Positions 1 through 64,000 of a stretch of DNA of 64,000 nt are shown in pieces. Origin of the DNA: an uncultured bacterium (GTDB taxonomy: Bacteria; Muiribacteriota; Ozemobacteria; Ozemobacterales; Ozemobacteraceae). The position numbers were made by a program, and so were the translations under genes. The DNA lies in assembly GCA_964472075.1 (NCBI GenBank), contig CAYYIY010000002.1, positions 23,771 to 87,770 on the forward strand, written 5' to 3'. Under the pieces are notes generated by a model, which made no database searches, was not told the origin of the DNA, and saw nothing but the letters and a program-made list of their open reading frames with translations. Each line of letters starts with the position of its first letter. The first letter of the stretch is position 1.

Positions 1-1570
1 GCGCGCGTTCCTGCCGCAGAGCCAGTTGTCGCATGCGAAGAACCTCAAAGAGAACATGGGCAAACCCTGCCCCATGATGGTCATGGAATTCGACCGCCGC
101 CGCAAGAACGTTGTCGTGTCTGAACGCGCGCTGGCCGAAGAAGCTCGCAACAAGCGCCGCGACGAAGTGTTCGCTCAGTGCAAGGTCGGCGACATGATCA
201 AGGGTGTGGTCTCCCGCATTGTCGAATACGGTGCGTTCGTCGATCTCGGCGGCGGCCTCGAAGGGCTGATTCACCGCAACGACATCAGCTGGTCGGTCAT
301 CGGCAATCCTCGTGAAGTGCTGCAGCCGGGCCAGGAAATCGAAGCCAAGATTCTGAAAATGGATACCGAAAAGGGCAAGATCGGTCTGGGCCTCAAGCAG
401 AAGAAGGAAGACCCGTGGGGCACCGTTGATCAGCGCTATGAAGTCGGTCGCCGCTATGAAGGCCGCGTCAAGAACATCATGGATTTCGGCGCATTCGTCG
501 AGCTGGAAGAAGGTGTCGAAGGTCTCGTTCACATCTCCGATCTTTCGTGGGCTCGCAATGTGCGACATCCCAGCGATATCGTGAAGTCCGGCGATCAGAT
601 CACCGTCGTGGTCAAAGAGATCGACAAGACCAAGAAGCGCATTTCCCTGTCCTACAAAGAAACGCAGCCCCACCCCTGGGATGACCTCGAAAAGAAGATC
701 AAGATCGGCGATGTCGTGAAGGGCAAGGTCAACAACCTGACCGACTTCGGCGCGTTCATCGATATTGGTGAAGGCATCGAAGGTTTGCTGCATATTTCCG
801 ACATGGATTGGGTGAAGAAGATCAATCACCCGAAGGAAGTCCTCGAGAAGGGCCAGGAAGTCGAAGTCAAGATCCTCAACATCGACTCCAAGGGTCGCCG
901 CCTGTCGCTGGGTCTCAAGCAGACGCAGAATGACCCGTGGGAAAACGTTGAAACCACCTATCATGTGGGCGAAACCGTCAGCGGCGTGGTGAAGAATCTC
1001 GTCAGCTATGGTGCGTTCATCCAGCTCGAGAGCGGACTCGAAGGCCTGCTGCATGTTTCCGAAGTTTCCTGGGAAAAGGAAATCAAGGACATCTCTGAAG
1101 TGCTCAAAGTCGGCGATCAGGTGCAGGTGACCGTGTATGAAGTCGACAAGAGCCGCCAGAAGATCGGCCTCTCGCTCAAGCGCCTCAGCGATGACCCCTG
1201 GAAGGGCATCGAGAAACGCTTCCCCGTGAACAGCATTCAGCCCTGCAAGGTGAAGACCATCGATAACAATGGCGTCGAAGTCGAGCTGGCCGAGAATATC
1301 TTCGGGTACATTCACATCTCTCAGATCGATGCCGAGCGGGTGCAGCACCCCAGCGAGAAGCTGAGCGTCGGTCAGGAGATCTTCGTGAAAGTGCTCGAAC
1401 TCGATCGCAAGAACCGCCGCATGAAACTCTCTCGGAAAGAAGCGATGCTTGATTCCGAGCAGCAGGAACTCCGCCGATTCCAGGTGCAGTCCAACCAGGG
1501 CTTCTCTGATTCCATCGGCGACCTGATGCGCGACAAGCTCGAAGCCATCAAGGAACAGCTCAAGGGGTAA
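1..1570 (+). CDS. rpsA: 30S ribosomal protein S1, 5'-truncated at the window edge
   Basis: Repeated S1 domains with the pattern 'G..V.G.V....GAFV.L..G.EGL.HIS' occur at least five times. The reading frame is open to nt 1, so the true start lies upstream. A stem-loop terminator follows the stop. Confidence 0.9.
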   Translation, partial: RAFLPQSQLSHAKNLKENMGKPCPMMVMEFDRRRKNVVVSERALAEEARNKRRDEVFAQCKVGDMIKGVVSRIVEYGAFVDLGGGLEGLIHRNDISWSVIGNPREVLQPGQEIEAKILKMDTEKGKIGLGLKQKKEDPWGTVDQRYEVGRRYEGRVKNIMDFGAFVELEEGVEGLVHISDLSWARNVRHPSDIVKSGDQITVVVKEIDKTKKRISLSYKETQPHPWDDLEKKIKIGDVVKGKVNNLTDFGAFIDIGEGIEGLLHISDMDWVKKINHPKEVLEKGQEVEVKILNIDSKGRRLSLGLKQTQNDPWENVETTYHVGETVSGVVKNLVSYGAFIQLESGLEGLLHVSEVSWEKEIKDISEVLKVGDQVQVTVYEVDKSRQKIGLSLKRLSDDPWKGIEKRFPVNSIQPCKVKTIDNNGVEVELAENIFGYIHISQIDAERVQHPSEKLSVGQEIFVKVLELDRKNRRMKLSRKEAMLDSEQQELRRFQVQSNQGFSDSIGDLMRDKLEAIKEQLKG

Positions 1571-1595
1571 GTCCCCACGTATGGTGATGAAGCAT

Positions 1596-1634
1596 ACCCG
1601 CCCTGGATCCCAACGGACCCGGGCGGGTTTTTTC
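1596..1634 (+). terminator. Rho-independent terminator after rpsA
   Basis: An 8-bp GC-rich inverted repeat, ACCCGCCC ... GGGCGGGT, is followed by a TTTTTT tract. Confidence 0.55.
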
Positions 1635-1646
1635 TTGTTCGTATAA

Positions 1647-2693
<1,047 letters not shown>

Positions 2694-2851
2694 GTGCGGT
2701 TCTCTCGCAGCGATCAGTGTTTTCGTCTGCGGAGGCCGGTTTGACCGTGAATTGAAGCGGGGCCTCGCAATCGGGGCTCCGCTTGTTTTTGTCTCCGAAA
2801 TGGTTTATTGATGTATGACACCTTCAGAAACAGGAGGAAATGAGGAATCCT

Positions 2852-4051
2852 ATGTTCCGAACGATTAAAGACATTCAGTTCAAAGGCAAGCGCACAATTG
2901 TTCGCGTCGACTTCAATGTTCCGCTCGACAAGAGCCTGAACATCACCGACGATACCCGCATCCGCGCCGCCGTTCCCACGCTCAAGCACATCATCGAGCA
3001 GGGCGGTCGGCTGATCATCATGTCGCATCTGGGTCGCCCCAAGGGCGGACCGGACCCGAAATATACGCTGAAGTCGGTTCTCAAACGCCTCGAAGAGCTG
3101 CTTGGTCGCAAGGTCGCTTTTGCGAGCGATTGTATCGGCGAAGAAGCTGAGAAGATGGCGAAGAGTCTGAAAGACGGCGAAGTGCTGCTGCTTGAGAATC
3201 TCCGCTTCCATGCGGAAGAAGAGAAGAACGAACCCGGCTTTGCCAAGAAGCTGGCCGGTCTCGCCGAGATCTATGTCAGCGACGCATTCGGCACCGCGCA
3301 TCGCGCGCATGCCTCGACCGCCGGCGTGGCCGATACGTTGCCCGCGTATGCCGGTTTCCTGATGGAAAAGGAAATCACCTATCTGAACAAGGTGACCCAG
3401 AACCCGGAACGCCCGTTCGTGGCTATCATGGGCGGAGCCAAGGTTTCCGACAAGATCAAGGTCATCGAGAACCTGCTCAAGAAGGTTGATGCGCTGCTCA
3501 TCGGCGGCGGCATGGCTTTCACGTTCATCAAGGCGATGGGCCACGAGATCGGCAAATCGCTGTGCGAAGCCGATCAGCTCGAAACCGCGAAGAAGATCAT
3601 GGCTTCGGCCAAATCAGCGGGCAAGACCTTGTTGTTACCCGTCGACGTGGTCTGTGCCCCTGAGATCAAAGAGGGCGTGGCAGTGAAAACGGTTGACGTC
3701 AAAGCGATGCCTGCTGACCAGCTCGGACTTGATATCGGCCCCAAGACCGTCGAGCTCTTCACCGCCGAACTGAAGAAGGCGCACACCGTTCTCTGGAACG
3801 GCCCGATGGGGGTTTTCGAAACCAAGCCGTTTGATGTCGGCACCCGAAAAGTGGCGGAAGCGCTTACCACGCTGAAGGCGACGACGGTCGTCGGCGGTGG
3901 TGATTCGGTGGCTGCCATCGAGCAGATGGGAGCCGCTGACAAGGTGAGCCACGTTTCGACCGGCGGCGGCGCATGTCTGGAGTATCTTGAAGGCCTGGTT
4001 CTGCCGGGCATCGAGATCTTCTCGCGCGATATCAAAAGTATGATGAAATGA
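2852..4051 (+). CDS. pgk: Phosphoglycerate kinase
   Basis: The protein begins MFRTIKDIQFKGKRTIVRVDFNVPLD, a typical PGK N-terminus, and has the GGGMAFTF hinge motif. An alternative ATG at 2840 is too close to the AGGAGG box, so 2852 is preferred. Confidence 0.9.
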   Translation: MFRTIKDIQFKGKRTIVRVDFNVPLDKSLNITDDTRIRAAVPTLKHIIEQGGRLIIMSHLGRPKGGPDPKYTLKSVLKRLEELLGRKVAFASDCIGEEAEKMAKSLKDGEVLLLENLRFHAEEEKNEPGFAKKLAGLAEIYVSDAFGTAHRAHASTAGVADTLPAYAGFLMEKEITYLNKVTQNPERPFVAIMGGAKVSDKIKVIENLLKKVDALLIGGGMAFTFIKAMGHEIGKSLCEADQLETAKKIMASAKSAGKTLLLPVDVVCAPEIKEGVAVKTVDVKAMPADQLGLDIGPKTVELFTAELKKAHTVLWNGPMGVFETKPFDVGTRKVAEALTTLKATTVVGGGDSVAAIEQMGAADKVSHVSTGGGACLEYLEGLVLPGIEIFSRDIKSMMK

Positions 4052-4061
4052 GGTGACTTGA

Positions 4062-4814
4062 ATGCCACGTCGACCGCTTATCGCGGCTAACTGGAAGATG
4101 CACAAGACCCAGGCGGATGCCCGGGCCTTCATGTCCGCTTTTATTCCGAAAGTTTCGGCGGTGAAAGACCGAGATATCCTGGTCTGCCCGCCGTATCCGC
4201 TGATCTCGGTGGTCGATGCCGCCCGCCGCGACACCAATATTTTTCTCGGGGCGCAGAACATGTACTTCGAGGAAAAAGGGGCATTTACCGGCGAGGTATC
4301 GCCGCTGATGCTGAAAGACCTGCACTGTGAATTCGTTATTCTGGGTCATTCCGAGCGGCGCTGGGTTTTCAACGAAACCGATGAACTCATCAATCGCAAG
4401 ACGCTGGCCGCCGTCGAGAAGGGCATTATTCCGATTCTCTGCGTCGGTGAGAAGCTCGATGAGCGCGAAAAGAATCTGACCGAGCAGGTGATTCTGAATC
4501 AGTGCGAGAAGGGCCTGCAGGGACTCAACGAGAAAACCGTCGGCGGCATGGTCATTGCCTATGAGCCGGTGTGGGCCATTGGTACGGGCAAGAATGCCTC
4601 GACCAAAGATGCCAAGGATGCGATTGCGCTGATTCGTGAATTCGTGCACAGTCGCTTCGGCGCTGATGCGGCCGCCAAGGTGCGCATTCTCTACGGCGGC
4701 TCGGTCAAACCCGAGAACTTCAAGACCTACATGGACCAGGAAGGCATCGATGGCGGTCTGGTTGGTGGCGCCAGCCTCGAGGCCGAGTCTTTCGCCAAGC
4801 TCGTCATGTACTAG
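4062..4814 (+). CDS. tpiA: Triosephosphate isomerase
   Basis: Motifs IAANWKMHKT, GHSERR, AYEPVWAIGTG and YGGSV are present. The gene completes a gap-pgk-tpiA operon. Confidence 0.95.
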   Translation: MPRRPLIAANWKMHKTQADARAFMSAFIPKVSAVKDRDILVCPPYPLISVVDAARRDTNIFLGAQNMYFEEKGAFTGEVSPLMLKDLHCEFVILGHSERRWVFNETDELINRKTLAAVEKGIIPILCVGEKLDEREKNLTEQVILNQCEKGLQGLNEKTVGGMVIAYEPVWAIGTGKNASTKDAKDAIALIREFVHSRFGADAAAKVRILYGGSVKPENFKTYMDQEGIDGGLVGGASLEAESFAKLVMY

Positions 4815-4837
4815 TTCCTCGGCTCTGCCGTCATTTC

Positions 4838-4876
4838 AAACCCCGCGAGGCCGTCGATCGGTTCGCGGGGTTTTCC
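4838..4876 (+). terminator. Rho-independent terminator after tpiA
   Basis: An 8-bp stem, CCCCGCGA ... TCGCGGGG, is followed by TTTTCC. Confidence 0.5.
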
Positions 4877-4924
4877 GTTTCGGACGATTACAGGGTATAA
4901 TGGCGACGTCGGAAAGGGGACTCC

Positions 4925-6697
4925 GTGGGCATTCGTTTGAAACTGGGCTTGGGCTTTGCCGCCCTGATCATCATTCTCAGCTCGCTGACCTGGTACTGGG
5001 GAGCGAGAAGCCTCGGGCTTTCCATCGACTCGTCCGATAGTCTGAAACTGATCAGTCTGCGAGAAGAGTGGCAGACTCACTGGCGACGCGAGCAAGAGAC
5101 TCTCAAGGGACTCGGCGTTGAAGTGGCAAAGGCGTTCGCCCCGTACGTCATGCCGAGAGTCGAACTCGACCCTGACCCTGACAAACCGGAAGCAACCTCA
5201 TCGAACGCCCTCGCTCCGGCTGCGCTTGACACTGCACGCCTGATCGCCGATCGTTTGCGCTCGCATCTGAAACTCGAATGGATCGAGTTGCGTCGAGACG
5301 GTCGATTGCTGCTGTATCCGGAAGTGACCATGACCGGGTTACCGGAGAACCCCCTGCCTGAACCCATTCGTCTGGCCACCGACGGCCCCCTGTCGTTACA
5401 CGGGTATATCGTAGCCGTGCAGCCGATTGCCGGTGCGAATATCGAAGTTGTTCTGGCTCGACAATCAGATTTGCCGCTGATTCCACTCTCTTGCTTCTGG
5501 GACACACGCGGCTATCTGGCCGGTGTGCCGAATGTGGTGAGCGAAGAGTGGTATCGCCGCGAGCGGTCCAGAACGGAGCCGGGTGACCCGGTGGTGGCAC
5601 AGATTCTCTTTCAGGGCCGTTTGTACCGGTTGCGCATCGAAGAACGTGCTGCTGGTGAAAAAAGACTGATGGTCGGTTACGAAGCAGATGCTTCCGTGCT
5701 GACTCGTGCCGGCGTCAGCGATCTGTTGATCCAGTTGGCGGTACTGCAGACAGCCGGCTTTCTGATTCTTGGCTACTTTCTCGGCCGTCGCCTGTTTCGT
5801 CCGCTTGAAAGCTTGCGCGAAGGGATGGAGAGGGTCGCGGCCGGTCAGTGGCAAAAGATTCCTGAAGACGGTGACGATGAGATCGGTCAGGTCGCACGCA
5901 GCTTCAATCGCATGGTTCAGGATCTGGCCCAGGCTCAAGCCCGTCTGCTCGAAGTACAGCGGGAACTGGTGGCCAAGGAAAAAATGGCCGTTCTCGGAAG
6001 ATTTTCTGCCGGAGTGGCGCACGAGATCAACAATCCGCTCGGAACCATTCTGATCTGCGCCGGCAACGCTCGCGAGCTGCTCGAAAGCTCCGGCAGAGTC
6101 GATGCCGAAGATCTCACCAGTATTATCGAAGAAACCAAGCGTTGTCGTCAGATTGTCGACTCGCTGCTCAACTATGCCAGAAATCGGCCTCCGGAAAGAA
6201 GCGACGTAAAACTGGCGGATCTGGTGCGCGAAGCCGTGAACCAGCTCAAGCCGGAACGCGATGCCGCTTCCGTCATGGAACCCGTGAGAGACTTCGGCGA
6301 TCTGACTCTGCAGGTCGACGGCCGGGCCATCATTCAGGTGCTGCGTAACCTGCTCGCGAATGCGTGCGATGCGGTGCAGGGGATCGAGCGACCTCGTGTG
6401 ACGATGGACGTTCGGACCCCCGAGCCCGGCTGGGTGGAAGTCAGTGTGCTGGATAACGGTCCTGGACTGCCGGGCGGGGAAAGCCATCTGTTCGAGCCGT
6501 TCTATTCGACGAAAAGCAAGGGAACCGGACTCGGCCTGGCGATCTCTCAATCGATTGTTGAAAGTCACGGCGGAAGGCTCTGGGCTGAGCGCCTTCACGA
6601 GGGGCGCACCGCTTTTCGTTTCACCGTCCCTTCTCAGTCGCCGAGTTTGTCGGTGCCTTCAGACAACAGACCGAATCGAAATGAGGCCTCACCATGA
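4925..6697 (+). CDS. Sensor histidine kinase with TM, HAMP, HisKA and HATPase domains
   Basis: The H-box is HEINNPLGTI. G1 and G2 boxes are DNGPGLP and GTGLGLAIS. An N-terminal TM helix is present. The start is a GTG preceded by AAAGGGGA. Confidence 0.85.
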   Translation: MGIRLKLGLGFAALIIILSSLTWYWGARSLGLSIDSSDSLKLISLREEWQTHWRREQETLKGLGVEVAKAFAPYVMPRVELDPDPDKPEATSSNALAPAALDTARLIADRLRSHLKLEWIELRRDGRLLLYPEVTMTGLPENPLPEPIRLATDGPLSLHGYIVAVQPIAGANIEVVLARQSDLPLIPLSCFWDTRGYLAGVPNVVSEEWYRRERSRTEPGDPVVAQILFQGRLYRLRIEERAAGEKRLMVGYEADASVLTRAGVSDLLIQLAVLQTAGFLILGYFLGRRLFRPLESLREGMERVAAGQWQKIPEDGDDEIGQVARSFNRMVQDLAQAQARLLEVQRELVAKEKMAVLGRFSAGVAHEINNPLGTILICAGNARELLESSGRVDAEDLTSIIEETKRCRQIVDSLLNYARNRPPERSDVKLADLVREAVNQLKPERDAASVMEPVRDFGDLTLQVDGRAIIQVLRNLLANACDAVQGIERPRVTMDVRTPEPGWVEVSVLDNGPGLPGGESHLFEPFYSTKSKGTGLGLAISQSIVESHGGRLWAERLHEGRTAFRFTVPSQSPSLSVPSDNRPNRNEASP

Positions 6698-8058
6698 GCA
6701 AGAAGATCCTGCTGATCGATGACGAAGTGAAGTTGCTGCAAGCCCTGAAGAAGGCTTTGGAGCGCGAAGGATACGAGGTGTTCGGTTTTTCAGACCCGGC
6801 GGCGGCGCTGGATTTCGCTTTGCAGCGCGATGTCGATCTGATCGTGTCGGATATCCGCATGCCCGGACTTTCCGGCCTGGAGCTCATGAGCAGACTTGGT
6901 GCCGCCGGACGAAACATCCAGACGATTCTCATGACGGCCTACTCATCAGTCGAGACAGCGGTTACGGCCGTGAAAATGGGTGCGCGTGATTATCTCATCA
7001 AGCCCTTCGAAGTGAGTGACTTCAAGCAGGCGGTACGCAAGGTTCTGGAAACGGCTGCGGCAAACGGCAGCGAGTCTTCCTCTTCAACACCCTATGAAAT
7101 CGTCGGACATTCACCCGCGATCAGACAGGTGCTCGATCTCATCGAACGAGTCGCCGACACGGAAAGCACGGTGTTGCTGCATGGAGAAAGCGGTACAGGC
7201 AAGGAACTGGTGGCTCGGGCACTGCATGCGCGTTCCAGAAGGCGAGATTGTCCGTTTGTTCCGGTCAACTGCAGCACGTTGCCCGAAACACTCTTTGAGA
7301 GCGAGGTGTTTGGTCACGTTCGGGGTAGTTTCACCGGTGCGGTTGGTGACAAGATCGGCCTGTTGGTCGAAGCGCAGGGTGGCACGCTCTTTCTCGATGA
7401 GATCGGGGATCTCGCTCCCGCGAACCAGGCGAAGCTGTTGCGGGTTTTGCAGGATGGAACCTTCAAGCGGGTCGGTGACTCGCGGACCATGACGGCGAAC
7501 GTTCGCGTGCTGGCGGCGACGAATCGTCAGTTGCGCCAGGAAGTCGGAGCCGGTCGTTTTCGTGAAGATCTATTGTACAGGTTAGCTGTTGTCGAGATCG
7601 GCCTGCCTCCTTTGCGTGAACGGTGTGATGATATGGCGGAACTGGTGGCGCATTTTCTGCGTCGAGCGGCCGTGAAACATCATCGCCCCCTGCCGACCTA
7701 TGATGAATCGCTGATTCGGCATCTGATGACACATGCCTGGCCCGGCAACATTCGCGAGCTGGAGAACTATCTGGAGCGGGCGATCATTCTGAACCGTGGA
7801 GACACGCTTTCACCGGAAGCCGTGCCCCTGCCGCGGCCGGCTGCGGAACAGCCGCAATCGACCCGAGAACAACCGCTGCCGGGAGTGGAGGGCAATCTGG
7901 GGGAAACCATCGATCGCATCGAACAGGAACTGGTCATGCGCGCTTTGGAAACGGCTCGCGGCAATCATTCCCGGGCCGCCGAGATTCTGGGGGTGACGCG
8001 GCAGAATTTGCATTACAAGATCAAGAAATACCGTCTGGGAGACTGGGGTCGCTCATGA
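6694..8058 (+). CDS. Sigma-54-dependent response regulator of the NtrC/AtoC family
   Basis: It has a receiver domain (LLIDDE ... D54-like). The AAA+ motifs are GESGTGKE and the GSFTGA (GAFTGA) sigma-54 contact. A C-terminal Fis-type HTH, ILGVTRQNLHYKIKKY, is present. There is a 4-nt overlap with the kinase. Confidence 0.9.
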   Translation: MSKKILLIDDEVKLLQALKKALEREGYEVFGFSDPAAALDFALQRDVDLIVSDIRMPGLSGLELMSRLGAAGRNIQTILMTAYSSVETAVTAVKMGARDYLIKPFEVSDFKQAVRKVLETAAANGSESSSSTPYEIVGHSPAIRQVLDLIERVADTESTVLLHGESGTGKELVARALHARSRRRDCPFVPVNCSTLPETLFESEVFGHVRGSFTGAVGDKIGLLVEAQGGTLFLDEIGDLAPANQAKLLRVLQDGTFKRVGDSRTMTANVRVLAATNRQLRQEVGAGRFREDLLYRLAVVEIGLPPLRERCDDMAELVAHFLRRAAVKHHRPLPTYDESLIRHLMTHAWPGNIRELENYLERAIILNRGDTLSPEAVPLPRPAAEQPQSTREQPLPGVEGNLGETIDRIEQELVMRALETARGNHSRAAEILGVTRQNLHYKIKKYRLGDWGRS

Positions 8059-9290
8059 ACGGTGCTCGCAGCCTGTGCTGGCTGCTGTTCCTCGGGTTGC
8101 AGTTCGTTTCTGTCTGCGAAGGACAGGGGTTGGCAACCTGGACTATTCGTCAAACCGCTTCGGGGGTGTCGCTGCTTTTCAGCGAACCGGTATCTCTCGA
8201 AGGCATACGCTTGCCGGCTGTCGCGCCCGAATTGTGGGGTCGCGGCCGCCGCGGGACAATTGCCGCATTGGAATCGAATCATGCCGTGGGCGTTGCGGTG
8301 CCGGAAACGGCTTCAATGACTCTGTTCGGCATCATCGCCGACGCTTCTGCGACACGCCTCGACATCGTACCGGTATACTCGGACCCGGAACCTGAATCGA
8401 TCAGCTCTGGCGAGGAAAAGAAAGTCGAGAGTCCATTCGGACAGATACAGGTTGTCGGCACCTCGGCCGAGCAGAAAAGACTGGAAATTGCGCTGAAATC
8501 GTGTCTGCAGGAAGAAGTCGACTGGCAACGTCGGCGCGGCTGTTTTTCGTGCCATCGCCTGTTGCCGTTGGGGCTGGCGGTAAAAACGGCATCTGAACGC
8601 AAGATGAACATTCCGCTGGAAGCCGTTCGAGAGCTGCTGCAGAATCTGACCGAATGGCAGAACTCGAACGGGGCCTGGTACTTTCGGCGTGAGCCGCAAT
8701 ACGGCACGCTGACCGGGACGCTGACCGCTGTGGCGGTCATGGGCTGGTGGGAAGAGTTGAACGAATCAGACGGGAGCGTGACGCTCCTGAAGGGACTCGC
8801 CTATCTTGCGGACAAGCAGCTGGACGACGGTGGTATGGTTTTTGACTTTTCGTTTCCGCCGCTGTTTTACGGGCGGGCCGCGGCCGGGTGGTTGCTGCTC
8901 AACGGGCTTGTTTTCGGCCGGAAGGAAGTCGAACGTTGCGGGCGCCTGTTTCCTGACCGTCTGCAGAGCGCTCAAAAAAAATTGCAGAACTGGTTTCCGC
9001 ATGCTGTCGACCATGCCTGGAGAAAGCTGCTGTTCATCATCATGGCCGGGCACCTGACAAAAGATGCCGGTGTCCCGTCAGGAAGCGGGCTGTCCGAATT
9101 TCTGATTCAGGAAGTCAGGCAGCTCGGCTTCCCGCCCGAACTGCCGATCAGTGCTCTGGTCAATCTGGCTCTTCGTGCCGAGGGGCGCACGTTGTTGCCG
9201 CGTCGGCTGTTTCTCGGCGATCGTCCGACGAATGCGGTCAGATTCTGGGAACTGCTCGACGGCCTGCTTCGAGAAGCTGAAGCGTGGTGA
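8055..9290 (+). CDS. Secreted hypothetical protein with prenyltransferase/squalene-cyclase-like (alpha/alpha-toroid) repeats
   Basis: A signal peptide is present. QxxxGxW and QxxDGG motifs are seen (QNSNGAW, KQLDDGGMVF). An ATGA overlap with the upstream regulator gene indicates translational coupling. Confidence 0.55.
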   Translation: MNGARSLCWLLFLGLQFVSVCEGQGLATWTIRQTASGVSLLFSEPVSLEGIRLPAVAPELWGRGRRGTIAALESNHAVGVAVPETASMTLFGIIADASATRLDIVPVYSDPEPESISSGEEKKVESPFGQIQVVGTSAEQKRLEIALKSCLQEEVDWQRRRGCFSCHRLLPLGLAVKTASERKMNIPLEAVRELLQNLTEWQNSNGAWYFRREPQYGTLTGTLTAVAVMGWWEELNESDGSVTLLKGLAYLADKQLDDGGMVFDFSFPPLFYGRAAAGWLLLNGLVFGRKEVERCGRLFPDRLQSAQKKLQNWFPHAVDHAWRKLLFIIMAGHLTKDAGVPSGSGLSEFLIQEVRQLGFPPELPISALVNLALRAEGRTLLPRRLFLGDRPTNAVRFWELLDGLLREAEAW

Positions 9291-10783
9291 CGGTGAAGAA
9301 AACGTCGAAGGCTGTCGATACTCGAGAGCGTATGATCTTCCATGCGCCCTTGTTGTCTTTGTCGGGTTCGCATACCGGCCTGCCTCGACACCTGCTGATC
9401 GTGGTTCTGTGCTGGGTTGTCATGGCGATGACGGCGTTCGCCGCTCCCATGGCCGGCAGAACCGAGGCGATGGTGACGGCCGGTCAGGAGAGGTCTGCGG
9501 TCGCCGGCAATACGGTTTCCGGCGCGTCGACGAAGCGTGAGCCGGTAGATCCGTCCATTCCGCGTGATATCGTGCGCGATTTCGAAGTGCTGCGGCAGCA
9601 GTTGTCGCAGCGGCCGCGCGATGTGGCGATTCTCAACTCACTTGGCATTCTCTATGCCCGCGTCGGTCAGCTGAATGATGCGCTTTCGGTCTGGCAGAGA
9701 GCGTTGGAATTTGATCCGAAGTATGTGCATTTGTACAACAACATCGGTTCGGCGCTGAAAACCCAGAGGCGTTTTGCCGAAGCGCGAGAGGTGTTCCAGC
9801 GCGGGTTGCAGGTTGCTCCCTCCTATTGGATCCATTACAATCTGGGTTTGCTCGAGAAAGAACTGGGACGATATTCCGAGGCGGTTGTCTGCTTTCAGCA
9901 GGCATTGCGGATGTATCCGACCTTTGAGCCCGCGCAACAGAAGATGCGCGAGATCGCCGCCCTCGTTTCAGGTCGCCCCGAGATGGGCGGAGCGAACCTT
10001 GCGCCTCCCGAACTTCCCTTTCCCTTTGAGGTGAAGCCGCCGGTGGGGCCGGGAGAGATGGCGCAGGCTGCCGAAGAAAATGAGGAAGAGGAAGGACAGA
10101 CCGGCCGTCGCTGGGGCGGGGCAAATCGAGGTTCGAATGATGTCGGCCCTGTATCGACGGTTGCCGAATGTGTCGCGATTCTCAGTCGTCATCAGCCGGG
10201 GCGTCTGGGGAAGACCATCGCACTGACCTTTGACGACGGGCCTCATCCTTCCTATACCGCGCAGCTGCTCGACTATTTGCGCTCTCAGGGGGCGAAGGCC
10301 ACTTTTTTCGTGCTGGGTTCGCGCGCCGAAGCCTACCCGCATCTGATTACGCGCATGAGCGACGAAGGGCATGAGTTGGCCAATCACACCTGGAGCCATC
10401 GCTCGCTGGCCAATCAGAACCAGGCGACCGCGCTGTCCGAGTTGCGCCGCACTTCAGAGCTTCTGGCCGGCCTGACCGGGCGTTCTCCACGACTGGTACG
10501 CCCGCCCTATGGTCATACGAATGCACGTGTCGCTCAGCTGATCAGAGGTCAGGGGTGGCACCAGATCATGTGGGATGCCGACAGTCGCGACTGGGCGGGA
10601 GGCAGCTCTCAAGCGATGTTGCAGCGTGTGCTGCGGCAGTTCATGCCGGGAGGCATTGTTCTGTTTCACGATATTCATTCCGGCATGTTGCGGGTGTTGC
10701 CGGTTCTGATTCCGGCTCTGAAACAGTGCGGCTATCGATTTGTCACCGTGTCCGAGCTGATGGCTCTCGATCCGGCCAACTGA
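9284..10783 (+). CDS. TPR-repeat protein with a C-terminal polysaccharide deacetylase (NodB/CE4) domain
   Basis: TPR repeats are visible, for example LNSLGILYARVGQLNDALSVWQRALEFDP. NodB motifs are TFDDGP and HTWSH. An N-terminal TM helix is present. The start is uncertain: a GTG at 9284 or an ATG at 9331. Confidence 0.75.
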   Translation: MVTVKKTSKAVDTRERMIFHAPLLSLSGSHTGLPRHLLIVVLCWVVMAMTAFAAPMAGRTEAMVTAGQERSAVAGNTVSGASTKREPVDPSIPRDIVRDFEVLRQQLSQRPRDVAILNSLGILYARVGQLNDALSVWQRALEFDPKYVHLYNNIGSALKTQRRFAEAREVFQRGLQVAPSYWIHYNLGLLEKELGRYSEAVVCFQQALRMYPTFEPAQQKMREIAALVSGRPEMGGANLAPPELPFPFEVKPPVGPGEMAQAAEENEEEEGQTGRRWGGANRGSNDVGPVSTVAECVAILSRHQPGRLGKTIALTFDDGPHPSYTAQLLDYLRSQGAKATFFVLGSRAEAYPHLITRMSDEGHELANHTWSHRSLANQNQATALSELRRTSELLAGLTGRSPRLVRPPYGHTNARVAQLIRGQGWHQIMWDADSRDWAGGSSQAMLQRVLRQFMPGGIVLFHDIHSGMLRVLPVLIPALKQCGYRFVTVSELMALDPAN

Positions 10784-10788
10784 AGCCT

Positions 10789-11025
10789 ATGGCAGCGGCA
10801 CTCTTTGACTTCTGTCTGATTCTCCTCCTGTTGGGATTTTTTCTCTACGGCCTGCGGGAGTGGGATCATCTGCTGGCCGACCCGGAGGACGAACATCGCG
10901 GCAAACCGGGAGGAGCGGTCGAACCTCTACCTGCCGGTCGGAAAATCGCGATCTGGGTTCTGGTTGCCGGTCTGGGGTTGGTCGCGCTGGCGACCGATCT
11001 GCTGAGCTGGTGGCGCGGCGAGTAA
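10789..11025 (+). CDS. Small two-TM membrane protein, hypothetical
   Basis: The 78-aa ORF has two hydrophobic helices and GC3-biased codons. The longer track ORF 10555..11025 overlaps the deacetylase gene, so it was trimmed to the first ATG after that gene's stop. There is no clear SD. Confidence 0.35.
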   Translation: MAAALFDFCLILLLLGFFLYGLREWDHLLADPEDEHRGKPGGAVEPLPAGRKIAIWVLVAGLGLVALATDLLSWWRGE

Positions 11026-11137
11026 GCCGCTTCTTTCAGAACTTTTTTCTCGAACCCTAAAGTCTTCGGCAGCTCCTGCCGATGAAAGAAGCGGGAAACT
11101 CTTTCCTGCTGACGGGAAAGACCCAAAGGAGCCTGCC

Positions 11138-12673
11138 ATGAACAATAAAACGGCAATCATCACCCTGGCTGCATTTCTGGCCGCCAGCGTGGCCTGGGGC
11201 CGCGAATTCATCGAGCCTTACACACAGACGCAACTTCGATCAGCAGGTTTCAGCAGCGCACTTATTTCCCGGGCTGCCAAAAATCCGGGGCAGGAATACA
11301 CGCGCACTGTCGATGCGCGAACCGTTCGTGGCCAGGGGGACAGCCTGCCTCCGATCTCGGATGGCGGAGCTGACGCAGCCGCGGGTAACACTGCGGGCGG
11401 TGCCGCGCCGGCGACTTCCGATTCCGGCGGCACGTCGTTCCCCGACCCGCTGTCTTCACCGCCGGCCCCTGCAACGACGGGAACCGGCGATGCAACAGCA
11501 GGCTCGACCTCAGCCTCGACCGCAGAAACACCCACCCAGACGAATAAGGATGCCGTGAAGAGTTCCACCAAGGAGAGCGGCACGAGCAAGTCGACGGGCA
11601 CGAAGAAAGCGACCACAAAGAAGAAGAAGAAAAAGAAGTCGACGGCTCCAGTCGTCAGTAACGGTGCCATTGCCGTGACCCAGGCGCCTCTGCTGCCTTC
11701 GCCTACCCCCTACACGGTCGGTCGCGCCCTGCCTGCGCCGCCTCCGCTCGCCATGGGCAGTGGACAGGAGATCTATTCGCAGGATCCGGTGCAGCTGCCT
11801 CCGGTGAGCGCGCTGCCCGAGCCGTCACGTCCGACCCTGCCCCCGGTGACGCGTGATCCGATCATGATGGCGCCGATTGGTGAAGCGGTTTCACGGGTAC
11901 TGGCCTGCAACTTCTCAGGTCTGACCGGTTTGAACATGACGACTTCGGCTGATATCAGCCGCGAAGGGTCGTTCAAGATGGGATTTCACACCAACTGGTT
12001 CACGCTTGACCGCGTGTATGACCGACCGCTGGCCAGCAACGAAAGCGGCGACCTGTTCGAAGCCCCCATCTTCTTTAACTATGCGGTCACCAACGATCTT
12101 GAGACGGCGATCATGCTGCCGATCCTGAACTATACGGTCAAATCGCGCATTCTCTGGTCTCGCGACTTCCGTGAGTCAGGGGTGGGTGATGCCAAACTGT
12201 CGTTCAAGTATCGTATCTTCGATAATGGTCAGTATCAGATGCGCGGGGCATTCGGAATGGGTTTCAAATTCCCTACCGGCAGCGATGCCAAGGGTCTGGG
12301 CACCGGGAAGACCGACTTCGAGACCTTCTGTGCCTTCAGCAAGAACTTCGAACGCATCATTGCGCACCTGAACCTTGGTTATGTCATGACGGGCGATCCG
12401 AACACGCAGTTCTATCCTGATGGTCTGGCCGACATCTTCTATTACAACATCGGGCTTGAATATCCGCATAACAACAATGTCACCATTGCGACTGAAATCG
12501 CCGGCCAGGATTGGGGCGCGGAAGGGCTGAAGCTCGATGTCATTCCGTCACTTCGCTATACGCCGACCGAAAACTTCTGCTTCGAGGTCGGAGTTCCCGT
12601 GAGCGTTTCCAACGACCAGCGTTTTGGTTATAACTACCGCATTACCTTCGGTGTAACCTCGTTCTTCCGCTGA
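11138..12673 (+). CDS. Outer-membrane beta-barrel protein, hypothetical
   Basis: A signal peptide is present (MNNKTAIITLAAFLAASVAWG). A roughly 150-aa low-complexity linker rich in S, T, A, G and K includes a K8 run. The C-terminal region has alternating hydrophobic residues and ends in an aromatic-rich motif, FFR. AAAGGAG precedes the start. Confidence 0.65.
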   Translation: MNNKTAIITLAAFLAASVAWGREFIEPYTQTQLRSAGFSSALISRAAKNPGQEYTRTVDARTVRGQGDSLPPISDGGADAAAGNTAGGAAPATSDSGGTSFPDPLSSPPAPATTGTGDATAGSTSASTAETPTQTNKDAVKSSTKESGTSKSTGTKKATTKKKKKKKSTAPVVSNGAIAVTQAPLLPSPTPYTVGRALPAPPPLAMGSGQEIYSQDPVQLPPVSALPEPSRPTLPPVTRDPIMMAPIGEAVSRVLACNFSGLTGLNMTTSADISREGSFKMGFHTNWFTLDRVYDRPLASNESGDLFEAPIFFNYAVTNDLETAIMLPILNYTVKSRILWSRDFRESGVGDAKLSFKYRIFDNGQYQMRGAFGMGFKFPTGSDAKGLGTGKTDFETFCAFSKNFERIIAHLNLGYVMTGDPNTQFYPDGLADIFYYNIGLEYPHNNNVTIATEIAGQDWGAEGLKLDVIPSLRYTPTENFCFEVGVPVSVSNDQRFGYNYRITFGVTSFFR

Positions 12674-12691
12674 ACTGACTCGTACTCTTCA

Positions 12692-12721
12692 CGAACGCCC
12701 GGCCTCTGTGCCGGGCGTTCG
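12692..12721. terminator. Bidirectional stem-loop between convergent genes
   Basis: A perfect 12-bp inverted repeat, CGAACGCCCGGC-ctctgt-GCCGGGCGTTCG, lies between the 3' ends of the OMP gene and the minus-strand membrane protein. Confidence 0.5.
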
Positions 12722-12742
12722 TGCGTGCGGTCACTTTGCCGG

Positions 12743-14803
12743 TCAGCGATAAGCCCAGACTTCTCCGAACTCGTCGGCATACAGGCGACGAGAGGGAGAC
12801 GCGAAGAACTCCGTCACGCGCTGTTTGTATCCAGGCTCTTCGATGATTTCGAGAAGGGTTCGATACCCGGTGCGCGGCAGATAGAGGAGGTCGATCTCGC
12901 ATCGTTCAAGATATTGCCTGACTTGATCGGCTTGGTCAGAGACGATCAGCGCCGAAATGAACGGGTACGGAATGAGTGACATCCAGGTAAACGGGCGGTG
13001 CAGATAATAGATGCGTTCTTCGAACAATGGCAATACACGCGTATGAGAGGCGGTTTCGCTGTTGATGAACTTGTACGATCCCATGAACGGAAGCTGCGCT
13101 CGCAGCAGTTCGTCGGCGCTTTGCTGCCCACGCGTATGCTCCGCAATCAAGGCATTCCGTGAGACGGAGAAGGCGACGGTCGTCGGTAATCCGGCGACGA
13201 GAACGGCGATGATCAGACGCCGGTATGAACTGTTGAATCCTGCCGTAACGCCGATCAGCACCGAAGCCAGGCCGATAGTGGGAAGAAGGAACCTGATCTG
13301 ATGAGAGCCGAGACTCCAGACCAGGCCGGAAAGGAGACACCCCCCAAACAGCAGGCGGTACCGGAGGTTCGCTGATGTGCCGGCGGCTTGCCAGAGGAGC
13401 AGGGGGAGGAGAGCAAGCGGCGCGAATCCGATCTGGCCGTCGAAGTAACGCAGAGATGTGCCCGCATCGTGAAGTCGGCCGTAGATCGTGACATCCCATG
13501 GAAGCCGCAGCAGCGAAAATAAGTCTCTTCCCATGCCGAAGCTTTCCAGCAGGAGTTCGTGACTGGACGCGAACGGCATCTCGACCTGGAAGGTATCGAG
13601 GAAAATCTGATGAAAGGCGGGAAGATACGGTCGGCTCGAGAAGAACCACCCGAGGTGCGGAAAGAACGGATTGCCGACCGTGAGCCAGTTGCGAATGTAC
13701 CAGGGACTTGCGAGCAGAATGACGGCAAGCCCGAACCAGAGAAGGGTTCGATGGGGGTGCGGGTCGCGTTTGCTCAGGAGTCCCGGCCAATGAAGAATTG
13801 CCGCAACACCCCCGATGGAAAAGACCGCCGGCAGAGCGCCTGAGGTTTTCACCTGGGCCGCATAACCGGCGAGAATCGAGAGACAAAGCAGTTGCGGGCG
13901 CATTTCATCGGGGGCGTGAACCGTAAGTTCAAAGAGGGCAAACAAGGCGGCGAGTACGAGATACAGGATGATGAGATCCGTGTAGGCGGTTCGCGTGAGC
14001 CAGGAAAGCTGCGGGTGCAGAAGAAATGCCAGGGCCGCACAATACCCGGCGGTGCGGTTCATTCGTCTGCCGATGATCAGTAATAGAAAACAGGCCGTCG
14101 TGAGCGGCAGAAGCCAGTTCAAGACGCGCATTGCCGAATCGTCACCTACCATGCCGACCCACGTCATGAAGAGGTGAAAGCTCTGGGGGCGATTGGCCGG
14201 AAAAAGATCGCCGAGAAAGCTCAACCGGCCGAGTTCGCGGTACAGCCGGGGAATGGCCAAATGATACACTTGATCGTCATACGCGAGGTCGGGGGCGGCG
14301 ACGCCGGGGAGATCGAGAGCAGCGATCAGAATGGCGAAGGCAAGCACGACACGGACGCCGAGCGGAGAGCAGAATCGGCCCAACTCCCCGAATATCTGCT
14401 TCCAGGGCGTACGCATGATACTGATCATCGAAAAACCGATGAGTACAAGTGCTGACACCATCGTGCTTGCGGGGGTAAAGCCGACCGTCGGTCCGAAAAG
14501 AAGTCCGCAGAGAGCGGCGGTCATGAGACCGGTGGGCAGGGCAGTCACGGCAGACAACAGGGTCTGTGGCGGGCAACCGAGCAGAATGAGCAGGCCATGC
14601 CCCGAGAACCAGCACAAACCGACAGCGGCGAAACCCGGCCACAGGCGCAGGATTGCCATGCTGTTCGGCAGCCTGAAGCCGTCTACAGGGAAGGAAAGCG
14701 GATGCCAGGCAAGATATGCGACAGCCACCACTGTGGCCCAGAGGGCGGTGAGCATGATGACCGCCGTCGGTGAGTGTCGATCGTCGCAGTGCTCTGTCAG
14801 CAT
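12743..14803 (-). CDS. Polytopic membrane protein, GT-C-like glycosyltransferase (ArnT/PMT-like)
   Basis: The 686-aa protein has 12 or more predicted TM helices. An acidic YDDQVYH motif lies in an early extracytoplasmic loop, and a large C-terminal soluble domain follows. The family assignment is tentative. Confidence 0.55.
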   Translation of the reverse strand: MLTEHCDDRHSPTAVIMLTALWATVVAVAYLAWHPLSFPVDGFRLPNSMAILRLWPGFAAVGLCWFSGHGLLILLGCPPQTLLSAVTALPTGLMTAALCGLLFGPTVGFTPASTMVSALVLIGFSMISIMRTPWKQIFGELGRFCSPLGVRVVLAFAILIAALDLPGVAAPDLAYDDQVYHLAIPRLYRELGRLSFLGDLFPANRPQSFHLFMTWVGMVGDDSAMRVLNWLLPLTTACFLLLIIGRRMNRTAGYCAALAFLLHPQLSWLTRTAYTDLIILYLVLAALFALFELTVHAPDEMRPQLLCLSILAGYAAQVKTSGALPAVFSIGGVAAILHWPGLLSKRDPHPHRTLLWFGLAVILLASPWYIRNWLTVGNPFFPHLGWFFSSRPYLPAFHQIFLDTFQVEMPFASSHELLLESFGMGRDLFSLLRLPWDVTIYGRLHDAGTSLRYFDGQIGFAPLALLPLLLWQAAGTSANLRYRLLFGGCLLSGLVWSLGSHQIRFLLPTIGLASVLIGVTAGFNSSYRRLIIAVLVAGLPTTVAFSVSRNALIAEHTRGQQSADELLRAQLPFMGSYKFINSETASHTRVLPLFEERIYYLHRPFTWMSLIPYPFISALIVSDQADQVRQYLERCEIDLLYLPRTGYRTLLEIIEEPGYKQRVTEFFASPSRRLYADEFGEVWAYR

Positions 14804-15098
14804 CGGTTCTGAACCCGCATCATTCCGTAGCTTCTCCGACTTGTCGGATACGGAAAACTATAGCGTACACATCATGATCTTGTCCTTTTTATTCCCCTCT
14901 CGCGAAATGTGCTACTATGAGTCGGCCACGGGCAGCGCCGGGCTGGTTCCGATCAGCGAACTGAAAACTGTCTGCGTCGGCGTTTCGCCGGCTTGGGTTC
15001 CGTCTCATGCGGGGAAATGTCCTGAACGTGAGTGGGAAAATTCGATAACCAGTGAAGCTGCCGCGATTTTCCGCAAATCAAATCCCCGGGAGAACAAC

Positions 15099-15890
15099 AT
15101 GAAGGTCGGATACAGAGCGGAGTTTGTGAAACGGTATCTCTTTGCCCTGCTGCGGATCCCCTTCCTCTTCAGTTTTGGGGTTGCGCAACGCAGCCATCGA
15201 CAACTCATCGCGGCGATTTGCCGACATTTCGGATATTTCACTCGCATGCAGGGTGTTTCCACCATCAAGCTGAAAGACCTGTTACCGGATTTTTCGCACG
15301 GTGAGATTTACGAACCGATCGGTACTTACGGTAGTCCGTGCGCAGAGGAGATCCTGATTATCAATGAGCTGGTCAAAAGGGCTCAGCCCAGAATGTTGTT
15401 TGAGTTCGGCACGTTCACCGGAAGAACGACCTTGAATCTGGCGGCGTGTTCCCCTGACGATGCGAGGGTGTTCACTCTCGACCTGAAGCATGAAGATCTT
15501 GGAAAGACGAAGTTCGCCATGTATGCAAGCGAAGAATTGTATGTGAACAAACCGGCATCGGGAACGAGCTTTGCAGCTTCGCCGTTTGCACGGAAAATTA
15601 CGCAACTGTATGGCGATTCCGCGGCCTTTGATTTTTCTCCGTGGCGAAACCAGATCGATTTCATTTTCATCGACGGCGCGCACACGTACGAGTATGTCTA
15701 CAACGATACCCGTCATGCCTTGGAGCTGCTGCGCGATGGTCGGGGAACGATCATCTGGCATGATTATCTGATGGTTGAAGGACTGACCCGCGCATTGAAC
15801 GAACTGGCCGCTCAAGAGCCGCGACTGAGAGGAATGAGGCATATTGAGGGAACGACCATGACCATCTGGCAAAGCGGGGTTCGTGACTGA
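15099..15890 (+). CDS. Class I SAM-dependent methyltransferase (O-methyltransferase-like, Methyltransf_24-type)
   Basis: Motifs LFEFGTFTGRTT, IFIDGAHTYEYV and TIIWHDY are present. The track ORF 14331..15890 was trimmed to the ATG at 15099 because its 5' part lies antisense inside the 12743..14803 gene. Confidence 0.75.
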   Translation: MKVGYRAEFVKRYLFALLRIPFLFSFGVAQRSHRQLIAAICRHFGYFTRMQGVSTIKLKDLLPDFSHGEIYEPIGTYGSPCAEEILIINELVKRAQPRMLFEFGTFTGRTTLNLAACSPDDARVFTLDLKHEDLGKTKFAMYASEELYVNKPASGTSFAASPFARKITQLYGDSAAFDFSPWRNQIDFIFIDGAHTYEYVYNDTRHALELLRDGRGTIIWHDYLMVEGLTRALNELAAQEPRLRGMRHIEGTTMTIWQSGVRD

Positions 15891-16124
15891 TACTCCGGCA
15901 TCTGCAACCGGGGTCCTGTACGCGGTGTGCGCGGCGGGGCGATTCTTTGCCATCGATGGGAGGTGTCGGCCGCACGAGATCTCTCGCGCCGGGTTGATGA
16001 CCGCTGTGTGCACGGGAAGCCGCCCTGCGCGGTAGAAGGCGTGATGCTGCTGTCGAATCGGCGTGATTTGGAGTATACTCACGCCGTCATATCAACGGAC
16101 TTTTCTGCGCAAGGGGTGAGCCGT

Positions 16125-17288
16125 ATGTCGCCTGTTCTTCGTCTTGTCGTCGTGCTGCTGTTGATCATCGGCGGGGTCTCGACACCATGTGTCAGCGCCG
16201 CTGAGCCGGCAGCGGAAGTGCGGATCGAGCGCGAGCTGTTTCCGCAGCCGTACCAGCGTTTGCTCGACGGATACGCGTATCCCGAAGATCGTCTTCTGGC
16301 ACTGTTTCGCTGCCTGTGCGTCGCTCGCAGTGATCCGCGGTTGAGTGAGGCCATCATCAGTCTCGAGCGGGCCATTGGCGAACTCATGCGTACCCAGAGC
16401 GCCCTGTTCCGTCATCAGATCATCATCGCCGAAAATCCGAAAGAGCGAATGAGAGAGTGGTTGACCTGGTGGTCGACCACGGCTCGCCGAGCCGAGACGG
16501 CGGCGTTTGCTCCGCTGTTTCAGATGATGACGGTTGATGAAAAGCGGCGTTTCGGCTTGGAAGAACTTGAAAAAGAGTCTCTGCAGCAGGAAAACGAACT
16601 GTATGACCCGGACTATCTTGCCGCGTATGCCGACGTGATTCCTGAACGTCACGAATTTACCAGGCAGATTCACAAGGTGTACTGGTGTGAAGAAAGCGTG
16701 ACTGATCCGCTTGAAAACCTGATGACACGATTGAAGTTCGCCTTTTCAACCGAGGAAGTGCTGCGTTACCTGGTGCGTCTGCGCGGTCGTATGACTGATG
16801 GGGCGCTGCGACAGGCTCTTGCGGCTTTGCAGGAGCGTCTGGTCGTGAATCTCATCGATGATATTGTTCATGAGAACAGTGTTTTGATCGACAATGGCCT
16901 GTACGGTTCGGAGATCGCCTTTATCGGAGTGACCTCGACCGGTAAACTGCTGATTCGCGAGTCGTTGATTCGCGGGCGATTGCAGCTGTTGGTGAAGCAT
17001 GCCCGGTCGATCGACACGAACATGGATAGAGAACTGTTTGTACCGATTGTCGAGCAGGTTGGGCGGCGCCTCGTCGAACTGGGGGCGAACTCAACCGAAT
17101 CCGTGAAACAGCATCTGCAGCATATGCGCGAACGATTGCTGGAAGTTGTGAGCGATATGAGTCGGGCAACCGCTCCCGCTGACAGCATGAACGATCTGGT
17201 ACTTTTTCGCAAAATGGGAGAGTATCTGGTCGCCGAAGATCGCAACACGCTGATGCGTGGCGCGCCCGTGTTGTTCGCCAAACCGTAA
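16125..17288 (+). CDS. Hypothetical secreted protein
   Basis: The in-frame ATG at 16125 precedes a signal peptide, MSPVLRLVVVLLLIIGGVSTPCVSAA. No recognisable domain was found. Confidence 0.5.
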   Translation: MSPVLRLVVVLLLIIGGVSTPCVSAAEPAAEVRIERELFPQPYQRLLDGYAYPEDRLLALFRCLCVARSDPRLSEAIISLERAIGELMRTQSALFRHQIIIAENPKERMREWLTWWSTTARRAETAAFAPLFQMMTVDEKRRFGLEELEKESLQQENELYDPDYLAAYADVIPERHEFTRQIHKVYWCEESVTDPLENLMTRLKFAFSTEEVLRYLVRLRGRMTDGALRQALAALQERLVVNLIDDIVHENSVLIDNGLYGSEIAFIGVTSTGKLLIRESLIRGRLQLLVKHARSIDTNMDRELFVPIVEQVGRRLVELGANSTESVKQHLQHMRERLLEVVSDMSRATAPADSMNDLVLFRKMGEYLVAEDRNTLMRGAPVLFAKP

Positions 17289-17333
17289 ACTGAAACCGTC
17301 GACTTTTCGTCAGTTGTCTTCAGGAGGAAGATC

Positions 17334-17876
17334 ATGAAAAGACCCGTGTTGTTTGTGATGTTCGCGATTGTCCTGGTTGTATCTGCGACTTTTTCCCTTT
17401 CAGCCGTAACTCCCGCGGAGTGGAATCTCGGAGATCTCGGAACGGTGAAAGTTCTCGAGGGCACCCCGGTTCCCGACGTGACGGGGCGGTTCGATAAGCT
17501 GGTTCTTGTCCCTGCGGATGGCAAGGAAGAGCAGAAGGTGATCTTCGAGACCGAAGGTCGCATTCTTGACAAGTGGGAAGTCGTCAGCCTCGATGGTAGC
17601 GGCACCAAACAGTTACTGTTGACCCTTGATCCTGGTGGAAACGGCGGATTCAAGGAGTTTGCCCTGCTCACCCCCGCGAACGGCAGCTTTGAGGTGATCT
17701 GGGAAGAAACCATGAAAATGGGTGCGGCGGAAGTGAAAGATGTGAATGGAGATCAGAAACCTGACCTCGTTCTTTCCGGGACAGAAATGGATCCGGCGAC
17801 CGGCAAGATAGGACCGAAGACTCTCGAGTTTGCCTGGAAGGACGGCAAACTGGTTGCTCTCTCTCAGCCTGAGTAA
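17334..17876 (+). CDS. Hypothetical secreted protein with an FG-GAP/VCBS-like motif
   Basis: A signal peptide is present. DVNGDQKPDLVLSG resembles an FG-GAP calcium-binding repeat. A strong terminator follows. Confidence 0.55.
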   Translation: MKRPVLFVMFAIVLVVSATFSLSAVTPAEWNLGDLGTVKVLEGTPVPDVTGRFDKLVLVPADGKEEQKVIFETEGRILDKWEVVSLDGSGTKQLLLTLDPGGNGGFKEFALLTPANGSFEVIWEETMKMGAAEVKDVNGDQKPDLVLSGTEMDPATGKIGPKTLEFAWKDGKLVALSQPE

Positions 17877-17896
17877 CCGAAACCCCAACGAAGCCG

Positions 17897-17929
17897 AAAA
17901 CCCGCCTCTCCTGGAAGAGGCGGGTTTTT
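17897..17929. terminator. Rho-independent, probably bidirectional, terminator
   Basis: AAAACCCGCCTCT-cctgga-AGAGGCGGGTTTTT is a 9-bp stem flanked by an A-run and a T-run. Confidence 0.7.
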
Positions 17930-17965
17930 CTTCGATCGGGCACTGAGACTTGAGGATGTCTCCGC

Positions 17966-18175
17966 TTATTCGGAGATCTGTTCCTTCTTGAGCTGGGTTG
18001 CCTTGCCGCTCTTGATATCGAGTTTGAAGGTAAATCGCGAACCTTCGGTCTCGTAGCGAAGGTTCACGGACTTACCGTCCTTCGATCGCTCGATCCATTC
18101 ATCGACACCGCACTTTGAGAGGCAAAACGAGGTTTGCGTCCGTGGCAGTTCACGATGAAGTGTTCTGCCGGGCAC
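17966..18175 (-). CDS. Small hypothetical protein (69 aa)
   Basis: The ORF ends just upstream of the bidirectional terminator. Its C-terminal half, DGKSVNLRYETEGSRFTFKLDIKSGK, looks protein-like. There is no clear RBS. Confidence 0.25.
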   Translation of the reverse strand: MPGRTLHRELPRTQTSFCLSKCGVDEWIERSKDGKSVNLRYETEGSRFTFKLDIKSGKATQLKKEQISE

Positions 18176-18238
18176 GTGTTTTACACCAAGAGAAACGGTC
18201 GCTCCGGACGAAACCGAAGATACTCCGCGTGGCGCGGA

Positions 18239-20641
18239 TTAGAACACGAACTGCGCTCTGACTCGTACCGTATCGGATTCCAAACGGCTGCCGCGGTTGA
18301 GAACGTTGTTCATGACAGTGACTCCCGGGGGTCTCCGGGGGGCGTTGTCGGGAAGCTCATATCGGATTTCCGTGAGCCGTAACGTGAGAGAGGCAGCCTC
18401 CGCGAGACTGCATGTCAGAAGCACGGGGCGCCCTGCGAGAATGGAGTAGTCGATATTCCACGTGTTTCCGCGAATCTCGAGCGGGCAGTGATCGATGGCG
18501 ATGGAGGTCAGTTGGGCGGTGGAAGAACCGTTCAGTAACAGTCGAGCCGCAGATTTCGTCGGCGTGATTTGAATGGTGAGTAATCGCGGTGTTTCACTGC
18601 CTGGTGATTCGCCCACAAGTTGAGCAACCGGGCCGCTTACATGACTGAGTACCGGTGAGCTCTGACGAAGAATCTTTTCCGGCGCTTCCGGCAGGGCGCC
18701 CCACACTTGTTCTCCGGAAAACAAGGACGCAGGATGGGAGTCGGACTCGACATTCAGACTGCACCATCGCAGTCGTTGCGTGTCGGCATCGATATCGCAG
18801 AGCAGGTGTGTCATGCGCGGGCAGTATATCGATGGCGACGAAGCGGCGATGGCGTATGCCAGGCAGAGCAAAGTCGCTGCTAACGCGATGAGCGCATGCT
18901 TTCGGTTGAAGGTGAGCAGCAAATCATCAAGCCATGGCAGACACAAGCCGGCGGTGAGAACGGTCCAGAAACCGATGAACGGCAGTGAAAAAACGCCGAT
19001 GGCTTCCCCGATGCCGTAGAAAAAGGGAGCCGAGATTGCCGTGATTACGACGACATTCAAAACAAATAGTACTAGTCGAATAGAATATAGAACTGCGTTT
19101 CGAAAGAGAAAGAGCATGATGTGAAATGAAAAAACAGAACTGAATAAAATCCATTGCCAGAGAAAGACGCCGCTGGGCACAAATACCTGAAAGGCTGTCA
19201 AAAAGAACATCCAGACGGCGATATATCCTTTGTGCATCCGGCAGGCAGAGATCTGAGATCGGTACTTTTTATGAACAGCGATTGCGACCACCGTGGAAAA
19301 GATCAGGCCGGAAAGAATGAACCACCAGTTGGCATACAGCAGATACGGCCCCCGGATAAAGAACCCCAGGATGGCGGGAATGCAGGCGGAAAATCCGGCG
19401 AGAAGGCAGGTGTTCACAATGGCTTTCAGAACCAGACGCGGGGAGGGCGTCGAATGTGCCGAGCCGTTTTCGGTGGTTGAAAGTGCAAAAGAACCGAAGA
19501 AAACAGCCTCTGTATCGTTATCACGTGTACGAAGAACCAGGACTCCGAGGGCGAGAAGCAACAGTGACAAACTGATACTGACGATCGAGGAATAGTGTAC
19601 AAGCATCGAGCCGCCACATGTGAACCAGACAAGGTCTGAGGTCGTCTGCGATGCCGGAAATGTCATCGAACCGAAGTGTCTCGCGAAGGCGAGCGCATAT
19701 TCTCCGTGGTGCTGCAGGCTGTCGGGATCAAGATGGTCGACGGTATCATCGGCTGAGTGATAGTACGGGAAGTGTCCGATGAACGCGGCATTCATTCCCG
19801 GAATGGTATCTCGCAGCATGTGGTAATCGGTACTGAAGGGCAGACGACGATACACATCGAACATCAGTGATGACGTGCGTAACGGCGCGCCTGAACGTGC
19901 CATTTCCTGGACCAGCCAGGCTTTCGGCGCGCCGAGTTCGAACAGATACGAAGGGCCGCAGACGCCTCGTGCCTCGAAGTTAAGCATGCATCCAATCGTT
20001 TTCGCCCATGGATGCCGGCTGAAAGCCTTCGCTCCGAGAAGACCGCATTCCTCGCCGTCGGTGAAAGCGATGACGAGATCGTTTTCGAGCGGCGGGCCTG
20101 CGGTGATGGCCCGCACGGCTTCGAGAATCGCCGCGACCCCTGCCAGATCATCGGCGGCGCCCGGCCCGTACGGAACGGAATCATAGTGAGCCATGAGCAG
20201 AAACGCAGTCGGTGTCTCGATACTGTTGACCGCATCCGAGGCAGTCTGCATGGTGGCAGATGCTGAAACCAGCTCTGATTCCGGCAGATCTGACGATGTG
20301 GTCGCAAGTTGTGAATGTCGGCCGGGAAGGCGCGCATAGATGTTGCGCGGGTTACCGACACGATTGCCGCGGCAGACCGTCGGTTCTTCGGTGACGACGC
20401 TCAGTCCGAGGGCTTTGAGGGCATCGATCAGCTTCAGGCGCAGCGCATCATTCGCAGCGGTACCGGCACGATGTGGCTGTACCGCATAATCACGGATCAG
20501 ACGTAATGCTCGATGGGCCGAAAACTCCTCGAACGGCGCCTCGGTGGGCTTCGCACGCGGTGGCTGCTCCAGGTGCCAGGCTGCGAAAAACAGCAGTGCC
20601 GGCACGATCAGAGTGAACAGATGACGCATCCGAACGGTCAT
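18239..20641 (-). CDS. M28-family metallopeptidase fused to a large polytopic membrane domain
   Basis: The N-terminal region carries the M28 motifs HYDSVPYGPGAADD and FTDGEECGLLGAKAF. A region of roughly 450 aa with about 9 TM helices follows, then a C-terminal soluble tail. Confidence 0.8.
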   Translation of the reverse strand: MTVRMRHLFTLIVPALLFFAAWHLEQPPRAKPTEAPFEEFSAHRALRLIRDYAVQPHRAGTAANDALRLKLIDALKALGLSVVTEEPTVCRGNRVGNPRNIYARLPGRHSQLATTSSDLPESELVSASATMQTASDAVNSIETPTAFLLMAHYDSVPYGPGAADDLAGVAAILEAVRAITAGPPLENDLVIAFTDGEECGLLGAKAFSRHPWAKTIGCMLNFEARGVCGPSYLFELGAPKAWLVQEMARSGAPLRTSSLMFDVYRRLPFSTDYHMLRDTIPGMNAAFIGHFPYYHSADDTVDHLDPDSLQHHGEYALAFARHFGSMTFPASQTTSDLVWFTCGGSMLVHYSSIVSISLSLLLLALGVLVLRTRDNDTEAVFFGSFALSTTENGSAHSTPSPRLVLKAIVNTCLLAGFSACIPAILGFFIRGPYLLYANWWFILSGLIFSTVVAIAVHKKYRSQISACRMHKGYIAVWMFFLTAFQVFVPSGVFLWQWILFSSVFSFHIMLFLFRNAVLYSIRLVLFVLNVVVITAISAPFFYGIGEAIGVFSLPFIGFWTVLTAGLCLPWLDDLLLTFNRKHALIALAATLLCLAYAIAASSPSIYCPRMTHLLCDIDADTQRLRWCSLNVESDSHPASLFSGEQVWGALPEAPEKILRQSSPVLSHVSGPVAQLVGESPGSETPRLLTIQITPTKSAARLLLNGSSTAQLTSIAIDHCPLEIRGNTWNIDYSILAGRPVLLTCSLAEAASLTLRLTEIRYELPDNAPRRPPGVTVMNNVLNRGSRLESDTVRVRAQFVF

Positions 20642-20966
20642 GACTCACATGATACGCATCTCGAAACCTGACAGGCAATACACAGACTTCCGGTATCGTG
20701 CAAGCCAACCCCATGTGTTCTATTCCGGGCTTTCTCATCAGCATCAGGAGCGGTTCGTCTCTTGCTCTTATTCGTACCCGGGCACGTTCCCAAATCTGAC
20801 TATTCCCGCTTGTCGGGCATTGTCTGGCGGCTACATGTGGCAATGACTGGCAATACTGCCGTTGATGCTGCGCTTGACGCTGGTTTTCCTGACGGCATAA
20901 GATGGGCGCGAAACAGCTGTGTGCAGAAATTCTGCGGCAACCTTTCGAAGAGGATGTGAGCGATTC

Positions 20967-22298
20967 ATGGAACTGACGACCGAATTGATGGTGCAGGGGG
21001 CGTATGCCCTGGGGATCGGCGTGCTGGTCGGTCTTGAACGCAGTGTCTTCGACCAGCCGGCAGGTGAAGTTGCGGCGGGTTCGGAAGAGACGAAGGCCTC
21101 TGAAGCCGCTGAGGAAATGGAAGCGTCCGAGCTCGAGGGTGGCGAACCGAGCGGTGTGCGCACGTTTGCGACCTTCTCTCTCGTGGGTTTTGCCGCTGCC
21201 GCGGTCAATGTGCATGTTCCGTTCGCCGGCCCGGTGATTCTCGCCGGGTTGATTCTGCTGGTTCTGGCTCTGTACCGGCACACGCTGGTCAACAGCCCGG
21301 GAATGACTACCGAAGCAGCCGCTATCGGCACGGCTGTGCTCGGGGCCATGTGCCACAGCAATCCGCATTTTGCCGCCGTTCTCGCGGTGGTTCTGACCGG
21401 TATTCTCAGTTCCAAACAGTTCATGCACGAGACGATCCGAAAAATGCGGCGCGTCGAAGTGACCGATACGCTCAAGTTTCTCGTCATCATTCTGATCATT
21501 GTGCCGTTGTTGCCGAATCGGGCACTTGATCCGTGGGGAGCGGTGAATCCGTATAAGATCGGCTGGCTGGTTGTCCTGATCTCGGGTATCAGTTTTGTCG
21601 GCTACTTTCTGACCCGCATCATGGGCGCTCAGAAGGGATTGGGGTTGACCGGACTGCTGGGCGGGTTAACCTCTTCGACCGCGGTGACGGCGGCGATGGC
21701 TGAAGAGTCGCAGGCGGCCCCTCATTTGAAGGCCATCTGCGCGTTTGCGACCGTGGTGGCGAATGCCACTTCCTTCATGCGTGTGCTGATGATGGTGTTG
21801 ATTCTCGATACGGCTCTGGCGCGACAGCTCGCCTGGTCGATCGGCGGCATGGCCCTTACGGCGATCATTGCCGCTGTCCTACTCTGGATGGCCGCCTCGC
21901 GTGACAAGGTCACGGAAATCAAGGAGCGAGAGGGCCAGGTGAAGCTGAAGAACCCCTTCGCCATCAGCCCGGCCCTCAAGTTTGCGGCGTTCTTCGTGCT
22001 CATCATCTTCGTGTCGAAGGTAGCGCGCGAAAAACTCGGCAACGCCGGAACCTATCTGGCTGCGGCTTTTTCCGGGCTGGCGGATGTAGATGCCATCACG
22101 CTTTCGATGGCCGAACAGACCGGAAACGGCTCGCTCGAAGCGACGGTGGCGGTGCTGGCGATCACGATTGCCGTGGTTTCGAATGCCGTGGTGAAATCGG
22201 GTATCGCCATGTTCACCGGGGGGCGTGAATTCGGACGACTGGTTGCCCTGTCTCTCGGGGTCTCGATTGCCGTCGGGTTAACCATGGCCTGTCTGTGA
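20967..22298 (+). CDS. MgtC/SapB-family plus DUF4010-like integral membrane protein
   Basis: The N-terminus LGIGVLVGLERS is typical of MgtC. Multiple TM helices follow throughout. The track ORF was trimmed to the ATG at 20967. Confidence 0.65.
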   Translation: MELTTELMVQGAYALGIGVLVGLERSVFDQPAGEVAAGSEETKASEAAEEMEASELEGGEPSGVRTFATFSLVGFAAAAVNVHVPFAGPVILAGLILLVLALYRHTLVNSPGMTTEAAAIGTAVLGAMCHSNPHFAAVLAVVLTGILSSKQFMHETIRKMRRVEVTDTLKFLVIILIIVPLLPNRALDPWGAVNPYKIGWLVVLISGISFVGYFLTRIMGAQKGLGLTGLLGGLTSSTAVTAAMAEESQAAPHLKAICAFATVVANATSFMRVLMMVLILDTALARQLAWSIGGMALTAIIAAVLLWMAASRDKVTEIKEREGQVKLKNPFAISPALKFAAFFVLIIFVSKVAREKLGNAGTYLAAAFSGLADVDAITLSMAEQTGNGSLEATVAVLAITIAVVSNAVVKSGIAMFTGGREFGRLVALSLGVSIAVGLTMACL

Positions 22299-22440
22299 AA
22301 ACTCTGAAAGTGTGCTTCCGAACCCGTTTTTGCCGCCGGAAAAATTTCTGTTACGCGGCGAAGTCGGGCGGTGGTATTGATGAGTGAAAGTTGGAAAGGT
22401 GAAGTAGTCTTGCATCGAGATTCCAGCAGGAGGAACGAGT

Positions 22441-23280
22441 ATGAGCATGCATAGATTGAGACGGCTCTGTAAAGGCGGATTGTTTCTGCTCTTCATCTGT
22501 CTGATGTCGATCAGTCTGACCGGGTGCGCCTGGTTGGCCGCTTTGGCTCCGATTCTGTCGGCGATTGGTTCGGTTACCGGCATGGTTGGATCAATCGTCA
22601 GTATCTTCAGCCCTGAGACCGGCAGCAAGATCAGTCAGGTCGGCAATGCGATCTCCAGTACTGGTCAGAGTTTGCAGGGAGTCGCGAACGAAACCGGCGG
22701 CCGGCAGACAGGGCAGACGACTTCGTCTGTTCCTACCGGTACGAGTGCCCCCACAACCTCAGAAGACGGAACGACGATTTCGAGCTCGGCTACGACAGGG
22801 ACCTCGTCGACTTCTTCCTCGTCTTCGACCGGTACGACGTCTGGTGCGACGAGTGCTCCCGCTGTTGCCGCCGGCGGAAGCGCCGCGTCAAACGCCCAGT
22901 CGATGCTGTCGAGCGGCTTCATCAATCGCGGCTCAAAGGCGTTCGACGGCCGTCTCAACATTACGCAGTACGGCGGGCCGAGCGATCGTACCAAGGACAA
23001 ATACACCGAAATGGGTCTGGGCAATCGGAACAACAAGCTGCGCCCGACATCTCTGGCTCTTTCCCCTGATCTCATTCGCAAATACGGGTTGAAGGGTGGC
23101 GAGTCGATCTACATCAAAACCCCCCAGGGAACCAGGTTTCTCGGTCATTATGACGACACGACCGGCAACAAGAGTGAACCGAACGTCATTGATATCTATG
23201 ACAAAACCGACAGTCTCGGTCAGGACAATTTTCTTGCGACTATTCCGAAGGGCCAGTGGGAACTGGTGATCGGTCGATAA
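22441..23280 (+). CDS. Lipoprotein with an S/T-rich linker and a C-terminal 3D-like (MltA/RlpA-type) domain
   Basis: The lipobox is LTGC. A glycine-zipper hydrophobic segment follows. The C-terminal region, LALSPDLIRKYGLKGGESIYIKT...GHYDDTTG...NVIDIYDK, resembles the 3D domain. AGGAGG precedes the start. Confidence 0.55.
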   Translation: MSMHRLRRLCKGGLFLLFICLMSISLTGCAWLAALAPILSAIGSVTGMVGSIVSIFSPETGSKISQVGNAISSTGQSLQGVANETGGRQTGQTTSSVPTGTSAPTTSEDGTTISSSATTGTSSTSSSSSTGTTSGATSAPAVAAGGSAASNAQSMLSSGFINRGSKAFDGRLNITQYGGPSDRTKDKYTEMGLGNRNNKLRPTSLALSPDLIRKYGLKGGESIYIKTPQGTRFLGHYDDTTGNKSEPNVIDIYDKTDSLGQDNFLATIPKGQWELVIGR

Positions 23281-23293
23281 AAGGAGAACGAAC

Positions 23294-23935
23294 ATGAACA
23301 GCAATTCAGTTACTGTAAATCGAATACCGTTATCAAATGCTCGTGTAGTCTTGTCTCGACTCGTACTCATGGTTTTCTGCATCGCTCTGCTCGCCTCGGC
23401 GAACGTCGCTCAGGCGGTTTCCGAAGGCAATCCCGTGCCGATGAAGATATTGCCGCCGTCCGTCGATGCACCGGGTTCGCTTGATCAGGTAAAGGCGCCT
23501 GCCGGTGATCTGACCATGTTCTATTTGTTCCAGCCGCCCGAAGCCGCTCGATTTGGAGTCGTTGGAAAAGACGGCGGCATTGTCTGGGAAAAGGTTGCCG
23601 GGTTCCGCCCCATGGTCGACTACTTCTGGTCGAAAGACGGCACGAAGATCTTCTATGTCACCGACTGTATTCAGCCCGAGGCCGAACTGCGGTCGGAGTC
23701 TGACAAGACCCGAAGCTGGTTTTTTGTCCTGGATGCCGAGAGCGGAAAAACGCTTGCGGAAGGCGATCTGGATACCGACCTTCTGAATCTGCCGAAACAG
23801 TTGCCTGACGCGGTTGGGGCGTCTCACCTCATCGAAGCGACCTTCGAAGGTGACGTCATTACCGTGACGATCGATCACCAGGGGAAGAAAGTCAGTGCCT
23901 CGAAAGCGCTGAAAGATCTCAAACCGAGCAAGTAA
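23294..23935 (+). CDS. Hypothetical secreted protein
   Basis: AAGGAG precedes the start and a signal peptide is present. No recognisable domain was found. Confidence 0.5.
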   Translation: MNSNSVTVNRIPLSNARVVLSRLVLMVFCIALLASANVAQAVSEGNPVPMKILPPSVDAPGSLDQVKAPAGDLTMFYLFQPPEAARFGVVGKDGGIVWEKVAGFRPMVDYFWSKDGTKIFYVTDCIQPEAELRSESDKTRSWFFVLDAESGKTLAEGDLDTDLLNLPKQLPDAVGASHLIEATFEGDVITVTIDHQGKKVSASKALKDLKPSK

Positions 23936-24035
23936 TTCCCGACCGGGAAGGGTGCAACAGCACCCTCCTGGAATGAGCGGAAGAAAACGGAAAGATCAGA
24001 CGGCGGTGCGCTGCCGAACGGTGGGCGCATCGCCG

Positions 24036-24446
24036 TCAGACTTTTTGGGCCTCGATGACGGCCTGTGCGAGAGTCGGTACAAGTTCGGCCTGTGGCACGA
24101 CTCCGGCCAGTTTGATGACTTTGAGGACCACCGGGCAGACACCGACGAGCAGCAGGTGACCGGCAAAATCCTCGATCGTGCGCACCGTCAACTCCAGCAG
24201 CTGGGCGACTCCCATACTGTTCATCACCGGGCAGGCGGACAAGTCGACGATTAATCGGGTCTTCCCCTTCACCAGCGCCGCATCGGCAAGAGTATTCAGT
24301 TCTTTGCCGAGGCCTTCATCGAAATATCCGTTGACGGTAAAGACCGGGATTCCTTCCTGTTCTCCCGCTTGAATGACTGCTTTCACGACGCCCTCCTGTA
24401 CTCTGTGTACCCGCTCAATCGCAGGACCCAGGTAAGGGAATATCAT
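24036..24446 (-). CDS. STAS-domain protein (anti-sigma-factor antagonist, SpoIIAA/RsbV-like)
   Basis: The 136-aa protein contains LIVDLSACPVMNSMGVAQLLEL...LVGVCPVVLKVIKLAG, which matches the STAS fold pattern. Confidence 0.7.
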   Translation of the reverse strand: MIFPYLGPAIERVHRVQEGVVKAVIQAGEQEGIPVFTVNGYFDEGLGKELNTLADAALVKGKTRLIVDLSACPVMNSMGVAQLLELTVRTIEDFAGHLLLVGVCPVVLKVIKLAGVVPQAELVPTLAQAVIEAQKV

Positions 24447-24577
24447 AATCCGCGCACCTCATCAATCCGATCCGGAGTGGTCAGACCGTCTTCAGTGCCA
24501 GGCGGGGAAAATGAGACCAAGAGGATGTGATATACTTTGCGAGCTTCAGACTTCTTCTGTCAGAGGGTTCCCATCCC

Positions 24578-26929
24578 ATGTCCGAACAGGAACACCTTCA
24601 ACACTTGCGCGAGCTGCAGGCTCCGTTGAAATCGTTTCGCCTGTTTGCCATCGAACACTTCATCCGCGAGGGGCAGAGCCGTGAGATTGCTGCTGCGCTC
24701 GATGCGGCACTCATGAACGAGACCGACGAAGAATGTCGTATTCTGCTGGGGCATGCGATTTCCGAGGTGAGACGGCGCCTGGCGGCCTCGCTCGAGCCGC
24801 CTGCACGGGGAATGGAGGAGGTCGGCGGCGCGGAGTTCCCGGCCCGTTTTGCCGCAGCGGATTCGGCGGATCGCCTTACCCTGCTTCGACAGTTGCGCAA
24901 GGCGGATCTGTCGGCGTTGGCCGAGTTTGCGGTCGGCGCCTTTCAGCGCGAAACTCATCCGTTGGTCGCCCGCGACCTGATTCGCTGTTTCACGCCTGCA
25001 TGGCCCCAGGAAGCTCGTTCGATTCTCGGTCGGGCGCTGGCCTCGGAATGGCAGACCGTGAGATTCGCGGCTCTCGAAGCGCTGATCGCCATCGCGCCGC
25101 GCGACCTGCTGGCGTATCTGCCCGGTCTTCTGCGGCATGCCGACCCGAGAGTTCGCAGTATGGCCATCCGAGCGCTTGCCGCGATCGATGCTCCTGAAGC
25201 CGCTCGGCATCTGGAAGCTCAGCTGCTGGGCGGGGAGCGCGAAGGGCGCTGGTCTGCCTTGCGTGAGTGTGCGCGACTTCCGTTTGAACTGACCCGCTCC
25301 GTTCTTTTCGCCTATCTCGAAACCGAAAAAGATCAGGAACTGCTTGAAGCTGCCGGAGCGATCATTCTGGCGAATCCGGAGGTCGAAACGCCTTTTCGTC
25401 TCGCGGACCTGCTGTCGCGGCGTTCCGATCTGGGGGCGTGGCTCGGCCCTGTTCTTCAGAACAGCATTGCCGTCCTTCGTGATTCCGGGCAGCTGACGGA
25501 GGATAGCGACTCGTACCGCACACGAGTGCAGCAGTATGTCGATCGGCTTGCGGCACGTCGCCTGGTGCATCGGGCCGTCTCGGCGCTGGCATCGGGCGAT
25601 TCAACGCAGCAGGCCGAAGGCGGGACGTTGTTGCGTCAGCATCTGAACCGGCCTGTCGTTCGACAACTGCTCGAGGAAACGGTGCGTCAGGAATTGCCCG
25701 CCTTGCTTCAGCAGCAGCTGAGTGAGATTCTGCAACCCGAAAGCATGTCGCCGGCCGCCCCTGAGCTGGATCAATGGCCGTCGTCTGCTCCCGAGTCCGA
25801 GCAGTTGCGGTGGCTGGCGACTCGGCAGGCGGAACAGGTTCAGCAGTGGAGGCCTGCGGTCGAGAAGCTCGTGACAGACAGCTCCATTCGTTCGACCCTG
25901 AAAATCGGCGCTCTGCGTGCCCTGACTCGGTGCCGAACGAGCGGTTCGGCGTCCGCCGTGTTCCCTCTTCTCAATCATGCAGACGACGGTGTTGCCGCCG
26001 CAGCACTCGAATATCTCGGCTTTGCCGCTCCAGACGAGGTAGTTCCGCTTATCGGCAAGTACTTGAAAGCTGCTCGCCCGCGCGTGAGACTGGCGGCGAT
26101 TCGAGTCCTGCGGTCGGTCGATCCGTTCCAGGCTGTTTCCTCTCTGTTCAAGCTTCTCGAAACCTGCACTCCCGACCAACGGTCTCTGACCATGCAGTGT
26201 CTGGTGCAGTTCGAGTTTTCCCTGATTCGCGACCGTCTGGCCAATCTGTTGGAAAGCGGAAAAGCGCCGGAGATTCTTGAAGATGCTCTTGCTCTCTTCG
26301 ATGCCAACCCGGATGTCGGCTCTCTCTACCTGCTCTTTCGCCTGGGCCGACGCCTGGGAGGCAAACATGAACAGCGAATCGACCAGGTGCGAGCACGAGT
26401 GTCGGAACTCTTGATCGCCTCCGGGCAGTTGACCCCGGAAACGCTGAAGACCCTCGAAAACGGATTCCCGCAGCGTCTGCAGCTTGAAGACATTCGACGT
26501 GCCGGCCCGCGACCGGCCTACGCTCTTGCCGAGCTGGAACAGGAACCGGAGCGCGTGTGGCCGGTTCTGCGCGACACGATGCGACAGATGTTTCGAGAAT
26601 ATGGTCGCCACCTGCTCATTGCTCTCGTCGTCGGTTTGATTCTCGCCTGGGCGTTCGGTTTGCGACAGGTGCCGGTCGAAGTGCGTGCACGCTCTGGAGC
26701 GCTCATCCAAAGCGAAGTGACACGGGGTGAAGGAATGCTTCTGCAGGTCACGGATTATGGGTGGAAGATTCGGCTCACGAATGGCGTGATTTGGCATCTG
26801 TCCCCGCCGCCTGGCGGATTCCCCTTTATCATCGAAGGCATGAAGGTTGTGGTCGAAGCATCTCTCTTCAGACGCACGTCCGAAGGTGTCTTTCAAGGGC
26901 GCTGTGTTTCGTTCAGAATCAGCTTCTAG
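24578..26929 (+). CDS. HEAT-repeat protein with a C-terminal TM helix
   Basis: Repeated motifs with the pattern '..D..VR..A..AL..I' (HEAT/PBS-lyase type) occur, for example DPRVRSMAIRALAAI and RPRVRLAAIRVLRSV. One TM helix lies near the C-terminus. The start was chosen as the ATG at 24578. Confidence 0.6.
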   Translation: MSEQEHLQHLRELQAPLKSFRLFAIEHFIREGQSREIAAALDAALMNETDEECRILLGHAISEVRRRLAASLEPPARGMEEVGGAEFPARFAAADSADRLTLLRQLRKADLSALAEFAVGAFQRETHPLVARDLIRCFTPAWPQEARSILGRALASEWQTVRFAALEALIAIAPRDLLAYLPGLLRHADPRVRSMAIRALAAIDAPEAARHLEAQLLGGEREGRWSALRECARLPFELTRSVLFAYLETEKDQELLEAAGAIILANPEVETPFRLADLLSRRSDLGAWLGPVLQNSIAVLRDSGQLTEDSDSYRTRVQQYVDRLAARRLVHRAVSALASGDSTQQAEGGTLLRQHLNRPVVRQLLEETVRQELPALLQQQLSEILQPESMSPAAPELDQWPSSAPESEQLRWLATRQAEQVQQWRPAVEKLVTDSSIRSTLKIGALRALTRCRTSGSASAVFPLLNHADDGVAAAALEYLGFAAPDEVVPLIGKYLKAARPRVRLAAIRVLRSVDPFQAVSSLFKLLETCTPDQRSLTMQCLVQFEFSLIRDRLANLLESGKAPEILEDALALFDANPDVGSLYLLFRLGRRLGGKHEQRIDQVRARVSELLIASGQLTPETLKTLENGFPQRLQLEDIRRAGPRPAYALAELEQEPERVWPVLRDTMRQMFREYGRHLLIALVVGLILAWAFGLRQVPVEVRARSGALIQSEVTRGEGMLLQVTDYGWKIRLTNGVIWHLSPPPGGFPFIIEGMKVVVEASLFRRTSEGVFQGRCVSFRISF

Positions 26930-27018
26930 ACAGGTGGCAAAAAGTTGTTACGTTTCTGAAGGCACTATCGGTATTGCTTGCAGAACGTCTCGAATTTCAA
27001 GATCGGGGAGGTTGAAGT

Positions 27019-27645
27019 ATGGATATGCGTCTCATGCGTCGGTGGTGTCGAGGCGGACTCTTCGTGGTGTTTCTGGTGTTCATGTCGGTCAGTTTGACGG
27101 GGTGTGCGTGGCTGGCGGCTCTGGTGCCGATTCTGAATGCGATCGGCGCTGTAACCGGTATGGTCGGGGCGATTGTCAGTATATTCAACCCGGAAATAGG
27201 CGGAAAGATTTCTCAGGTGGGTGGGGCGGTTCAGCAGGGTGCGGCATCGCTGGGTGAGGCGGCCGCGCAGTTTCCGCAGACTTCTCCCGGAGGTGCAGCT
27301 CAGACGTCCTCGGCAGTTCCTACCGGAACTTCGGCCTCGACCAACAGTGAAGACGGCGGCAATGCGGCCGGCGTGCCTGATTCGACGCCGATCAACGTCC
27401 GTCCGGCTTCCCCGGCGAATTCCGGCTCAACCGGTTCGAAACCTTCTGCCGCTGCCGCTGCGAAACCGGCTCCGAGACCCGAAGGCGGCGTGGATCTCTC
27501 GAACCCCAATCCTGGTCCGTTTCTGCCTGAGTACAAACCGGCCTTTGATCAGCCGAGCAAGCCGGCGGGTGGTGAAAAGCCGGCGGATGGGAACAAGCCG
27601 ATTGACCTGTGGAACCCCAATCCAGGAACCATTTTGAAGGATTGA
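27019..27645 (+). CDS. Lipoprotein, paralog of 22441..23280 over the N-terminal module, with a proline-rich tail
   Basis: About 70% identity to the 22441 product over the first ~110 aa: the LTGCAWLAAL lipobox, the glycine-zipper helix and the SSAVPTGTSASTNSEDG segment. The C-terminus diverges into a PxxP-rich tail. GGGGAGG precedes the start. Confidence 0.6.
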   Translation: MDMRLMRRWCRGGLFVVFLVFMSVSLTGCAWLAALVPILNAIGAVTGMVGAIVSIFNPEIGGKISQVGGAVQQGAASLGEAAAQFPQTSPGGAAQTSSAVPTGTSASTNSEDGGNAAGVPDSTPINVRPASPANSGSTGSKPSAAAAAKPAPRPEGGVDLSNPNPGPFLPEYKPAFDQPSKPAGGEKPADGNKPIDLWNPNPGTILKD

Positions 27646-27742
27646 GCGAACACCGTGCGACTTGTTCCTCCGACATCGGTTGTCGAGGAATGGGATGAAA
27701 CTTGACCCATGATGCAGGAAACTGAAGCGGAAAGGAGCGGGA

Positions 27743-28297
27743 ATGGACCGGGCGGCGACGCGAGTTGACGACGAACGGGCCGTTGCCGAGGTTCTTGCCG
27801 GTCGCCGCGAGGCTTTTGATCGACTGGTGGTGCGTTATCTGGGTCCGGTTCAGGGCTACTTTCGCGGGTTCGGGTGCGCCGATCGGGCCGATGACCTGAC
27901 GCAGGAAGTGTTTATTCGGGCTTTTCGCTACCTGGGTTCGTACCAGACGGAGAAGTCGTTTCTCAGCTGGCTGTTGGGAATTGCCCGCAATGTCAGAAGA
28001 GATCTCAAGCCCTCTCTCGCGACGCCCACGGCCCCTGAAACCATGCCCGAAAGGGCTGGCGAGGGGCCGTCGCTCGAAGAAACAGCGGTTGCCGGAACCG
28101 AGGTCGAGGCGATTCTGTCGGTATTCCCCGCTTCCGATCGGCTCATCATCGAGTTGCGTCTGTTTCAGGAACTGGCCTATGCCGAAATCGGCGAACTGCT
28201 CGACCAGACCGAGGCGAACGTGCGGGTCAGATACCATCGCGTTCTCGCCCGTCTGCGTCAGGTCGTCCAGGAACGCAGGAGCATGCAACATGTCTGA
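27743..28297 (+). CDS. ECF-type RNA polymerase sigma factor (sigma-70 regions 2 and 4)
   Basis: Region 2 is LTQEVFIRAFRYLGSY. Region 4 is an HTH, ELAYAEIGELLDQTEANVRVRYHRVLARLRQ. AAAGGAG precedes the start. Confidence 0.85.
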   Translation: MDRAATRVDDERAVAEVLAGRREAFDRLVVRYLGPVQGYFRGFGCADRADDLTQEVFIRAFRYLGSYQTEKSFLSWLLGIARNVRRDLKPSLATPTAPETMPERAGEGPSLEETAVAGTEVEAILSVFPASDRLIIELRLFQELAYAEIGELLDQTEANVRVRYHRVLARLRQVVQERRSMQHV

Positions 28298-28811
28298 ACC
28301 AACCATCTGTGAAGTGATTGCCGAGACTCTCGGCAGCGGGTCTACTCTGTCTCCGGCGCAGACGTCGCATGTGAATTCGTGCCCGGCCTGCCGCGATCTG
28401 CAGTCCGGGCTTGCTCAGGTGAAAGCCGCCGGGTCCGCGTTCCCGGCGGTCGCGGCCGGCTCACCGCTGCTGGCGCGGATTCGGCAGTCCGTGGCGACTG
28501 AACCGCTGCCGACGCCTGTCGTCTCCGGGACAACAGGGCCGGCGATTGCCACAGCCGGGCTGGGTGCGGGCATGCTGTTGCCGGCAATTGTGATATGCTT
28601 GCTGCTGGCGGCCTTGCTCTGGAATGCCGTGCCGCCGACGGTTCCTGCTGTGTCGCCCGGGAGCAGTGCCCCGGCAACGGCGGGGGCGGTGCTCGTCGAG
28701 ACCATCGAGTCCATGACACCGGCCTCGTCGTCGTTTGTGATCACTCCTCCGGCTTCCGGTGCGGCGTCTGCGTCCTCGGCTCCGACTCAGAGCGAAGAAG
28801 GGAACAGATAA
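28290..28811 (+). CDS. Anti-sigma factor (zf-HC2-like, single TM)
   Basis: An ATGTCTGA 8-nt overlap with the sigma gene. A CPACRD zinc-finger-like motif and a TM helix, GMLLPAIVICLLLAALLWNAV, are present. The track ORF was trimmed to the coupled ATG at 28290. Confidence 0.6.
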   Translation: MSEPTICEVIAETLGSGSTLSPAQTSHVNSCPACRDLQSGLAQVKAAGSAFPAVAAGSPLLARIRQSVATEPLPTPVVSGTTGPAIATAGLGAGMLLPAIVICLLLAALLWNAVPPTVPAVSPGSSAPATAGAVLVETIESMTPASSSFVITPPASGAASASSAPTQSEEGNR

Positions 28812-30894
28812 ATTGAATTATACGGGTCAATTAGCAAAGCGATTCTCATCAGGCGCGGCTTTGCAGCTGATTCTCTTTCTGGTGTTGATCGTTTCAGGGG
28901 TGACTCTGGCGTTTTTTCAGCTGTCAGCGCAGGCACAACGAACGGCTTTTCGACTCGAACGCGGCGAAGTTCTGCGGCAGATTGTCGAGGCCGCCGATGA
29001 AGAGGCATTTGCGGTACTGCTGGCGGCGCTTGAAAACCCAGGCAGCACTTCGTTTCAGTGGCTCCTCGATCAGGGACGGAATCCGAAGGTTCTTCCCATT
29101 CAGGCTCCACTGACCGCGCAGACGGCGGCGACCATGGTCAGGGCCAGGCAGAAAACGACCCTCACGGTGGAAGCCCGGGTGGTCGACTTTACCCCGCGCG
29201 ATTTTGAAGGTGTGCCCTATTCAAGCGACGTGCGCGAAGGGGTCGGACGGATAGAGCTGACGACCATCTGTCGCCTGACCGACACCGGCGGCGGTGGTGG
29301 CGATGCCATCTGTCGCCTGATTCGCCGCCGTGACTACAAGATGGCCGCCATCGTGACGCCGCGAGGTTCCGGTCGCACCGGCGCCTCTCAAAATGCCGCT
29401 CTCGACTATGCGCTGCTTGTACGCCAGGGCCTGCAGGAGTTTCAACAGACCGGGGGGTTGATGCTGAACCAGAATCGTGTCCGTCTGGTCATCGATGCGG
29501 CGGGCGTGCCGTCGGGAAAACGGGGCAAAATTCGCTTCGGCGGCGCAGACGGCGTGGGAAACGCGATCGTCTGGCTGCAGATCGACGAGGCACGAAAGTC
29601 CATGTTGCCGACCGCGAAAACCCCGATTGAAATCACGAACCCGGAGTGCGAAACCTTGTTCGATCTGGCCGGCTGGCGCCGGCAGGAGATCGAAGCGAAG
29701 ATCAAACAGGCGAAAGAAAAGCTCGGTTCGAATTACAACGGCGATATCGAAGATTACATCAAAGCCGATACGGTGAAAAAGTTTCGCGGTATCGTCGGGG
29801 AGTTCAAGACCGGCGTGGTTCCGCTGGCCGCGAACGGTCCGACCGAGGCTGCCGACAAGATTCGTCAGTATCTCTGGTCTGAAGAGTGGAAAAAGGCGGC
29901 CGGCGGGTTACGGAATGTTCCCGACCGGTATGATGTGCCAAGTCCGGGGTGTGCCATGTTGAGCGAGAATGCGGGCGATGTTACCGCCGCTCTCGCGCAG
30001 GAAGTGTTGGAAGGCGGCATTCGCCAGCGTTTTCTCTACCATGCGACAATGTTTCTCGATATCTCGTCACTTGAAGACAAAGACAAGGCCGATGAGATCG
30101 CGAAGAAGCCCTGGTACGGATTCAACCCCGCGCCGTCCGGTCTTTCCGGGGCGGCCGATCAACGGTTTTACGATCGGTTGCCGCAGGTCGATGCGGCGAA
30201 GGGGGGCGGTCACCCGTTGTTTTCGCGTTTTGATGCCTCGTTCCTGTTCGGTGTCGGCGGCGGCAGCCTGGATGCTGCTCCCACCGATGCCGCGTTCCCT
30301 ATCGGACCGCTCTTCAACCGCCGCGGCAGCAGGATCTCGCCGGACCAGACTGGGACTGAAGGGTTTCGACCGTATTCAGGGTTCGGGCTGTGGGCGCGAC
30401 GACTTGACCGCGCGGCCTTTCTGCGGAGCGGCATGTATGACGCACAGGCCGGGCGTCTCCATATCGATGGAATTGTACAAATCATGGGGGGTGCGGGCGA
30501 CATTCTGAGTCTCGGGTCTCCCGACAAGCCGCTTCTCATCAGCGGCCGCGGCGTGCTGGTCGCCCCCGGGTTTCAGATTCGCGGCGAGATTCGCAAGGCT
30601 GACCCGGCGCGTGACCTGCTGGTGCTGATGACAAGACGCGGCAACATTCTGATCGACACGTCGCAACCCGTCGAAGCGTCGCTGATCGCGGCCGGTGACG
30701 ACCTGCAGCGCTCCGTCATTCCGTTGAAACCGATGCAGGTGACCGGTGCCGTCGTCGTCGATCGACTGAACACGCATCAGTGGTGCGCCGGCGAACATCG
30801 CCTGCGTTATGACGAGCATCTGCAGGTGCCCGAACCGCTGTTTCGCCCCGCGATCAGCCGGTGGGTGGTCTTCGAAAGGCTGGCGGAAGAATGA
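28759..30894 (+). CDS. Large hypothetical protein with an N-terminal TM anchor
   Basis: A single N-terminal TM helix (ALQLILFLVLIVSGVTLAFF) is followed by a soluble region of ~650 aa with no recognisable motif. The real start may be the TTG at 28813, directly after the anti-sigma stop and preceded by GAAGGGA. Confidence 0.55.
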   Translation: MRRLRPRLRLRAKKGTDKLNYTGQLAKRFSSGAALQLILFLVLIVSGVTLAFFQLSAQAQRTAFRLERGEVLRQIVEAADEEAFAVLLAALENPGSTSFQWLLDQGRNPKVLPIQAPLTAQTAATMVRARQKTTLTVEARVVDFTPRDFEGVPYSSDVREGVGRIELTTICRLTDTGGGGGDAICRLIRRRDYKMAAIVTPRGSGRTGASQNAALDYALLVRQGLQEFQQTGGLMLNQNRVRLVIDAAGVPSGKRGKIRFGGADGVGNAIVWLQIDEARKSMLPTAKTPIEITNPECETLFDLAGWRRQEIEAKIKQAKEKLGSNYNGDIEDYIKADTVKKFRGIVGEFKTGVVPLAANGPTEAADKIRQYLWSEEWKKAAGGLRNVPDRYDVPSPGCAMLSENAGDVTAALAQEVLEGGIRQRFLYHATMFLDISSLEDKDKADEIAKKPWYGFNPAPSGLSGAADQRFYDRLPQVDAAKGGGHPLFSRFDASFLFGVGGGSLDAAPTDAAFPIGPLFNRRGSRISPDQTGTEGFRPYSGFGLWARRLDRAAFLRSGMYDAQAGRLHIDGIVQIMGGAGDILSLGSPDKPLLISGRGVLVAPGFQIRGEIRKADPARDLLVLMTRRGNILIDTSQPVEASLIAAGDDLQRSVIPLKPMQVTGAVVVDRLNTHQWCAGEHRLRYDEHLQVPEPLFRPAISRWVVFERLAEE

Positions 30895-31382
30895 AACGAC
30901 GCTTGCAGTCGAGACGCCGGAGCGCCGCCTTCACGCTGATCGAGATCGTCATCGCTCTCGCTTTCATGGCTCTGGCTCTGCTCGGCTTTCTCGTCGTGGC
31001 ATCGAGCGCCAATCGACAATCCATGGATGCCTACTACGAGTTTGCGGCGTTGCAGGCAGCGCTCGAGCCGATCGAGGTGTTTCGGGCCTGCGGATTCGAA
31101 CTGATGGAGTCGTATGTCTCACATCCGCTCGAGGAATACCCGCCTGGTCTGCATGAACTGAAGGACAAACCCGGGTCGGCGGTTCAACACCCGGTCGAAT
31201 GGGAGATGTTTCAACGCGAGATCACCGTCGAACCGCCGGTACAACTTCCCTCGGCCGGTAATCGCCGCGCCGTGCGCGTCAGAGTGCGCGTGCAACCGAT
31301 CGAATCCACTCGTGCGGCCGGTTGGCTGACCCGCCCGGGAGGCGTGGCCGTCGAGAGCCTGATTGTCGAGCTGCCACGATGA
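30891..31382 (+). CDS. Prepilin-type (type II secretion pseudopilin / type IV pilin-like) protein
   Basis: The N-terminus, RRRSAAFTLIEIVIALAFMALALLGFLVV, is a class III signal with the conserved E at +5. An ATGA overlap with the upstream gene is present. Confidence 0.7.
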   Translation: MKRRLQSRRRSAAFTLIEIVIALAFMALALLGFLVVASSANRQSMDAYYEFAALQAALEPIEVFRACGFELMESYVSHPLEEYPPGLHELKDKPGSAVQHPVEWEMFQREITVEPPVQLPSAGNRRAVRVRVRVQPIESTRAAGWLTRPGGVAVESLIVELPR

Positions 31383-32236
31383 AACAGACAACGGTGTCCG
31401 AGTTGAAAAAGTGTTTGACGTTGATAATGAGCGCGAGAACGCTCATCGTGATTGCTCGCCTGTCGAACGTGCGCAGCCGGAGACGAATCACCTCGCAATA
31501 TGGGGCCGGCGCCGGAGTGACCCTGGTCGAGCTGCTGGTGGCGATAATTTGCTTCATGCTGGTCATGCTTCCGGTGTTTCAGGCTTTTTTGTCTGGGACC
31601 CGCACATCACTGACCGGCATGATGCAGGTGGAGACCACCATGGAAGCTCGACGCGCCCTGCGTCAGATTCACGCCGATCTGAAAGCCGCCTGTCTGCCGT
31701 TCGACAATCGTGGTTTGCAGGTGACGCTCGATCAACTGCTCTCTTCGGCGCTGAGCGACTCAGGACAGATTGCCTATTCGTTTCATGCCTTTCCCCGACA
31801 TGTCGATCCGTCGCGCACCATTGTGACCGAAGCGAGTGGGTTGAAACCGCATGTCGCCAATCGCATCATCTATCGTCTCGAGGTTCGCAAGCCTGGAGAC
31901 CCGCGCAAACAGCTGATCAGGGAAGAACGACCGCATGCGGGAACCGGCGAGACGGTGCGCACGACGGTTCTGTCCGAACGGGTCAACCATTTCGAGATTC
32001 GCACGGTGAACTTTCGCGGCAAAGTGCCGAGGTCGGCGTTCTTCGTCACGCTGCAACTCGTCGACTCGACCGAGACCGGTGCTCTCGATCGTTTACAGCC
32101 GGGCAGCGCCGATAAGCCGCGTGGTGTCGTGCTTGCCGATTACTGCGATATGATCGCTCCGACCTTCGTCTCTTCAATGCTGGCGCAGGAGGGAGTGAAT
32201 CGTACTTGGTACTCTGAACTGAGAGGAGCGCCGTGA
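31379..32236 (+). CDS. Prepilin-like protein with an unusually long leader
   Basis: GAGAG|VTLVELLVAIICFMLVMLPV is a prepilin cleavage/methylation-like motif, but it begins about 47 aa after the ATGA-coupled start. Alternative internal starts are possible. Confidence 0.5.
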   Translation: MKQTTVSELKKCLTLIMSARTLIVIARLSNVRSRRRITSQYGAGAGVTLVELLVAIICFMLVMLPVFQAFLSGTRTSLTGMMQVETTMEARRALRQIHADLKAACLPFDNRGLQVTLDQLLSSALSDSGQIAYSFHAFPRHVDPSRTIVTEASGLKPHVANRIIYRLEVRKPGDPRKQLIREERPHAGTGETVRTTVLSERVNHFEIRTVNFRGKVPRSAFFVTLQLVDSTETGALDRLQPGSADKPRGVVLADYCDMIAPTFVSSMLAQEGVNRTWYSELRGAP

Positions 32237-35151
32237 CCTCGGGGGTGTCCTTTTCGACTTATTCACGCCTTCTGAAGTGGCTGGGTCAGATTCTGATCTT
32301 CTTCGCGATTCCGCTCATGGTCATTACCGCCGGGTTCGAACGGCTCTGGGATAGACAGGAACGAGACTGCCAGGAACAGACATTCACGCGCCTCGACCGC
32401 AATCTGGCTCTGCTGCGCAAGCGCTCGAATACGATCATCTATCTCGGACAGCAGTTTGAAGCCTTGAAGGAATACATGCGCCAGTCACCGGCTCGCGAAC
32501 GTCGCGAACGGGTGACCCGAGCCGTACGTACGCTTCACGCTCGCTTTCCCGGCATGTTGCGTATCGCCGTGTTTGATGGAAAAGGAAATCGTCTGGCCGG
32601 TGAACTTGATCCGACGATTCCCGAATCGATGGTGCGTCGCCTCAGCGAAGTTCTGTGCGGAGACAAGGCGAGCAGACAGGCTGCGGCTGCTCGTCACCGC
32701 CCCATTCTTGCGGCCTTCATGGGGCCGGGAGTCGACCCGGAACATCTGGCGACCACGGGCAGAATTCGCCCCCAGGATGCCAATCCGGGCGGTGAATGGC
32801 GCTGGGTCTCATATACCAGCGCCAAGTTCGGTGCATTCTGCATCCAGATTCGCTTCGTGCCCGACTGGGACCTCATTCCCGTTCGAGATCAAACGCGACT
32901 GTTACGCACTCTGCGACCGAAGCGACTGGTCGACTTCGGCCTCGTCGACATTCGGCGTCAGTCGCATGCGCCGGCCGACGTCGCTGCAGCGCTTCGACAA
33001 TATGCCGTCTCGACACGATCGCATCATGTTCTGCCGGCATCGCTCGTCGCTCTGCAGCAGATCGATGCGGGCGTGTTCATCTGGGCCTCTTTTCCGAGGA
33101 GACTGCTGGGGAACTTTGACGGCCGCCGACAGCAGCTGATTTTCTGGGTCGCGATCGCCTTCAGTATTCTCTCCGTTGTTTCTGCGCGCATCATGTTCGG
33201 ATCGTCCGGGTTCGTGCTTTCGATTCGCCCGCGTCTGATTCTGCTTTTTGCTTTTGCGGGAGGCGTTCCGCTTGTGTTGATCGCTTTCGTTCAATGGGAT
33301 TCCCTTCTGGATCTGGAAAAGCGCCGCAGCCGTGAGATGATGGAGGTTATGGAACGCCATCTGCAGGCGATGGACAGTCGTTATGCTGATCTGCGTGCCG
33401 AGATGGAACAGAAGCTGGGAAAGCTGCTTCGGCAGGATCGATTCGCGGAGCTTGAGGCCGGCAACGGCTGGCGAGACGTGCTGGAAATCGTTCGCCAGTC
33501 TTTTTCGCCACGCGAAATGTACCTGTTCACTCCGGCAGGGAAACCGCTTTTGCGCTATCAAGAGACCGGTAATCCTCCGTACACGGACAAAAACATTCGT
33601 GAGGAAGGATCGGTTCGCCTGCTCGGCAGCTTGATTCGCACGTTGTGTGCGCAACTGCAACCGGTTGAGAATCAGGGAAGCGGTGAGATGGCCATGACGA
33701 TCGCCGAACAGTTTACCGGCGGTGGTCTCCCGGTCGGCGAAATGGTTTCCAACCTCGGAAAAGTCTTTGAAATCAGCCTTTTTCGCGACCAGCACTGGGT
33801 CTATCTGCAGCCGCTGCGCAACGCAAACGGTCGTATCGAGCGCATGGTGAACATCTCCTGGAAGCGAGACTTACTCGAAGGCGTGTATCTCCAGCGCGTG
33901 ATTCCGGAATTCGAAAGGATCATGCCCGGTGTTCGATTGATGGCCTGGAGTCCGATGACATCACCCGTACCGATTCCGGCTTCCTTCCCTATGTACGGTT
34001 CCTTGAGGGCCTTTCTGGCTCAGGTTGAAGCGCAGGGGGGAACGGTGTTCGGCGATCATCAGATACGCGGCCGTCGCTATCTGCTGACGGGGTTGAAACC
34101 GCGACGACTCTCTGATTACCTGCTTCTTGCGCTCTGTGAAGACGATTTCATCAGAAACGAGCGAGCGAAAACGATTCGGCAGATGGCCGGGTTCACCTTC
34201 GGATTGTTCGCCGTCACGCTGTTTCTCGGCTATCTGCTGTCGCAGCGTTTTCTGCGGCCGATCGGACACCTGACCACCGGCATTGAGGCCATTTCTGCGC
34301 GTGAATTCAAACATCGATTGCCGGTTGAAGATCTGGATGAACTCGGACGATTGTCGCAGACGTTCAATCACATGATGGAAGGATTGTCCGACCTGGCGGT
34401 TGGTCGAATTGTCCAGGAAAGCCTGTTTCCAACGGAAGAACTGGTCGTCGGATCATACCACGCCTTCGGACAGACACATGCTGCTACCGAACTCGGCGGA
34501 GACTATTACGACATCAAGCGTTTGCCTGACGATCGAATTCTGCTGATCATCGGCGATGTCACCGGACACGGCGTCGGACCGGCGATGGTCATGGCGATGG
34601 CGAAGATCATGGTCGAATACTGTCTGAGCGACTTTGATCTCGAGAGATTCACGGTTGCCTTCAACGATGCGTTGTTCAAACTCATGAAACGCAGGCGCTT
34701 CATGAGCTGCTTTCTGGCTATTGTCGACACGAAGCGACACCTGATACAGATGGTGAATGCCGGCCACAATTTCCCTTATCTGGTTCATGGTTCGGCGAAA
34801 CTGCTCGAAGACCTCGGCAATAGTTATCCGATCGGCAGTCGGTCGACGCTCAAGCCGAAAGTGGTCGAAATGCCGATCGAACCCGGAGACACGCTCGTAT
34901 TCTACACGGATGGTTTGATCGAAACCGAAGCTGACAGTCGGCAGATCGGTTATGAGGGCGTCGCGGCGGTGTTGCCGACCTGTATTGACGCAAATGTGCC
35001 GGCCTCTTGCGAACGTATCTGGACCTGGAACCGCAATCAGGCTCGCGGACAACGCCAGGAAGACGACATCACGGTTCTGCTGTTGCAGAGACAAGCAGTA
35101 CCTGTTCTCGAAGATCAGGCGAAGGACTGCCAGGGGCCTGGCGTGTGCTGA
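32233..35151 (+). CDS. Sensor protein with a TM-flanked extracytoplasmic domain, HAMP, and a PP2C/SpoIIE-type serine phosphatase (RsbU-like)
   Basis: PP2C motifs are ELGGDYYD, IGDVTGHGVGPAMVMA and FYTDGLIE. A HAMP-like segment precedes them. Two TM helices flank a periplasmic domain of roughly 300 aa. A GTGA overlap with the upstream gene is present. Confidence 0.8.
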   Translation: MTSGVSFSTYSRLLKWLGQILIFFAIPLMVITAGFERLWDRQERDCQEQTFTRLDRNLALLRKRSNTIIYLGQQFEALKEYMRQSPARERRERVTRAVRTLHARFPGMLRIAVFDGKGNRLAGELDPTIPESMVRRLSEVLCGDKASRQAAAARHRPILAAFMGPGVDPEHLATTGRIRPQDANPGGEWRWVSYTSAKFGAFCIQIRFVPDWDLIPVRDQTRLLRTLRPKRLVDFGLVDIRRQSHAPADVAAALRQYAVSTRSHHVLPASLVALQQIDAGVFIWASFPRRLLGNFDGRRQQLIFWVAIAFSILSVVSARIMFGSSGFVLSIRPRLILLFAFAGGVPLVLIAFVQWDSLLDLEKRRSREMMEVMERHLQAMDSRYADLRAEMEQKLGKLLRQDRFAELEAGNGWRDVLEIVRQSFSPREMYLFTPAGKPLLRYQETGNPPYTDKNIREEGSVRLLGSLIRTLCAQLQPVENQGSGEMAMTIAEQFTGGGLPVGEMVSNLGKVFEISLFRDQHWVYLQPLRNANGRIERMVNISWKRDLLEGVYLQRVIPEFERIMPGVRLMAWSPMTSPVPIPASFPMYGSLRAFLAQVEAQGGTVFGDHQIRGRRYLLTGLKPRRLSDYLLLALCEDDFIRNERAKTIRQMAGFTFGLFAVTLFLGYLLSQRFLRPIGHLTTGIEAISAREFKHRLPVEDLDELGRLSQTFNHMMEGLSDLAVGRIVQESLFPTEELVVGSYHAFGQTHAATELGGDYYDIKRLPDDRILLIIGDVTGHGVGPAMVMAMAKIMVEYCLSDFDLERFTVAFNDALFKLMKRRRFMSCFLAIVDTKRHLIQMVNAGHNFPYLVHGSAKLLEDLGNSYPIGSRSTLKPKVVEMPIEPGDTLVFYTDGLIETEADSRQIGYEGVAAVLPTCIDANVPASCERIWTWNRNQARGQRQEDDITVLLLQRQAVPVLEDQAKDCQGPGVC

Positions 35152-35236
35152 AATCGATGGAATTCTTTGGTTGTTGGTTCCCCTGGTCGTTGTTCAACAT
35201 TGCGGCCTGTGCGAAGTTTCGTACCCAGGATCATGC

Positions 35237-35716
35237 ATGGAACCTGTGAACATGGAAATCGTCGAAGCCTGGTATCAGGAACTGGAGAGCTTTTCCTGCA
35301 TTGCGGGTTGTACGGCGTGTTGCAAAGGCGTTTTGTCCGTTTCAGTGCCTGAGTTGTGGCGCATGCACGAGTTCTTCGGAGCAGTGCCGGAGATGCAGTC
35401 GGGTTGCCCCTTTCGGGGTGAGGCCGGGTGCCGCGTGTACCCGGTGAGACCCTTCATGTGTCGGTTGTTCGGGTACCAGTTTCTGCACCCTGACATGACC
35501 ATTCAGCCCTACTGCACCCGCCGGCATCAGATGCGCCCCGGCGATCGACCGGCGATTCTGATGCAACAGTATCAGCGATTCTGCGAAGAACAGGGCTTTG
35601 TCATCATCGGCCGGCTCTCCGGCAACGAATCGTCTGCCGTGCTGAGCGCTGAGAACGACTCCACCCTGGCCCGCTTTCCCGAACTCGAACGTTTCCGCTC
35701 GATTCTCGCCCGCTGA
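35237..35716 (+). CDS. YkgJ/UPF0153-type cysteine-cluster (putative Fe-S/zinc-binding) protein
   Basis: Motifs CIAGCTACC and FMCRLFG are present. The track ORF was trimmed to the ATG at 35237. Confidence 0.55.
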   Translation: MEPVNMEIVEAWYQELESFSCIAGCTACCKGVLSVSVPELWRMHEFFGAVPEMQSGCPFRGEAGCRVYPVRPFMCRLFGYQFLHPDMTIQPYCTRRHQMRPGDRPAILMQQYQRFCEEQGFVIIGRLSGNESSAVLSAENDSTLARFPELERFRSILAR

Positions 35717-35833
35717 CAACCGTTAGAACCGACTATGAAAGCGTGACTTGCGCGCATAAAGCCAAGGCACTCCAGATCGCTCGCACCGCCGTTTGTTACG
35801 CATTCTCTCTCTTTGCCGAAATCGAGCTGGGGG

Positions 35834-38800
35834 TCACGGGGTGGAAGATACGAATGCCCCATCTGCGGTGCAGAAGTCGAGCCCGGTTTTGTTGAGCAGT
35901 TTCTCAATGGCACTTGAGACGTCGATGAGTTCAGGGGTCTTACTCAAACCTTCCGCGAAGTGAAAGAGAAGCACTCGGGAGAAGGAGAACTGTCTCTTGC
36001 CGTCCGACCCTTGACTTGAGACAAGAACGAGAGACGGTGACAGCCACTCGTGATAGGTATGTGCAACGTTAGGAACCTGGACAAATCGACCGTCACAGGA
36101 TTGAAAGTTCGAGGCCGTTGTGCTGATGGGCAGCGGCTGGGCGTCTTTGAAGCCGCCACCGTTACTCTGAAGCGCGTAGAGTCGCCCATCGCGAGAACTG
36201 GTGTAAGAGATGGTTCGACCGTCGGGGCTCGCTGCGGCGTGCCCGGCCCCGTTGGGCGGCGTAAGTTCAGAGAAGGCCGATCCGTCGAGGTTGATCAGAC
36301 CGAGTCCGGCTCCGCCGTCGCGCCCCTGCTTGCGGTGAAATGCCATCCGCTTGCCGTCGGCGAGAACCGACGGATCTTCGACCAGCATGGCACCATGTCT
36401 TTCGTCAGCCACGACTCGGACATTCGCCAATGCAGGCGTACCGTCCCGGCCGGTTGTGAAATCTCCGATGCAGATGCGCGATTTTCCCTGGCTTCGGAGC
36501 GAAAAGCACAGGCGAGAGGCATCGACGAAGCACGGGAAACGCGCGTCTTCCATCAACAGCGTGTCCTTTCCGGTGGGGAGGTGGATGATGCGCACTTCCT
36601 GCCGGGTCTGACGGCGATCTTCCGGCATGGTCGTGCGGTTGTAGGCCACCCAGACACCGTCGCCGGAAAGCGCAGGAAACCACTCGGCACTGTCAGCCTG
36701 ATGCGTGAGACGCTTCAAACCCGACGCCGTCTTTTTCTGCAGATCGATCTCAACGGAGTAAAGATCTGCGCCGCGTGGATCTTCTCGATAGCATCCGCCT
36801 TTGCTGTCGATGTTTGCCGCAAAAACGACCCGGACGATTCCTGTGGCCGTGGTTGGGGCATCGGCAGGAAGTGTTGCGGATGGTGGCGCGGGGCGATTTT
36901 GACGGCGTGAGGAAGAATCAATCTTCGCGTTCTGTGGCAGGGCACGTGCCGGCTTGACGGTCCAGAGCTGTCCATTCGTGTAGCAGAGAGGCTGGGTCGC
37001 CCGGGGCTTGAAGACGGACTGAAGGAGATCAGCATACGGAGGAAAGACGGTCGAAGGCTTCACGGAAACGGAGCCCGCGTCTCCCTGCGACCGTTGAGCG
37101 TATCCGGTGGCGAGGGCAGAGAGAAACTCGGCACAGTTCAAGGTTCGCGTTCCGACCTGAATCTGCGCCGGCACGAATCGATCGGTCTGGGCCTGCCACG
37201 AAGCGATGATCTTCTCGGCTGCCTGTGAAAGCTCTGCGAGCGAGATAACCTCGGAGGTAGGCAGCAACGCTCTGGGGTCTTTCAGGACGGGACCATACAA
37301 CGTCTTGTTGTCGGGCAGCGCAGTCTTGCCTGCGTTGGCATACGCAAGACAGAGATACTCGAACGCATCGGCAAGGGAAAAGACCCGGTCGGAGGTGACG
37401 ACAAGATCAGGCGGGCGTCCCTGCCAGTCACGCACGAGCGCTGCGGCGATCTGCGACAGGTCTTCGGAGGTCGGGTGGTAGGTCTTTTCGCCTTCGAAGT
37501 GGCTCATGATCGTTTCACCGGAAACCCACGCACTGCCGGGATTCTCGGCGAAGAACGCGTTCAGCCCGTTGACAGTTTCGGCGGCTGCGTCCTTCTTGAA
37601 CTTGCTGAAGCCCATAAGCAGAAGTCGGGGCTGGGAGCGGTCGAGTCGCTCGAGGTCGTGCAGTGTTTTCGGCACCCAGCTCGACTCACCGACATCGTCC
37701 CCTTTGTTGGTGAGACGCCCCATGAACCAGAACACGCTGACGTCCTTGCCCGCGATGGCCATGATCTGATCGGCGACATGACCGACTTTGAAGATGCGGA
37801 GCGCGTGAAGCGCGGTTGGAACGGCGGGTTGATCAAGCGGAAACGTGCTCATCTTTCGAAATGCGAACCCGACCGGCGCGCTCTCAAGACCGTGACTCGG
37901 CATGAACGAAATGTCCCGGCCGAAGGTTTCCTGAACCAGCTTCAATCCTCCAACAAGCGGCAGATGATTCGGCGTTTCCGTGCGTCGATCGATCATGCGA
38001 GTCTTCTCGTCGATCACCCAAGGCAGAGCATGAGAATACCGTTCTTGAACGGCCTTGACCGCCGCATCCCAGTCCTTACCGGTGGTGAGTGACCAAGTGC
38101 CCTGGTAGCCCTGCGCTTCCTTCAGCGGATAGACTTCGGCGAAGAGGTCTGACGGCACGGGATACGGACCGTGCGTCTCTTCGCCGTGATAGCCGATAGC
38201 CAGCTTGTACTCGTTGACGAGATTCAGAACCGACGGATCTTCCTTCTTCAGGCGCTCGATGTGGATTCCATCGAAGAACATGGTTCCCGGTAACTGGTAC
38301 TTGTGAAAGAACTCGGCTAGAGCGCGTACCTCGGATGCCGGTGCGTAGTAGCCGCCCGGCCCGTTGTAATGATGAGCGAACGGAAGGACGAATACCGGAG
38401 CGGAGCCGTTGTTCGGTGTTCGCCTTGTCTGGTCCTGCTGTCGAGGGCGTTTTTCAGGCCGTTCCCCGCCTCGGGGACCGGGCCGGGGAGGTCGATCTCC
38501 TTGAATTTGTTGGCCCTGGCGCGGGGAAGGTTGGGCTGAAGGGCTGTCATTCGCGGGCGAGGCGGCAGTCGGATGGGATGCTGACTCTCGAAGCTGGCGA
38601 AGAGCCTGCATGAGAAGTTCCTGCGCTCGTTGGTGGTTTCCGCTTTGGGCTGCTTGTCGTGACTGCAGATTCAAGCGCTCTGCCGCGGAAGTGTCTACCC
38701 CTTGTTGTTGCTTCTCGGCCAGGAGTTGTTGAAACTCCCGAACCTGCCGCATCAATCCTCCACCTCCCGGTCGAGGTTGCGCGGAGAGTTGGCCGGCGAT

Positions 38801-38863
38801 GACGAAGAGAAAGCCGAGCAGTATAGCGACGAAACGACGGATGCGCACAGGAAACACCTCCAC
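35834..38863 (-). CDS. Large secreted protein with a C-terminal TolB-like beta-propeller
   Basis: A signal peptide is followed by a Q/P/R-rich low-complexity region and a central domain of unknown function. C-terminal repeats (SGDGVWVAYNRT, ADGKRMAFHRKQ, PDGRTISYTSSRDG) match the TolB/WD40-like PD40 pattern. Confidence 0.6.
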   Translation of the reverse strand: MEVFPVRIRRFVAILLGFLFVIAGQLSAQPRPGGGGLMRQVREFQQLLAEKQQQGVDTSAAERLNLQSRQAAQSGNHQRAQELLMQALRQLRESASHPTAASPANDSPSAQPSPRQGQQIQGDRPPRPGPRGGERPEKRPRQQDQTRRTPNNGSAPVFVLPFAHHYNGPGGYYAPASEVRALAEFFHKYQLPGTMFFDGIHIERLKKEDPSVLNLVNEYKLAIGYHGEETHGPYPVPSDLFAEVYPLKEAQGYQGTWSLTTGKDWDAAVKAVQERYSHALPWVIDEKTRMIDRRTETPNHLPLVGGLKLVQETFGRDISFMPSHGLESAPVGFAFRKMSTFPLDQPAVPTALHALRIFKVGHVADQIMAIAGKDVSVFWFMGRLTNKGDDVGESSWVPKTLHDLERLDRSQPRLLLMGFSKFKKDAAAETVNGLNAFFAENPGSAWVSGETIMSHFEGEKTYHPTSEDLSQIAAALVRDWQGRPPDLVVTSDRVFSLADAFEYLCLAYANAGKTALPDNKTLYGPVLKDPRALLPTSEVISLAELSQAAEKIIASWQAQTDRFVPAQIQVGTRTLNCAEFLSALATGYAQRSQGDAGSVSVKPSTVFPPYADLLQSVFKPRATQPLCYTNGQLWTVKPARALPQNAKIDSSSRRQNRPAPPSATLPADAPTTATGIVRVVFAANIDSKGGCYREDPRGADLYSVEIDLQKKTASGLKRLTHQADSAEWFPALSGDGVWVAYNRTTMPEDRRQTRQEVRIIHLPTGKDTLLMEDARFPCFVDASRLCFSLRSQGKSRICIGDFTTGRDGTPALANVRVVADERHGAMLVEDPSVLADGKRMAFHRKQGRDGGAGLGLINLDGSAFSELTPPNGAGHAAASPDGRTISYTSSRDGRLYALQSNGGGFKDAQPLPISTTASNFQSCDGRFVQVPNVAHTYHEWLSPSLVLVSSQGSDGKRQFSFSRVLLFHFAEGLSKTPELIDVSSAIEKLLNKTGLDFCTADGAFVSSTP

Positions 38864-38893
38864 TCTCAGGTTCGTAGTTATGAACGATGTGGC

Positions 38894-39700
38894 TTAATCG
38901 CGTGTCTTTGATAGCCTGGAACTCGGCGCCCCGAGCCAGATTGCCCCGCCGATAATGACGAGCAGAATGCCTGGGGGAACGCCGAGAACGGCTTCCTTAC
39001 AATGATTTCCCTGCGTGGTGACCAGGACAATCGAAGTCACGATGGTGACCAGCCCGGCGACCATGAGGGCGATGCCGATGCCGCGCCGGCCGATCGTTGT
39101 TTTGGCCCCGACGAGAATAACGAGTGAGCCGGCGAGGGTCATGCCGCCGAAAGTAACCGACAGAATGCCGATGCCGCTCCACTCACCGCTCATCAGCGTG
39201 AAGATCATGATCCAGATCGACCACTCACAGGCGCGCTCGACGGTCGGCAGCCACCGGGCGCAGAACCCTTCCTCGATTGCCGGTTCTGAGGGCTCTGCCT
39301 CAAGCTGCAGGTTGCGCCGATGTATCTGCAAGCCCTTCCAGCCCAGGAAAAGCAAACCGAAGCCAGGGATCAGGCCGATCCCGAACGTGATCAGGAATGG
39401 CTCGAGCTGTAAGTGACGCGGATGGAAAAACAGCGGAGACGAGAGACCCATCACCAGCGGAGTTCCCACCCCGAGAATCATCAGGCCGCGGAAAAAGTCG
39501 ACAATTTGTCCGAGCACGATGAATCTGGTAATCGCCAACAGAGCCATTTCGGCGCCTTTGACGATCTGAAAATCATCTCGCGCCCAGACGGAGTACACGG
39601 CAGCCGTCCCCAGCCCGAGAAACAGCAGCAGATAGCTGAAGAACGGTTTCTGGACAAAACGCCGCCAGGCCTCTTGCCAGTCTGAGAGAGCAAAGGTCAC
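38894..39700 (-). CDS. Polytopic membrane protein, hypothetical
   Basis: It has 7 to 8 predicted TM helices and GC3-biased codons. Confidence 0.5.
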   Translation of the reverse strand: MTFALSDWQEAWRRFVQKPFFSYLLLFLGLGTAAVYSVWARDDFQIVKGAEMALLAITRFIVLGQIVDFFRGLMILGVGTPLVMGLSSPLFFHPRHLQLEPFLITFGIGLIPGFGLLFLGWKGLQIHRRNLQLEAEPSEPAIEEGFCARWLPTVERACEWSIWIMIFTLMSGEWSGIGILSVTFGGMTLAGSLVILVGAKTTIGRRGIGIALMVAGLVTIVTSIVLVTTQGNHCKEAVLGVPPGILLVIIGGAIWLGAPSSRLSKTRD

Positions 39701-39710
39701 CTGAAAAGTC

Positions 39711-40736
39711 CTATTTTCCGGCGGCCCATTTGATTATAGGTTCAGCACGCCAGGGTAGTGACATCTGATTATGGCTGCGCAGGTTCTTGTGAAAGGCGGA
39801 CACTTCCGACAGTTTCTTCCAGTCGATGCGACCGCCGCGCAGGCCGTCGAAAGCGAGCAGCGTCAGTTCGTTCCAGGACTTGATCCACTGGCAGGCGAGA
39901 GCAGGGTTCCATTCCTGAAACTCGTCGACATCCTTTCGTACCAGCTGTTTGGCAAAGTGATGATACGCCGGGCGAATGGAGCGGGTCAGGTTCTGAATAC
40001 CAGATGAAACGCAGTTGGCCCCAAGAAAATGATATTTTTGCACTTCGGGCATGTCTGTCTTTTCGGGGTATTCGGCGCGCAGAGCGCGAATGGCCGTGAG
40101 AGCCGCCAGACGCGCCGCTTCTTCCGCTTCGGCGAGAAAGAACCCTACGATGTCGACGCGCTCGGGGTTCAGACGATTTCGCACTTTCGCTTCGAGCGGC
40201 TTTTTCCCTTGAAACGCCTCGAGAGAACTCGCGCGCATCTGTAACAGCTGAAAGCCGATCGTACCATCGATGCTGAACGCTTTCTCAGGACCAGTGCCCA
40301 TAATCAACTCGCGAATCTGCGTGGAACGGTTGCCGCGCTGATACAGGGTGATGCCTCTCTCGCCGAAATCAAACAGGGCGCCGAAATGAAACACCTTGGG
40401 CGCGATCGGCTGATTGATGACTTCAGCCGCAACGATCAATAGCGGGTCGATATCTGCCGACCACAGTTCATTCTTGTGAAAGATGTTGTCGATGCGGATT
40501 CTTCCGTCGGAAAGCAGGGACGCATGAGTTACGGCCCGGTCTCCCTTGGCGAAGATCAAACGATAGGCATACGGGTGCTTGAGAATGAACGGCGGGATCT
40601 CGACGCCGCAGACCGTCAGGGCCGGAAGATCGGAGGTCGGCGAGGGGCTGACCGAGCGCGCCAGAAGAAGCTGAGAGGGTGACGTCAGCGCGAGAGATAA
40701 CACGAGGATCAGGGTGGTGAGCGAAAGCCTTGGCAT
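39711..40736 (-). CDS. Hypothetical secreted protein
   Basis: A signal peptide is present (MPRLSLTTLILVLSLALTSPS). No recognisable motif was found. Confidence 0.5.
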   Translation of the reverse strand: MPRLSLTTLILVLSLALTSPSQLLLARSVSPSPTSDLPALTVCGVEIPPFILKHPYAYRLIFAKGDRAVTHASLLSDGRIRIDNIFHKNELWSADIDPLLIVAAEVINQPIAPKVFHFGALFDFGERGITLYQRGNRSTQIRELIMGTGPEKAFSIDGTIGFQLLQMRASSLEAFQGKKPLEAKVRNRLNPERVDIVGFFLAEAEEAARLAALTAIRALRAEYPEKTDMPEVQKYHFLGANCVSSGIQNLTRSIRPAYHHFAKQLVRKDVDEFQEWNPALACQWIKSWNELTLLAFDGLRGGRIDWKKLSEVSAFHKNLRSHNQMSLPWRAEPIIKWAAGK

Positions 40737-40738
40737 GA

Positions 40739-41104
40739 TTATCTACCTCCTTGGTTGCAGTCGCTGGATTGATGCAGTTGCGCGGGCGGCGTGCGATGGC
40801 GGCCGGTGTAAAAATCGAGTGAGCAGAAAGGGCAGGAATCGGCGGAAAGTTTGGTCATGGGTTTTCCGCAACTCGGACAGGTGATTCGTTTGTGGACCTG
40901 CAACAGAAGCCAGATCATCACCAGAAACAGAGGCAGAACGGGCCATGGGTCGCCGCCGCTGAAGCCGGTGAGATGTTCCGCGCCGATGAGCAGGAAAGGC
41001 AGACCGACAAGAATGACGAGGTTGCTGAACAACCAGAGTCGTCGTCGCCTGGCGGCTTCCTCTGCCAGATACTGATGTTTGCCGTCATCGTGTGTCTCAT
41101 CCAT
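40739..41104 (-). CDS. Small membrane protein with a C-terminal zinc-ribbon-like CxxC...CxxC
   Basis: Two TM helices are followed by CPSCGKPMTKLSADSCPFC. Confidence 0.45.
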   Translation of the reverse strand: MDETHDDGKHQYLAEEAARRRRLWLFSNLVILVGLPFLLIGAEHLTGFSGGDPWPVLPLFLVMIWLLLQVHKRITCPSCGKPMTKLSADSCPFCSLDFYTGRHRTPPAQLHQSSDCNQGGR

Positions 41105-41120
41105 GTTCGGCTACGTCGGC

Positions 41121-42266
41121 CTACTCGTCCAACACGTCGAGCAGCCAGTCGGCCGACGCCTCGGCAGATTCACCGTCGGGGCCGGTCCAGGTGCTGTCTC
41201 GAGAAACCTGGTTGCCGTCCTTTCCCCAGGTCACGTCATGCTGCGCGGTTTTCCCGGCGTCGTTTGTCCAGGTTGTCTGTTTCTTCCCGTCGCTCCAGGT
41301 CGTGCTTCCGTCCAATGTCTTCACTTTTCCATCTGGTCCGGTGACCGTGACGTCCTTGTCGACCTGTTTCCCGTCAACGGTGGTCACGGTCTGTACCGTA
41401 GTGGTCTTTCCCTCGGGCCCGGTCCAATGGCCGGTGGTCTGATACTGGTTTCCTTGTTTGGTCGTCGTACGGTCGAGATCGACGGTTTTGCCCTGCTGAT
41501 TTGTCCAGGTTTTGTCGGTATTCCAGGTGTTGCCCTCTCGGACGGTTTGTCCTTTCACATCCACCTGCCCGCCCTGGGGTCCGTTCCATTGGCCGGTCGT
41601 ATTCACGGTGTTGCCGTCGCGTGTCGTCGTCGACTGGTGCGTGACCTGCTTTCCCTGTTCGCCGGTCCAGGTTTTCTGCTCGTTGACGGTGTTGCCGTCT
41701 CGGGTGCGGGTGCCGTTGACCTGCGTTTCATGCCCCTTGGGGCCTGTCCAGGTGCCCTGCTGGTTCCAGGTGGTGCCGTTACGGGTGGTCGTGCCGCCGT
41801 AGGTGCTGGTGTTGCCGGCCGGACCGGTCACCTGTCCCTGGTTGTTCCATTGTTTCCGGCCGCCTCCGAGGGCTTCGAGCCGTTTCGCGATTTCCGGCAG
41901 GTTCTGTTGCAGGGAAGAGCGTGCTTCAGGATTCATGCCCTGAAAGTGGGCTTTCAGTTCGCCGAGCTTCTGCTGAAAAGCCGCCTGATCTCCGCTTTGC
42001 CTGGCCTCTCGCAACGCTTTGAGGCGTTCCTGAAACCCTTGAAACTGCGGGTTCGACTGCTGCATCTGCTGCCAGCGCTCGCGAAAGGCCTGCATCTTCT
42101 CGGCGTTTCCTTCGCCCCATTTGGCTTTCCACTGTTGCATCCGTTCCTGCCAGGTCCCTTGAGCGCCTTCGCCTTGTTGCCGGTTCTGCCGCTTCTCTTT
42201 CATCTTCTCGCGCCAGGTCCCGTCTTCGGCGTTTCCCTGTTGTCGGTTCTGCCACTTTTCCTTCAT
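41121..42266 (-). CDS. Tandem-repeat protein (Q/W-rich coiled region plus about 8 TWTGP-type repeats), downstream part
   Basis: Repeats of ~27 aa occur, for example GTWTGPKGHETQVNGTRTRDGNTVNEQ, KTWTGEQGKQV..., GHWTGPEGK... and VTVTGPDGK.... The N-terminal part has WxEKxQxRQQ repeats. This ORF is in the same frame as 42276..42491 and is separated from it only by a single TGA. Confidence 0.55.
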   Translation of the reverse strand: MKEKWQNRQQGNAEDGTWREKMKEKRQNRQQGEGAQGTWQERMQQWKAKWGEGNAEKMQAFRERWQQMQQSNPQFQGFQERLKALREARQSGDQAAFQQKLGELKAHFQGMNPEARSSLQQNLPEIAKRLEALGGGRKQWNNQGQVTGPAGNTSTYGGTTTRNGTTWNQQGTWTGPKGHETQVNGTRTRDGNTVNEQKTWTGEQGKQVTHQSTTTRDGNTVNTTGQWNGPQGGQVDVKGQTVREGNTWNTDKTWTNQQGKTVDLDRTTTKQGNQYQTTGHWTGPEGKTTTVQTVTTVDGKQVDKDVTVTGPDGKVKTLDGSTTWSDGKKQTTWTNDAGKTAQHDVTWGKDGNQVSRDSTWTGPDGESAEASADWLLDVLDE

Positions 42267-42440
42267 CCTGTCTCGTCAGGTCCCGCCTTCAGCGCTTTCG
42301 GTCTGCTGGTTTTGCCTGCGCTCCTGCAGCTTTTCCTTCCAGGCCGCCTGCCCGGAACCGCTTTGCTGACGGTTCTGCAACCTTTCCTTCCAGGCTCCGC
42401 GGCCGGCATTCTGTGCCGGCAGGTTGGTGATCGTGCCCAG
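41180..42440 (-). repeat. Coding tandem repeats of ~54-81 nt
   Basis: Repeated DNA units such as GGACCTGGCGCGAGAAGATGAAAGAGAAGCGGCAGAACCGGCAACAAGG and GGCC..GGTCCAGGTG.. appear on the complementary strand. They correspond to the peptide repeats. Confidence 0.6.
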
Positions 42441-42491
42441 AATCAGGCTGCATACAATGACGCTCAACAGAAGACAACGGTTCATGATCAA
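42276..42491 (-). CDS. Signal peptide plus first WKE(K/R)LQ repeats, the N-terminal fragment of the same repeat protein
   Basis: MIMNRCLLLSVIVCSLILGTITNLPAQNA is a signal peptide. It is followed by AWKERLQNRQQ and AWKEKLQERRQNQQ repeats that continue beyond the in-frame TGA into 41121..42266. Confidence 0.5.
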   Translation of the reverse strand: MIMNRCLLLSVIVCSLILGTITNLPAQNAGRGAWKERLQNRQQSGSGQAAWKEKLQERRQNQQTESAEGGT

Positions 42492-42758
42492 CCTCCGCGC
42501 ATAGGTATTCCGCTTGGCGAGGACTTGTACGTAGTATAGCCGCTGCCGGCTCGAGAGAAAAGAGCGGCGTTCACTTCATAAGGTCATTTCGTGCTCCATC
42601 GTTTTTCCGTCGGCAACGACGAATCGCTGAGCGATGCCGGCGGGAAAACAGAGTTTCGAGAGAACGAAAATGACCTTGTCATACGCACTGGGACAACGTG
42701 GTCCCTTCGCCCGCCGAGAGAACGCCCCTTTGTCATGCAATTCTCAGAGCGTGCGAGA

Positions 42759-43241
42759 TCAGGAAAACGATTGTTCGAGAAGCTCGAAGAAGGTCTGCAT
42801 GCGGCTGGTGATGCGATCGGCCGCCTCTCGCGCGATGCCGCTGATGCGGACGGTATAGGTGGGAAAGAGCTGATTATCGCTTTCGATACCGACTTGTACG
42901 CCGGCAGGAAGGTTGCGGAACTCGCGAACGAAGACCGGGCGTTCGGTCGACTGCCAGTTTTCGCTCATGTGTTCCAGCGATTCGTAACGAAAGACGAGGT
43001 GAGGAGTGCGTATCTCATAGTGAATCTCGGTCGATGCCATACCAATATTGCGCACCAGACAATGAAACGTGCCGGGGTGATCATCGAGTCCGCCGACGAT
43101 ATCCCATGCGAGAAGCGCCCAGGCAATGCATTGGTCGGTCTCGTCTTTCAGGGTCTCAAACAAGTCTGTGCGCGACTCGACCGCAGCCGGCGAGGGAGAG
43201 GGCAATCGCCGACAACGTACGAATAGATGTGAGCCTGACAC
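42759..43241 (-). CDS. Hypothetical protein, strand assignment uncertain
   Basis: The minus ORF (160 aa) has stronger GC3 bias than the overlapping plus ORF 42591..43226. Neither has recognisable motifs. Confidence 0.3.
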   Translation of the reverse strand: MSGSHLFVRCRRLPSPSPAAVESRTDLFETLKDETDQCIAWALLAWDIVGGLDDHPGTFHCLVRNIGMASTEIHYEIRTPHLVFRYESLEHMSENWQSTERPVFVREFRNLPAGVQVGIESDNQLFPTYTVRISGIAREAADRITSRMQTFFELLEQSFS

Positions 43242-43251
43242 CGCTCTGTGA

Positions 43252-45558
43252 CTAGAACAACGGCTTCAGGAAGCCGAGTTTCGAGCAGAGCTTCACCAGC
43301 CACATCTTCTTTGACTCGATGTTCTCGGGCCCGAATTCAGGGGTGGTCGCCGTCGCTAACCGGTACTCTTTCGACTTCGCCATCGCGGCCATGATGTCAC
43401 GACGCACTTCGCGAGCGAACTCCACCGACTTGATAACGGCCACAACCTCGCTGTTTACCTTCTCGCTGAGAAAATCGAAGTTGTACGTACCGATGATACT
43501 GATCTGTCCGTCGAAGACGAAGTTCTTGGCGTGCAACTGCCCGGCGCTGACGCGAGCGAACATGCGGCAGGTCGGCATGTTCTTGAGCATGGTGCGCCAT
43601 TCACTCATGATGATGCCTTCCGTCGGGAAACTGTCGGAAGTCTCCGGGCTGTTGGTATGGATGTAGATCGGTACACCGCGTCGCGCCGCGCGTTTGAGCG
43701 CCGCTTCAGCACGTGGGGTCAGTACGATGTACGGGTTCTGAATGATGATCTCTTTCTTGCTGCCGTCGATGAAGCGAATGAGCGCTTCGGTGATGTCATT
43801 ACGCGGACCCGAGAGCGAATGCTTGTCGAGAATCTTGACCGGGCAGCGATGGGCGCTGCCGAACGGGTCGAACGTCGGATACCCGATCATGTTCTTATAC
43901 TGAGTGAGCTTGTCGTTGAACTCTTTGAGTTTGTCGGCGATCTCGCGACCGGCTTTGGCCGGATTGAGCAGTGGCCGTCGGTTCAGGGCGGCATTCATCG
44001 TGGTATAGGCGGCATCGAGCAGCCGCAGCTTGCTGTCATGAGATTCATCCTTGCCGACCTCGTAGGCTTTCAGCAGGCTGAACTCTTCGACGAAAGCCCG
44101 GTCGAGTTGCCCGGCGACAGCCTCGCTGTCAATGACGACGTCGCAATCGAGCCAGGCGGCTTTGTCGTCGATCGGGTCGACCAGATACTCGTCGGCGATG
44201 TTGCGTCCGCCGATGATGGCATATCGACCGTCGACCACCACGATCTTGTCATGGTTGCTGGAAACGATGCGGCGGATGTCGGTGAACATCGAGACCAGAT
44301 TGCTCTGAATTGGGTTGTACACCTTGATCTCGACGTTCGGAAAGCGCAGCATGACCCGCAGATAATCTCGCGCCCAGAGCGGGGTTGCGAATTTCGTGGT
44401 GCCGCGCGCGTCGACCATCAGCCTGATCTTAACGCCCTGCCGTGCTTTTTGTACCAGGTGTCCGAGGAACGAATAGCCGAAAATATCGTTTTCAATGATG
44501 AAATACTGAATGTCGATGCTCTCGCGCGCCTCGCTGAGAAACTTCCAGCGGGCATACCAGGCATCATAGTTGTTATACAGCAGTTTTATCGAGGCTTGAT
44601 CATCTGATACCAGCCCGTTGTTATCATTCACCGACTGGTACTCATCGAAAACCTTGTCGACCGGCGGCGCGAACGGAGCACCCATCTCCTCAAACCAGAG
44701 TTGGAAATCGCTTTCCTTGTTCTGCGCGCGAATGAAAGAAACGGATGTGGCGAGATATCTGGTCCAGCGAGCGAGCTTCACCGGCAGGGCCAGCCAGGAA
44801 GTCTCCTTGTACTTCTTGAAGGCCTCGTTCATGGCGGCGGCCTTGTCGTTGACCGACTTCTTCCAGACCAGGCGATCGCCCATGGCGTTGTTGTATTTGA
44901 TGCGCAGTTTCGCATAGATGCCCCAGCGGCCTGAATCCGGGTCGTCCGCGACTTCCTGATACAGTTTATTGGCCAGCGCACGACTGCCGAGAACCTCGTC
45001 ACAGGCTTTCGCCAGCTCATACTTGATGCGACTGCGATCAGGCAGGTTCGGATTGGCGGCCAGATATGCGGTGATCTGTCCGACAATGGCTTCGGCATAC
45101 TGCTGTGAAGGTCGGGCTTTCAGGGCATTCATCAGTTGCTGAATGTTCGCGCTGAACGTGGCGGGGTCGTCGTCTCTAAACCCGGTGGCCGATGATTGGT
45201 TCGGAGAATCAGGGATTCCAAGGGTCGAAGCGGAATCGTCGGACGCTCCGGCGTCGGCCGAAGACAGGTGGGAGCCGGTCGAGGCAAGGGCCGTTCCAGC
45301 CCCCGCGGACGGCAGCGACTGAATATAGGTTTCCTTGGCGACCTGGTAGTCGCGCAGGGCCTTTTCGATCTCGGCGGCGGGTGCCTGGCGTGCGATGGCG
45401 CTCTGATATGCCTGATACGCGCTCGAATACGCCCGAAATGCCTGCGTGGAACTATCTTCCGCCCAGGCGACTGAGAAGATCGAAACGACCATCAGGAGCA
45501 TTGTCAGTAGTCGATTTTTCCGCATCATAAACGCCTCTTTTGCCACAGACTGTCTCAT
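43252..45558 (-). CDS. Phospholipase D-family protein (two HKD motifs) with a signal peptide and a TPR-like N-terminal region
   Basis: HKD motifs are NHDKIVVVDGRYAIIGGRN and LHAKNFVFDGQISIIGTYNFD. The signal peptide is MMRKNRLLTMLLMVVSIFSVAWA. Confidence 0.8.
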   Translation of the reverse strand: MRQSVAKEAFMMRKNRLLTMLLMVVSIFSVAWAEDSSTQAFRAYSSAYQAYQSAIARQAPAAEIEKALRDYQVAKETYIQSLPSAGAGTALASTGSHLSSADAGASDDSASTLGIPDSPNQSSATGFRDDDPATFSANIQQLMNALKARPSQQYAEAIVGQITAYLAANPNLPDRSRIKYELAKACDEVLGSRALANKLYQEVADDPDSGRWGIYAKLRIKYNNAMGDRLVWKKSVNDKAAAMNEAFKKYKETSWLALPVKLARWTRYLATSVSFIRAQNKESDFQLWFEEMGAPFAPPVDKVFDEYQSVNDNNGLVSDDQASIKLLYNNYDAWYARWKFLSEARESIDIQYFIIENDIFGYSFLGHLVQKARQGVKIRLMVDARGTTKFATPLWARDYLRVMLRFPNVEIKVYNPIQSNLVSMFTDIRRIVSSNHDKIVVVDGRYAIIGGRNIADEYLVDPIDDKAAWLDCDVVIDSEAVAGQLDRAFVEEFSLLKAYEVGKDESHDSKLRLLDAAYTTMNAALNRRPLLNPAKAGREIADKLKEFNDKLTQYKNMIGYPTFDPFGSAHRCPVKILDKHSLSGPRNDITEALIRFIDGSKKEIIIQNPYIVLTPRAEAALKRAARRGVPIYIHTNSPETSDSFPTEGIIMSEWRTMLKNMPTCRMFARVSAGQLHAKNFVFDGQISIIGTYNFDFLSEKVNSEVVAVIKSVEFAREVRRDIMAAMAKSKEYRLATATTPEFGPENIESKKMWLVKLCSKLGFLKPLF

Positions 45559-45820
45559 AATTATACTGACGGTACCCCCCTTCCGTCCATGAAACGGGGC
45601 GGATATCTTTGTATCCTGGTGAAGTCAGACGATGAGTTTCCTGTTGTTGAGCCATGCAGGAATTTCTTTCTGACGTGTCGACCAAAACGCTTGTGCGCCG
45701 AGCGGCAGACAGAGAGGCCGTAAAAGGGAACAAACGAGAACGGGAGTGCCGACCAAACGGGAGCGGTGTGGAAATCGCCGTAAAAGGCAGGGTGCGGCGG
45801 CGACTCGAGGTCGAGCGGTT

Positions 45821-46446
45821 CTAGAGCAGCAGCGTTTCGACTTTTCCGGCCAGGCCTTTGCAGAAGGCGTCGGCATCGTTTTTGGTGCCGACGACCGAGC
45901 CGAAGTGCATCGGAATCGCCAGCTTCGGGCGCATGGCGAGAGCGGCCTGCACGGCTTCATCGGCGGTCATCACGTAGGTTCCCGACACCGGCAGCAGCGC
46001 GATATCGGTGCGCAGGGTTTTCATCTCTGGAATAAAATCCGTGTCGCCGGCGTGGTAGAGGCGAATCCCGTCGAGATTGAGAATGTACCCGACCCACGCG
46101 TTCAGTCGCGGATGAAATTTCTTGCCCACATTGTATGAAGGTACGGCCTCGATCTCGATTCCGTGAACCTGCATCTTCATGCCGGGTTTTACCGATCGTA
46201 CATTGCCGCTCAGCTTTCCAAGGCAGTCTTCAGGCGCGACGATAACGGTGCTTTCCTGCTGAATCCTGGCGATATCCTCGGGGGAACAGTGATCGAAATG
46301 CTCATGCGTGATCAGAATGATATCAGCCGGCTTGCCGTCGGTGATTTGATACGGATCGATGTAAATGGTTTTTTCGGCGTCGATTCGAAAACTGTCGTGA
46401 CCAAGCCAGGTGAGGTGTTTGCGGGCAAATTCCTTGAGGTCGGGCA
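45821..46446 (-). CDS. MBL-fold metallo-hydrolase
   Basis: Motifs ILITHEHFDHC (HxHxDH) and HAGDT are present. The start was trimmed to the ATG preceded by GGAGG (MPDLKEF...). Confidence 0.75.
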
Positions 46447-46562
46447 TGAGTCCTCCGGGGAAAAATCGTGTGATACGGCGGCTATTGTAACACCCTTTTG
46501 TCCGAAGGAAAACGTTTACGGGAGTGGCGAACTGATGCGTGTTTGCGATATCCTGACCCATC

Positions 46563-49500
46563 ATGAGTGATGAGCGCCTGCCCTTGATCGAAGCCACCCC
46601 CTCCGCTGACGAACCTGCGGCGGCTTCTCAAACTTGTACAAACGACACAGGTTCTTCCGAGCCTTCAACAGCAGTCGAACCGCCGACGTCAGCTCAGACA
46701 ACATCTCACGTCCCTGCTTCCGCTCTGCCGACGGTCGAACCAGAGCCGGGTTCCGTGCCGGAAGACGCTCGAAAACCGGTTGAGGCCGCTGCCACCAAGG
46801 CTCCACTCGAAATCGAACTGGATCTTGATACGCGCCTAAGCTGGGCGATGGAATGCAACGGGGTTCCGCTGATTCGCCGCCTGACGGTGCGGCATTGCGG
46901 TTCGGACCCGTTCACATCACTCCACGTCGAAATCACCCTGGGAGATCTGGCACGACCATTGTCGCTGAAGATCAGCCGGCTGGAGCCGGGAAACACCTGG
47001 ACGGTCGAAGCGCCGAACCTGATCCTCGCCGGAGGGCGTCTACGCTCTCTCAGCGAACGGGAACGCGCGCATCTGACGGTGCGTTGCCTTGACGGAGAGC
47101 GTGAGTTGACCCAGGTCGAGCACCCGATCGACGTTTTGGCCGGCAACGAATGGGACCGCACGCGATTACCCGAACTTCTCGCGGCGTTCGTCACGCCGAA
47201 CCACCCTTTCATTTCATCGCTCTTGCAGCAGGCGCGTCGAATTCTCGAACGTGAGACCGGTGATGCCGGTTTTCGCGGGTATGCGGGTCGATCGAGAGAG
47301 CCTGTCTATGCGGCGGCGCAGGCTGTCTACGAAGGGCTGGCCGAACTCGATCTGACCTACGTTCCGGCTCCGGTCTCGTTTGAAACGAGCGGGCAAAAGA
47401 TTCGTCTGGTCGACGATCTCGAGCGCCACCGGCTCGGCAACTGTCTCGACGTTTCCCTGGCGGTCGCTGCCGCGCTCGAACTGGCTGGATTGCACCCTGT
47501 TCTGGTGCTGTTACGCGGTCACGTGGTGCCGGGAGTCTGGCTGATCAACGAATGGCTGCCGATCACCGTCAGCGACGATCGCCTGATTGCCGAAAAACTG
47601 GTCAAATGCGGCGATCTGCTGCTGTTCGAGGCGACGGCCGCCCTGCAGAGACCGCTCCCGTCCTTCGAGTCGGCTGTACAGCATGCCGAAGAACTGTTGC
47701 GTTCAGGCGAAGCGTTCGAACTGCTGCTCGACATTCGGGCGGCCCGTCTGGCACGCCTGTTGCCCCTGCCGCTGCGTCGCTCTGATGAAACGGTTTCCAA
47801 TCGCCCGGATGAGAGCGGCACACCGACGCTCGATCACGGAACCTCGCGTTTTGAGAAGACGGCCGATCAATCAGACCCGGCTTTCCGCGTCGCGACCCCG
47901 GCTGCACCTCGCATCGAGTCCTGGAAGGAACGGTTGCTCGACCTTTCCCTGCGCAATCGTCTGCTGCATTATCGTCCGAGTCGTGAAAAGACAATCCCGC
48001 TGTCGGTACAGGATCTCCCGACCCTGGAAGATCGTCTGGCGGACGGCAGATCGTTGACGCTCGAACCATTACCCGAACTGTCCGCCGCTGAACCGCGCGC
48101 GGCGGATCTGGTTGAAGATCGAGGCGGCGATCGACAGTTTGAGACAGAGTGTCGTCGGCTTCTGGAGCATGATCGGTTGCTATGCAGCCTGGACGAATCA
48201 GAACTGCAGCGGCGCTGCCGCGCCATTTTTCGTCAGGCCCGCACCGAGCTGGAAGAGACCGGCAGCAGTACGTTGTTTCTGGCTCTCGGCTTTCTGCGCT
48301 GGTACGAGTCCGAGCAGTCGACCATGCCGCGTCTTGCCCCGATTCTGCTCTACCCTGTCGAAATGATCCGGCCCGTGCTGCGCGGGCGTTATGTCGTGCG
48401 TCTGCGCGATGACGATCCGCGACTGAACGACACGCTGATTGAAAAACTGCGGCGTGAGTTCCAGCTCGACTTTTCGCCGCTGAAGACGCTGCCGCTCGAC
48501 GAATCTGGGATTGATCTGGCGGTGGTATTGAGCCTGCTGCGACAGGTGACGGCGCGCCTGCCCCGTTTCGACGTTCTCGATCAGGCGGTGCTCGGGTTCT
48601 TTTCCTTCACCAAGTTTCTGATGTGGCGCGATCTGACCTCAAACCTCGACGATCTGATGCGCAACGAACTGGTTCGCCACATGGTCGAGGGAAAGGCGAA
48701 CGCGGTGTTCGCCGGGCAGACGTTCACGGATGAAGCACATCTCGATGCCGACTACTCACCCGACCAGCCCCCGATCATCCTCGATGCCGACGGCAGCCAG
48801 CTGACGGCTATCGACGCGGCCTTGCGCGGCCACACGTTTGTGCTGCAGGGCCCGCCGGGTACGGGCAAGTCCCAGACGATCGCGAACATCATCGCGGCAA
48901 GCATGGCGGCAGGGCGACGGGTACTGTTCGTCGCCGAGAAACGCGCGGCACTCGAAGTCGTGGCGAAACGCCTGCGAGCCGTCGGGCTGGGCGATGCCTG
49001 CCTCGAGCTGCATAGCAACCGCGCCAACAAGCGCGAAGTGGCGCTCGAGTTATTCCGCGTTTACCAGATGAGGCCGGAAGCCGCCGTCCCGGATTCGACA
49101 GCTCTGATTCGTGAGCTTTCCACCGATCGCGAGACCCTGAATGCTCATGCGGCTCTCATGAACGGCGCGACGCCGCTGGGACCGACGCACCATGAACTGC
49201 TGGGGCGACTTGTACGAACGACCATCGACGGCGAACCCGGCCTGCTCGGAGTGTCAGCGGATCGCCCCGGAACGATGATTTCACAGGCACTCGATGTCGA
49301 TGCCGGTCTCTGGCGTACCTGGAAGCAGTTGATACGCGAAGCAGCTGACGCGGCTTTCCCGTTTTTCCCTCCGAGTTCGCATGCCCTGCATGCCTGTCGT
49401 GTCACGGAATGGACTCCCGCGCTCGAACAGGAGCGCGAGGCTGAGATGCGAGCATTTCAATCTGCCGCAGAGCTTCTGCGACAGTGCGTCATAAAAGTAC

Positions 49501-52500
49501 AAACAGCGCTGGGGTGTCGTTTCGAGGTGCAGGTGAAACATCTGCGGGTGCTCGACCGTCTGTTGCAGATTCTGGAAACCCCCGTTCGTGACGGGGTGTC
49601 CGGCCTGCTGCAACGTAACGATGTCGAGCAGGTTCTCGAACGTCTCGATCGATTGCTGGCCTGGTCGGTCGAGCGCGAAACACTGTGGAAGAGCCTCGAG
49701 TCTACGTTCCTGCCGACGTTGCTTGACTGCGATCTGCTACGATTGCAACGTGAGATGTTATCGTATCGTGACTCATTCGTCCTCTGGCGCTGGTGGAACC
49801 TGCGCAGCTGCTGGTCCGAACTGGCGGCGGTCTCGCGCGCGCCGTTGCCCGATCTGCCGCAGGTTCTGGCGTGTCTGGCTTCGGCACTGCGTATTCAGGA
49901 GCTGGATCGCAACATGGGCGGCGAAGAAGAGCTGCTGGTCGCCTTGCTCGGCCCGTCTCTGCATCGGCGACTTCCCGATCACACCGAGATCGCGACTCTG
50001 GTTTGTACGGTTCGCGACTGGCGATCGGCTGCCGAACAACTGCCGCTCGACCATCTGGTGATACTGTCTGAGACGACGAGTGCCGCCGAGCGTTGGGCGC
50101 TGCGTCCTGGTGAGTCCGGAACCCTTGCTGCAATATCTGCTCAACAGGCTGGTGAACTACGTCGCGAACTCGGACAAGCGATTCACAGGTTCGGCGAGAG
50201 TTGGGCCGTTGCCGCCGTTGGATGGCGAATTCGAGCCGTCGAGGCGTTTCAGGCGGAAGGCGATGAGCTGGTTCCGGAGCGCATGCTGGCCCAGAGTCGG
50301 GCCTGGCTCGATCAGACACGGAATCTGAGAGACTGGAGCCGGTGGGTGCGTGCGCTTGAAGCTCTCGAACAGCATGGTTTGCTCGGGGTGACCCAGCGGC
50401 TGGCCGCCGGCAGAGTACCGATCGATGTCTGGGAGACAACCTTTGACAACTGGCTGGCGCACGAGCGATACAATGCGCTTTGTGTTCGATATCGCTCTGT
50501 GGCCGAGTTTTCTGGGCGTCGCCATGACCGTGTCGTTGAGCGCTTTCGGGCGAACGATCGTGAACTGCTCGAGCGTCGTCGTCGTGAAATCCGTGCGGCC
50601 CTTGCCGCGCGGCGACCCTCTTTCGGTGCGACGGTCAGCGAGTTTTCCGAAGTCGGGATTCTGCAGAAGGAAGCGCGCCGCAAGCGCGGCCACCTGCCGG
50701 TGCGCCGCCTGCTGGAGCGGATTCCGCATCTGCTCGGTCGACTGAAACCATGTCTGCTGATGAGCCCTCTTTCGATTGCTCAGTATCTGCCGCCCGGAGG
50801 CGAACCGTTCGACCTGGTCATCTTCGATGAAGCCTCGCAGATTGCGGTTCACGACGCGGTCGGCGCCATTGCCCGCGGTCGTCAGGTCATCGTCGTCGGT
50901 GACAGCAGACAGCTGCCCCCGACCTCGTTTTTCCAGGCGGATACCGACACCGGCGTTGAGGATGCCGCCGACCTCGATGCCGAACAGCTGCTGGCCCGCG
51001 ACCTCGAAAGCATTCTCGAGGAAACCGCCGCCGCGCTCGTTCCCAGCCTGATGCTGCGTTGGCACTATCGCAGTCGCGATGAAAGGCTGATTGCCTTCAG
51101 CAATAACCGGTACTATGGGGGCAATCTGCAGACGTTTCCGGCAGCCGTGGGAATGGCGGAATCGGGGGTGCAGCTGGTACCTGTTGCCGGGGTGTTTCAG
51201 CGCGGTACGAGTCGGACAAACCCGGCAGAAGCCATGGCAACGGCACATGCCGTGGTGGAATTCCTGCGTGACGAATCGAAACGTCATCTCTCGCTTGGAG
51301 TGGTCACCTTCAATCAGCCGCAACAGATGCTGATCGAAGATCTCCTGGACGATGCGCGGGCCCGATACCCCGAGATCGAGCCGTATTTCAGCGAACGAGT
51401 GCCTGAGCCGGTGTTCGTTAAAAATCTTGAAAATGTGCAGGGTGATGAACGCGATGTGATGCTGTTTTCCGTGACGTATGGCCCGGACGAATCCGGGAAC
51501 GTGTCGATGAACTTCGGGCCGCTGAATCGAGCGGGAGGCGAAAGACGCCTGAATGTCGCCATCACGCGTGCTCGCCGCAACCTGCTGGTGTTTTCAAGTC
51601 TGAACCCCGAAACGATCGACCTGAATCGTACGGCTGCGGTGGGTGTTCATCATCTGCGGGACTTTCTACGATATGCCGCGGGGCGCGATATCGGCGTCGT
51701 GGTTCCGGTGAATCGGGCCGAAGAGGGCATTCATGGCGATCACCGTGAGAACTTCCTGGCGAGCACGATCGCGAGTTTCCTGCGTGCGCAAGGGTATCGT
51801 GTGAAAGAACGGGTCGGTTGTGCCCGCTACAGGCTTGATCTTGCCGTCTACGACCCGGACAATGGCAGAGTCCTGATGGGTATCGAGACCGACGGAACGG
51901 CTTATGGTGCCCCAGGCCCGGCGAGAGATCGTGAACGGCTGCGAGCCGAAGTGCTGCGGGATCTCGGGTGGCGACTGTGCCGCTGCTATCTGCTGGACTG
52001 GCTCATTCACCCCGAAATCGAACAGGAACGTCTGATCGCGCTTCTGGAAAAAGCGCGACGTGAACCCGCCGACCCACTGCCGCCCGGTATGAATGCCCAT
52101 TGGACACCGGAATCGCCGGAAGGTCCCGCGGAAGATGCGCCGGCGGACATCCCGGCATCCGGTCAGCCTGTCGTTGAGGCTTCGGTCACCGAATCCGGCG
52201 CTTCTGATGCCGTCGTCGAACCTGCGAAGACAGCGAACGGACTGCCGCCCTTTGTCTTTTTCAGCATCGATAAACTCGGCGAACCGGAGGCGTTCACGCG
52301 CAGAGACCAGACGGAACGGCTGAAACAACTGCTGGTGAAGCTTATCGATCTTGAAGGACCGGTTCATGTTGATCGGGTCGGCAAAGTGCTGACTCAGGCA
52401 TACGGTATGACCAGGGTTGGCTCTCGCGCTGCACAGCGGGTCGACGAACTTGTACAAATGCTCTGTGCCGACAACAGGGTGCGAATAGCGGAGGAGTTTC

Positions 52501-52832
52501 TCTGGCCGGCGACGCTTGATCCGCTGCAGGACTTGCCGCCGGCACGCGGGCCGGCCGTGGATGGCAGCGTGCGCCCCGCCGAACAGATCGCACCAGAGGA
52601 AATGGCCGCAGCGGCACTGCGATTGCTTGAGCAGGCTGTGAGTCTGCCGCGGGGCGAACTCATGCGCGGTACGGCATCGGCGATGGGGTATCGGCGACTG
52701 ACACCGAGAACTCAGCCGTTCTTTCAGGCGGGAATTCAACTGCTGCTTGATCGAGGCAGGGCCGAGATCAACGGCGAAGCCATTCGCCTGCCGAACCTCT
52801 CGCCCGGCACGGTGACACCAGGTTCACGGTAA
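46563..52832 (+). CDS. Giant (2089 aa) helicase-nuclease protein: DUF4011-like N-terminus with a transglutaminase-like motif, a Upf1/DNA2-family SF1B helicase, a PD-(D/E)xK (Vsr/DUF559-like) endonuclease-like domain and a DUF3320-like C-terminus
   Basis: Walker A is VLQGPPGTGKSQTIANII and Walker B is VIFDEASQ. Further helicase motifs are VVGDSRQLPPT, DERDVMLFSVTYG and LNVAITRARRNLLVFSS. A later segment, RYRLDLAVYD...GIETDGTAYG, is endonuclease-like. The N-terminal segment LGNCLDVS...RGHVVPGVW is a Cys-His transglutaminase-like pattern. Confidence 0.85.
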   Translation: MSDERLPLIEATPSADEPAAASQTCTNDTGSSEPSTAVEPPTSAQTTSHVPASALPTVEPEPGSVPEDARKPVEAAATKAPLEIELDLDTRLSWAMECNGVPLIRRLTVRHCGSDPFTSLHVEITLGDLARPLSLKISRLEPGNTWTVEAPNLILAGGRLRSLSERERAHLTVRCLDGERELTQVEHPIDVLAGNEWDRTRLPELLAAFVTPNHPFISSLLQQARRILERETGDAGFRGYAGRSREPVYAAAQAVYEGLAELDLTYVPAPVSFETSGQKIRLVDDLERHRLGNCLDVSLAVAAALELAGLHPVLVLLRGHVVPGVWLINEWLPITVSDDRLIAEKLVKCGDLLLFEATAALQRPLPSFESAVQHAEELLRSGEAFELLLDIRAARLARLLPLPLRRSDETVSNRPDESGTPTLDHGTSRFEKTADQSDPAFRVATPAAPRIESWKERLLDLSLRNRLLHYRPSREKTIPLSVQDLPTLEDRLADGRSLTLEPLPELSAAEPRAADLVEDRGGDRQFETECRRLLEHDRLLCSLDESELQRRCRAIFRQARTELEETGSSTLFLALGFLRWYESEQSTMPRLAPILLYPVEMIRPVLRGRYVVRLRDDDPRLNDTLIEKLRREFQLDFSPLKTLPLDESGIDLAVVLSLLRQVTARLPRFDVLDQAVLGFFSFTKFLMWRDLTSNLDDLMRNELVRHMVEGKANAVFAGQTFTDEAHLDADYSPDQPPIILDADGSQLTAIDAALRGHTFVLQGPPGTGKSQTIANIIAASMAAGRRVLFVAEKRAALEVVAKRLRAVGLGDACLELHSNRANKREVALELFRVYQMRPEAAVPDSTALIRELSTDRETLNAHAALMNGATPLGPTHHELLGRLVRTTIDGEPGLLGVSADRPGTMISQALDVDAGLWRTWKQLIREAADAAFPFFPPSSHALHACRVTEWTPALEQEREAEMRAFQSAAELLRQCVIKVQTALGCRFEVQVKHLRVLDRLLQILETPVRDGVSGLLQRNDVEQVLERLDRLLAWSVERETLWKSLESTFLPTLLDCDLLRLQREMLSYRDSFVLWRWWNLRSCWSELAAVSRAPLPDLPQVLACLASALRIQELDRNMGGEEELLVALLGPSLHRRLPDHTEIATLVCTVRDWRSAAEQLPLDHLVILSETTSAAERWALRPGESGTLAAISAQQAGELRRELGQAIHRFGESWAVAAVGWRIRAVEAFQAEGDELVPERMLAQSRAWLDQTRNLRDWSRWVRALEALEQHGLLGVTQRLAAGRVPIDVWETTFDNWLAHERYNALCVRYRSVAEFSGRRHDRVVERFRANDRELLERRRREIRAALAARRPSFGATVSEFSEVGILQKEARRKRGHLPVRRLLERIPHLLGRLKPCLLMSPLSIAQYLPPGGEPFDLVIFDEASQIAVHDAVGAIARGRQVIVVGDSRQLPPTSFFQADTDTGVEDAADLDAEQLLARDLESILEETAAALVPSLMLRWHYRSRDERLIAFSNNRYYGGNLQTFPAAVGMAESGVQLVPVAGVFQRGTSRTNPAEAMATAHAVVEFLRDESKRHLSLGVVTFNQPQQMLIEDLLDDARARYPEIEPYFSERVPEPVFVKNLENVQGDERDVMLFSVTYGPDESGNVSMNFGPLNRAGGERRLNVAITRARRNLLVFSSLNPETIDLNRTAAVGVHHLRDFLRYAAGRDIGVVVPVNRAEEGIHGDHRENFLASTIASFLRAQGYRVKERVGCARYRLDLAVYDPDNGRVLMGIETDGTAYGAPGPARDRERLRAEVLRDLGWRLCRCYLLDWLIHPEIEQERLIALLEKARREPADPLPPGMNAHWTPESPEGPAEDAPADIPASGQPVVEASVTESGASDAVVEPAKTANGLPPFVFFSIDKLGEPEAFTRRDQTERLKQLLVKLIDLEGPVHVDRVGKVLTQAYGMTRVGSRAAQRVDELVQMLCADNRVRIAEEFLWPATLDPLQDLPPARGPAVDGSVRPAEQIAPEEMAAAALRLLEQAVSLPRGELMRGTASAMGYRRLTPRTQPFFQAGIQLLLDRGRAEINGEAIRLPNLSPGTVTPGSR

Positions 52833-53030
52833 CAGGCTTAACCGTTTTCTCTCGACGAACTGATACTCAGAGAGCTTGAAGCGGCCTGAAGAACGGAAGT
52901 TCAAAGGTCCGTCCCGCGCTGCGGATGCTTCCGTTTGCCCTGACTGACGATGTGAACGCTCGCTGTCTCTGTCGCTTTGTCTGTTTCCAGTCAGGAATCG
53001 GCCTCAAAGACATTGTTGATACGAATTTTC

Positions 53031-53059
53031 TTGATTCGACTCATCTGCTCAATTATGAT
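53031..53059 (+). promoter_or_regulatory. Putative sigma-70 promoter for the FadL-like gene
   Basis: TTGATT, a 17-nt spacer, then TATGAT. It lies ~45 nt upstream of the ATG at 53104. Confidence 0.4.
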
Positions 53060-53103
53060 CGACTACCACTATGTACCGTATCACTTTTCAGCGGGAGAGA
53101 ATC

Positions 53104-54456
53104 ATGATGCGTTTCGTTCGTTGGAGCCTGGTGTTGTTTTTGTTTCTGCAGTCTGTCAGTTCGTTCGGCGCCGGATTCATGGTTCGCGAACATTCGCAGG
53201 CTTCTCTCGGTAGTGCGTTTGCCGGAGTTCATGCCGGCTCTCATGACCTTGCCGACATGTTTTTCAACCCTGCTGCATTGTACTATCAACCCGACCGGGC
53301 AGCGTTGGTCGGTATGGCCGGCATGATGCCGAAAGCGAAGTTCCGCCTTTCCTCAGCGACGACCTTCAACGGTACGGCCGTGACCGGAACCCCCGGCGGG
53401 GAAAACATCGGTGAGGATGCCGTGATTCCTTCGTTGTATCTGGCTCAACCTTCCTGCAAGGGCTGGCGACTCGGACTTTCGGTGAATGCTCCCTGGGGGC
53501 TTTCCACCAAGTGTGACCCGAATTGGGTGGGCCGCTATTATGCGATCGATTCGAAGTTGACGTCGCTGAACGTCATGCCGACCCTGGCGCGTCGACTCAG
53601 CCCTCGCTGGGTGGGCGGGTTCGGCCTGCAGATGCAGAAGCTTGATGCGAAGCTCACCAACGCGATCGATTACGGAACCATCGGCGCGGCTGTGCCGCCG
53701 GCGCAGGGAGGGCCGATTCCCGGTGCCGTGCCGACGACACAGGACGGTCTGGCTGAGTTGAAGGGTGACGACTGGGGATACGGGTTTGTGCTTGGTTTCA
53801 TGTATGAGGCCTCGCCGAAGACGCGCCTCGGGTTCTCGTATCGTTCGAAAGTTGATCAGAATCTGAAGGGAACGGCGACTTTCTACCCCGATGCCGCCGG
53901 GATCAAGAACGTACTTACGGCTGCCGGCGGCGCGTTCGCGACCACCGGGGCGCAGGCCGCCGTGACTACGCCCGAAGTCGTGGGGTTCGGCATGAAGCAC
54001 GAGATGACCGCCTCTCTGACCATGGTTCTCGACGCGGTCTGGAACCGCTGGAGCCGGTACAAGGGATTGACCGTGTATTTCGACAATCCGTCGCAGGCGT
54101 CGTCTCGTGTTCAGGAAGACTGGCACGATGTCTGGTTGACGTCGATCGGCTTCTTGTACAAACTCGCTCCAAAATGGACGCTGCGTGCCGGGTATGCGGT
54201 CGATCGTTCTCCGATTCCTGATGAGCACCGCGTCCCCCGCATTCCCGGCTCGGACGGACGCTTCGCTTCGATCGGCGCCCGCTACCAGGCGTCGCCGCGG
54301 TGTCATGTCGATGTCGGCTACATGCACATCAATTACGACAAAGCTCCGATCATGCTGAAAAGCACCGATCCGGACAGCCTGTTCCGTGGCAATCTGAGCG
54401 GCAGCTTTTCAAACAGCTTCAGGATTCTGGGCGCGCAGATCGCCTGGAACTGGTAG
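53104..54456 (+). CDS. Outer-membrane transport protein of the FadL/TodX (OmpP1) family
   Basis: The signal peptide is MMRFVRWSLVLFLFLQSVSSFGA. The N-terminus AGFMVREHSQASLGSAFAGVHA plus NPAAL is typical of FadL. A beta-barrel pattern follows. The track start was trimmed to 53104. Confidence 0.75.
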   Translation: MMRFVRWSLVLFLFLQSVSSFGAGFMVREHSQASLGSAFAGVHAGSHDLADMFFNPAALYYQPDRAALVGMAGMMPKAKFRLSSATTFNGTAVTGTPGGENIGEDAVIPSLYLAQPSCKGWRLGLSVNAPWGLSTKCDPNWVGRYYAIDSKLTSLNVMPTLARRLSPRWVGGFGLQMQKLDAKLTNAIDYGTIGAAVPPAQGGPIPGAVPTTQDGLAELKGDDWGYGFVLGFMYEASPKTRLGFSYRSKVDQNLKGTATFYPDAAGIKNVLTAAGGAFATTGAQAAVTTPEVVGFGMKHEMTASLTMVLDAVWNRWSRYKGLTVYFDNPSQASSRVQEDWHDVWLTSIGFLYKLAPKWTLRAGYAVDRSPIPDEHRVPRIPGSDGRFASIGARYQASPRCHVDVGYMHINYDKAPIMLKSTDPDSLFRGNLSGSFSNSFRILGAQIAWNW

Positions 54457-54466
54457 CACGAACCCC

Positions 54467-55366
54467 TCAGTTCTTCGTTTCCTCGTCGGCGAGAAAGCCC
54501 TCGTAGCCGCGCCGGGCTTTCATGTGCTGCATGGTTTCGAGACCGCCCGGATACTGGCCGATGTTGATGAACAGATCTTTCAGGCGGGCTCGGGTTTCCG
54601 CCGGAAGTTCGCGACTGGCGACGATCGGGTCGGTGGGAATCCATTGCACCCAGCTGAGGCATCGCGTCCCAGTCGGAATGCCGGATTCGTCGCCGGAATC
54701 GATGAAAATGGCGGCAGCATCGGCCGTGCCCGATAGCAGAGCGTCAAGGCTGCGGCTGTGATTGCCGCTGAACAGCACCTCTGAGAACGAGGCAACCGGA
54801 TCCATGCCATGCTCGCGTAACAAGCGAGCCGGGTACAGAAAACCGCTACCGGAAAATCGGTCGACGTATGCCATGCGATGACCGCCGAGATCCTCGACGG
54901 AATGATACGGACTATCACTACGCACGAGAATGGCGGAACGATAGTGGGCGCGCCCGCGTTGAATCGGGTGGCAGAGAATCTCCACCATATCTCGCCTCTT
55001 CCAGGTCTCGAGAAGCGCGGTGCCGAGCCAGGCAACCTGGACTTTTCCGGCTTCGATCAATTGAATGAGAGAGCGGTAGTCATCGGCAACCAGAATTCTG
55101 ACCTGAATACCGAGATGGCGGCTGAGAAAGGCCATCAGCAGAGAAAAATGTTCCGCCAGTTCCTCGTCGGTCTGATACGGCAGAATGCCGAAGTTGATCA
55201 GACGGTCGGCCGAGTGCTGCCAGGTGATCTTCATGTTTCCGTCGTTGGCATGCTCGAGGCCGATCAATTGCCGGAACAAGGGTGACGCCGACCAGGACTC
55301 CGGATGCAGGACGGCAAAAAACGCGAGAGGAATGACGAGAAGGAGAACGAGGAATAGCCATTTCAT
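54467..55366 (-). CDS. PhnD/SsuA-type periplasmic substrate-binding protein (phosphonate/phosphite-binding-like)
   Basis: A signal peptide is present. Motifs AVLPYQTDEEL-like, IQVRILVADDY and RMAYVDRFSGSGFLYP are typical of the PhnD family. No ABC permease or ATPase gene is adjacent. Confidence 0.65.
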   Translation of the reverse strand: MKWLFLVLLLVIPLAFFAVLHPESWSASPLFRQLIGLEHANDGNMKITWQHSADRLINFGILPYQTDEELAEHFSLLMAFLSRHLGIQVRILVADDYRSLIQLIEAGKVQVAWLGTALLETWKRRDMVEILCHPIQRGRAHYRSAILVRSDSPYHSVEDLGGHRMAYVDRFSGSGFLYPARLLREHGMDPVASFSEVLFSGNHSRSLDALLSGTADAAAIFIDSGDESGIPTGTRCLSWVQWIPTDPIVASRELPAETRARLKDLFINIGQYPGGLETMQHMKARRGYEGFLADEETKN

Positions 55367-58056
55367 GGAAGAGATTCCTTTTCCGGCAGAAGTTCATGGT
55401 CGGCCAGACGACGCGGATCAAGAAAACCGGCTTCGATGACCGCAGAGCGAAGTTTTTCCGGTGCGCGAGCGGCGAATAGAATGGCGCTGAGCATGGCGAA
55501 AGTCGTCTCGGGAAGGAAGGGATGCAGAAGTTCGAGCGCGAGAGCCGAGGTCTGCGGATCGTCTGGAATCAGCTTGCGAAAGGTCTCGGGAGAGCAGGCT
55601 TCTCGCGGGCACAACAGTGCCAACAGCGGCGTGAAGTTGCTCCAGCGAATATCCAGCGTCTTCTGCAGCTTCCGCACTTCTTCAGCTTGTACGGACGCGC
55701 GCTCACGAATCTCCAGCAAACGGGCGAAATCCCACATAAAGCCTGAAAGTTGCGAGTGCAACCACCCGCGTATCATCTGATTGTCGGGTGTTGTCAGAGC
55801 GAGAAGGAGCGGCAATGACTCAACCGGCTGAAGCAGGGTCTCCCGTCGCACCTGCTCGAGCAGCGGGGTGTCGTTCAAGACCAGGCTGCCGTCTGCCTGT
55901 TCGATCAGGCACGAGTCAAGAATCGTGTTCAGTGTCGGTGATGATTCAGACAATGATTCCAGAATGCCCGGCAGGCGATCGGCGGGCTGCAGTCGAAGAA
56001 GACGCTGCAACAGAGAGGGGGAGAGACGACTGCGCAGGGCGCGGAGCCAGATGCCCGTGCGGTGCCGTTCTTCCAGAGACATGCCTGCCAACGCTCTTTG
56101 CAGGCTGGTCTGCAGTTGTCCGGAAAGTTCGTTCCAGCAGGTGCGGGCGAAGGTGCCGCGCACCCCCGTTTGCGACAGGCGTTTGCTGACAAACTCGAGA
56201 ACCGGCTGCGTGCCGACCGACGCCAGCGCGTGATAGGCACAGCGGGCGACATCTTCGCTGGGGTCATCGACCAATCGGAAGAGCGCGTCGGCGAAAACCG
56301 GGAATCCGAGGCGCCCCATGACGACGGCGGCGGTCGAACGATCGCGGGCGGAATGACCTTCACGCAGACCCGCAAGGGCTTCAAGTGCCTGGGGAATCAG
56401 GCGACGGCCGACTCCGTGTCGAAGATAGGAGAGAACGGCGCTGCCGCGCACCCGATGGTGAGGGTGATCGAAGAACGATGAGAACATCCATTCAAAATCG
56501 GGGTGCATGGTCTGATCAGCCGCATCGAGAACGTCGGCGATGCGTCGTGGGTTTGTACAAGAACCCAGATAGGCAGACAACGGTTGCACTTGATCGGCCG
56601 AGCGCAGCATGAACCGGGTCATGCCGGCGACCAGTGTGGCATCGTTGACCTGCGGCAATCGTTCGCGAATCAACTCGTGCAACTCGGGAAGATTGAGAGG
56701 ACCGAGTCGCAGCAACGCCTTGAGTTGGACATCACGATCTGAATCCTGAAAGAGGCGTTGCAGCATTTGTCGTCGTGCCGTCGGCGGGAGCAGTTTGAAT
56801 CCGTCGAGGCTGGTGGTCGGCACGTCAGAACCGTCGGTGAGCGTTTCACGGATCATTTCTGGATACAGGTTGAGCAGCGATCGGTTGAAACGCAGAGTCA
56901 GCAGAGCGATGATCGAGATGACGAGAAAAACGACGGGCTGTGCTCCGCTGTTGTAACTGTTCCAGGCAGCGAGTGCCAGGCCGAGTGAGGTGAGCGTGAC
57001 GCAATCGATCAGGTTGAGCAGGCGTCGAACGTACGAGCGAATCTGCAATGGAAGAGGTTCAAGAAGCAGAACCCAGACTGGTGACATGAAAACAAAGGTG
57101 AGCGTGCGTGACAGATACTGAAACCCGGTGATGTTCCAGAAACTCGGCAGAAGCCAGGTGATCACGCCGAAAATTCCGAGAAGCACGGGCCTCAGCGCAA
57201 GAATCGACCCGAGAGAGAGATGCGTGAAAAACCAGCGTCCGGCAAAGGCCTGCAACATCAGGGTCGTTACCTCGATGACGGCATTCAGCGTTCCCAGCAG
57301 GGCGGCGATTCGAGCGGGTCGATCGGCGATCCCCGCATAGAGATCCGGCAGGCCGGCGTTGAACTGAAAATCGACGAGATTGACGACCAGACTGCCCATG
57401 ACCGAAATGACAAACACCATGGAAGAGTACCGGCGATGTACCGGAGAAATCGTGGCCCAGCTGGTGAGAGACGGTATGGTACTTGATGCAGAACTCGACG
57501 TCGGTTGTTCCGGTCGATAACGGGAAAGAATCAGCCACGAGGCGAACCCGACCAGCGGAACCAGCACCAGAAGCGGAAAAAAGCCGGTGGTCGGCAGCAG
57601 AAGACGCAGGCTGACGCCTGCCAGGATCGAGCCGAGAGTGCCGGCGGCCAGCAGCGTGGGCAGGTGCAGGCGAGATTCCTGCAAGGCCCAGGTCTTGCCG
57701 ACCAGATCATAAAACGATTGCGTTGCATGCAGATCCCAGCTGCGATACAGAATCAGGGCGGGAAAGGTGATCCAGCCGGTCGGGTGCGGGAAGAGAACGG
57801 CAAGCAGCAGGGTCAACAGGAACATTGGCGGAAGCGCTCGATGCAGAAACGGCTCTCCGTGCAGATGGGGGCGAGCGAGCAGATAACCCTGGGTGGTCAC
57901 GAAGAGAATCGAGAAACCCACGTAGTACCAGGGCCAGCCTCCTGATCCGAATGATTCAAGAAACAGAGAAGAAAACGCAAGAATCAGAAACGTGTTGAAC
58001 CCGCGCAGGCAGAAGAAAAAGCCCGCGAGGATCGGAAACGCCGAAAGGGAACTCAT
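55363..58056 (-). CDS. Polytopic membrane protein (about 12 TM, MFS/TLC-like) fused to C-terminal HEAT-like repeats
   Basis: The N-terminal ~430 aa are strongly hydrophobic. The C-terminal half has repeated 'D..VR..A..AL' motifs. A 4-nt overlap with the downstream substrate-binding protein gene is present. Confidence 0.55.
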   Translation of the reverse strand: MSSLSAFPILAGFFFCLRGFNTFLILAFSSLFLESFGSGGWPWYYVGFSILFVTTQGYLLARPHLHGEPFLHRALPPMFLLTLLLAVLFPHPTGWITFPALILYRSWDLHATQSFYDLVGKTWALQESRLHLPTLLAAGTLGSILAGVSLRLLLPTTGFFPLLVLVPLVGFASWLILSRYRPEQPTSSSASSTIPSLTSWATISPVHRRYSSMVFVISVMGSLVVNLVDFQFNAGLPDLYAGIADRPARIAALLGTLNAVIEVTTLMLQAFAGRWFFTHLSLGSILALRPVLLGIFGVITWLLPSFWNITGFQYLSRTLTFVFMSPVWVLLLEPLPLQIRSYVRRLLNLIDCVTLTSLGLALAAWNSYNSGAQPVVFLVISIIALLTLRFNRSLLNLYPEMIRETLTDGSDVPTTSLDGFKLLPPTARRQMLQRLFQDSDRDVQLKALLRLGPLNLPELHELIRERLPQVNDATLVAGMTRFMLRSADQVQPLSAYLGSCTNPRRIADVLDAADQTMHPDFEWMFSSFFDHPHHRVRGSAVLSYLRHGVGRRLIPQALEALAGLREGHSARDRSTAAVVMGRLGFPVFADALFRLVDDPSEDVARCAYHALASVGTQPVLEFVSKRLSQTGVRGTFARTCWNELSGQLQTSLQRALAGMSLEERHRTGIWLRALRSRLSPSLLQRLLRLQPADRLPGILESLSESSPTLNTILDSCLIEQADGSLVLNDTPLLEQVRRETLLQPVESLPLLLALTTPDNQMIRGWLHSQLSGFMWDFARLLEIRERASVQAEEVRKLQKTLDIRWSNFTPLLALLCPREACSPETFRKLIPDDPQTSALALELLHPFLPETTFAMLSAILFAARAPEKLRSAVIEAGFLDPRRLADHELLPEKESLP

Positions 58057-59186
58057 TGGTCCGGACGTTCGCGCTGGCGCCAGAGGTCTTCGATCAGTCG
58101 ATTGCGTTCAAGCCGATCGGCCATGGCGTTGAACGCTCGCCCGGCGTCGCCGAGTTCATCGTCACCGACTTCGGAAATGCGCCAGGAAAGCACCCCGTCG
58201 CCGACCTTGCGAATGCCCTCGATCAGTTTCGGAATCTGCGTGATGAAACGATCGGCCATGACCAGACTGATGGCCATCGCGACGACCACGGCGGCCAGCA
58301 CCATCAGCAGCAGTTGTTGTGAAAGCTCGTTCACGCGGCCGAGAACGGCTTCTCGCGTGCGTCCGACGATGAGCGCGGCCTGCAGGTCGGGGAACGAACG
58401 GGCGAACACGAGAAAGGAACGACCTTTCAAGGTGGTCCAGGTCGACTGCGGGGTCGCCTCATCAGGCCATGGATCGAGCAGAATGCCGCTCAGCGTGCTT
58501 GGCATGCCGGACCCGGCTCTGGCGATGATCTCGCCTTTCCGATCGATGAGAGCGAGAAACCCGTCGGGCGGCGCATAGCGGGTGAGAGTGTGCTGCAGAA
58601 TGGCGCCGTTGAGATGAATACCCAGACTGAGTACGCGTACGACCTGATCGGGTTGATCGAGAGCGCGCACCGGGAACTTCATGACCACCAATGGCCCCTG
58701 GCGAACAGACGAGACCGCGTCGCTGATGACCGGTTGATTGGTGTCGACCACCGTCTTGAAAGCATCAATCAGCTTCTGATACGCGGCCCCTGCTTTCATC
58801 AGGTTTTTCCCGATAAGCCGGTCAGCCACCGGTGAATGGTTACGGTAAACGGCGGTCAGTACGGTTCCATTGCGATCATAAAGAATCGCGCTGAAGAAAA
58901 GGGGATTCTGTTCGAGAAACTCGGACAATCGGGGTTTGCAGCGTGCGGCATCGGGGTTCAGCAGTGACGGGTGCTCGGCGACATACTGAAGATGCAGGCG
59001 AATCTCTTCGAACTTCATCGCCAGCCCTTGTTTGAGCGCGTTGCTGAGGTGTCGTTGTGCGGTCATCGCGTCTTCTGTCAGATTCGTATGAATACGATAC
59101 AGGATGAACCCGCCGATGAACACGGCCGCGAGCAGGACCACGCCGACGATCAGGATCAGCAGTTGGAAACGAATCTGACGAAACAT
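58053..59186 (-). CDS. Membrane sensor protein with a periplasmic domain and HAMP, and no output domain
   Basis: The order is TM helix, extracytoplasmic domain of ~270 aa, TM helix, then a HAMP-like segment (ISEVGDDELGDAGRAFNAMADRL). The protein ends after HAMP. A 4-nt overlap with the downstream gene is present. Confidence 0.6.
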   Translation of the reverse strand: MFRQIRFQLLILIVGVVLLAAVFIGGFILYRIHTNLTEDAMTAQRHLSNALKQGLAMKFEEIRLHLQYVAEHPSLLNPDAARCKPRLSEFLEQNPLFFSAILYDRNGTVLTAVYRNHSPVADRLIGKNLMKAGAAYQKLIDAFKTVVDTNQPVISDAVSSVRQGPLVVMKFPVRALDQPDQVVRVLSLGIHLNGAILQHTLTRYAPPDGFLALIDRKGEIIARAGSGMPSTLSGILLDPWPDEATPQSTWTTLKGRSFLVFARSFPDLQAALIVGRTREAVLGRVNELSQQLLLMVLAAVVVAMAISLVMADRFITQIPKLIEGIRKVGDGVLSWRISEVGDDELGDAGRAFNAMADRLERNRLIEDLWRQRERPDQ

Positions 59187-59257
59187 GGATGGATGTCCTC
59201 GCGTGATGATGCGTCAGGGTACTGTAAAAAACCGTCGATGAAAAGCGCGGCAATCAA

Positions 59258-60067
59258 TCAGTGCTTGCGCAGATGTTCGATCTCATCGTCGGTGAGAAGA
59301 GAAACGCCGCTGCTCGGTCGTCGGGGCGGTGCGGTATCGGTGTCTGGGAGCGACGAAGCGCCCTCGGCCTGACGTCGCCGTTCCTTCTGCCAGAACCGGG
59401 TGAGCGGAGTCGAAGCCGGAACGAGGACGGAACGGTAAAGTTGAAGCGCCTTTTCAGGGCCGAGCGCGTAACGGAAGACCCAGAACTCAAACGGAAAGAA
59501 AGAGATGGCGCCCAGGTCCGGGTATGGTTTGAATGATTCCGAGTTGCTCATCACCTTGATCTGAAGATCTTCGACCTGAGACCGCTGCAGTGAAGAACCG
59601 GGCAGCAACGGGAACACGCGATCGCACTCGGGCGGTGCCCCCTCGATGTTTTGGCCGAACAGGCGACAGCAGAAGGGCCGTGATTGGTGAATCAGGCACG
59701 AGCGCGACTCGGACGATCGAAACGCGCAACGCAGACGATATTCGCCGCTGACCTTCGTCAGGCGGCGCTCGAGATGCAGAACCTCATGCATGATCTGTCT
59801 GATCCGGCGTGGGGGCATGCCGGCCAGCATATCGCGAACGATCAGGTGATACTCGAGCGAATAAATCGACACTGAATTGCAGCAAGAACCGCAGTTGTCG
59901 CATCTGGTTTCGGGAATCTGCTGGTACAAGGTTCTCAGCAGGTTCATACCGTACATGCCGTGATCGGCAGAAGCCTGCAGTACCCTATTTAACAGGGCCT
60001 CTTCCTTCTGCTCGATCTCGCGAGCTGTCAGCTCTTTCAGAAACGACAGCGGATTCTCGTGTGACAT
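59258..60067 (-). CDS. YkgJ/UPF0153-type cysteine-cluster protein (second copy)
   Basis: Motifs CDNCGSCC and FCCRLFG are present. The same family signature occurs in 35237..35716. Confidence 0.55.
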   Translation of the reverse strand: MSHENPLSFLKELTAREIEQKEEALLNRVLQASADHGMYGMNLLRTLYQQIPETRCDNCGSCCNSVSIYSLEYHLIVRDMLAGMPPRRIRQIMHEVLHLERRLTKVSGEYRLRCAFRSSESRSCLIHQSRPFCCRLFGQNIEGAPPECDRVFPLLPGSSLQRSQVEDLQIKVMSNSESFKPYPDLGAISFFPFEFWVFRYALGPEKALQLYRSVLVPASTPLTRFWQKERRRQAEGASSLPDTDTAPPRRPSSGVSLLTDDEIEHLRKH

Positions 60068-60175
60068 GGGTCAACAAACCAAAGAAACGACAAACCCCTC
60101 AAACGCCCGGTTCACGGGCGCTTGAGGGTCGATGGGGACAGCGTCGGAGTTCAGCCGACAGGCCGAACGGCCGAA

Positions 60176-60469
60176 TTACATGTCCTGTGAGCGCTCGCGG
60201 CGGGGGCCGTTGGGGCCGGTGCCCTGTGACTTGGCAATACTGACGGTCAGGGGGCGGCCATCCATATTCTGCCCGTTCATTCCCGCAACGGCGGCGTCAG
60301 CCGCAGCCTGGTCGGCGAATTCAACGAAGCCGTAGCCGCGAGAGCGGTTGGTGTGCTTGTCGGTGACGACGCGAGCGGACTCGACGGCACCAAACTTCGA
60401 GAATTCCTCTTTCAGGCGGTTGTCATCGGTAGCAAACGGGAGATTGCCAACAAACAGTTTCACGGACAT
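60176..60469 (-). CDS. RRM-type RNA-binding protein
   Basis: RNP2 is KLFVGNL and RNP1 is RGYGFVEF. The start was trimmed to the ATG preceded by GGAGGAA. Confidence 0.8.
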   Translation of the reverse strand: MSVKLFVGNLPFATDDNRLKEEFSKFGAVESARVVTDKHTNRSRGYGFVEFADQAAADAAVAGMNGQNMDGRPLTVSIAKSQGTGPNGPRRERSQDM

Positions 60470-60613
60470 GGACAGGTTCCTCCAGGAAATAATACTTACG
60501 GCTCGTTTCAACACGAACCATCGTGAAGAGCAGAAGCGAGCCGAAACTATTTTCCCGCACCTCGTACGGATTTGCAAGTCTTTTCTTCTCTCTCCTGTTG
60601 AGAGGGAAAACTT

Positions 60614-60646
60614 GACCGAATTTCCCTGTCTCTGTTATGATGCGCC
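60614..60646 (+). promoter_or_regulatory. Putative sigma-70 promoter upstream of mtnA
   Basis: TTGACC, an 18-nt spacer, then TATGAT. It lies ~30 nt upstream of the ATG at 60674. Confidence 0.4.
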
Positions 60647-60673
60647 GGCATCTGCGGGGTATCCCGTTTCAGC

Positions 60674-61795
60674 ATGAAACCCCGCATGCAGAAAGAGTTG
60701 CGCATGATCCCGACCGTTCAGTATCAACCAGAGACCGATACGGTGTCTTTGCTCGATCAAACCCGACTTCCCTGCGAACGGGTGATGATGACGTGCCGTA
60801 CAGTCGACGAGATGTGCGAGGCCATACGTTCTCTGCGGGTTCGCGGCGCGCCGGCCATCGGGGTCGCCGCAGCGTTCGGGTTGTACATCGGCTTGCGCGA
60901 ATACACGGGCGGCGCGGAAAACGTATCGGCCTGTGTCGACGAAGTTGCCGCACGACTCGCGCAGACGCGTCCGACGGCGGTCAATCTGTTCTGGGCGCTG
61001 AACCGCGCGACCAGAGCGATTCATCAGGCTATTGCCGCCGCGGCTCCGGCCGCCCGCCTGGAAGCCGCCCGCGCTGAGGCTCTGCATCAGGCGCAGGTGA
61101 TCATGCGCGAGGATATCGAGATGTGTCGGGCGATCGGTTTCTACGGTGCCGCGTATCTGCTCGACGGCGACACCTGGCTGACCCATTGCAACGCCGGCGC
61201 CCTCGCCACCGGCGGGTACGGAACCGCGCTCGGGGTATTCCGTGCCGCGAAAGAGCAGGGAAAACGCTTTTCGGTATTTGTCGACGAAACCCGGCCGTTG
61301 CTGCAGGGGGCCCGCCTCACCGCCTGGGAACTCAGGGAAGAAGGCATCGATGCCGTGCTGATCTGCGACAACATGGCCGCGTCTCTGATGGGTGCCGGGA
61401 AAATTCACGGGATTGTCGTCGGCGCTGATCGCATTACGGCCGAAGGCTGGGTGGCCAACAAGATCGGTACGTACGGCCTGGCGGTTCTCGCGCATTATCA
61501 CCGAGTGCCGTTCTATGTTGCCGCGCCCGTTTCCACTTTTGATCTCGGTATTCGCCACGGGCGCGAAATCGCCATCGAACAGCGGGCGGCCGATGAAGTG
61601 ACGCACTGGGGCGGAGTACAAACCGCTCCGCACGGAATGCCCGTCTACAACCCGGCTTTCGATGTGACCCCCCCGGAGCTGATTACGGCGATCTTCACGA
61701 ATCTCGGCGTTCTGAAAGCCCCGTATGAGATCTCAATTCGTGAAACGCTGCAGGGTGCCGGTCTTGATCATCTGCACGGAGTCGGCAAGGCATGA
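60674..61795 (+). CDS. mtnA: S-methyl-5-thioribose-1-phosphate isomerase (eIF-2B alpha/beta/delta family)
   Basis: Family-typical motifs are RGAPAIGVAAAFG and RPTAVNLFWAL. The start may instead be the ATG at 60704. Confidence 0.75.
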   Translation: MKPRMQKELRMIPTVQYQPETDTVSLLDQTRLPCERVMMTCRTVDEMCEAIRSLRVRGAPAIGVAAAFGLYIGLREYTGGAENVSACVDEVAARLAQTRPTAVNLFWALNRATRAIHQAIAAAAPAARLEAARAEALHQAQVIMREDIEMCRAIGFYGAAYLLDGDTWLTHCNAGALATGGYGTALGVFRAAKEQGKRFSVFVDETRPLLQGARLTAWELREEGIDAVLICDNMAASLMGAGKIHGIVVGADRITAEGWVANKIGTYGLAVLAHYHRVPFYVAAPVSTFDLGIRHGREIAIEQRAADEVTHWGGVQTAPHGMPVYNPAFDVTPPELITAIFTNLGVLKAPYEISIRETLQGAGLDHLHGVGKA

Positions 61796-62385
61796 ACATA
61801 CTGCGCGACTTTCAACAGGTCGGTGCCGATCTGTTCGCGGCTCGTCTCAACAACACCCATTCCGGCAATCTCAGCGTGCGCTTGAATCGCATGCTGGCCA
61901 TCACCCGTACCGGTTCCATGCTGCACCGACTCGGACACAACGACATCGTGGAGACGCTCATTGACGGCGACGACCTCGAGACGCCGCGCGCCTCGCGTGA
62001 AATTCCAGTGCATCGGGCCGTCTATCGCCACATCGACACGCAGGCGGTGGTGCACGCGCACCCGCCTCATGTGATTGCACTCTCGCTTCTCGTTGATCGA
62101 ATCATGCCTCTCGATGGTGAGGGCCGGTACTATTTCCCCCACGGCGTGCCGATTCTGACCGTCGACAACCCCGTCGGTTCGGAAGAAGTCGCTCGCGGGT
62201 TGCCGCCGCTGCTCAAAACGTCGCCGATCGTCGTCGTGCGCGGCCATGGCACCTTCGCCATCGGCAACGATCTTGAATCGGGCCTGCACTGGACGAGCAG
62301 TCTGGACAATATCGCCCAGATCATCCTGCTCAGTCGCCTCGGCATGCAGATCGCTCCGGCCGGTCGCGCCTGTTCACCTTCATGA
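61792..62385 (+). CDS. mtnB: Class II aldolase/adducin-family protein, probably methylthioribulose-1-phosphate dehydratase
   Basis: Motifs HSGNLS and HAHPPHVIALS are present. An ATGA overlap with mtnA is present. The function is inferred from family plus context. Confidence 0.65.
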   Translation: MNILRDFQQVGADLFAARLNNTHSGNLSVRLNRMLAITRTGSMLHRLGHNDIVETLIDGDDLETPRASREIPVHRAVYRHIDTQAVVHAHPPHVIALSLLVDRIMPLDGEGRYYFPHGVPILTVDNPVGSEEVARGLPPLLKTSPIVVVRGHGTFAIGNDLESGLHWTSSLDNIAQIILLSRLGMQIAPAGRACSPS

Positions 62386-62422
62386 CCACGCTTTCATACC
62401 CTCGATAAGGACACCATTACCT

Positions 62423-64000
62423 ATGTTGTTCCAGAAAACCTCAACCTCGATCTCACCCAAGCGCGAAGAAGAAATTCTCGAATTCTGGCGGAAGGAAGAC
62501 ACGTTCCGACAGACCATCAGGAACCGCGAGGGCTGTCCCGATTTCGTGTTTTTCGAGGGGCCGCCGACGGCGAATGGAACTCCGCACCCCGGACATGTGC
62601 TCACCAAGGCCATGAAAGATTTGATTCCCCGGTACAAAACCATGTGCGGCTATCGGGTCGGGCGTAAGGCCGGCTGGGACACCCACGGTCTGCCGGTCGA
62701 ACTGGAAGTTGAAAAACAGCTCGGCATCAGCTGCAAGCAGGATATCGAAAAGTTCGGCATCGAGAACTTCATCAAGAAATGTCGCGAAAGCGTGTTCAAA
62801 TACGAGGCCGAGTGGCGGCGCATGTGCGAGCGCGGCGGTTTCTGGGTCGATATGGACGACCCGTATATCACCTGCACCGATCAATACATCGAAACCGGCT
62901 GGTGGGTACTCGGACAACTCTGGAAGAAGGGCATGCTCTATGAAGGCCACAAGGTCGTTCCGTACTGCCCGCGCTGCGGCACCGCGCTTTCGTCACACGA
63001 GGTCGCCCAGGGATACGATGAAGCGGAAGACCCATCGGTCTACGTGCGCTTCAAGATCAAGAACCAGGCCGATACCTGGTTTCTGGTCTGGACGACCACT
63101 CCCTGGACGCTGCTGTCGAACGTGGCGCTCGCGGTGGGTCGCGATATCGAGTACGCGAAGGTGAAGCATAACGGGCAGACGCTGATCATGGCGGCCGCCC
63201 GGGTTGAACCGGTGCTGCAGAAAGACTTTGAGATTGTCGGCACCGTCAAGGGCGCCGAACTGCTCGGCGTCGAATACGAGCAGATGTATACCTATGTTGC
63301 GCCGAAGAAACGTGCGCATTACGTGATCGCTGCCGACTTTGTTTCGACGGAAGATGGTACTGGTATTGTCCATATTGCGCCGGCCTTTGGTGAGGATGAC
63401 TACCGCGTCGGCCAGGCCCACGATCTGCCTGTCATGCAGCCGGTGAATCTTGACGGCAAATTCACCGACGAGGTCACCCCCTGGAAGGGCCGCTTCGTGA
63501 AGGATGCCGACAAGGACATCATCAAGGACATGAAGGCGAAGGGTATTCTGCTGTCGTCCGGTACCATCAAGCATACCTACCCGTTTTGCTGGCGCTGCGA
63601 CAGCCCGCTGCTCTACTACGCCCGACATTCCTGGTTCATCAAGACGACGGCGTTCAAGGACGAGATTCTCGCCAACAACGAGAAGATCAACTGGTTCCCC
63701 GATCATATCAAGCACGGTCGATTCAAGAACTTTCTCGATAACATGATTGACTGGGCCATCTCACGTGACCGTTACTGGGGCACCCCGCTGCCGATCTGGC
63801 AGTGCGAGTGCGGTAAGCAGGAATGCATCGACAGTCGCGAGATGCTCTGCAAGCGGGGGAAAAACGTCGACCCGAAGATCGAGCTTCACAAGCCGTATGT
63901 CGACGATATCACCCTGGACTGCCCGGATTGCGGCAAGCAGATGAAGCGCGTGCCCGAGGTCATCGACTGCTGGTTCGATTCAGGCATCATGCACACCGCG
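62423..64000 (+). CDS. ileS: Isoleucine--tRNA ligase, 3'-truncated at the window edge
   Basis: Read directly from the sequence, because the ORF is open to the window end and is absent from the track. The HIGH-region is EGPPTANGTPHPGH. GWDTHGLPVE and a zinc-binding CPRCGT motif are present. Confidence 0.9.
   Translation, partial: MLFQKTSTSISPKREEEILEFWRKEDTFRQTIRNREGCPDFVFFEGPPTANGTPHPGHVLTKAMKDLIPRYKTMCGYRVGRKAGWDTHGLPVELEVEKQLGISCKQDIEKFGIENFIKKCRESVFKYEAEWRRMCERGGFWVDMDDPYITCTDQYIETGWWVLGQLWKKGMLYEGHKVVPYCPRCGTALSSHEVAQGYDEAEDPSVYVRFKIKNQADTWFLVWTTTPWTLLSNVALAVGRDIEYAKVKHNGQTLIMAAARVEPVLQKDFEIVGTVKGAELLGVEYEQMYTYVAPKKRAHYVIAADFVSTEDGTGIVHIAPAFGEDDYRVGQAHDLPVMQPVNLDGKFTDEVTPWKGRFVKDADKDIIKDMKAKGILLSSGTIKHTYPFCWRCDSPLLYYARHSWFIKTTAFKDEILANNEKINWFPDHIKHGRFKNFLDNMIDWAISRDRYWGTPLPIWQCECGKQECIDSREMLCKRGKNVDPKIELHKPYVDDITLDCPDCGKQMKRVPEVIDCWFDSGIMHTA

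Follow-up and report, generated by a model that had tools for sequence, protein, structure and literature searches.

The window, a DNA stretch of 64,000 nucleotides, contains on its minus strand a unit of three overlapping ORFs that is conserved in Riflebacteria and Wallbacteria, and this unit looks like an undescribed way to control a transporter by an external signal. The unit encodes, in this order, a membrane sensor with dCache-like and HAMP domains (gene 1), a long protein that joins a 12-TM domain to HEAT repeats (gene 2), and a binding protein of the PF12974 family (gene 3). The coordinates of all the features are collected in Table 1. The three ORFs and the 4-nt ATGA overlaps between them, already described in the initial annotation, are all present where it had placed them, and the anatomy that it had proposed, i.e., a HAMP protein without an output domain, a fusion of 12 TM helices with HEAT repeats, and a PhnD-like substrate-binding protein (SBP), agrees with the Pfam matches, the hydrophobic segments, and an AlphaFold model. 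What the initial annotation had missed is the kinship of the middle protein, since fusions of an NTT-type domain with HEAT repeats (NTT-HEAT) are a family already described (Major, Embley & Williams 2017, Genome Biol Evol; PMC5381601). With this kinship, as judged from the homology of gene 2, the unit is better seen as a variant of a kind that is known, although uncharacterised, than as something unrelated to known systems. The new part is the partnership of the NTT-HEAT fusion with a dCache-HAMP gene and a binding-protein gene. Our preferred explanation, to which we give a probability of roughly 0.4, is that the SBP and the dCache domain sense a phosph(on)ate-like ligand and that the HAMP domain acts on the HEAT tail, gating transport.

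Table 1. Features of the three-gene unit and of its upstream surroundings (positions of the window).
Feature	Position	Strand	Evidence
Gene 1, membrane sensor: periplasmic dCache-like domain, TM2 and HAMP, without output domain, 377 aa	58053..59186	minus	
Periplasmic dCache-like domain, about aa 30-290	58317..59099	minus	dCache_1 match aa 68-274
HAMP domain, about aa 311-362	58101..58256	minus	Pfam HAMP match aa 320-360
Post-HAMP tail, conserved, 15-17 residues (ERNRLIEDLW...)	58056..58100	minus	Alignments of 9 and 11 orthologs
ATGA stop/start overlap of gene 1 and gene 2	58053..58056	minus	4 nt, direct sequence reading
Gene 2, NTT/TLC-like MFS domain, HEAT repeats and clade-specific C-terminal region, 897 aa	55363..58056	minus	
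12-TM (6+6) MFS domain, NTT/TLC-like, aa 1-410	56827..58056	minus	AF2 helices, Foldseek, profile comparisons
HEAT-repeat solenoid, cytoplasmic by predicted topology, aa 417-659	56080..56808	minus	Pfam HEAT_2; alphaRep/PBS-HEAT matches in PDB
C-terminal helical region, aa 660-897	55366..56079	minus	Region-specific HMM
ATGA stop/start overlap of gene 2 and gene 3	55363..55366	minus	4 nt, direct sequence reading
Gene 3, exported PhnD/PtxB/AioX-type (PF12974) binding protein, N-terminal hydrophobic anchor or signal peptide, 299 aa	54467..55366	minus	
Binding-protein fold of gene 3, aa 56-287	54506..55201	minus	Gap-free alignment to Ps_PtxB 5o2j
CxxCxxCC (PF03692) gene	59258..60067	minus	Pfam match; 71 nt upstream of gene 1
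Terminator-like hairpin, strong, 14-bp stem, after RRM gene	60096..60128	minus	

Gene 1 encodes a protein with two hydrophobic segments (aa 10-28 and aa 292-310). Its HAMP domain scored 34.2 bits in Pfam, above the cutoff, whereas the dCache_1 match reached 32.3 bits and stays below the cutoff of 45 bits. The profile of the gene 1 orthologs also matches the HAMP domain of Tsr and the dCache domain of KinD (KinD sensor domain, E 4e-4), and the HAMP domain of HtrII appears among the weak PDB matches of gene 1. The protein ends 17 residues past the HAMP, and the Pfam and NCBIfam scans found no output domain in that place, MCPsignal, HisKA, and GGDEF-type modules being all absent. No histidine kinase was recognised either, the NCBIfam kinase matches covering just the TM2-HAMP stretch with scores far below their cutoffs. 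This lack of an output domain is not an assembly artefact, because all the 11 orthologs (369-418 aa) are truncated alike, each one ending in the conserved short tail. Residues G331, D343, E344, and N353 of the HAMP are invariant among the 11 orthologs and so is Trp369 of the tail in the ortholog alignments, while the invariant residues of the dCache-like domain are only Gly and Pro. The post-HAMP tail is the sole candidate output element of gene 1. A role of the unit in defence was also considered and rejected, as the only PADLOC match in the unit was ZorA-like, of 23 bits, and limited to the TM2-HAMP stretch of gene 1, genes 2 and 3 giving none.

The gene 2 product matches HEAT_2 between aa 561 and 628 with 37.4 bits (Pfam cutoff 27.7), and its AlphaFold model, built on a 32-sequence alignment (pLDDT 84), presents 12 TM helices arranged 6+6, with very short periplasmic loops in the MFS domain, followed by an all-helical solenoid, in agreement with the HEAT fusion that had been proposed for the middle gene. 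The initial annotation had also pointed to the MFS and TLC families for the N-terminal half, a likeness that is borne out by both profile and fold evidence. The full-length clade profile made from the 32 sequences matches AtNTT1 with an E value of 3.6e-7, and the two best Foldseek matches of the model are AtNTT1 structures (9j3m and 9j3l, TMt 0.65). Profiles restricted to the TM domain matched TLC-annotated proteins (hhalign 98.6% and 97.5%) and, as an HMM, TLC-HEAT proteins with E values from 1e-10 to 1e-31. According to these comparisons, the TM domain of gene 2 would be placed, as a divergent member, in the NTT/TLC (ATP/ADP translocase) branch of the MFS, and the whole protein appears to belong to the NTT-HEAT family. 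As a counterpoint, gene 2 itself lies below the Pfam thresholds of TLC (PF03219) and MFS_1, with no match at E<=0.1 to either of them, and an 8-sequence profile of the TM domain gave no match at E<=1 in the PDB. When 52 relatives of gene 2 were scanned with Pfam, all of them reached HEAT_2, 22 reached MFS_1, and six reached TLC.

The C-terminal region of gene 2 has a narrower distribution. Its HMM recovers most of the closest relatives of about 900 aa with E<=1e-20, and in most of the relatives longer than 1000 aa the matches are null or marginal, the exceptions being P0085 and P0088. The clade of proteins of about 900 aa amounts to some 50 clusters when grouped at 50% identity. No cNMP_binding domain was found in gene 2, in its neighbours within the window, or at the 10 related loci, whereas distant NTT-HEAT relatives have such domains fused or adjacent instead. 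Several residues that lie within the membrane are conserved in gene 2, i.e., Q56, D108, D229, D/E262, Q269, and Q313. That acidic and amide residues are conserved within the TM bundle would argue for a functional MFS cavity. These residues, mostly acidic or amide, do not obviously suit an anionic nucleotide as the substrate.

Gene 3 encodes a member of the Phosphonate-bd family (PF12974; 179 bits) with a hydrophobic segment at aa 3-21. Its score with TIGR01098, the phosphate/phosphite/phosphonate ABC substrate-binding subfamily, is 139 bits and exceeds the cutoff of 112, but the 134.7 bits obtained with the PhnD equivalog TIGR03431 remain below the cutoff of 261.1. A weak similarity to the TAXI-TRAP binding proteins was also detected (E 1.9e-4, 20 bits vs a cutoff of 84). 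The PDB matches include PtxB (69 bits), AioX (64 bits), and PhnD (62 bits), as well as ArrX. Inspection of the alignment revealed a lipobox-like LAAGC motif in the Wallbacteria ortholog. We have mapped the site residues through the Ps_PtxB alignment onto those named in PMC5700983, and both this alignment and the conservation among orthologs indicate that gene 3 keeps the oxyanion-site residues Y97, Y142, S172-G-S174, and H203, with Asp246 occupying the cap position as in PhnD of Escherichia coli. Since the oxyanion-binding residues are kept and an Asp is found at the cap position, we infer that the ligand carries a phosph(on)ate group.

The genes that surround the unit do not complete an ABC transporter. 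On the downstream side, the stop codon of the SBP gene is 10 nt away from the end of a convergent FadL-type gene. On the upstream side, the CxxCxxCC gene may be co-transcribed with the unit in this window, and beyond it there is a divergent mtnA/mtnB-like pair. The transcription unit probably does not extend upstream beyond the hairpin listed in Table 1. As a possible fourth member of the unit, the CxxCxxCC gene was discarded, because it is not found upstream of the unit at the other loci examined. None of the ORFs of the 64-kb window carries both a Walker A motif and the LSGGQ signature of an ABC ATPase, and the FadL-type and CxxCxxCC genes are the neighbours in place of ABC genes. The initial claim that the unit differs from a standard ABC importer holds for the window. 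The window does not contain tRNAs, Rfam families, or notable tandem repeats.

The conservation of the unit was analysed at ten full loci, i.e., the window, L001, L002, L004, L007, L009, L011, L012, L013, and L014. The family was recovered by an exhaustive HMMER search, a word-indexed search giving just three relatives of gene 2 and six of gene 1. HEAT repeats dominated the output obtained with the 32-sequence profile, most of whose matches were TLC-HEAT proteins of distant kinship, and a locus search in the GTDB representative genomes with a narrow alignment yielded three loci, two of them already among those known. The dCache-HAMP gene is located directly upstream of gene 2 at all the ten loci, although the flanks differ at every one, and the junction of both genes is always tight, as they overlap by up to 31 nt or are at most 4 nt apart. 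The SBP gene is adjacent at eight of the ten (the window, L001, L002, L004, L007, L009, L011, and L013), being translationally coupled to gene 2 in the window, L002, L004, L009, and L011 and separated from it by 2-108 nt in the remaining three; at L014 it lies 3.3 kb downstream, and at L012 it is absent. The three-gene arrangement recurs even where the middle protein retains only 19-25% identity. Moreover, the three proteins have identity matrices that correlate with each other (r = 0.94, 0.88, and 0.87; Mantel p about 2e-4). L014 clusters with L011 and L012 for all three proteins, and it shares only 19-35% identity with L002, the paralogous unit found in the same MAG. Genomes with several paralogous units were observed. 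The evidence for a joint action of the three proteins is this gene-level association. Correlated divergence is also what plain co-inheritance of neighbouring genes would produce.

These data bear on the idea that gene 3 is an orphan PhnD-type binding protein that serves a phosphonate/phosphite ABC transporter encoded elsewhere in the genome, its neighbours being unrelated to it. The score above the TIGR01098 cutoff fits this idea, and the genome has been inspected over 64 kb only. However, the same gene order is maintained with unrelated flanks in very divergent units, the three proteins diverge in a correlated way, the genes are joined by ATGA overlaps, gene 3 does not attain the PhnD equivalog cutoff, and phnC/phnE-like neighbours are absent from all ten loci. 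The sole ABC genes close to a unit, at L013, are of the ABC-2 type and are encoded in the opposite strand. We therefore regard an orphan binding protein as highly improbable. The ligand-sensing or tethered-SBP assembly suggested in the initial annotation, on the other hand, is plausible in the light of the AioX/ArrX precedent and of the way in which the three genes are conserved together and diverge in step, and it has the standing of a prediction.

In the explanation that we prefer, the unit would be a self-contained envelope module that passes an extracellular signal directly to a secondary transporter without the participation of a kinase. The binding protein would be tethered to the membrane, where it would capture a small phosph(on)ate-bearing ligand. 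Once loaded, it would dock on the dCache domain of gene 1, in the manner of the ChvE/VirA, CBP/ChiS, and AioX/AioS pairs, and the HAMP domain, together with the conserved Trp-containing tail, would act on the HEAT/C-terminal region of gene 2, turning transport on or off. The dCache-HAMP protein and the SBP would thus take the role that has been proposed for the cyclic-nucleotide-binding domain (cNBD) of the sister NTT-HEAT proteins, a periplasmic input replacing the cytoplasmic one. The direction of the information flow within the unit is assumed. To our knowledge, a HAMP domain that acts directly on a transporter has no characterised precedent, and our literature searches gave nothing relevant on a described system that combines HAMP, MFS-HEAT, and binding proteins.

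The SBP might instead hand its ligand straight to the NTT-like MFS domain, as DctP and TctC do for the TRAP and TTT transporters, respectively, and in this case the unit would be a binding-protein-dependent MFS importer with the dCache-HAMP protein as an accessory regulator or assembly factor. The coupling of the SBP gene to the transporter gene at five loci, and its position within 2-108 nt of it at three others, would fit such an importer, as would the complete oxyanion-binding site of the SBP, its weak similarity to the TAXI-TRAP proteins, the conserved residues of the MFS cavity, and the lack of an ABC partner within the window. Nevertheless, the SBP is the dispensable member of the unit, being absent at L012 and detached at L014, while the HAMP gene is always found directly upstream of gene 2, and the invariable presence of a HAMP protein without output would be left unexplained. 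The very short periplasmic loops of the modelled MFS domain also speak against a direct delivery, and they would favour, only weakly, the docking of the SBP on the dCache domain over its docking on the MFS domain. We know of no SBP-dependent MFS transporter that has been characterised, and we consider this importer rather unlikely, if worth keeping in mind.

The unit could also be a signalling complex that does not transport, in which the MFS-HEAT protein serves as a transceptor or scaffold in the way UhpC does for UhpB, and its HEAT tail recruits a cytoplasmic effector upon the input of the SBP and the dCache-HAMP protein. HEAT repeats are protein-interaction scaffolds, the HAMP protein lacks an enzymatic output, and the existence of several paralogous units per genome is typical of sensory modules, all of which would suit this possibility. 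There are also established transporter co-sensors, of MFS type and other types, such as UhpC, DctA/DcuB, and LysP. But no kinase, cyclase, transcription factor, or other recurrent output gene adjoins the units at the ten loci, and the conserved acidic and amide residues of the TM helices suggest a working substrate cavity. We find it quite improbable that the unit signals without transporting.

NTT-HEAT fusions, described in 2017, are widespread in cyanobacteria, Chlamydia trachomatis, oomycete pathogens, and many free-living bacteria (PMC5381601). Since the same fusion is partnered here with a different sensor, i.e., a dCache-HAMP protein and an SBP rather than a cNBD, a general and testable proposal can be made that the HEAT tail receives the regulatory input that controls the transporter. 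If this is true, the known roles of the HAMP domains and of the PhnD-type binding proteins would be extended. It is doubtful, but conceivable, that gene 1 carries the first HAMP domain whose output is a transporter and not an enzyme, within a kinase-free MFS system that is gated by a sensor (or dependent on a binding protein). In that case, the HEAT tail of every NTT-HEAT protein, those from Chlamydia, cyanobacteria, and oomycetes among them, would be a docking platform for interchangeable regulatory modules, the cNBD reading the cytoplasmic signals and the dCache-HAMP protein with the SBP the periplasmic ones. The organisms that host the unit belong to uncultured candidate phyla.

The NTT-HEAT and NTT-HEAT-cNBD fusions are the closest known relatives of gene 2, and their usual partner is a cNBD, either fused or adjacent, which is frequent but not obligatory (PMC5381601). 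Gene 2 resembles them in its N-terminal 12-TM MFS domain, which is NTT/TLC-like, and in the HEAT repeats that come after it, with a homology that is collinear over both parts, and also in having a small regulatory sensor module encoded right beside the fusion gene. It differs from them in that it has no cNBD, fused or adjacent, in that it is too diverged for the TLC model of Pfam, and in its clade-specific C-terminal region, its upstream dCache-HAMP gene, and its usually downstream PF12974 gene.

In the AioX-AioS-AioR and ArrX-ArrS-ArrR three-component arsenic sensors, the PF12974 protein is the ligand-recognition subunit (PMC5908839; reviewed in PMC8050422). The unit resembles these systems in having a PF12974 binding protein encoded beside a membrane sensor and not beside an ABC transporter, and the PDB entries that match gene 3 best include AioX and ArrX, but the AioX score (64 bits) is no higher than those of the transport proteins PtxB (69) and PhnD (62). 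In addition, AioS and ArrS are histidine kinases with a response regulator, whereas here the sensor stops after the HAMP, the third component is transporter-like, and a response-regulator gene is not part of the unit.

With the PhnCDE and PtxABC transporters, the unit shares the fold family of gene 3, the Tyr...Tyr...S-x-S...His oxyanion site, and the PhnD-like cap Asp, but an ATPase or permease gene is found neither in the window nor beside the related units, and gene 3 scores below the PhnD equivalog cutoff. As in the TRAP and TTT systems, the genes of a periplasmic binding protein and of a secondary transporter, not an ABC one, are coupled; however, the membrane component is of the MFS/NTT type and not DctQM or TctAB, and the SBP is a PF12974 protein and not DctP, TAXI, or TctC. 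Unlike the MCPs and the HAMP sensor enzymes, gene 1 has a HAMP that is not followed by an output module.

Finally, the UhpC-UhpB, DctA/DcuB-DcuS, LysP-CadC, and SRII-HtrII pairs each consist of a polytopic protein of the membrane and a signalling protein, also in the membrane but separate, that function as one unit, and among them HtrII is a HAMP transducer paired with a multi-TM partner. The outputs of these pairs are a kinase, a DNA-binding domain, or a kinase-control module. Because the unit described here is devoid of such kinase, DNA-binding, or kinase-control outputs, its transporter-like protein is presumed to be the target of the signal and not, as in the co-sensing pairs, its input.

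The unit is composed of three minus-strand genes that encode, in this order, a dCache-HAMP protein (gene 1), an MFS-HEAT protein resembling NTT/TLC transporters (gene 2) and a PF12974 substrate-binding protein (SBP; gene 3). The three ORFs proposed in the initial annotation are all present exactly so, and the 4-nt overlaps reported there are ATGA at both junctions, the stop codon of one gene overlapping the start of the next each time. No ORF of the whole 64-kb window contains a Walker A motif and an LSGGQ signature together, and thus the adjacent phnCE-like genes, whose presence was seen in the initial annotation as an argument against its reading, do not occur within the window.

Features of the window and of the related loci L011 to L014, each numbered in its own coordinates
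Locus	Feature	Coordinates	Strand	Remarks
Window	Gene 1, dCache-HAMP	58053..59186	-	ORF, 377 aa
Window	Gene 2, MFS-HEAT	55363..58056	-	ORF, 897 aa
Window	Gene 3, PF12974 SBP	54467..55366	-	ORF, 299 aa
Window	FadL/TodX-type outer-membrane gene	53071..54456		Convergent to the unit, 10 nt from its end
Window	CxxCxxCC (PF03692) gene	59258..60067	-	Upstream of the unit, same strand
Window	Strong terminator-like hairpin, 14-bp stem	60096..60128		After the RRM-protein gene, just upstream of the CxxCxxCC gene
Window	Small RNA-binding protein gene (RRM_1)	60176..60577	-	ORF, Pfam 87 bits; 60096..60577 with the hairpin
Window	IF-2B family (mtnA-like) and class II aldolase (mtnB-like) pair	60674..62385	+	Divergent from the unit, beyond the RRM gene
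Window	Helicase gene	46563..52832	+	2089 aa; DUF4011, AAA_11/AAA_12 helicase, MTES_1575 restriction-endonuclease-like, DUF3320
Window	Metallo-beta-lactamase-fold gene	45821..46597		Between the helicase and PLD-like genes
Window	PLD-like gene	43252..45558	-	768 aa, two PLD-like domains; ~1 kb from the helicase gene
L011	PNP_UDP_1 giant protein	9590..14781		After the SBP gene; the genes overlap by 4 nt
L014	PNP_UDP_1 giant protein	12867..14693		After the SBP gene
L012	MFS_1-acyltransferase-AMP-binding fusion	8856..12422		1188 aa
L013	HEAT-repeat protein and APH-type kinase	525..4740		Directly upstream of the unit

Elsewhere in the window, the helicase protein aligns almost end-to-end with PDC-S37, a candidate defence model of PADLOC (1230 bits), and also scores 562 bits against Hhe; its gene is syntenic with the unit in L001 and in none of the other loci. 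The PLD-like protein gives weak PADLOC matches of the DrmC/MkoB type. Together with the metallo-beta-lactamase-fold gene, these genes may form a defence island.

The gene 2 protein has one Pfam match, HEAT_2 (aa 561-628), and a word-based search retrieved no more than three close relatives, of which one (Candidatus Ozemobacteraceae, Riflebacteria) is named 'MFS transporter' at NCBI. When 1.84 billion representatives were searched exhaustively with HMMER, 446 matches emerged at E<=1e-3, 37 of them at E<=1e-30, and gene 2 can be aligned from the N-terminus to nearly the C-terminus with ~60 clusters of full-length proteins of ~900 aa. All 52 relatives compared with Pfam contain HEAT_2, 22 contain MFS_1, six TLC (the ATP/ADP transporter family) and seven cNMP_binding. 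Among solved structures, a profile of the closest relatives (32 sequences, E<=1e-31) matched the Arabidopsis ATP/ADP translocator AtNTT1 (E 3.6e-7) and Chlamydia NTT1 (1.4e-3), and a wider family profile reached E-values down to about 1e-13. The AlphaFold model built on the 32-sequence alignment (pLDDT 84, pTM 0.69) has 12 TM helices (6+6, central loop aa 179-204) and a helical solenoid at ~aa 417-890, which, together with HEAT_2, bears out the HEAT-like repeats suspected earlier. Foldseek against the PDB placed AtNTT1 first (9j3m, 9j3l; TM-score 0.65 on target), then SPNS2, Chlamydia NTT1 and further MFS transporters, with alphaRep proteins on the HEAT part. The comparison of the N-terminal half with the MFS and TLC families, suggested in the initial annotation, likewise revealed an NTT/TLC relation: a TM-only profile of the units found here aligned in hhalign with two proteins annotated as TLC in precomputed Pfam data at 98.6% (E 7e-16, 319 columns) and 97.5% (E 6e-12, 382 columns), and a TM-only HMM reached E-values of 1e-10 to 1e-31 with TLC-HEAT and 'Npt1/Npt2 family' proteins. 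These TM-only matches rule out a homology due to the HEAT repeats alone.

Judged by its profile, fold and TM-only matches, gene 2 either belongs, as a divergent member, to the NTT-HEAT fusion family or is a sister to it. [quoted passage not shown] Our literature search found no functional study of NTT-HEAT proteins after 2017. Within the TM helices of the 32-sequence clade, the polar residues Q56, D108, D229 (always acidic), D/E262, Q269 and Q313 are conserved, suggesting that the membrane domain has a working cavity and does not serve as an anchor only. The ~900-aa clade shares its final ~240 residues (aa 660-897). Among the longer and more distant relatives, most have no match to them or a marginal one, P0085 and P0088 being exceptions; several of these longer proteins have cNMP-binding domains. 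The distant TLC-HEAT relatives P0158 and P0160 have small stand-alone cNMP-binding genes at most about 2.2 kb away, in one case directly downstream with overlapping coordinates, and in the other ~2.2 kb off, past an opposite-strand gene and close to response-regulator, SpoIIE and EAL genes. Neither context contains HAMP or SBP genes, and the cNMP-binding neighbours fit the published NTT-HEAT/cNBD association.

Two stretches of the gene 1 protein are hydrophobic (aa 10-28 and 292-310), and the protein has a weak dCache_1 match (aa 68-274; 32 bits, below the Pfam cutoff of 45 bits) and a HAMP match above the Pfam cutoff (aa 320-360; 34 bits), followed by only ~17 residues. Its matches to NCBIfam kinases and chemoreceptors are confined to the TM2-HAMP stretch and fall far below the cutoffs. 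A profile of 11 orthologs matched in the PDB the dCache sensor domain of KinD (E 4e-4) and the HAMP domain of Tsr (E 3e-6). All 11 are 369-418 aa long and share the same short-tail ending past HAMP helix 2 (consensus L-E/Q-R/K-N-R-L-I-x-x-I/L-W, with Trp369 invariant), which by comparison of the sequences marks the truncation as ancestral and functional, and not as an artefact. In the periplasmic domain the sole invariant residues are Gly and Pro, a pattern compatible with diversified ligand pockets and with a protein-docking role alike.

Gene 3 encodes a clear PF12974 protein (179 bits), above the TIGR01098 subfamily cutoff and below the PhnD equivalog cutoff. The top matches among proteins of solved structure are PtxB (phosphite; E 3e-18), AioX (arsenite sensor; 1.4e-16), E. 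coli PhnD (2-aminoethylphosphonate; 5e-16) and ArrX (9e-11). AioX and ArrX, also of PF12974, are ligand-binding subunits of membrane sensor kinases and feed no ABC transporter (PMC5908839; PMC8050422). The earlier idea of a signalling SBP has thus gained a direct precedent, and gene 3 might play such a role by extension. In an alignment with Ps_PtxB that is gap-free in the relevant blocks, the residues named in PMC5700983, i.e., Y49, Y94, S124-T125-S126 and H155, correspond to Y97 (invariant in the orthologs), Y142 (Y, H or F), S172-G173-S174 (S-G-[ST] in most) and H203 (invariant), while the capping Y203 is replaced by an invariant Asp, D246. E. coli PhnD likewise has an Asp at the cap, D205, which opens the pocket and binds the amine of the ligand (PMC5700983). 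The kept oxyanion-site residues and the PhnD-like cap suggest that the ligand is probably a substituted tetrahedral oxyanion (e.g., phosphonate- or phosphate-ester-like) and not bare phosphite. The N-terminus carries a hydrophobic segment; inspection of the sequences shows a lipobox-like LAAGC motif in the Wallbacteria ortholog and no obvious signal-peptidase site in the window protein, suggesting that the protein is likely membrane-tethered.

The contigs of gene 1 and gene 2 relatives provided ten full loci, including the window, and one contig-end fragment that ends after gene 2 (L005). The order dCache-HAMP, MFS-HEAT, Phosphonate-bd is found in the window, L001, L002, L004, L007, L009, L011 (Wallbacteria) and L013. 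In L014 the SBP gene lies 3.3 kb downstream of genes 1 and 2, and in L012 the fusion gene occupies the place of the SBP. The gene 1-gene 2 junction is tight in every locus (31-nt overlap to 4-nt gap), and the flanking genes differ at all of them except L001, syntenic with the window. The HAMP and MFS-HEAT proteins are thus the invariable pair and the SBP a dispensable third member. Pairwise identity matrices across loci correlate with r = 0.94 (HAMP vs MFS-HEAT), 0.88 (MFS-HEAT vs SBP) and 0.87 (HAMP vs SBP), with a Mantel p of about 2e-4. That gene 3 is an orphan ABC binding protein, adjacent by chance, is contradicted by these conservation data and appears highly improbable.

Two units, L002 and L014, belong to one MAG (GCA_964428355.1) with a mutual identity of just 19-35%, and L014 clusters, whichever of the three proteins is compared, with L011 and L012, a grouping by sequence which indicates that the units duplicated and diverged as blocks. 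Members with an informative taxon name are all Riflebacteria or Wallbacteria, one more being named only 'bacterium CG2_30_54_10'. Several highly diverged paralogues per genome occur in Riflebacteria, i.e., L002 and L014 as well as the gene 2 relatives P0014, P0021 and P0056 (HQM08_ locus tags); for a further pair, P0023 and P0048, the longest contig on record is 5,206,294 bp in both cases. By analogy, this pattern resembles an expansion of sensory/uptake modules of differing specificity.

Some neighbours deserve mention. The giant proteins of L011 and L014, a second subfamily of units, have ~960 aa or more and a PNP_UDP_1 (nucleoside phosphorylase) domain; with the mtnA/mtnB-like pair of the window, a link to nucleoside/nucleotide metabolism is possible. 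The LplT-Aas-like fusion that follows the sole SBP-less unit and the FadL-type neighbour in the window hint at lipid/lysophospholipid substrates, or may coincide by chance. In L013, a soluble protein of 880 aa that consists almost wholly of HEAT repeats (HEAT_2 202 bits, 7 stretches) and an APH-type kinase of 520 aa could be further partners for the HEAT tail within this lineage.

The predicted AlphaFold topology places the HEAT/C-terminal region of gene 2 in the cytoplasm and leaves very short MFS periplasmic loops; the HAMP domain and its tail would lie on the same side as that region. An MFS importer fed by the SBP would suit the ATGA coupling of genes 2 and 3 and the lack of an ABC partner, but we consider it doubtful, since the SBP is the dispensable member and the periplasmic loops are short. 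A UhpC-like signalling scaffold without transport appears less probable again, given the conserved cavity residues of gene 2 and the absence of a recurrent effector gene. Near the units of the ten full loci there is no recurring gene for a kinase, a cyclase, a response regulator or an ABC importer. The topology, the invariable HAMP/MFS-HEAT pair and the known SBP partners of dCache-like sensors (VirA/ChvE, ChiS/CBP) favour instead sensor-gated transport, to which we assign a probability of roughly 40%. The SBP would capture a phosph(on)ate-like ligand and dock on the dCache domain, and HAMP, through its tail, would act on the HEAT/C-terminal region, switching the NTT-like transporter.

All the parts are of known kinds, i.e., an NTT-HEAT fusion, a dCache-HAMP sensor stub and a PF12974 SBP, and SBP co-sensors and transporter-sensor pairs are known ideas as well. 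Our literature search found no account of an output-less HAMP protein combined with an NTT-HEAT transporter and a PhnD-type SBP, without a kinase or an ABC system. If confirmed, this would be the first HAMP-to-transporter output; its support is all genomic and its hosts are uncultured. It also suggests that, in NTT-HEAT proteins generally, the HEAT tail serves to receive regulatory modules that can be interchanged, and the role proposed for the cNBD in the NTT-HEAT/cNBD sister proteins (PMC5381601) parallels the one that the sensor would play here.
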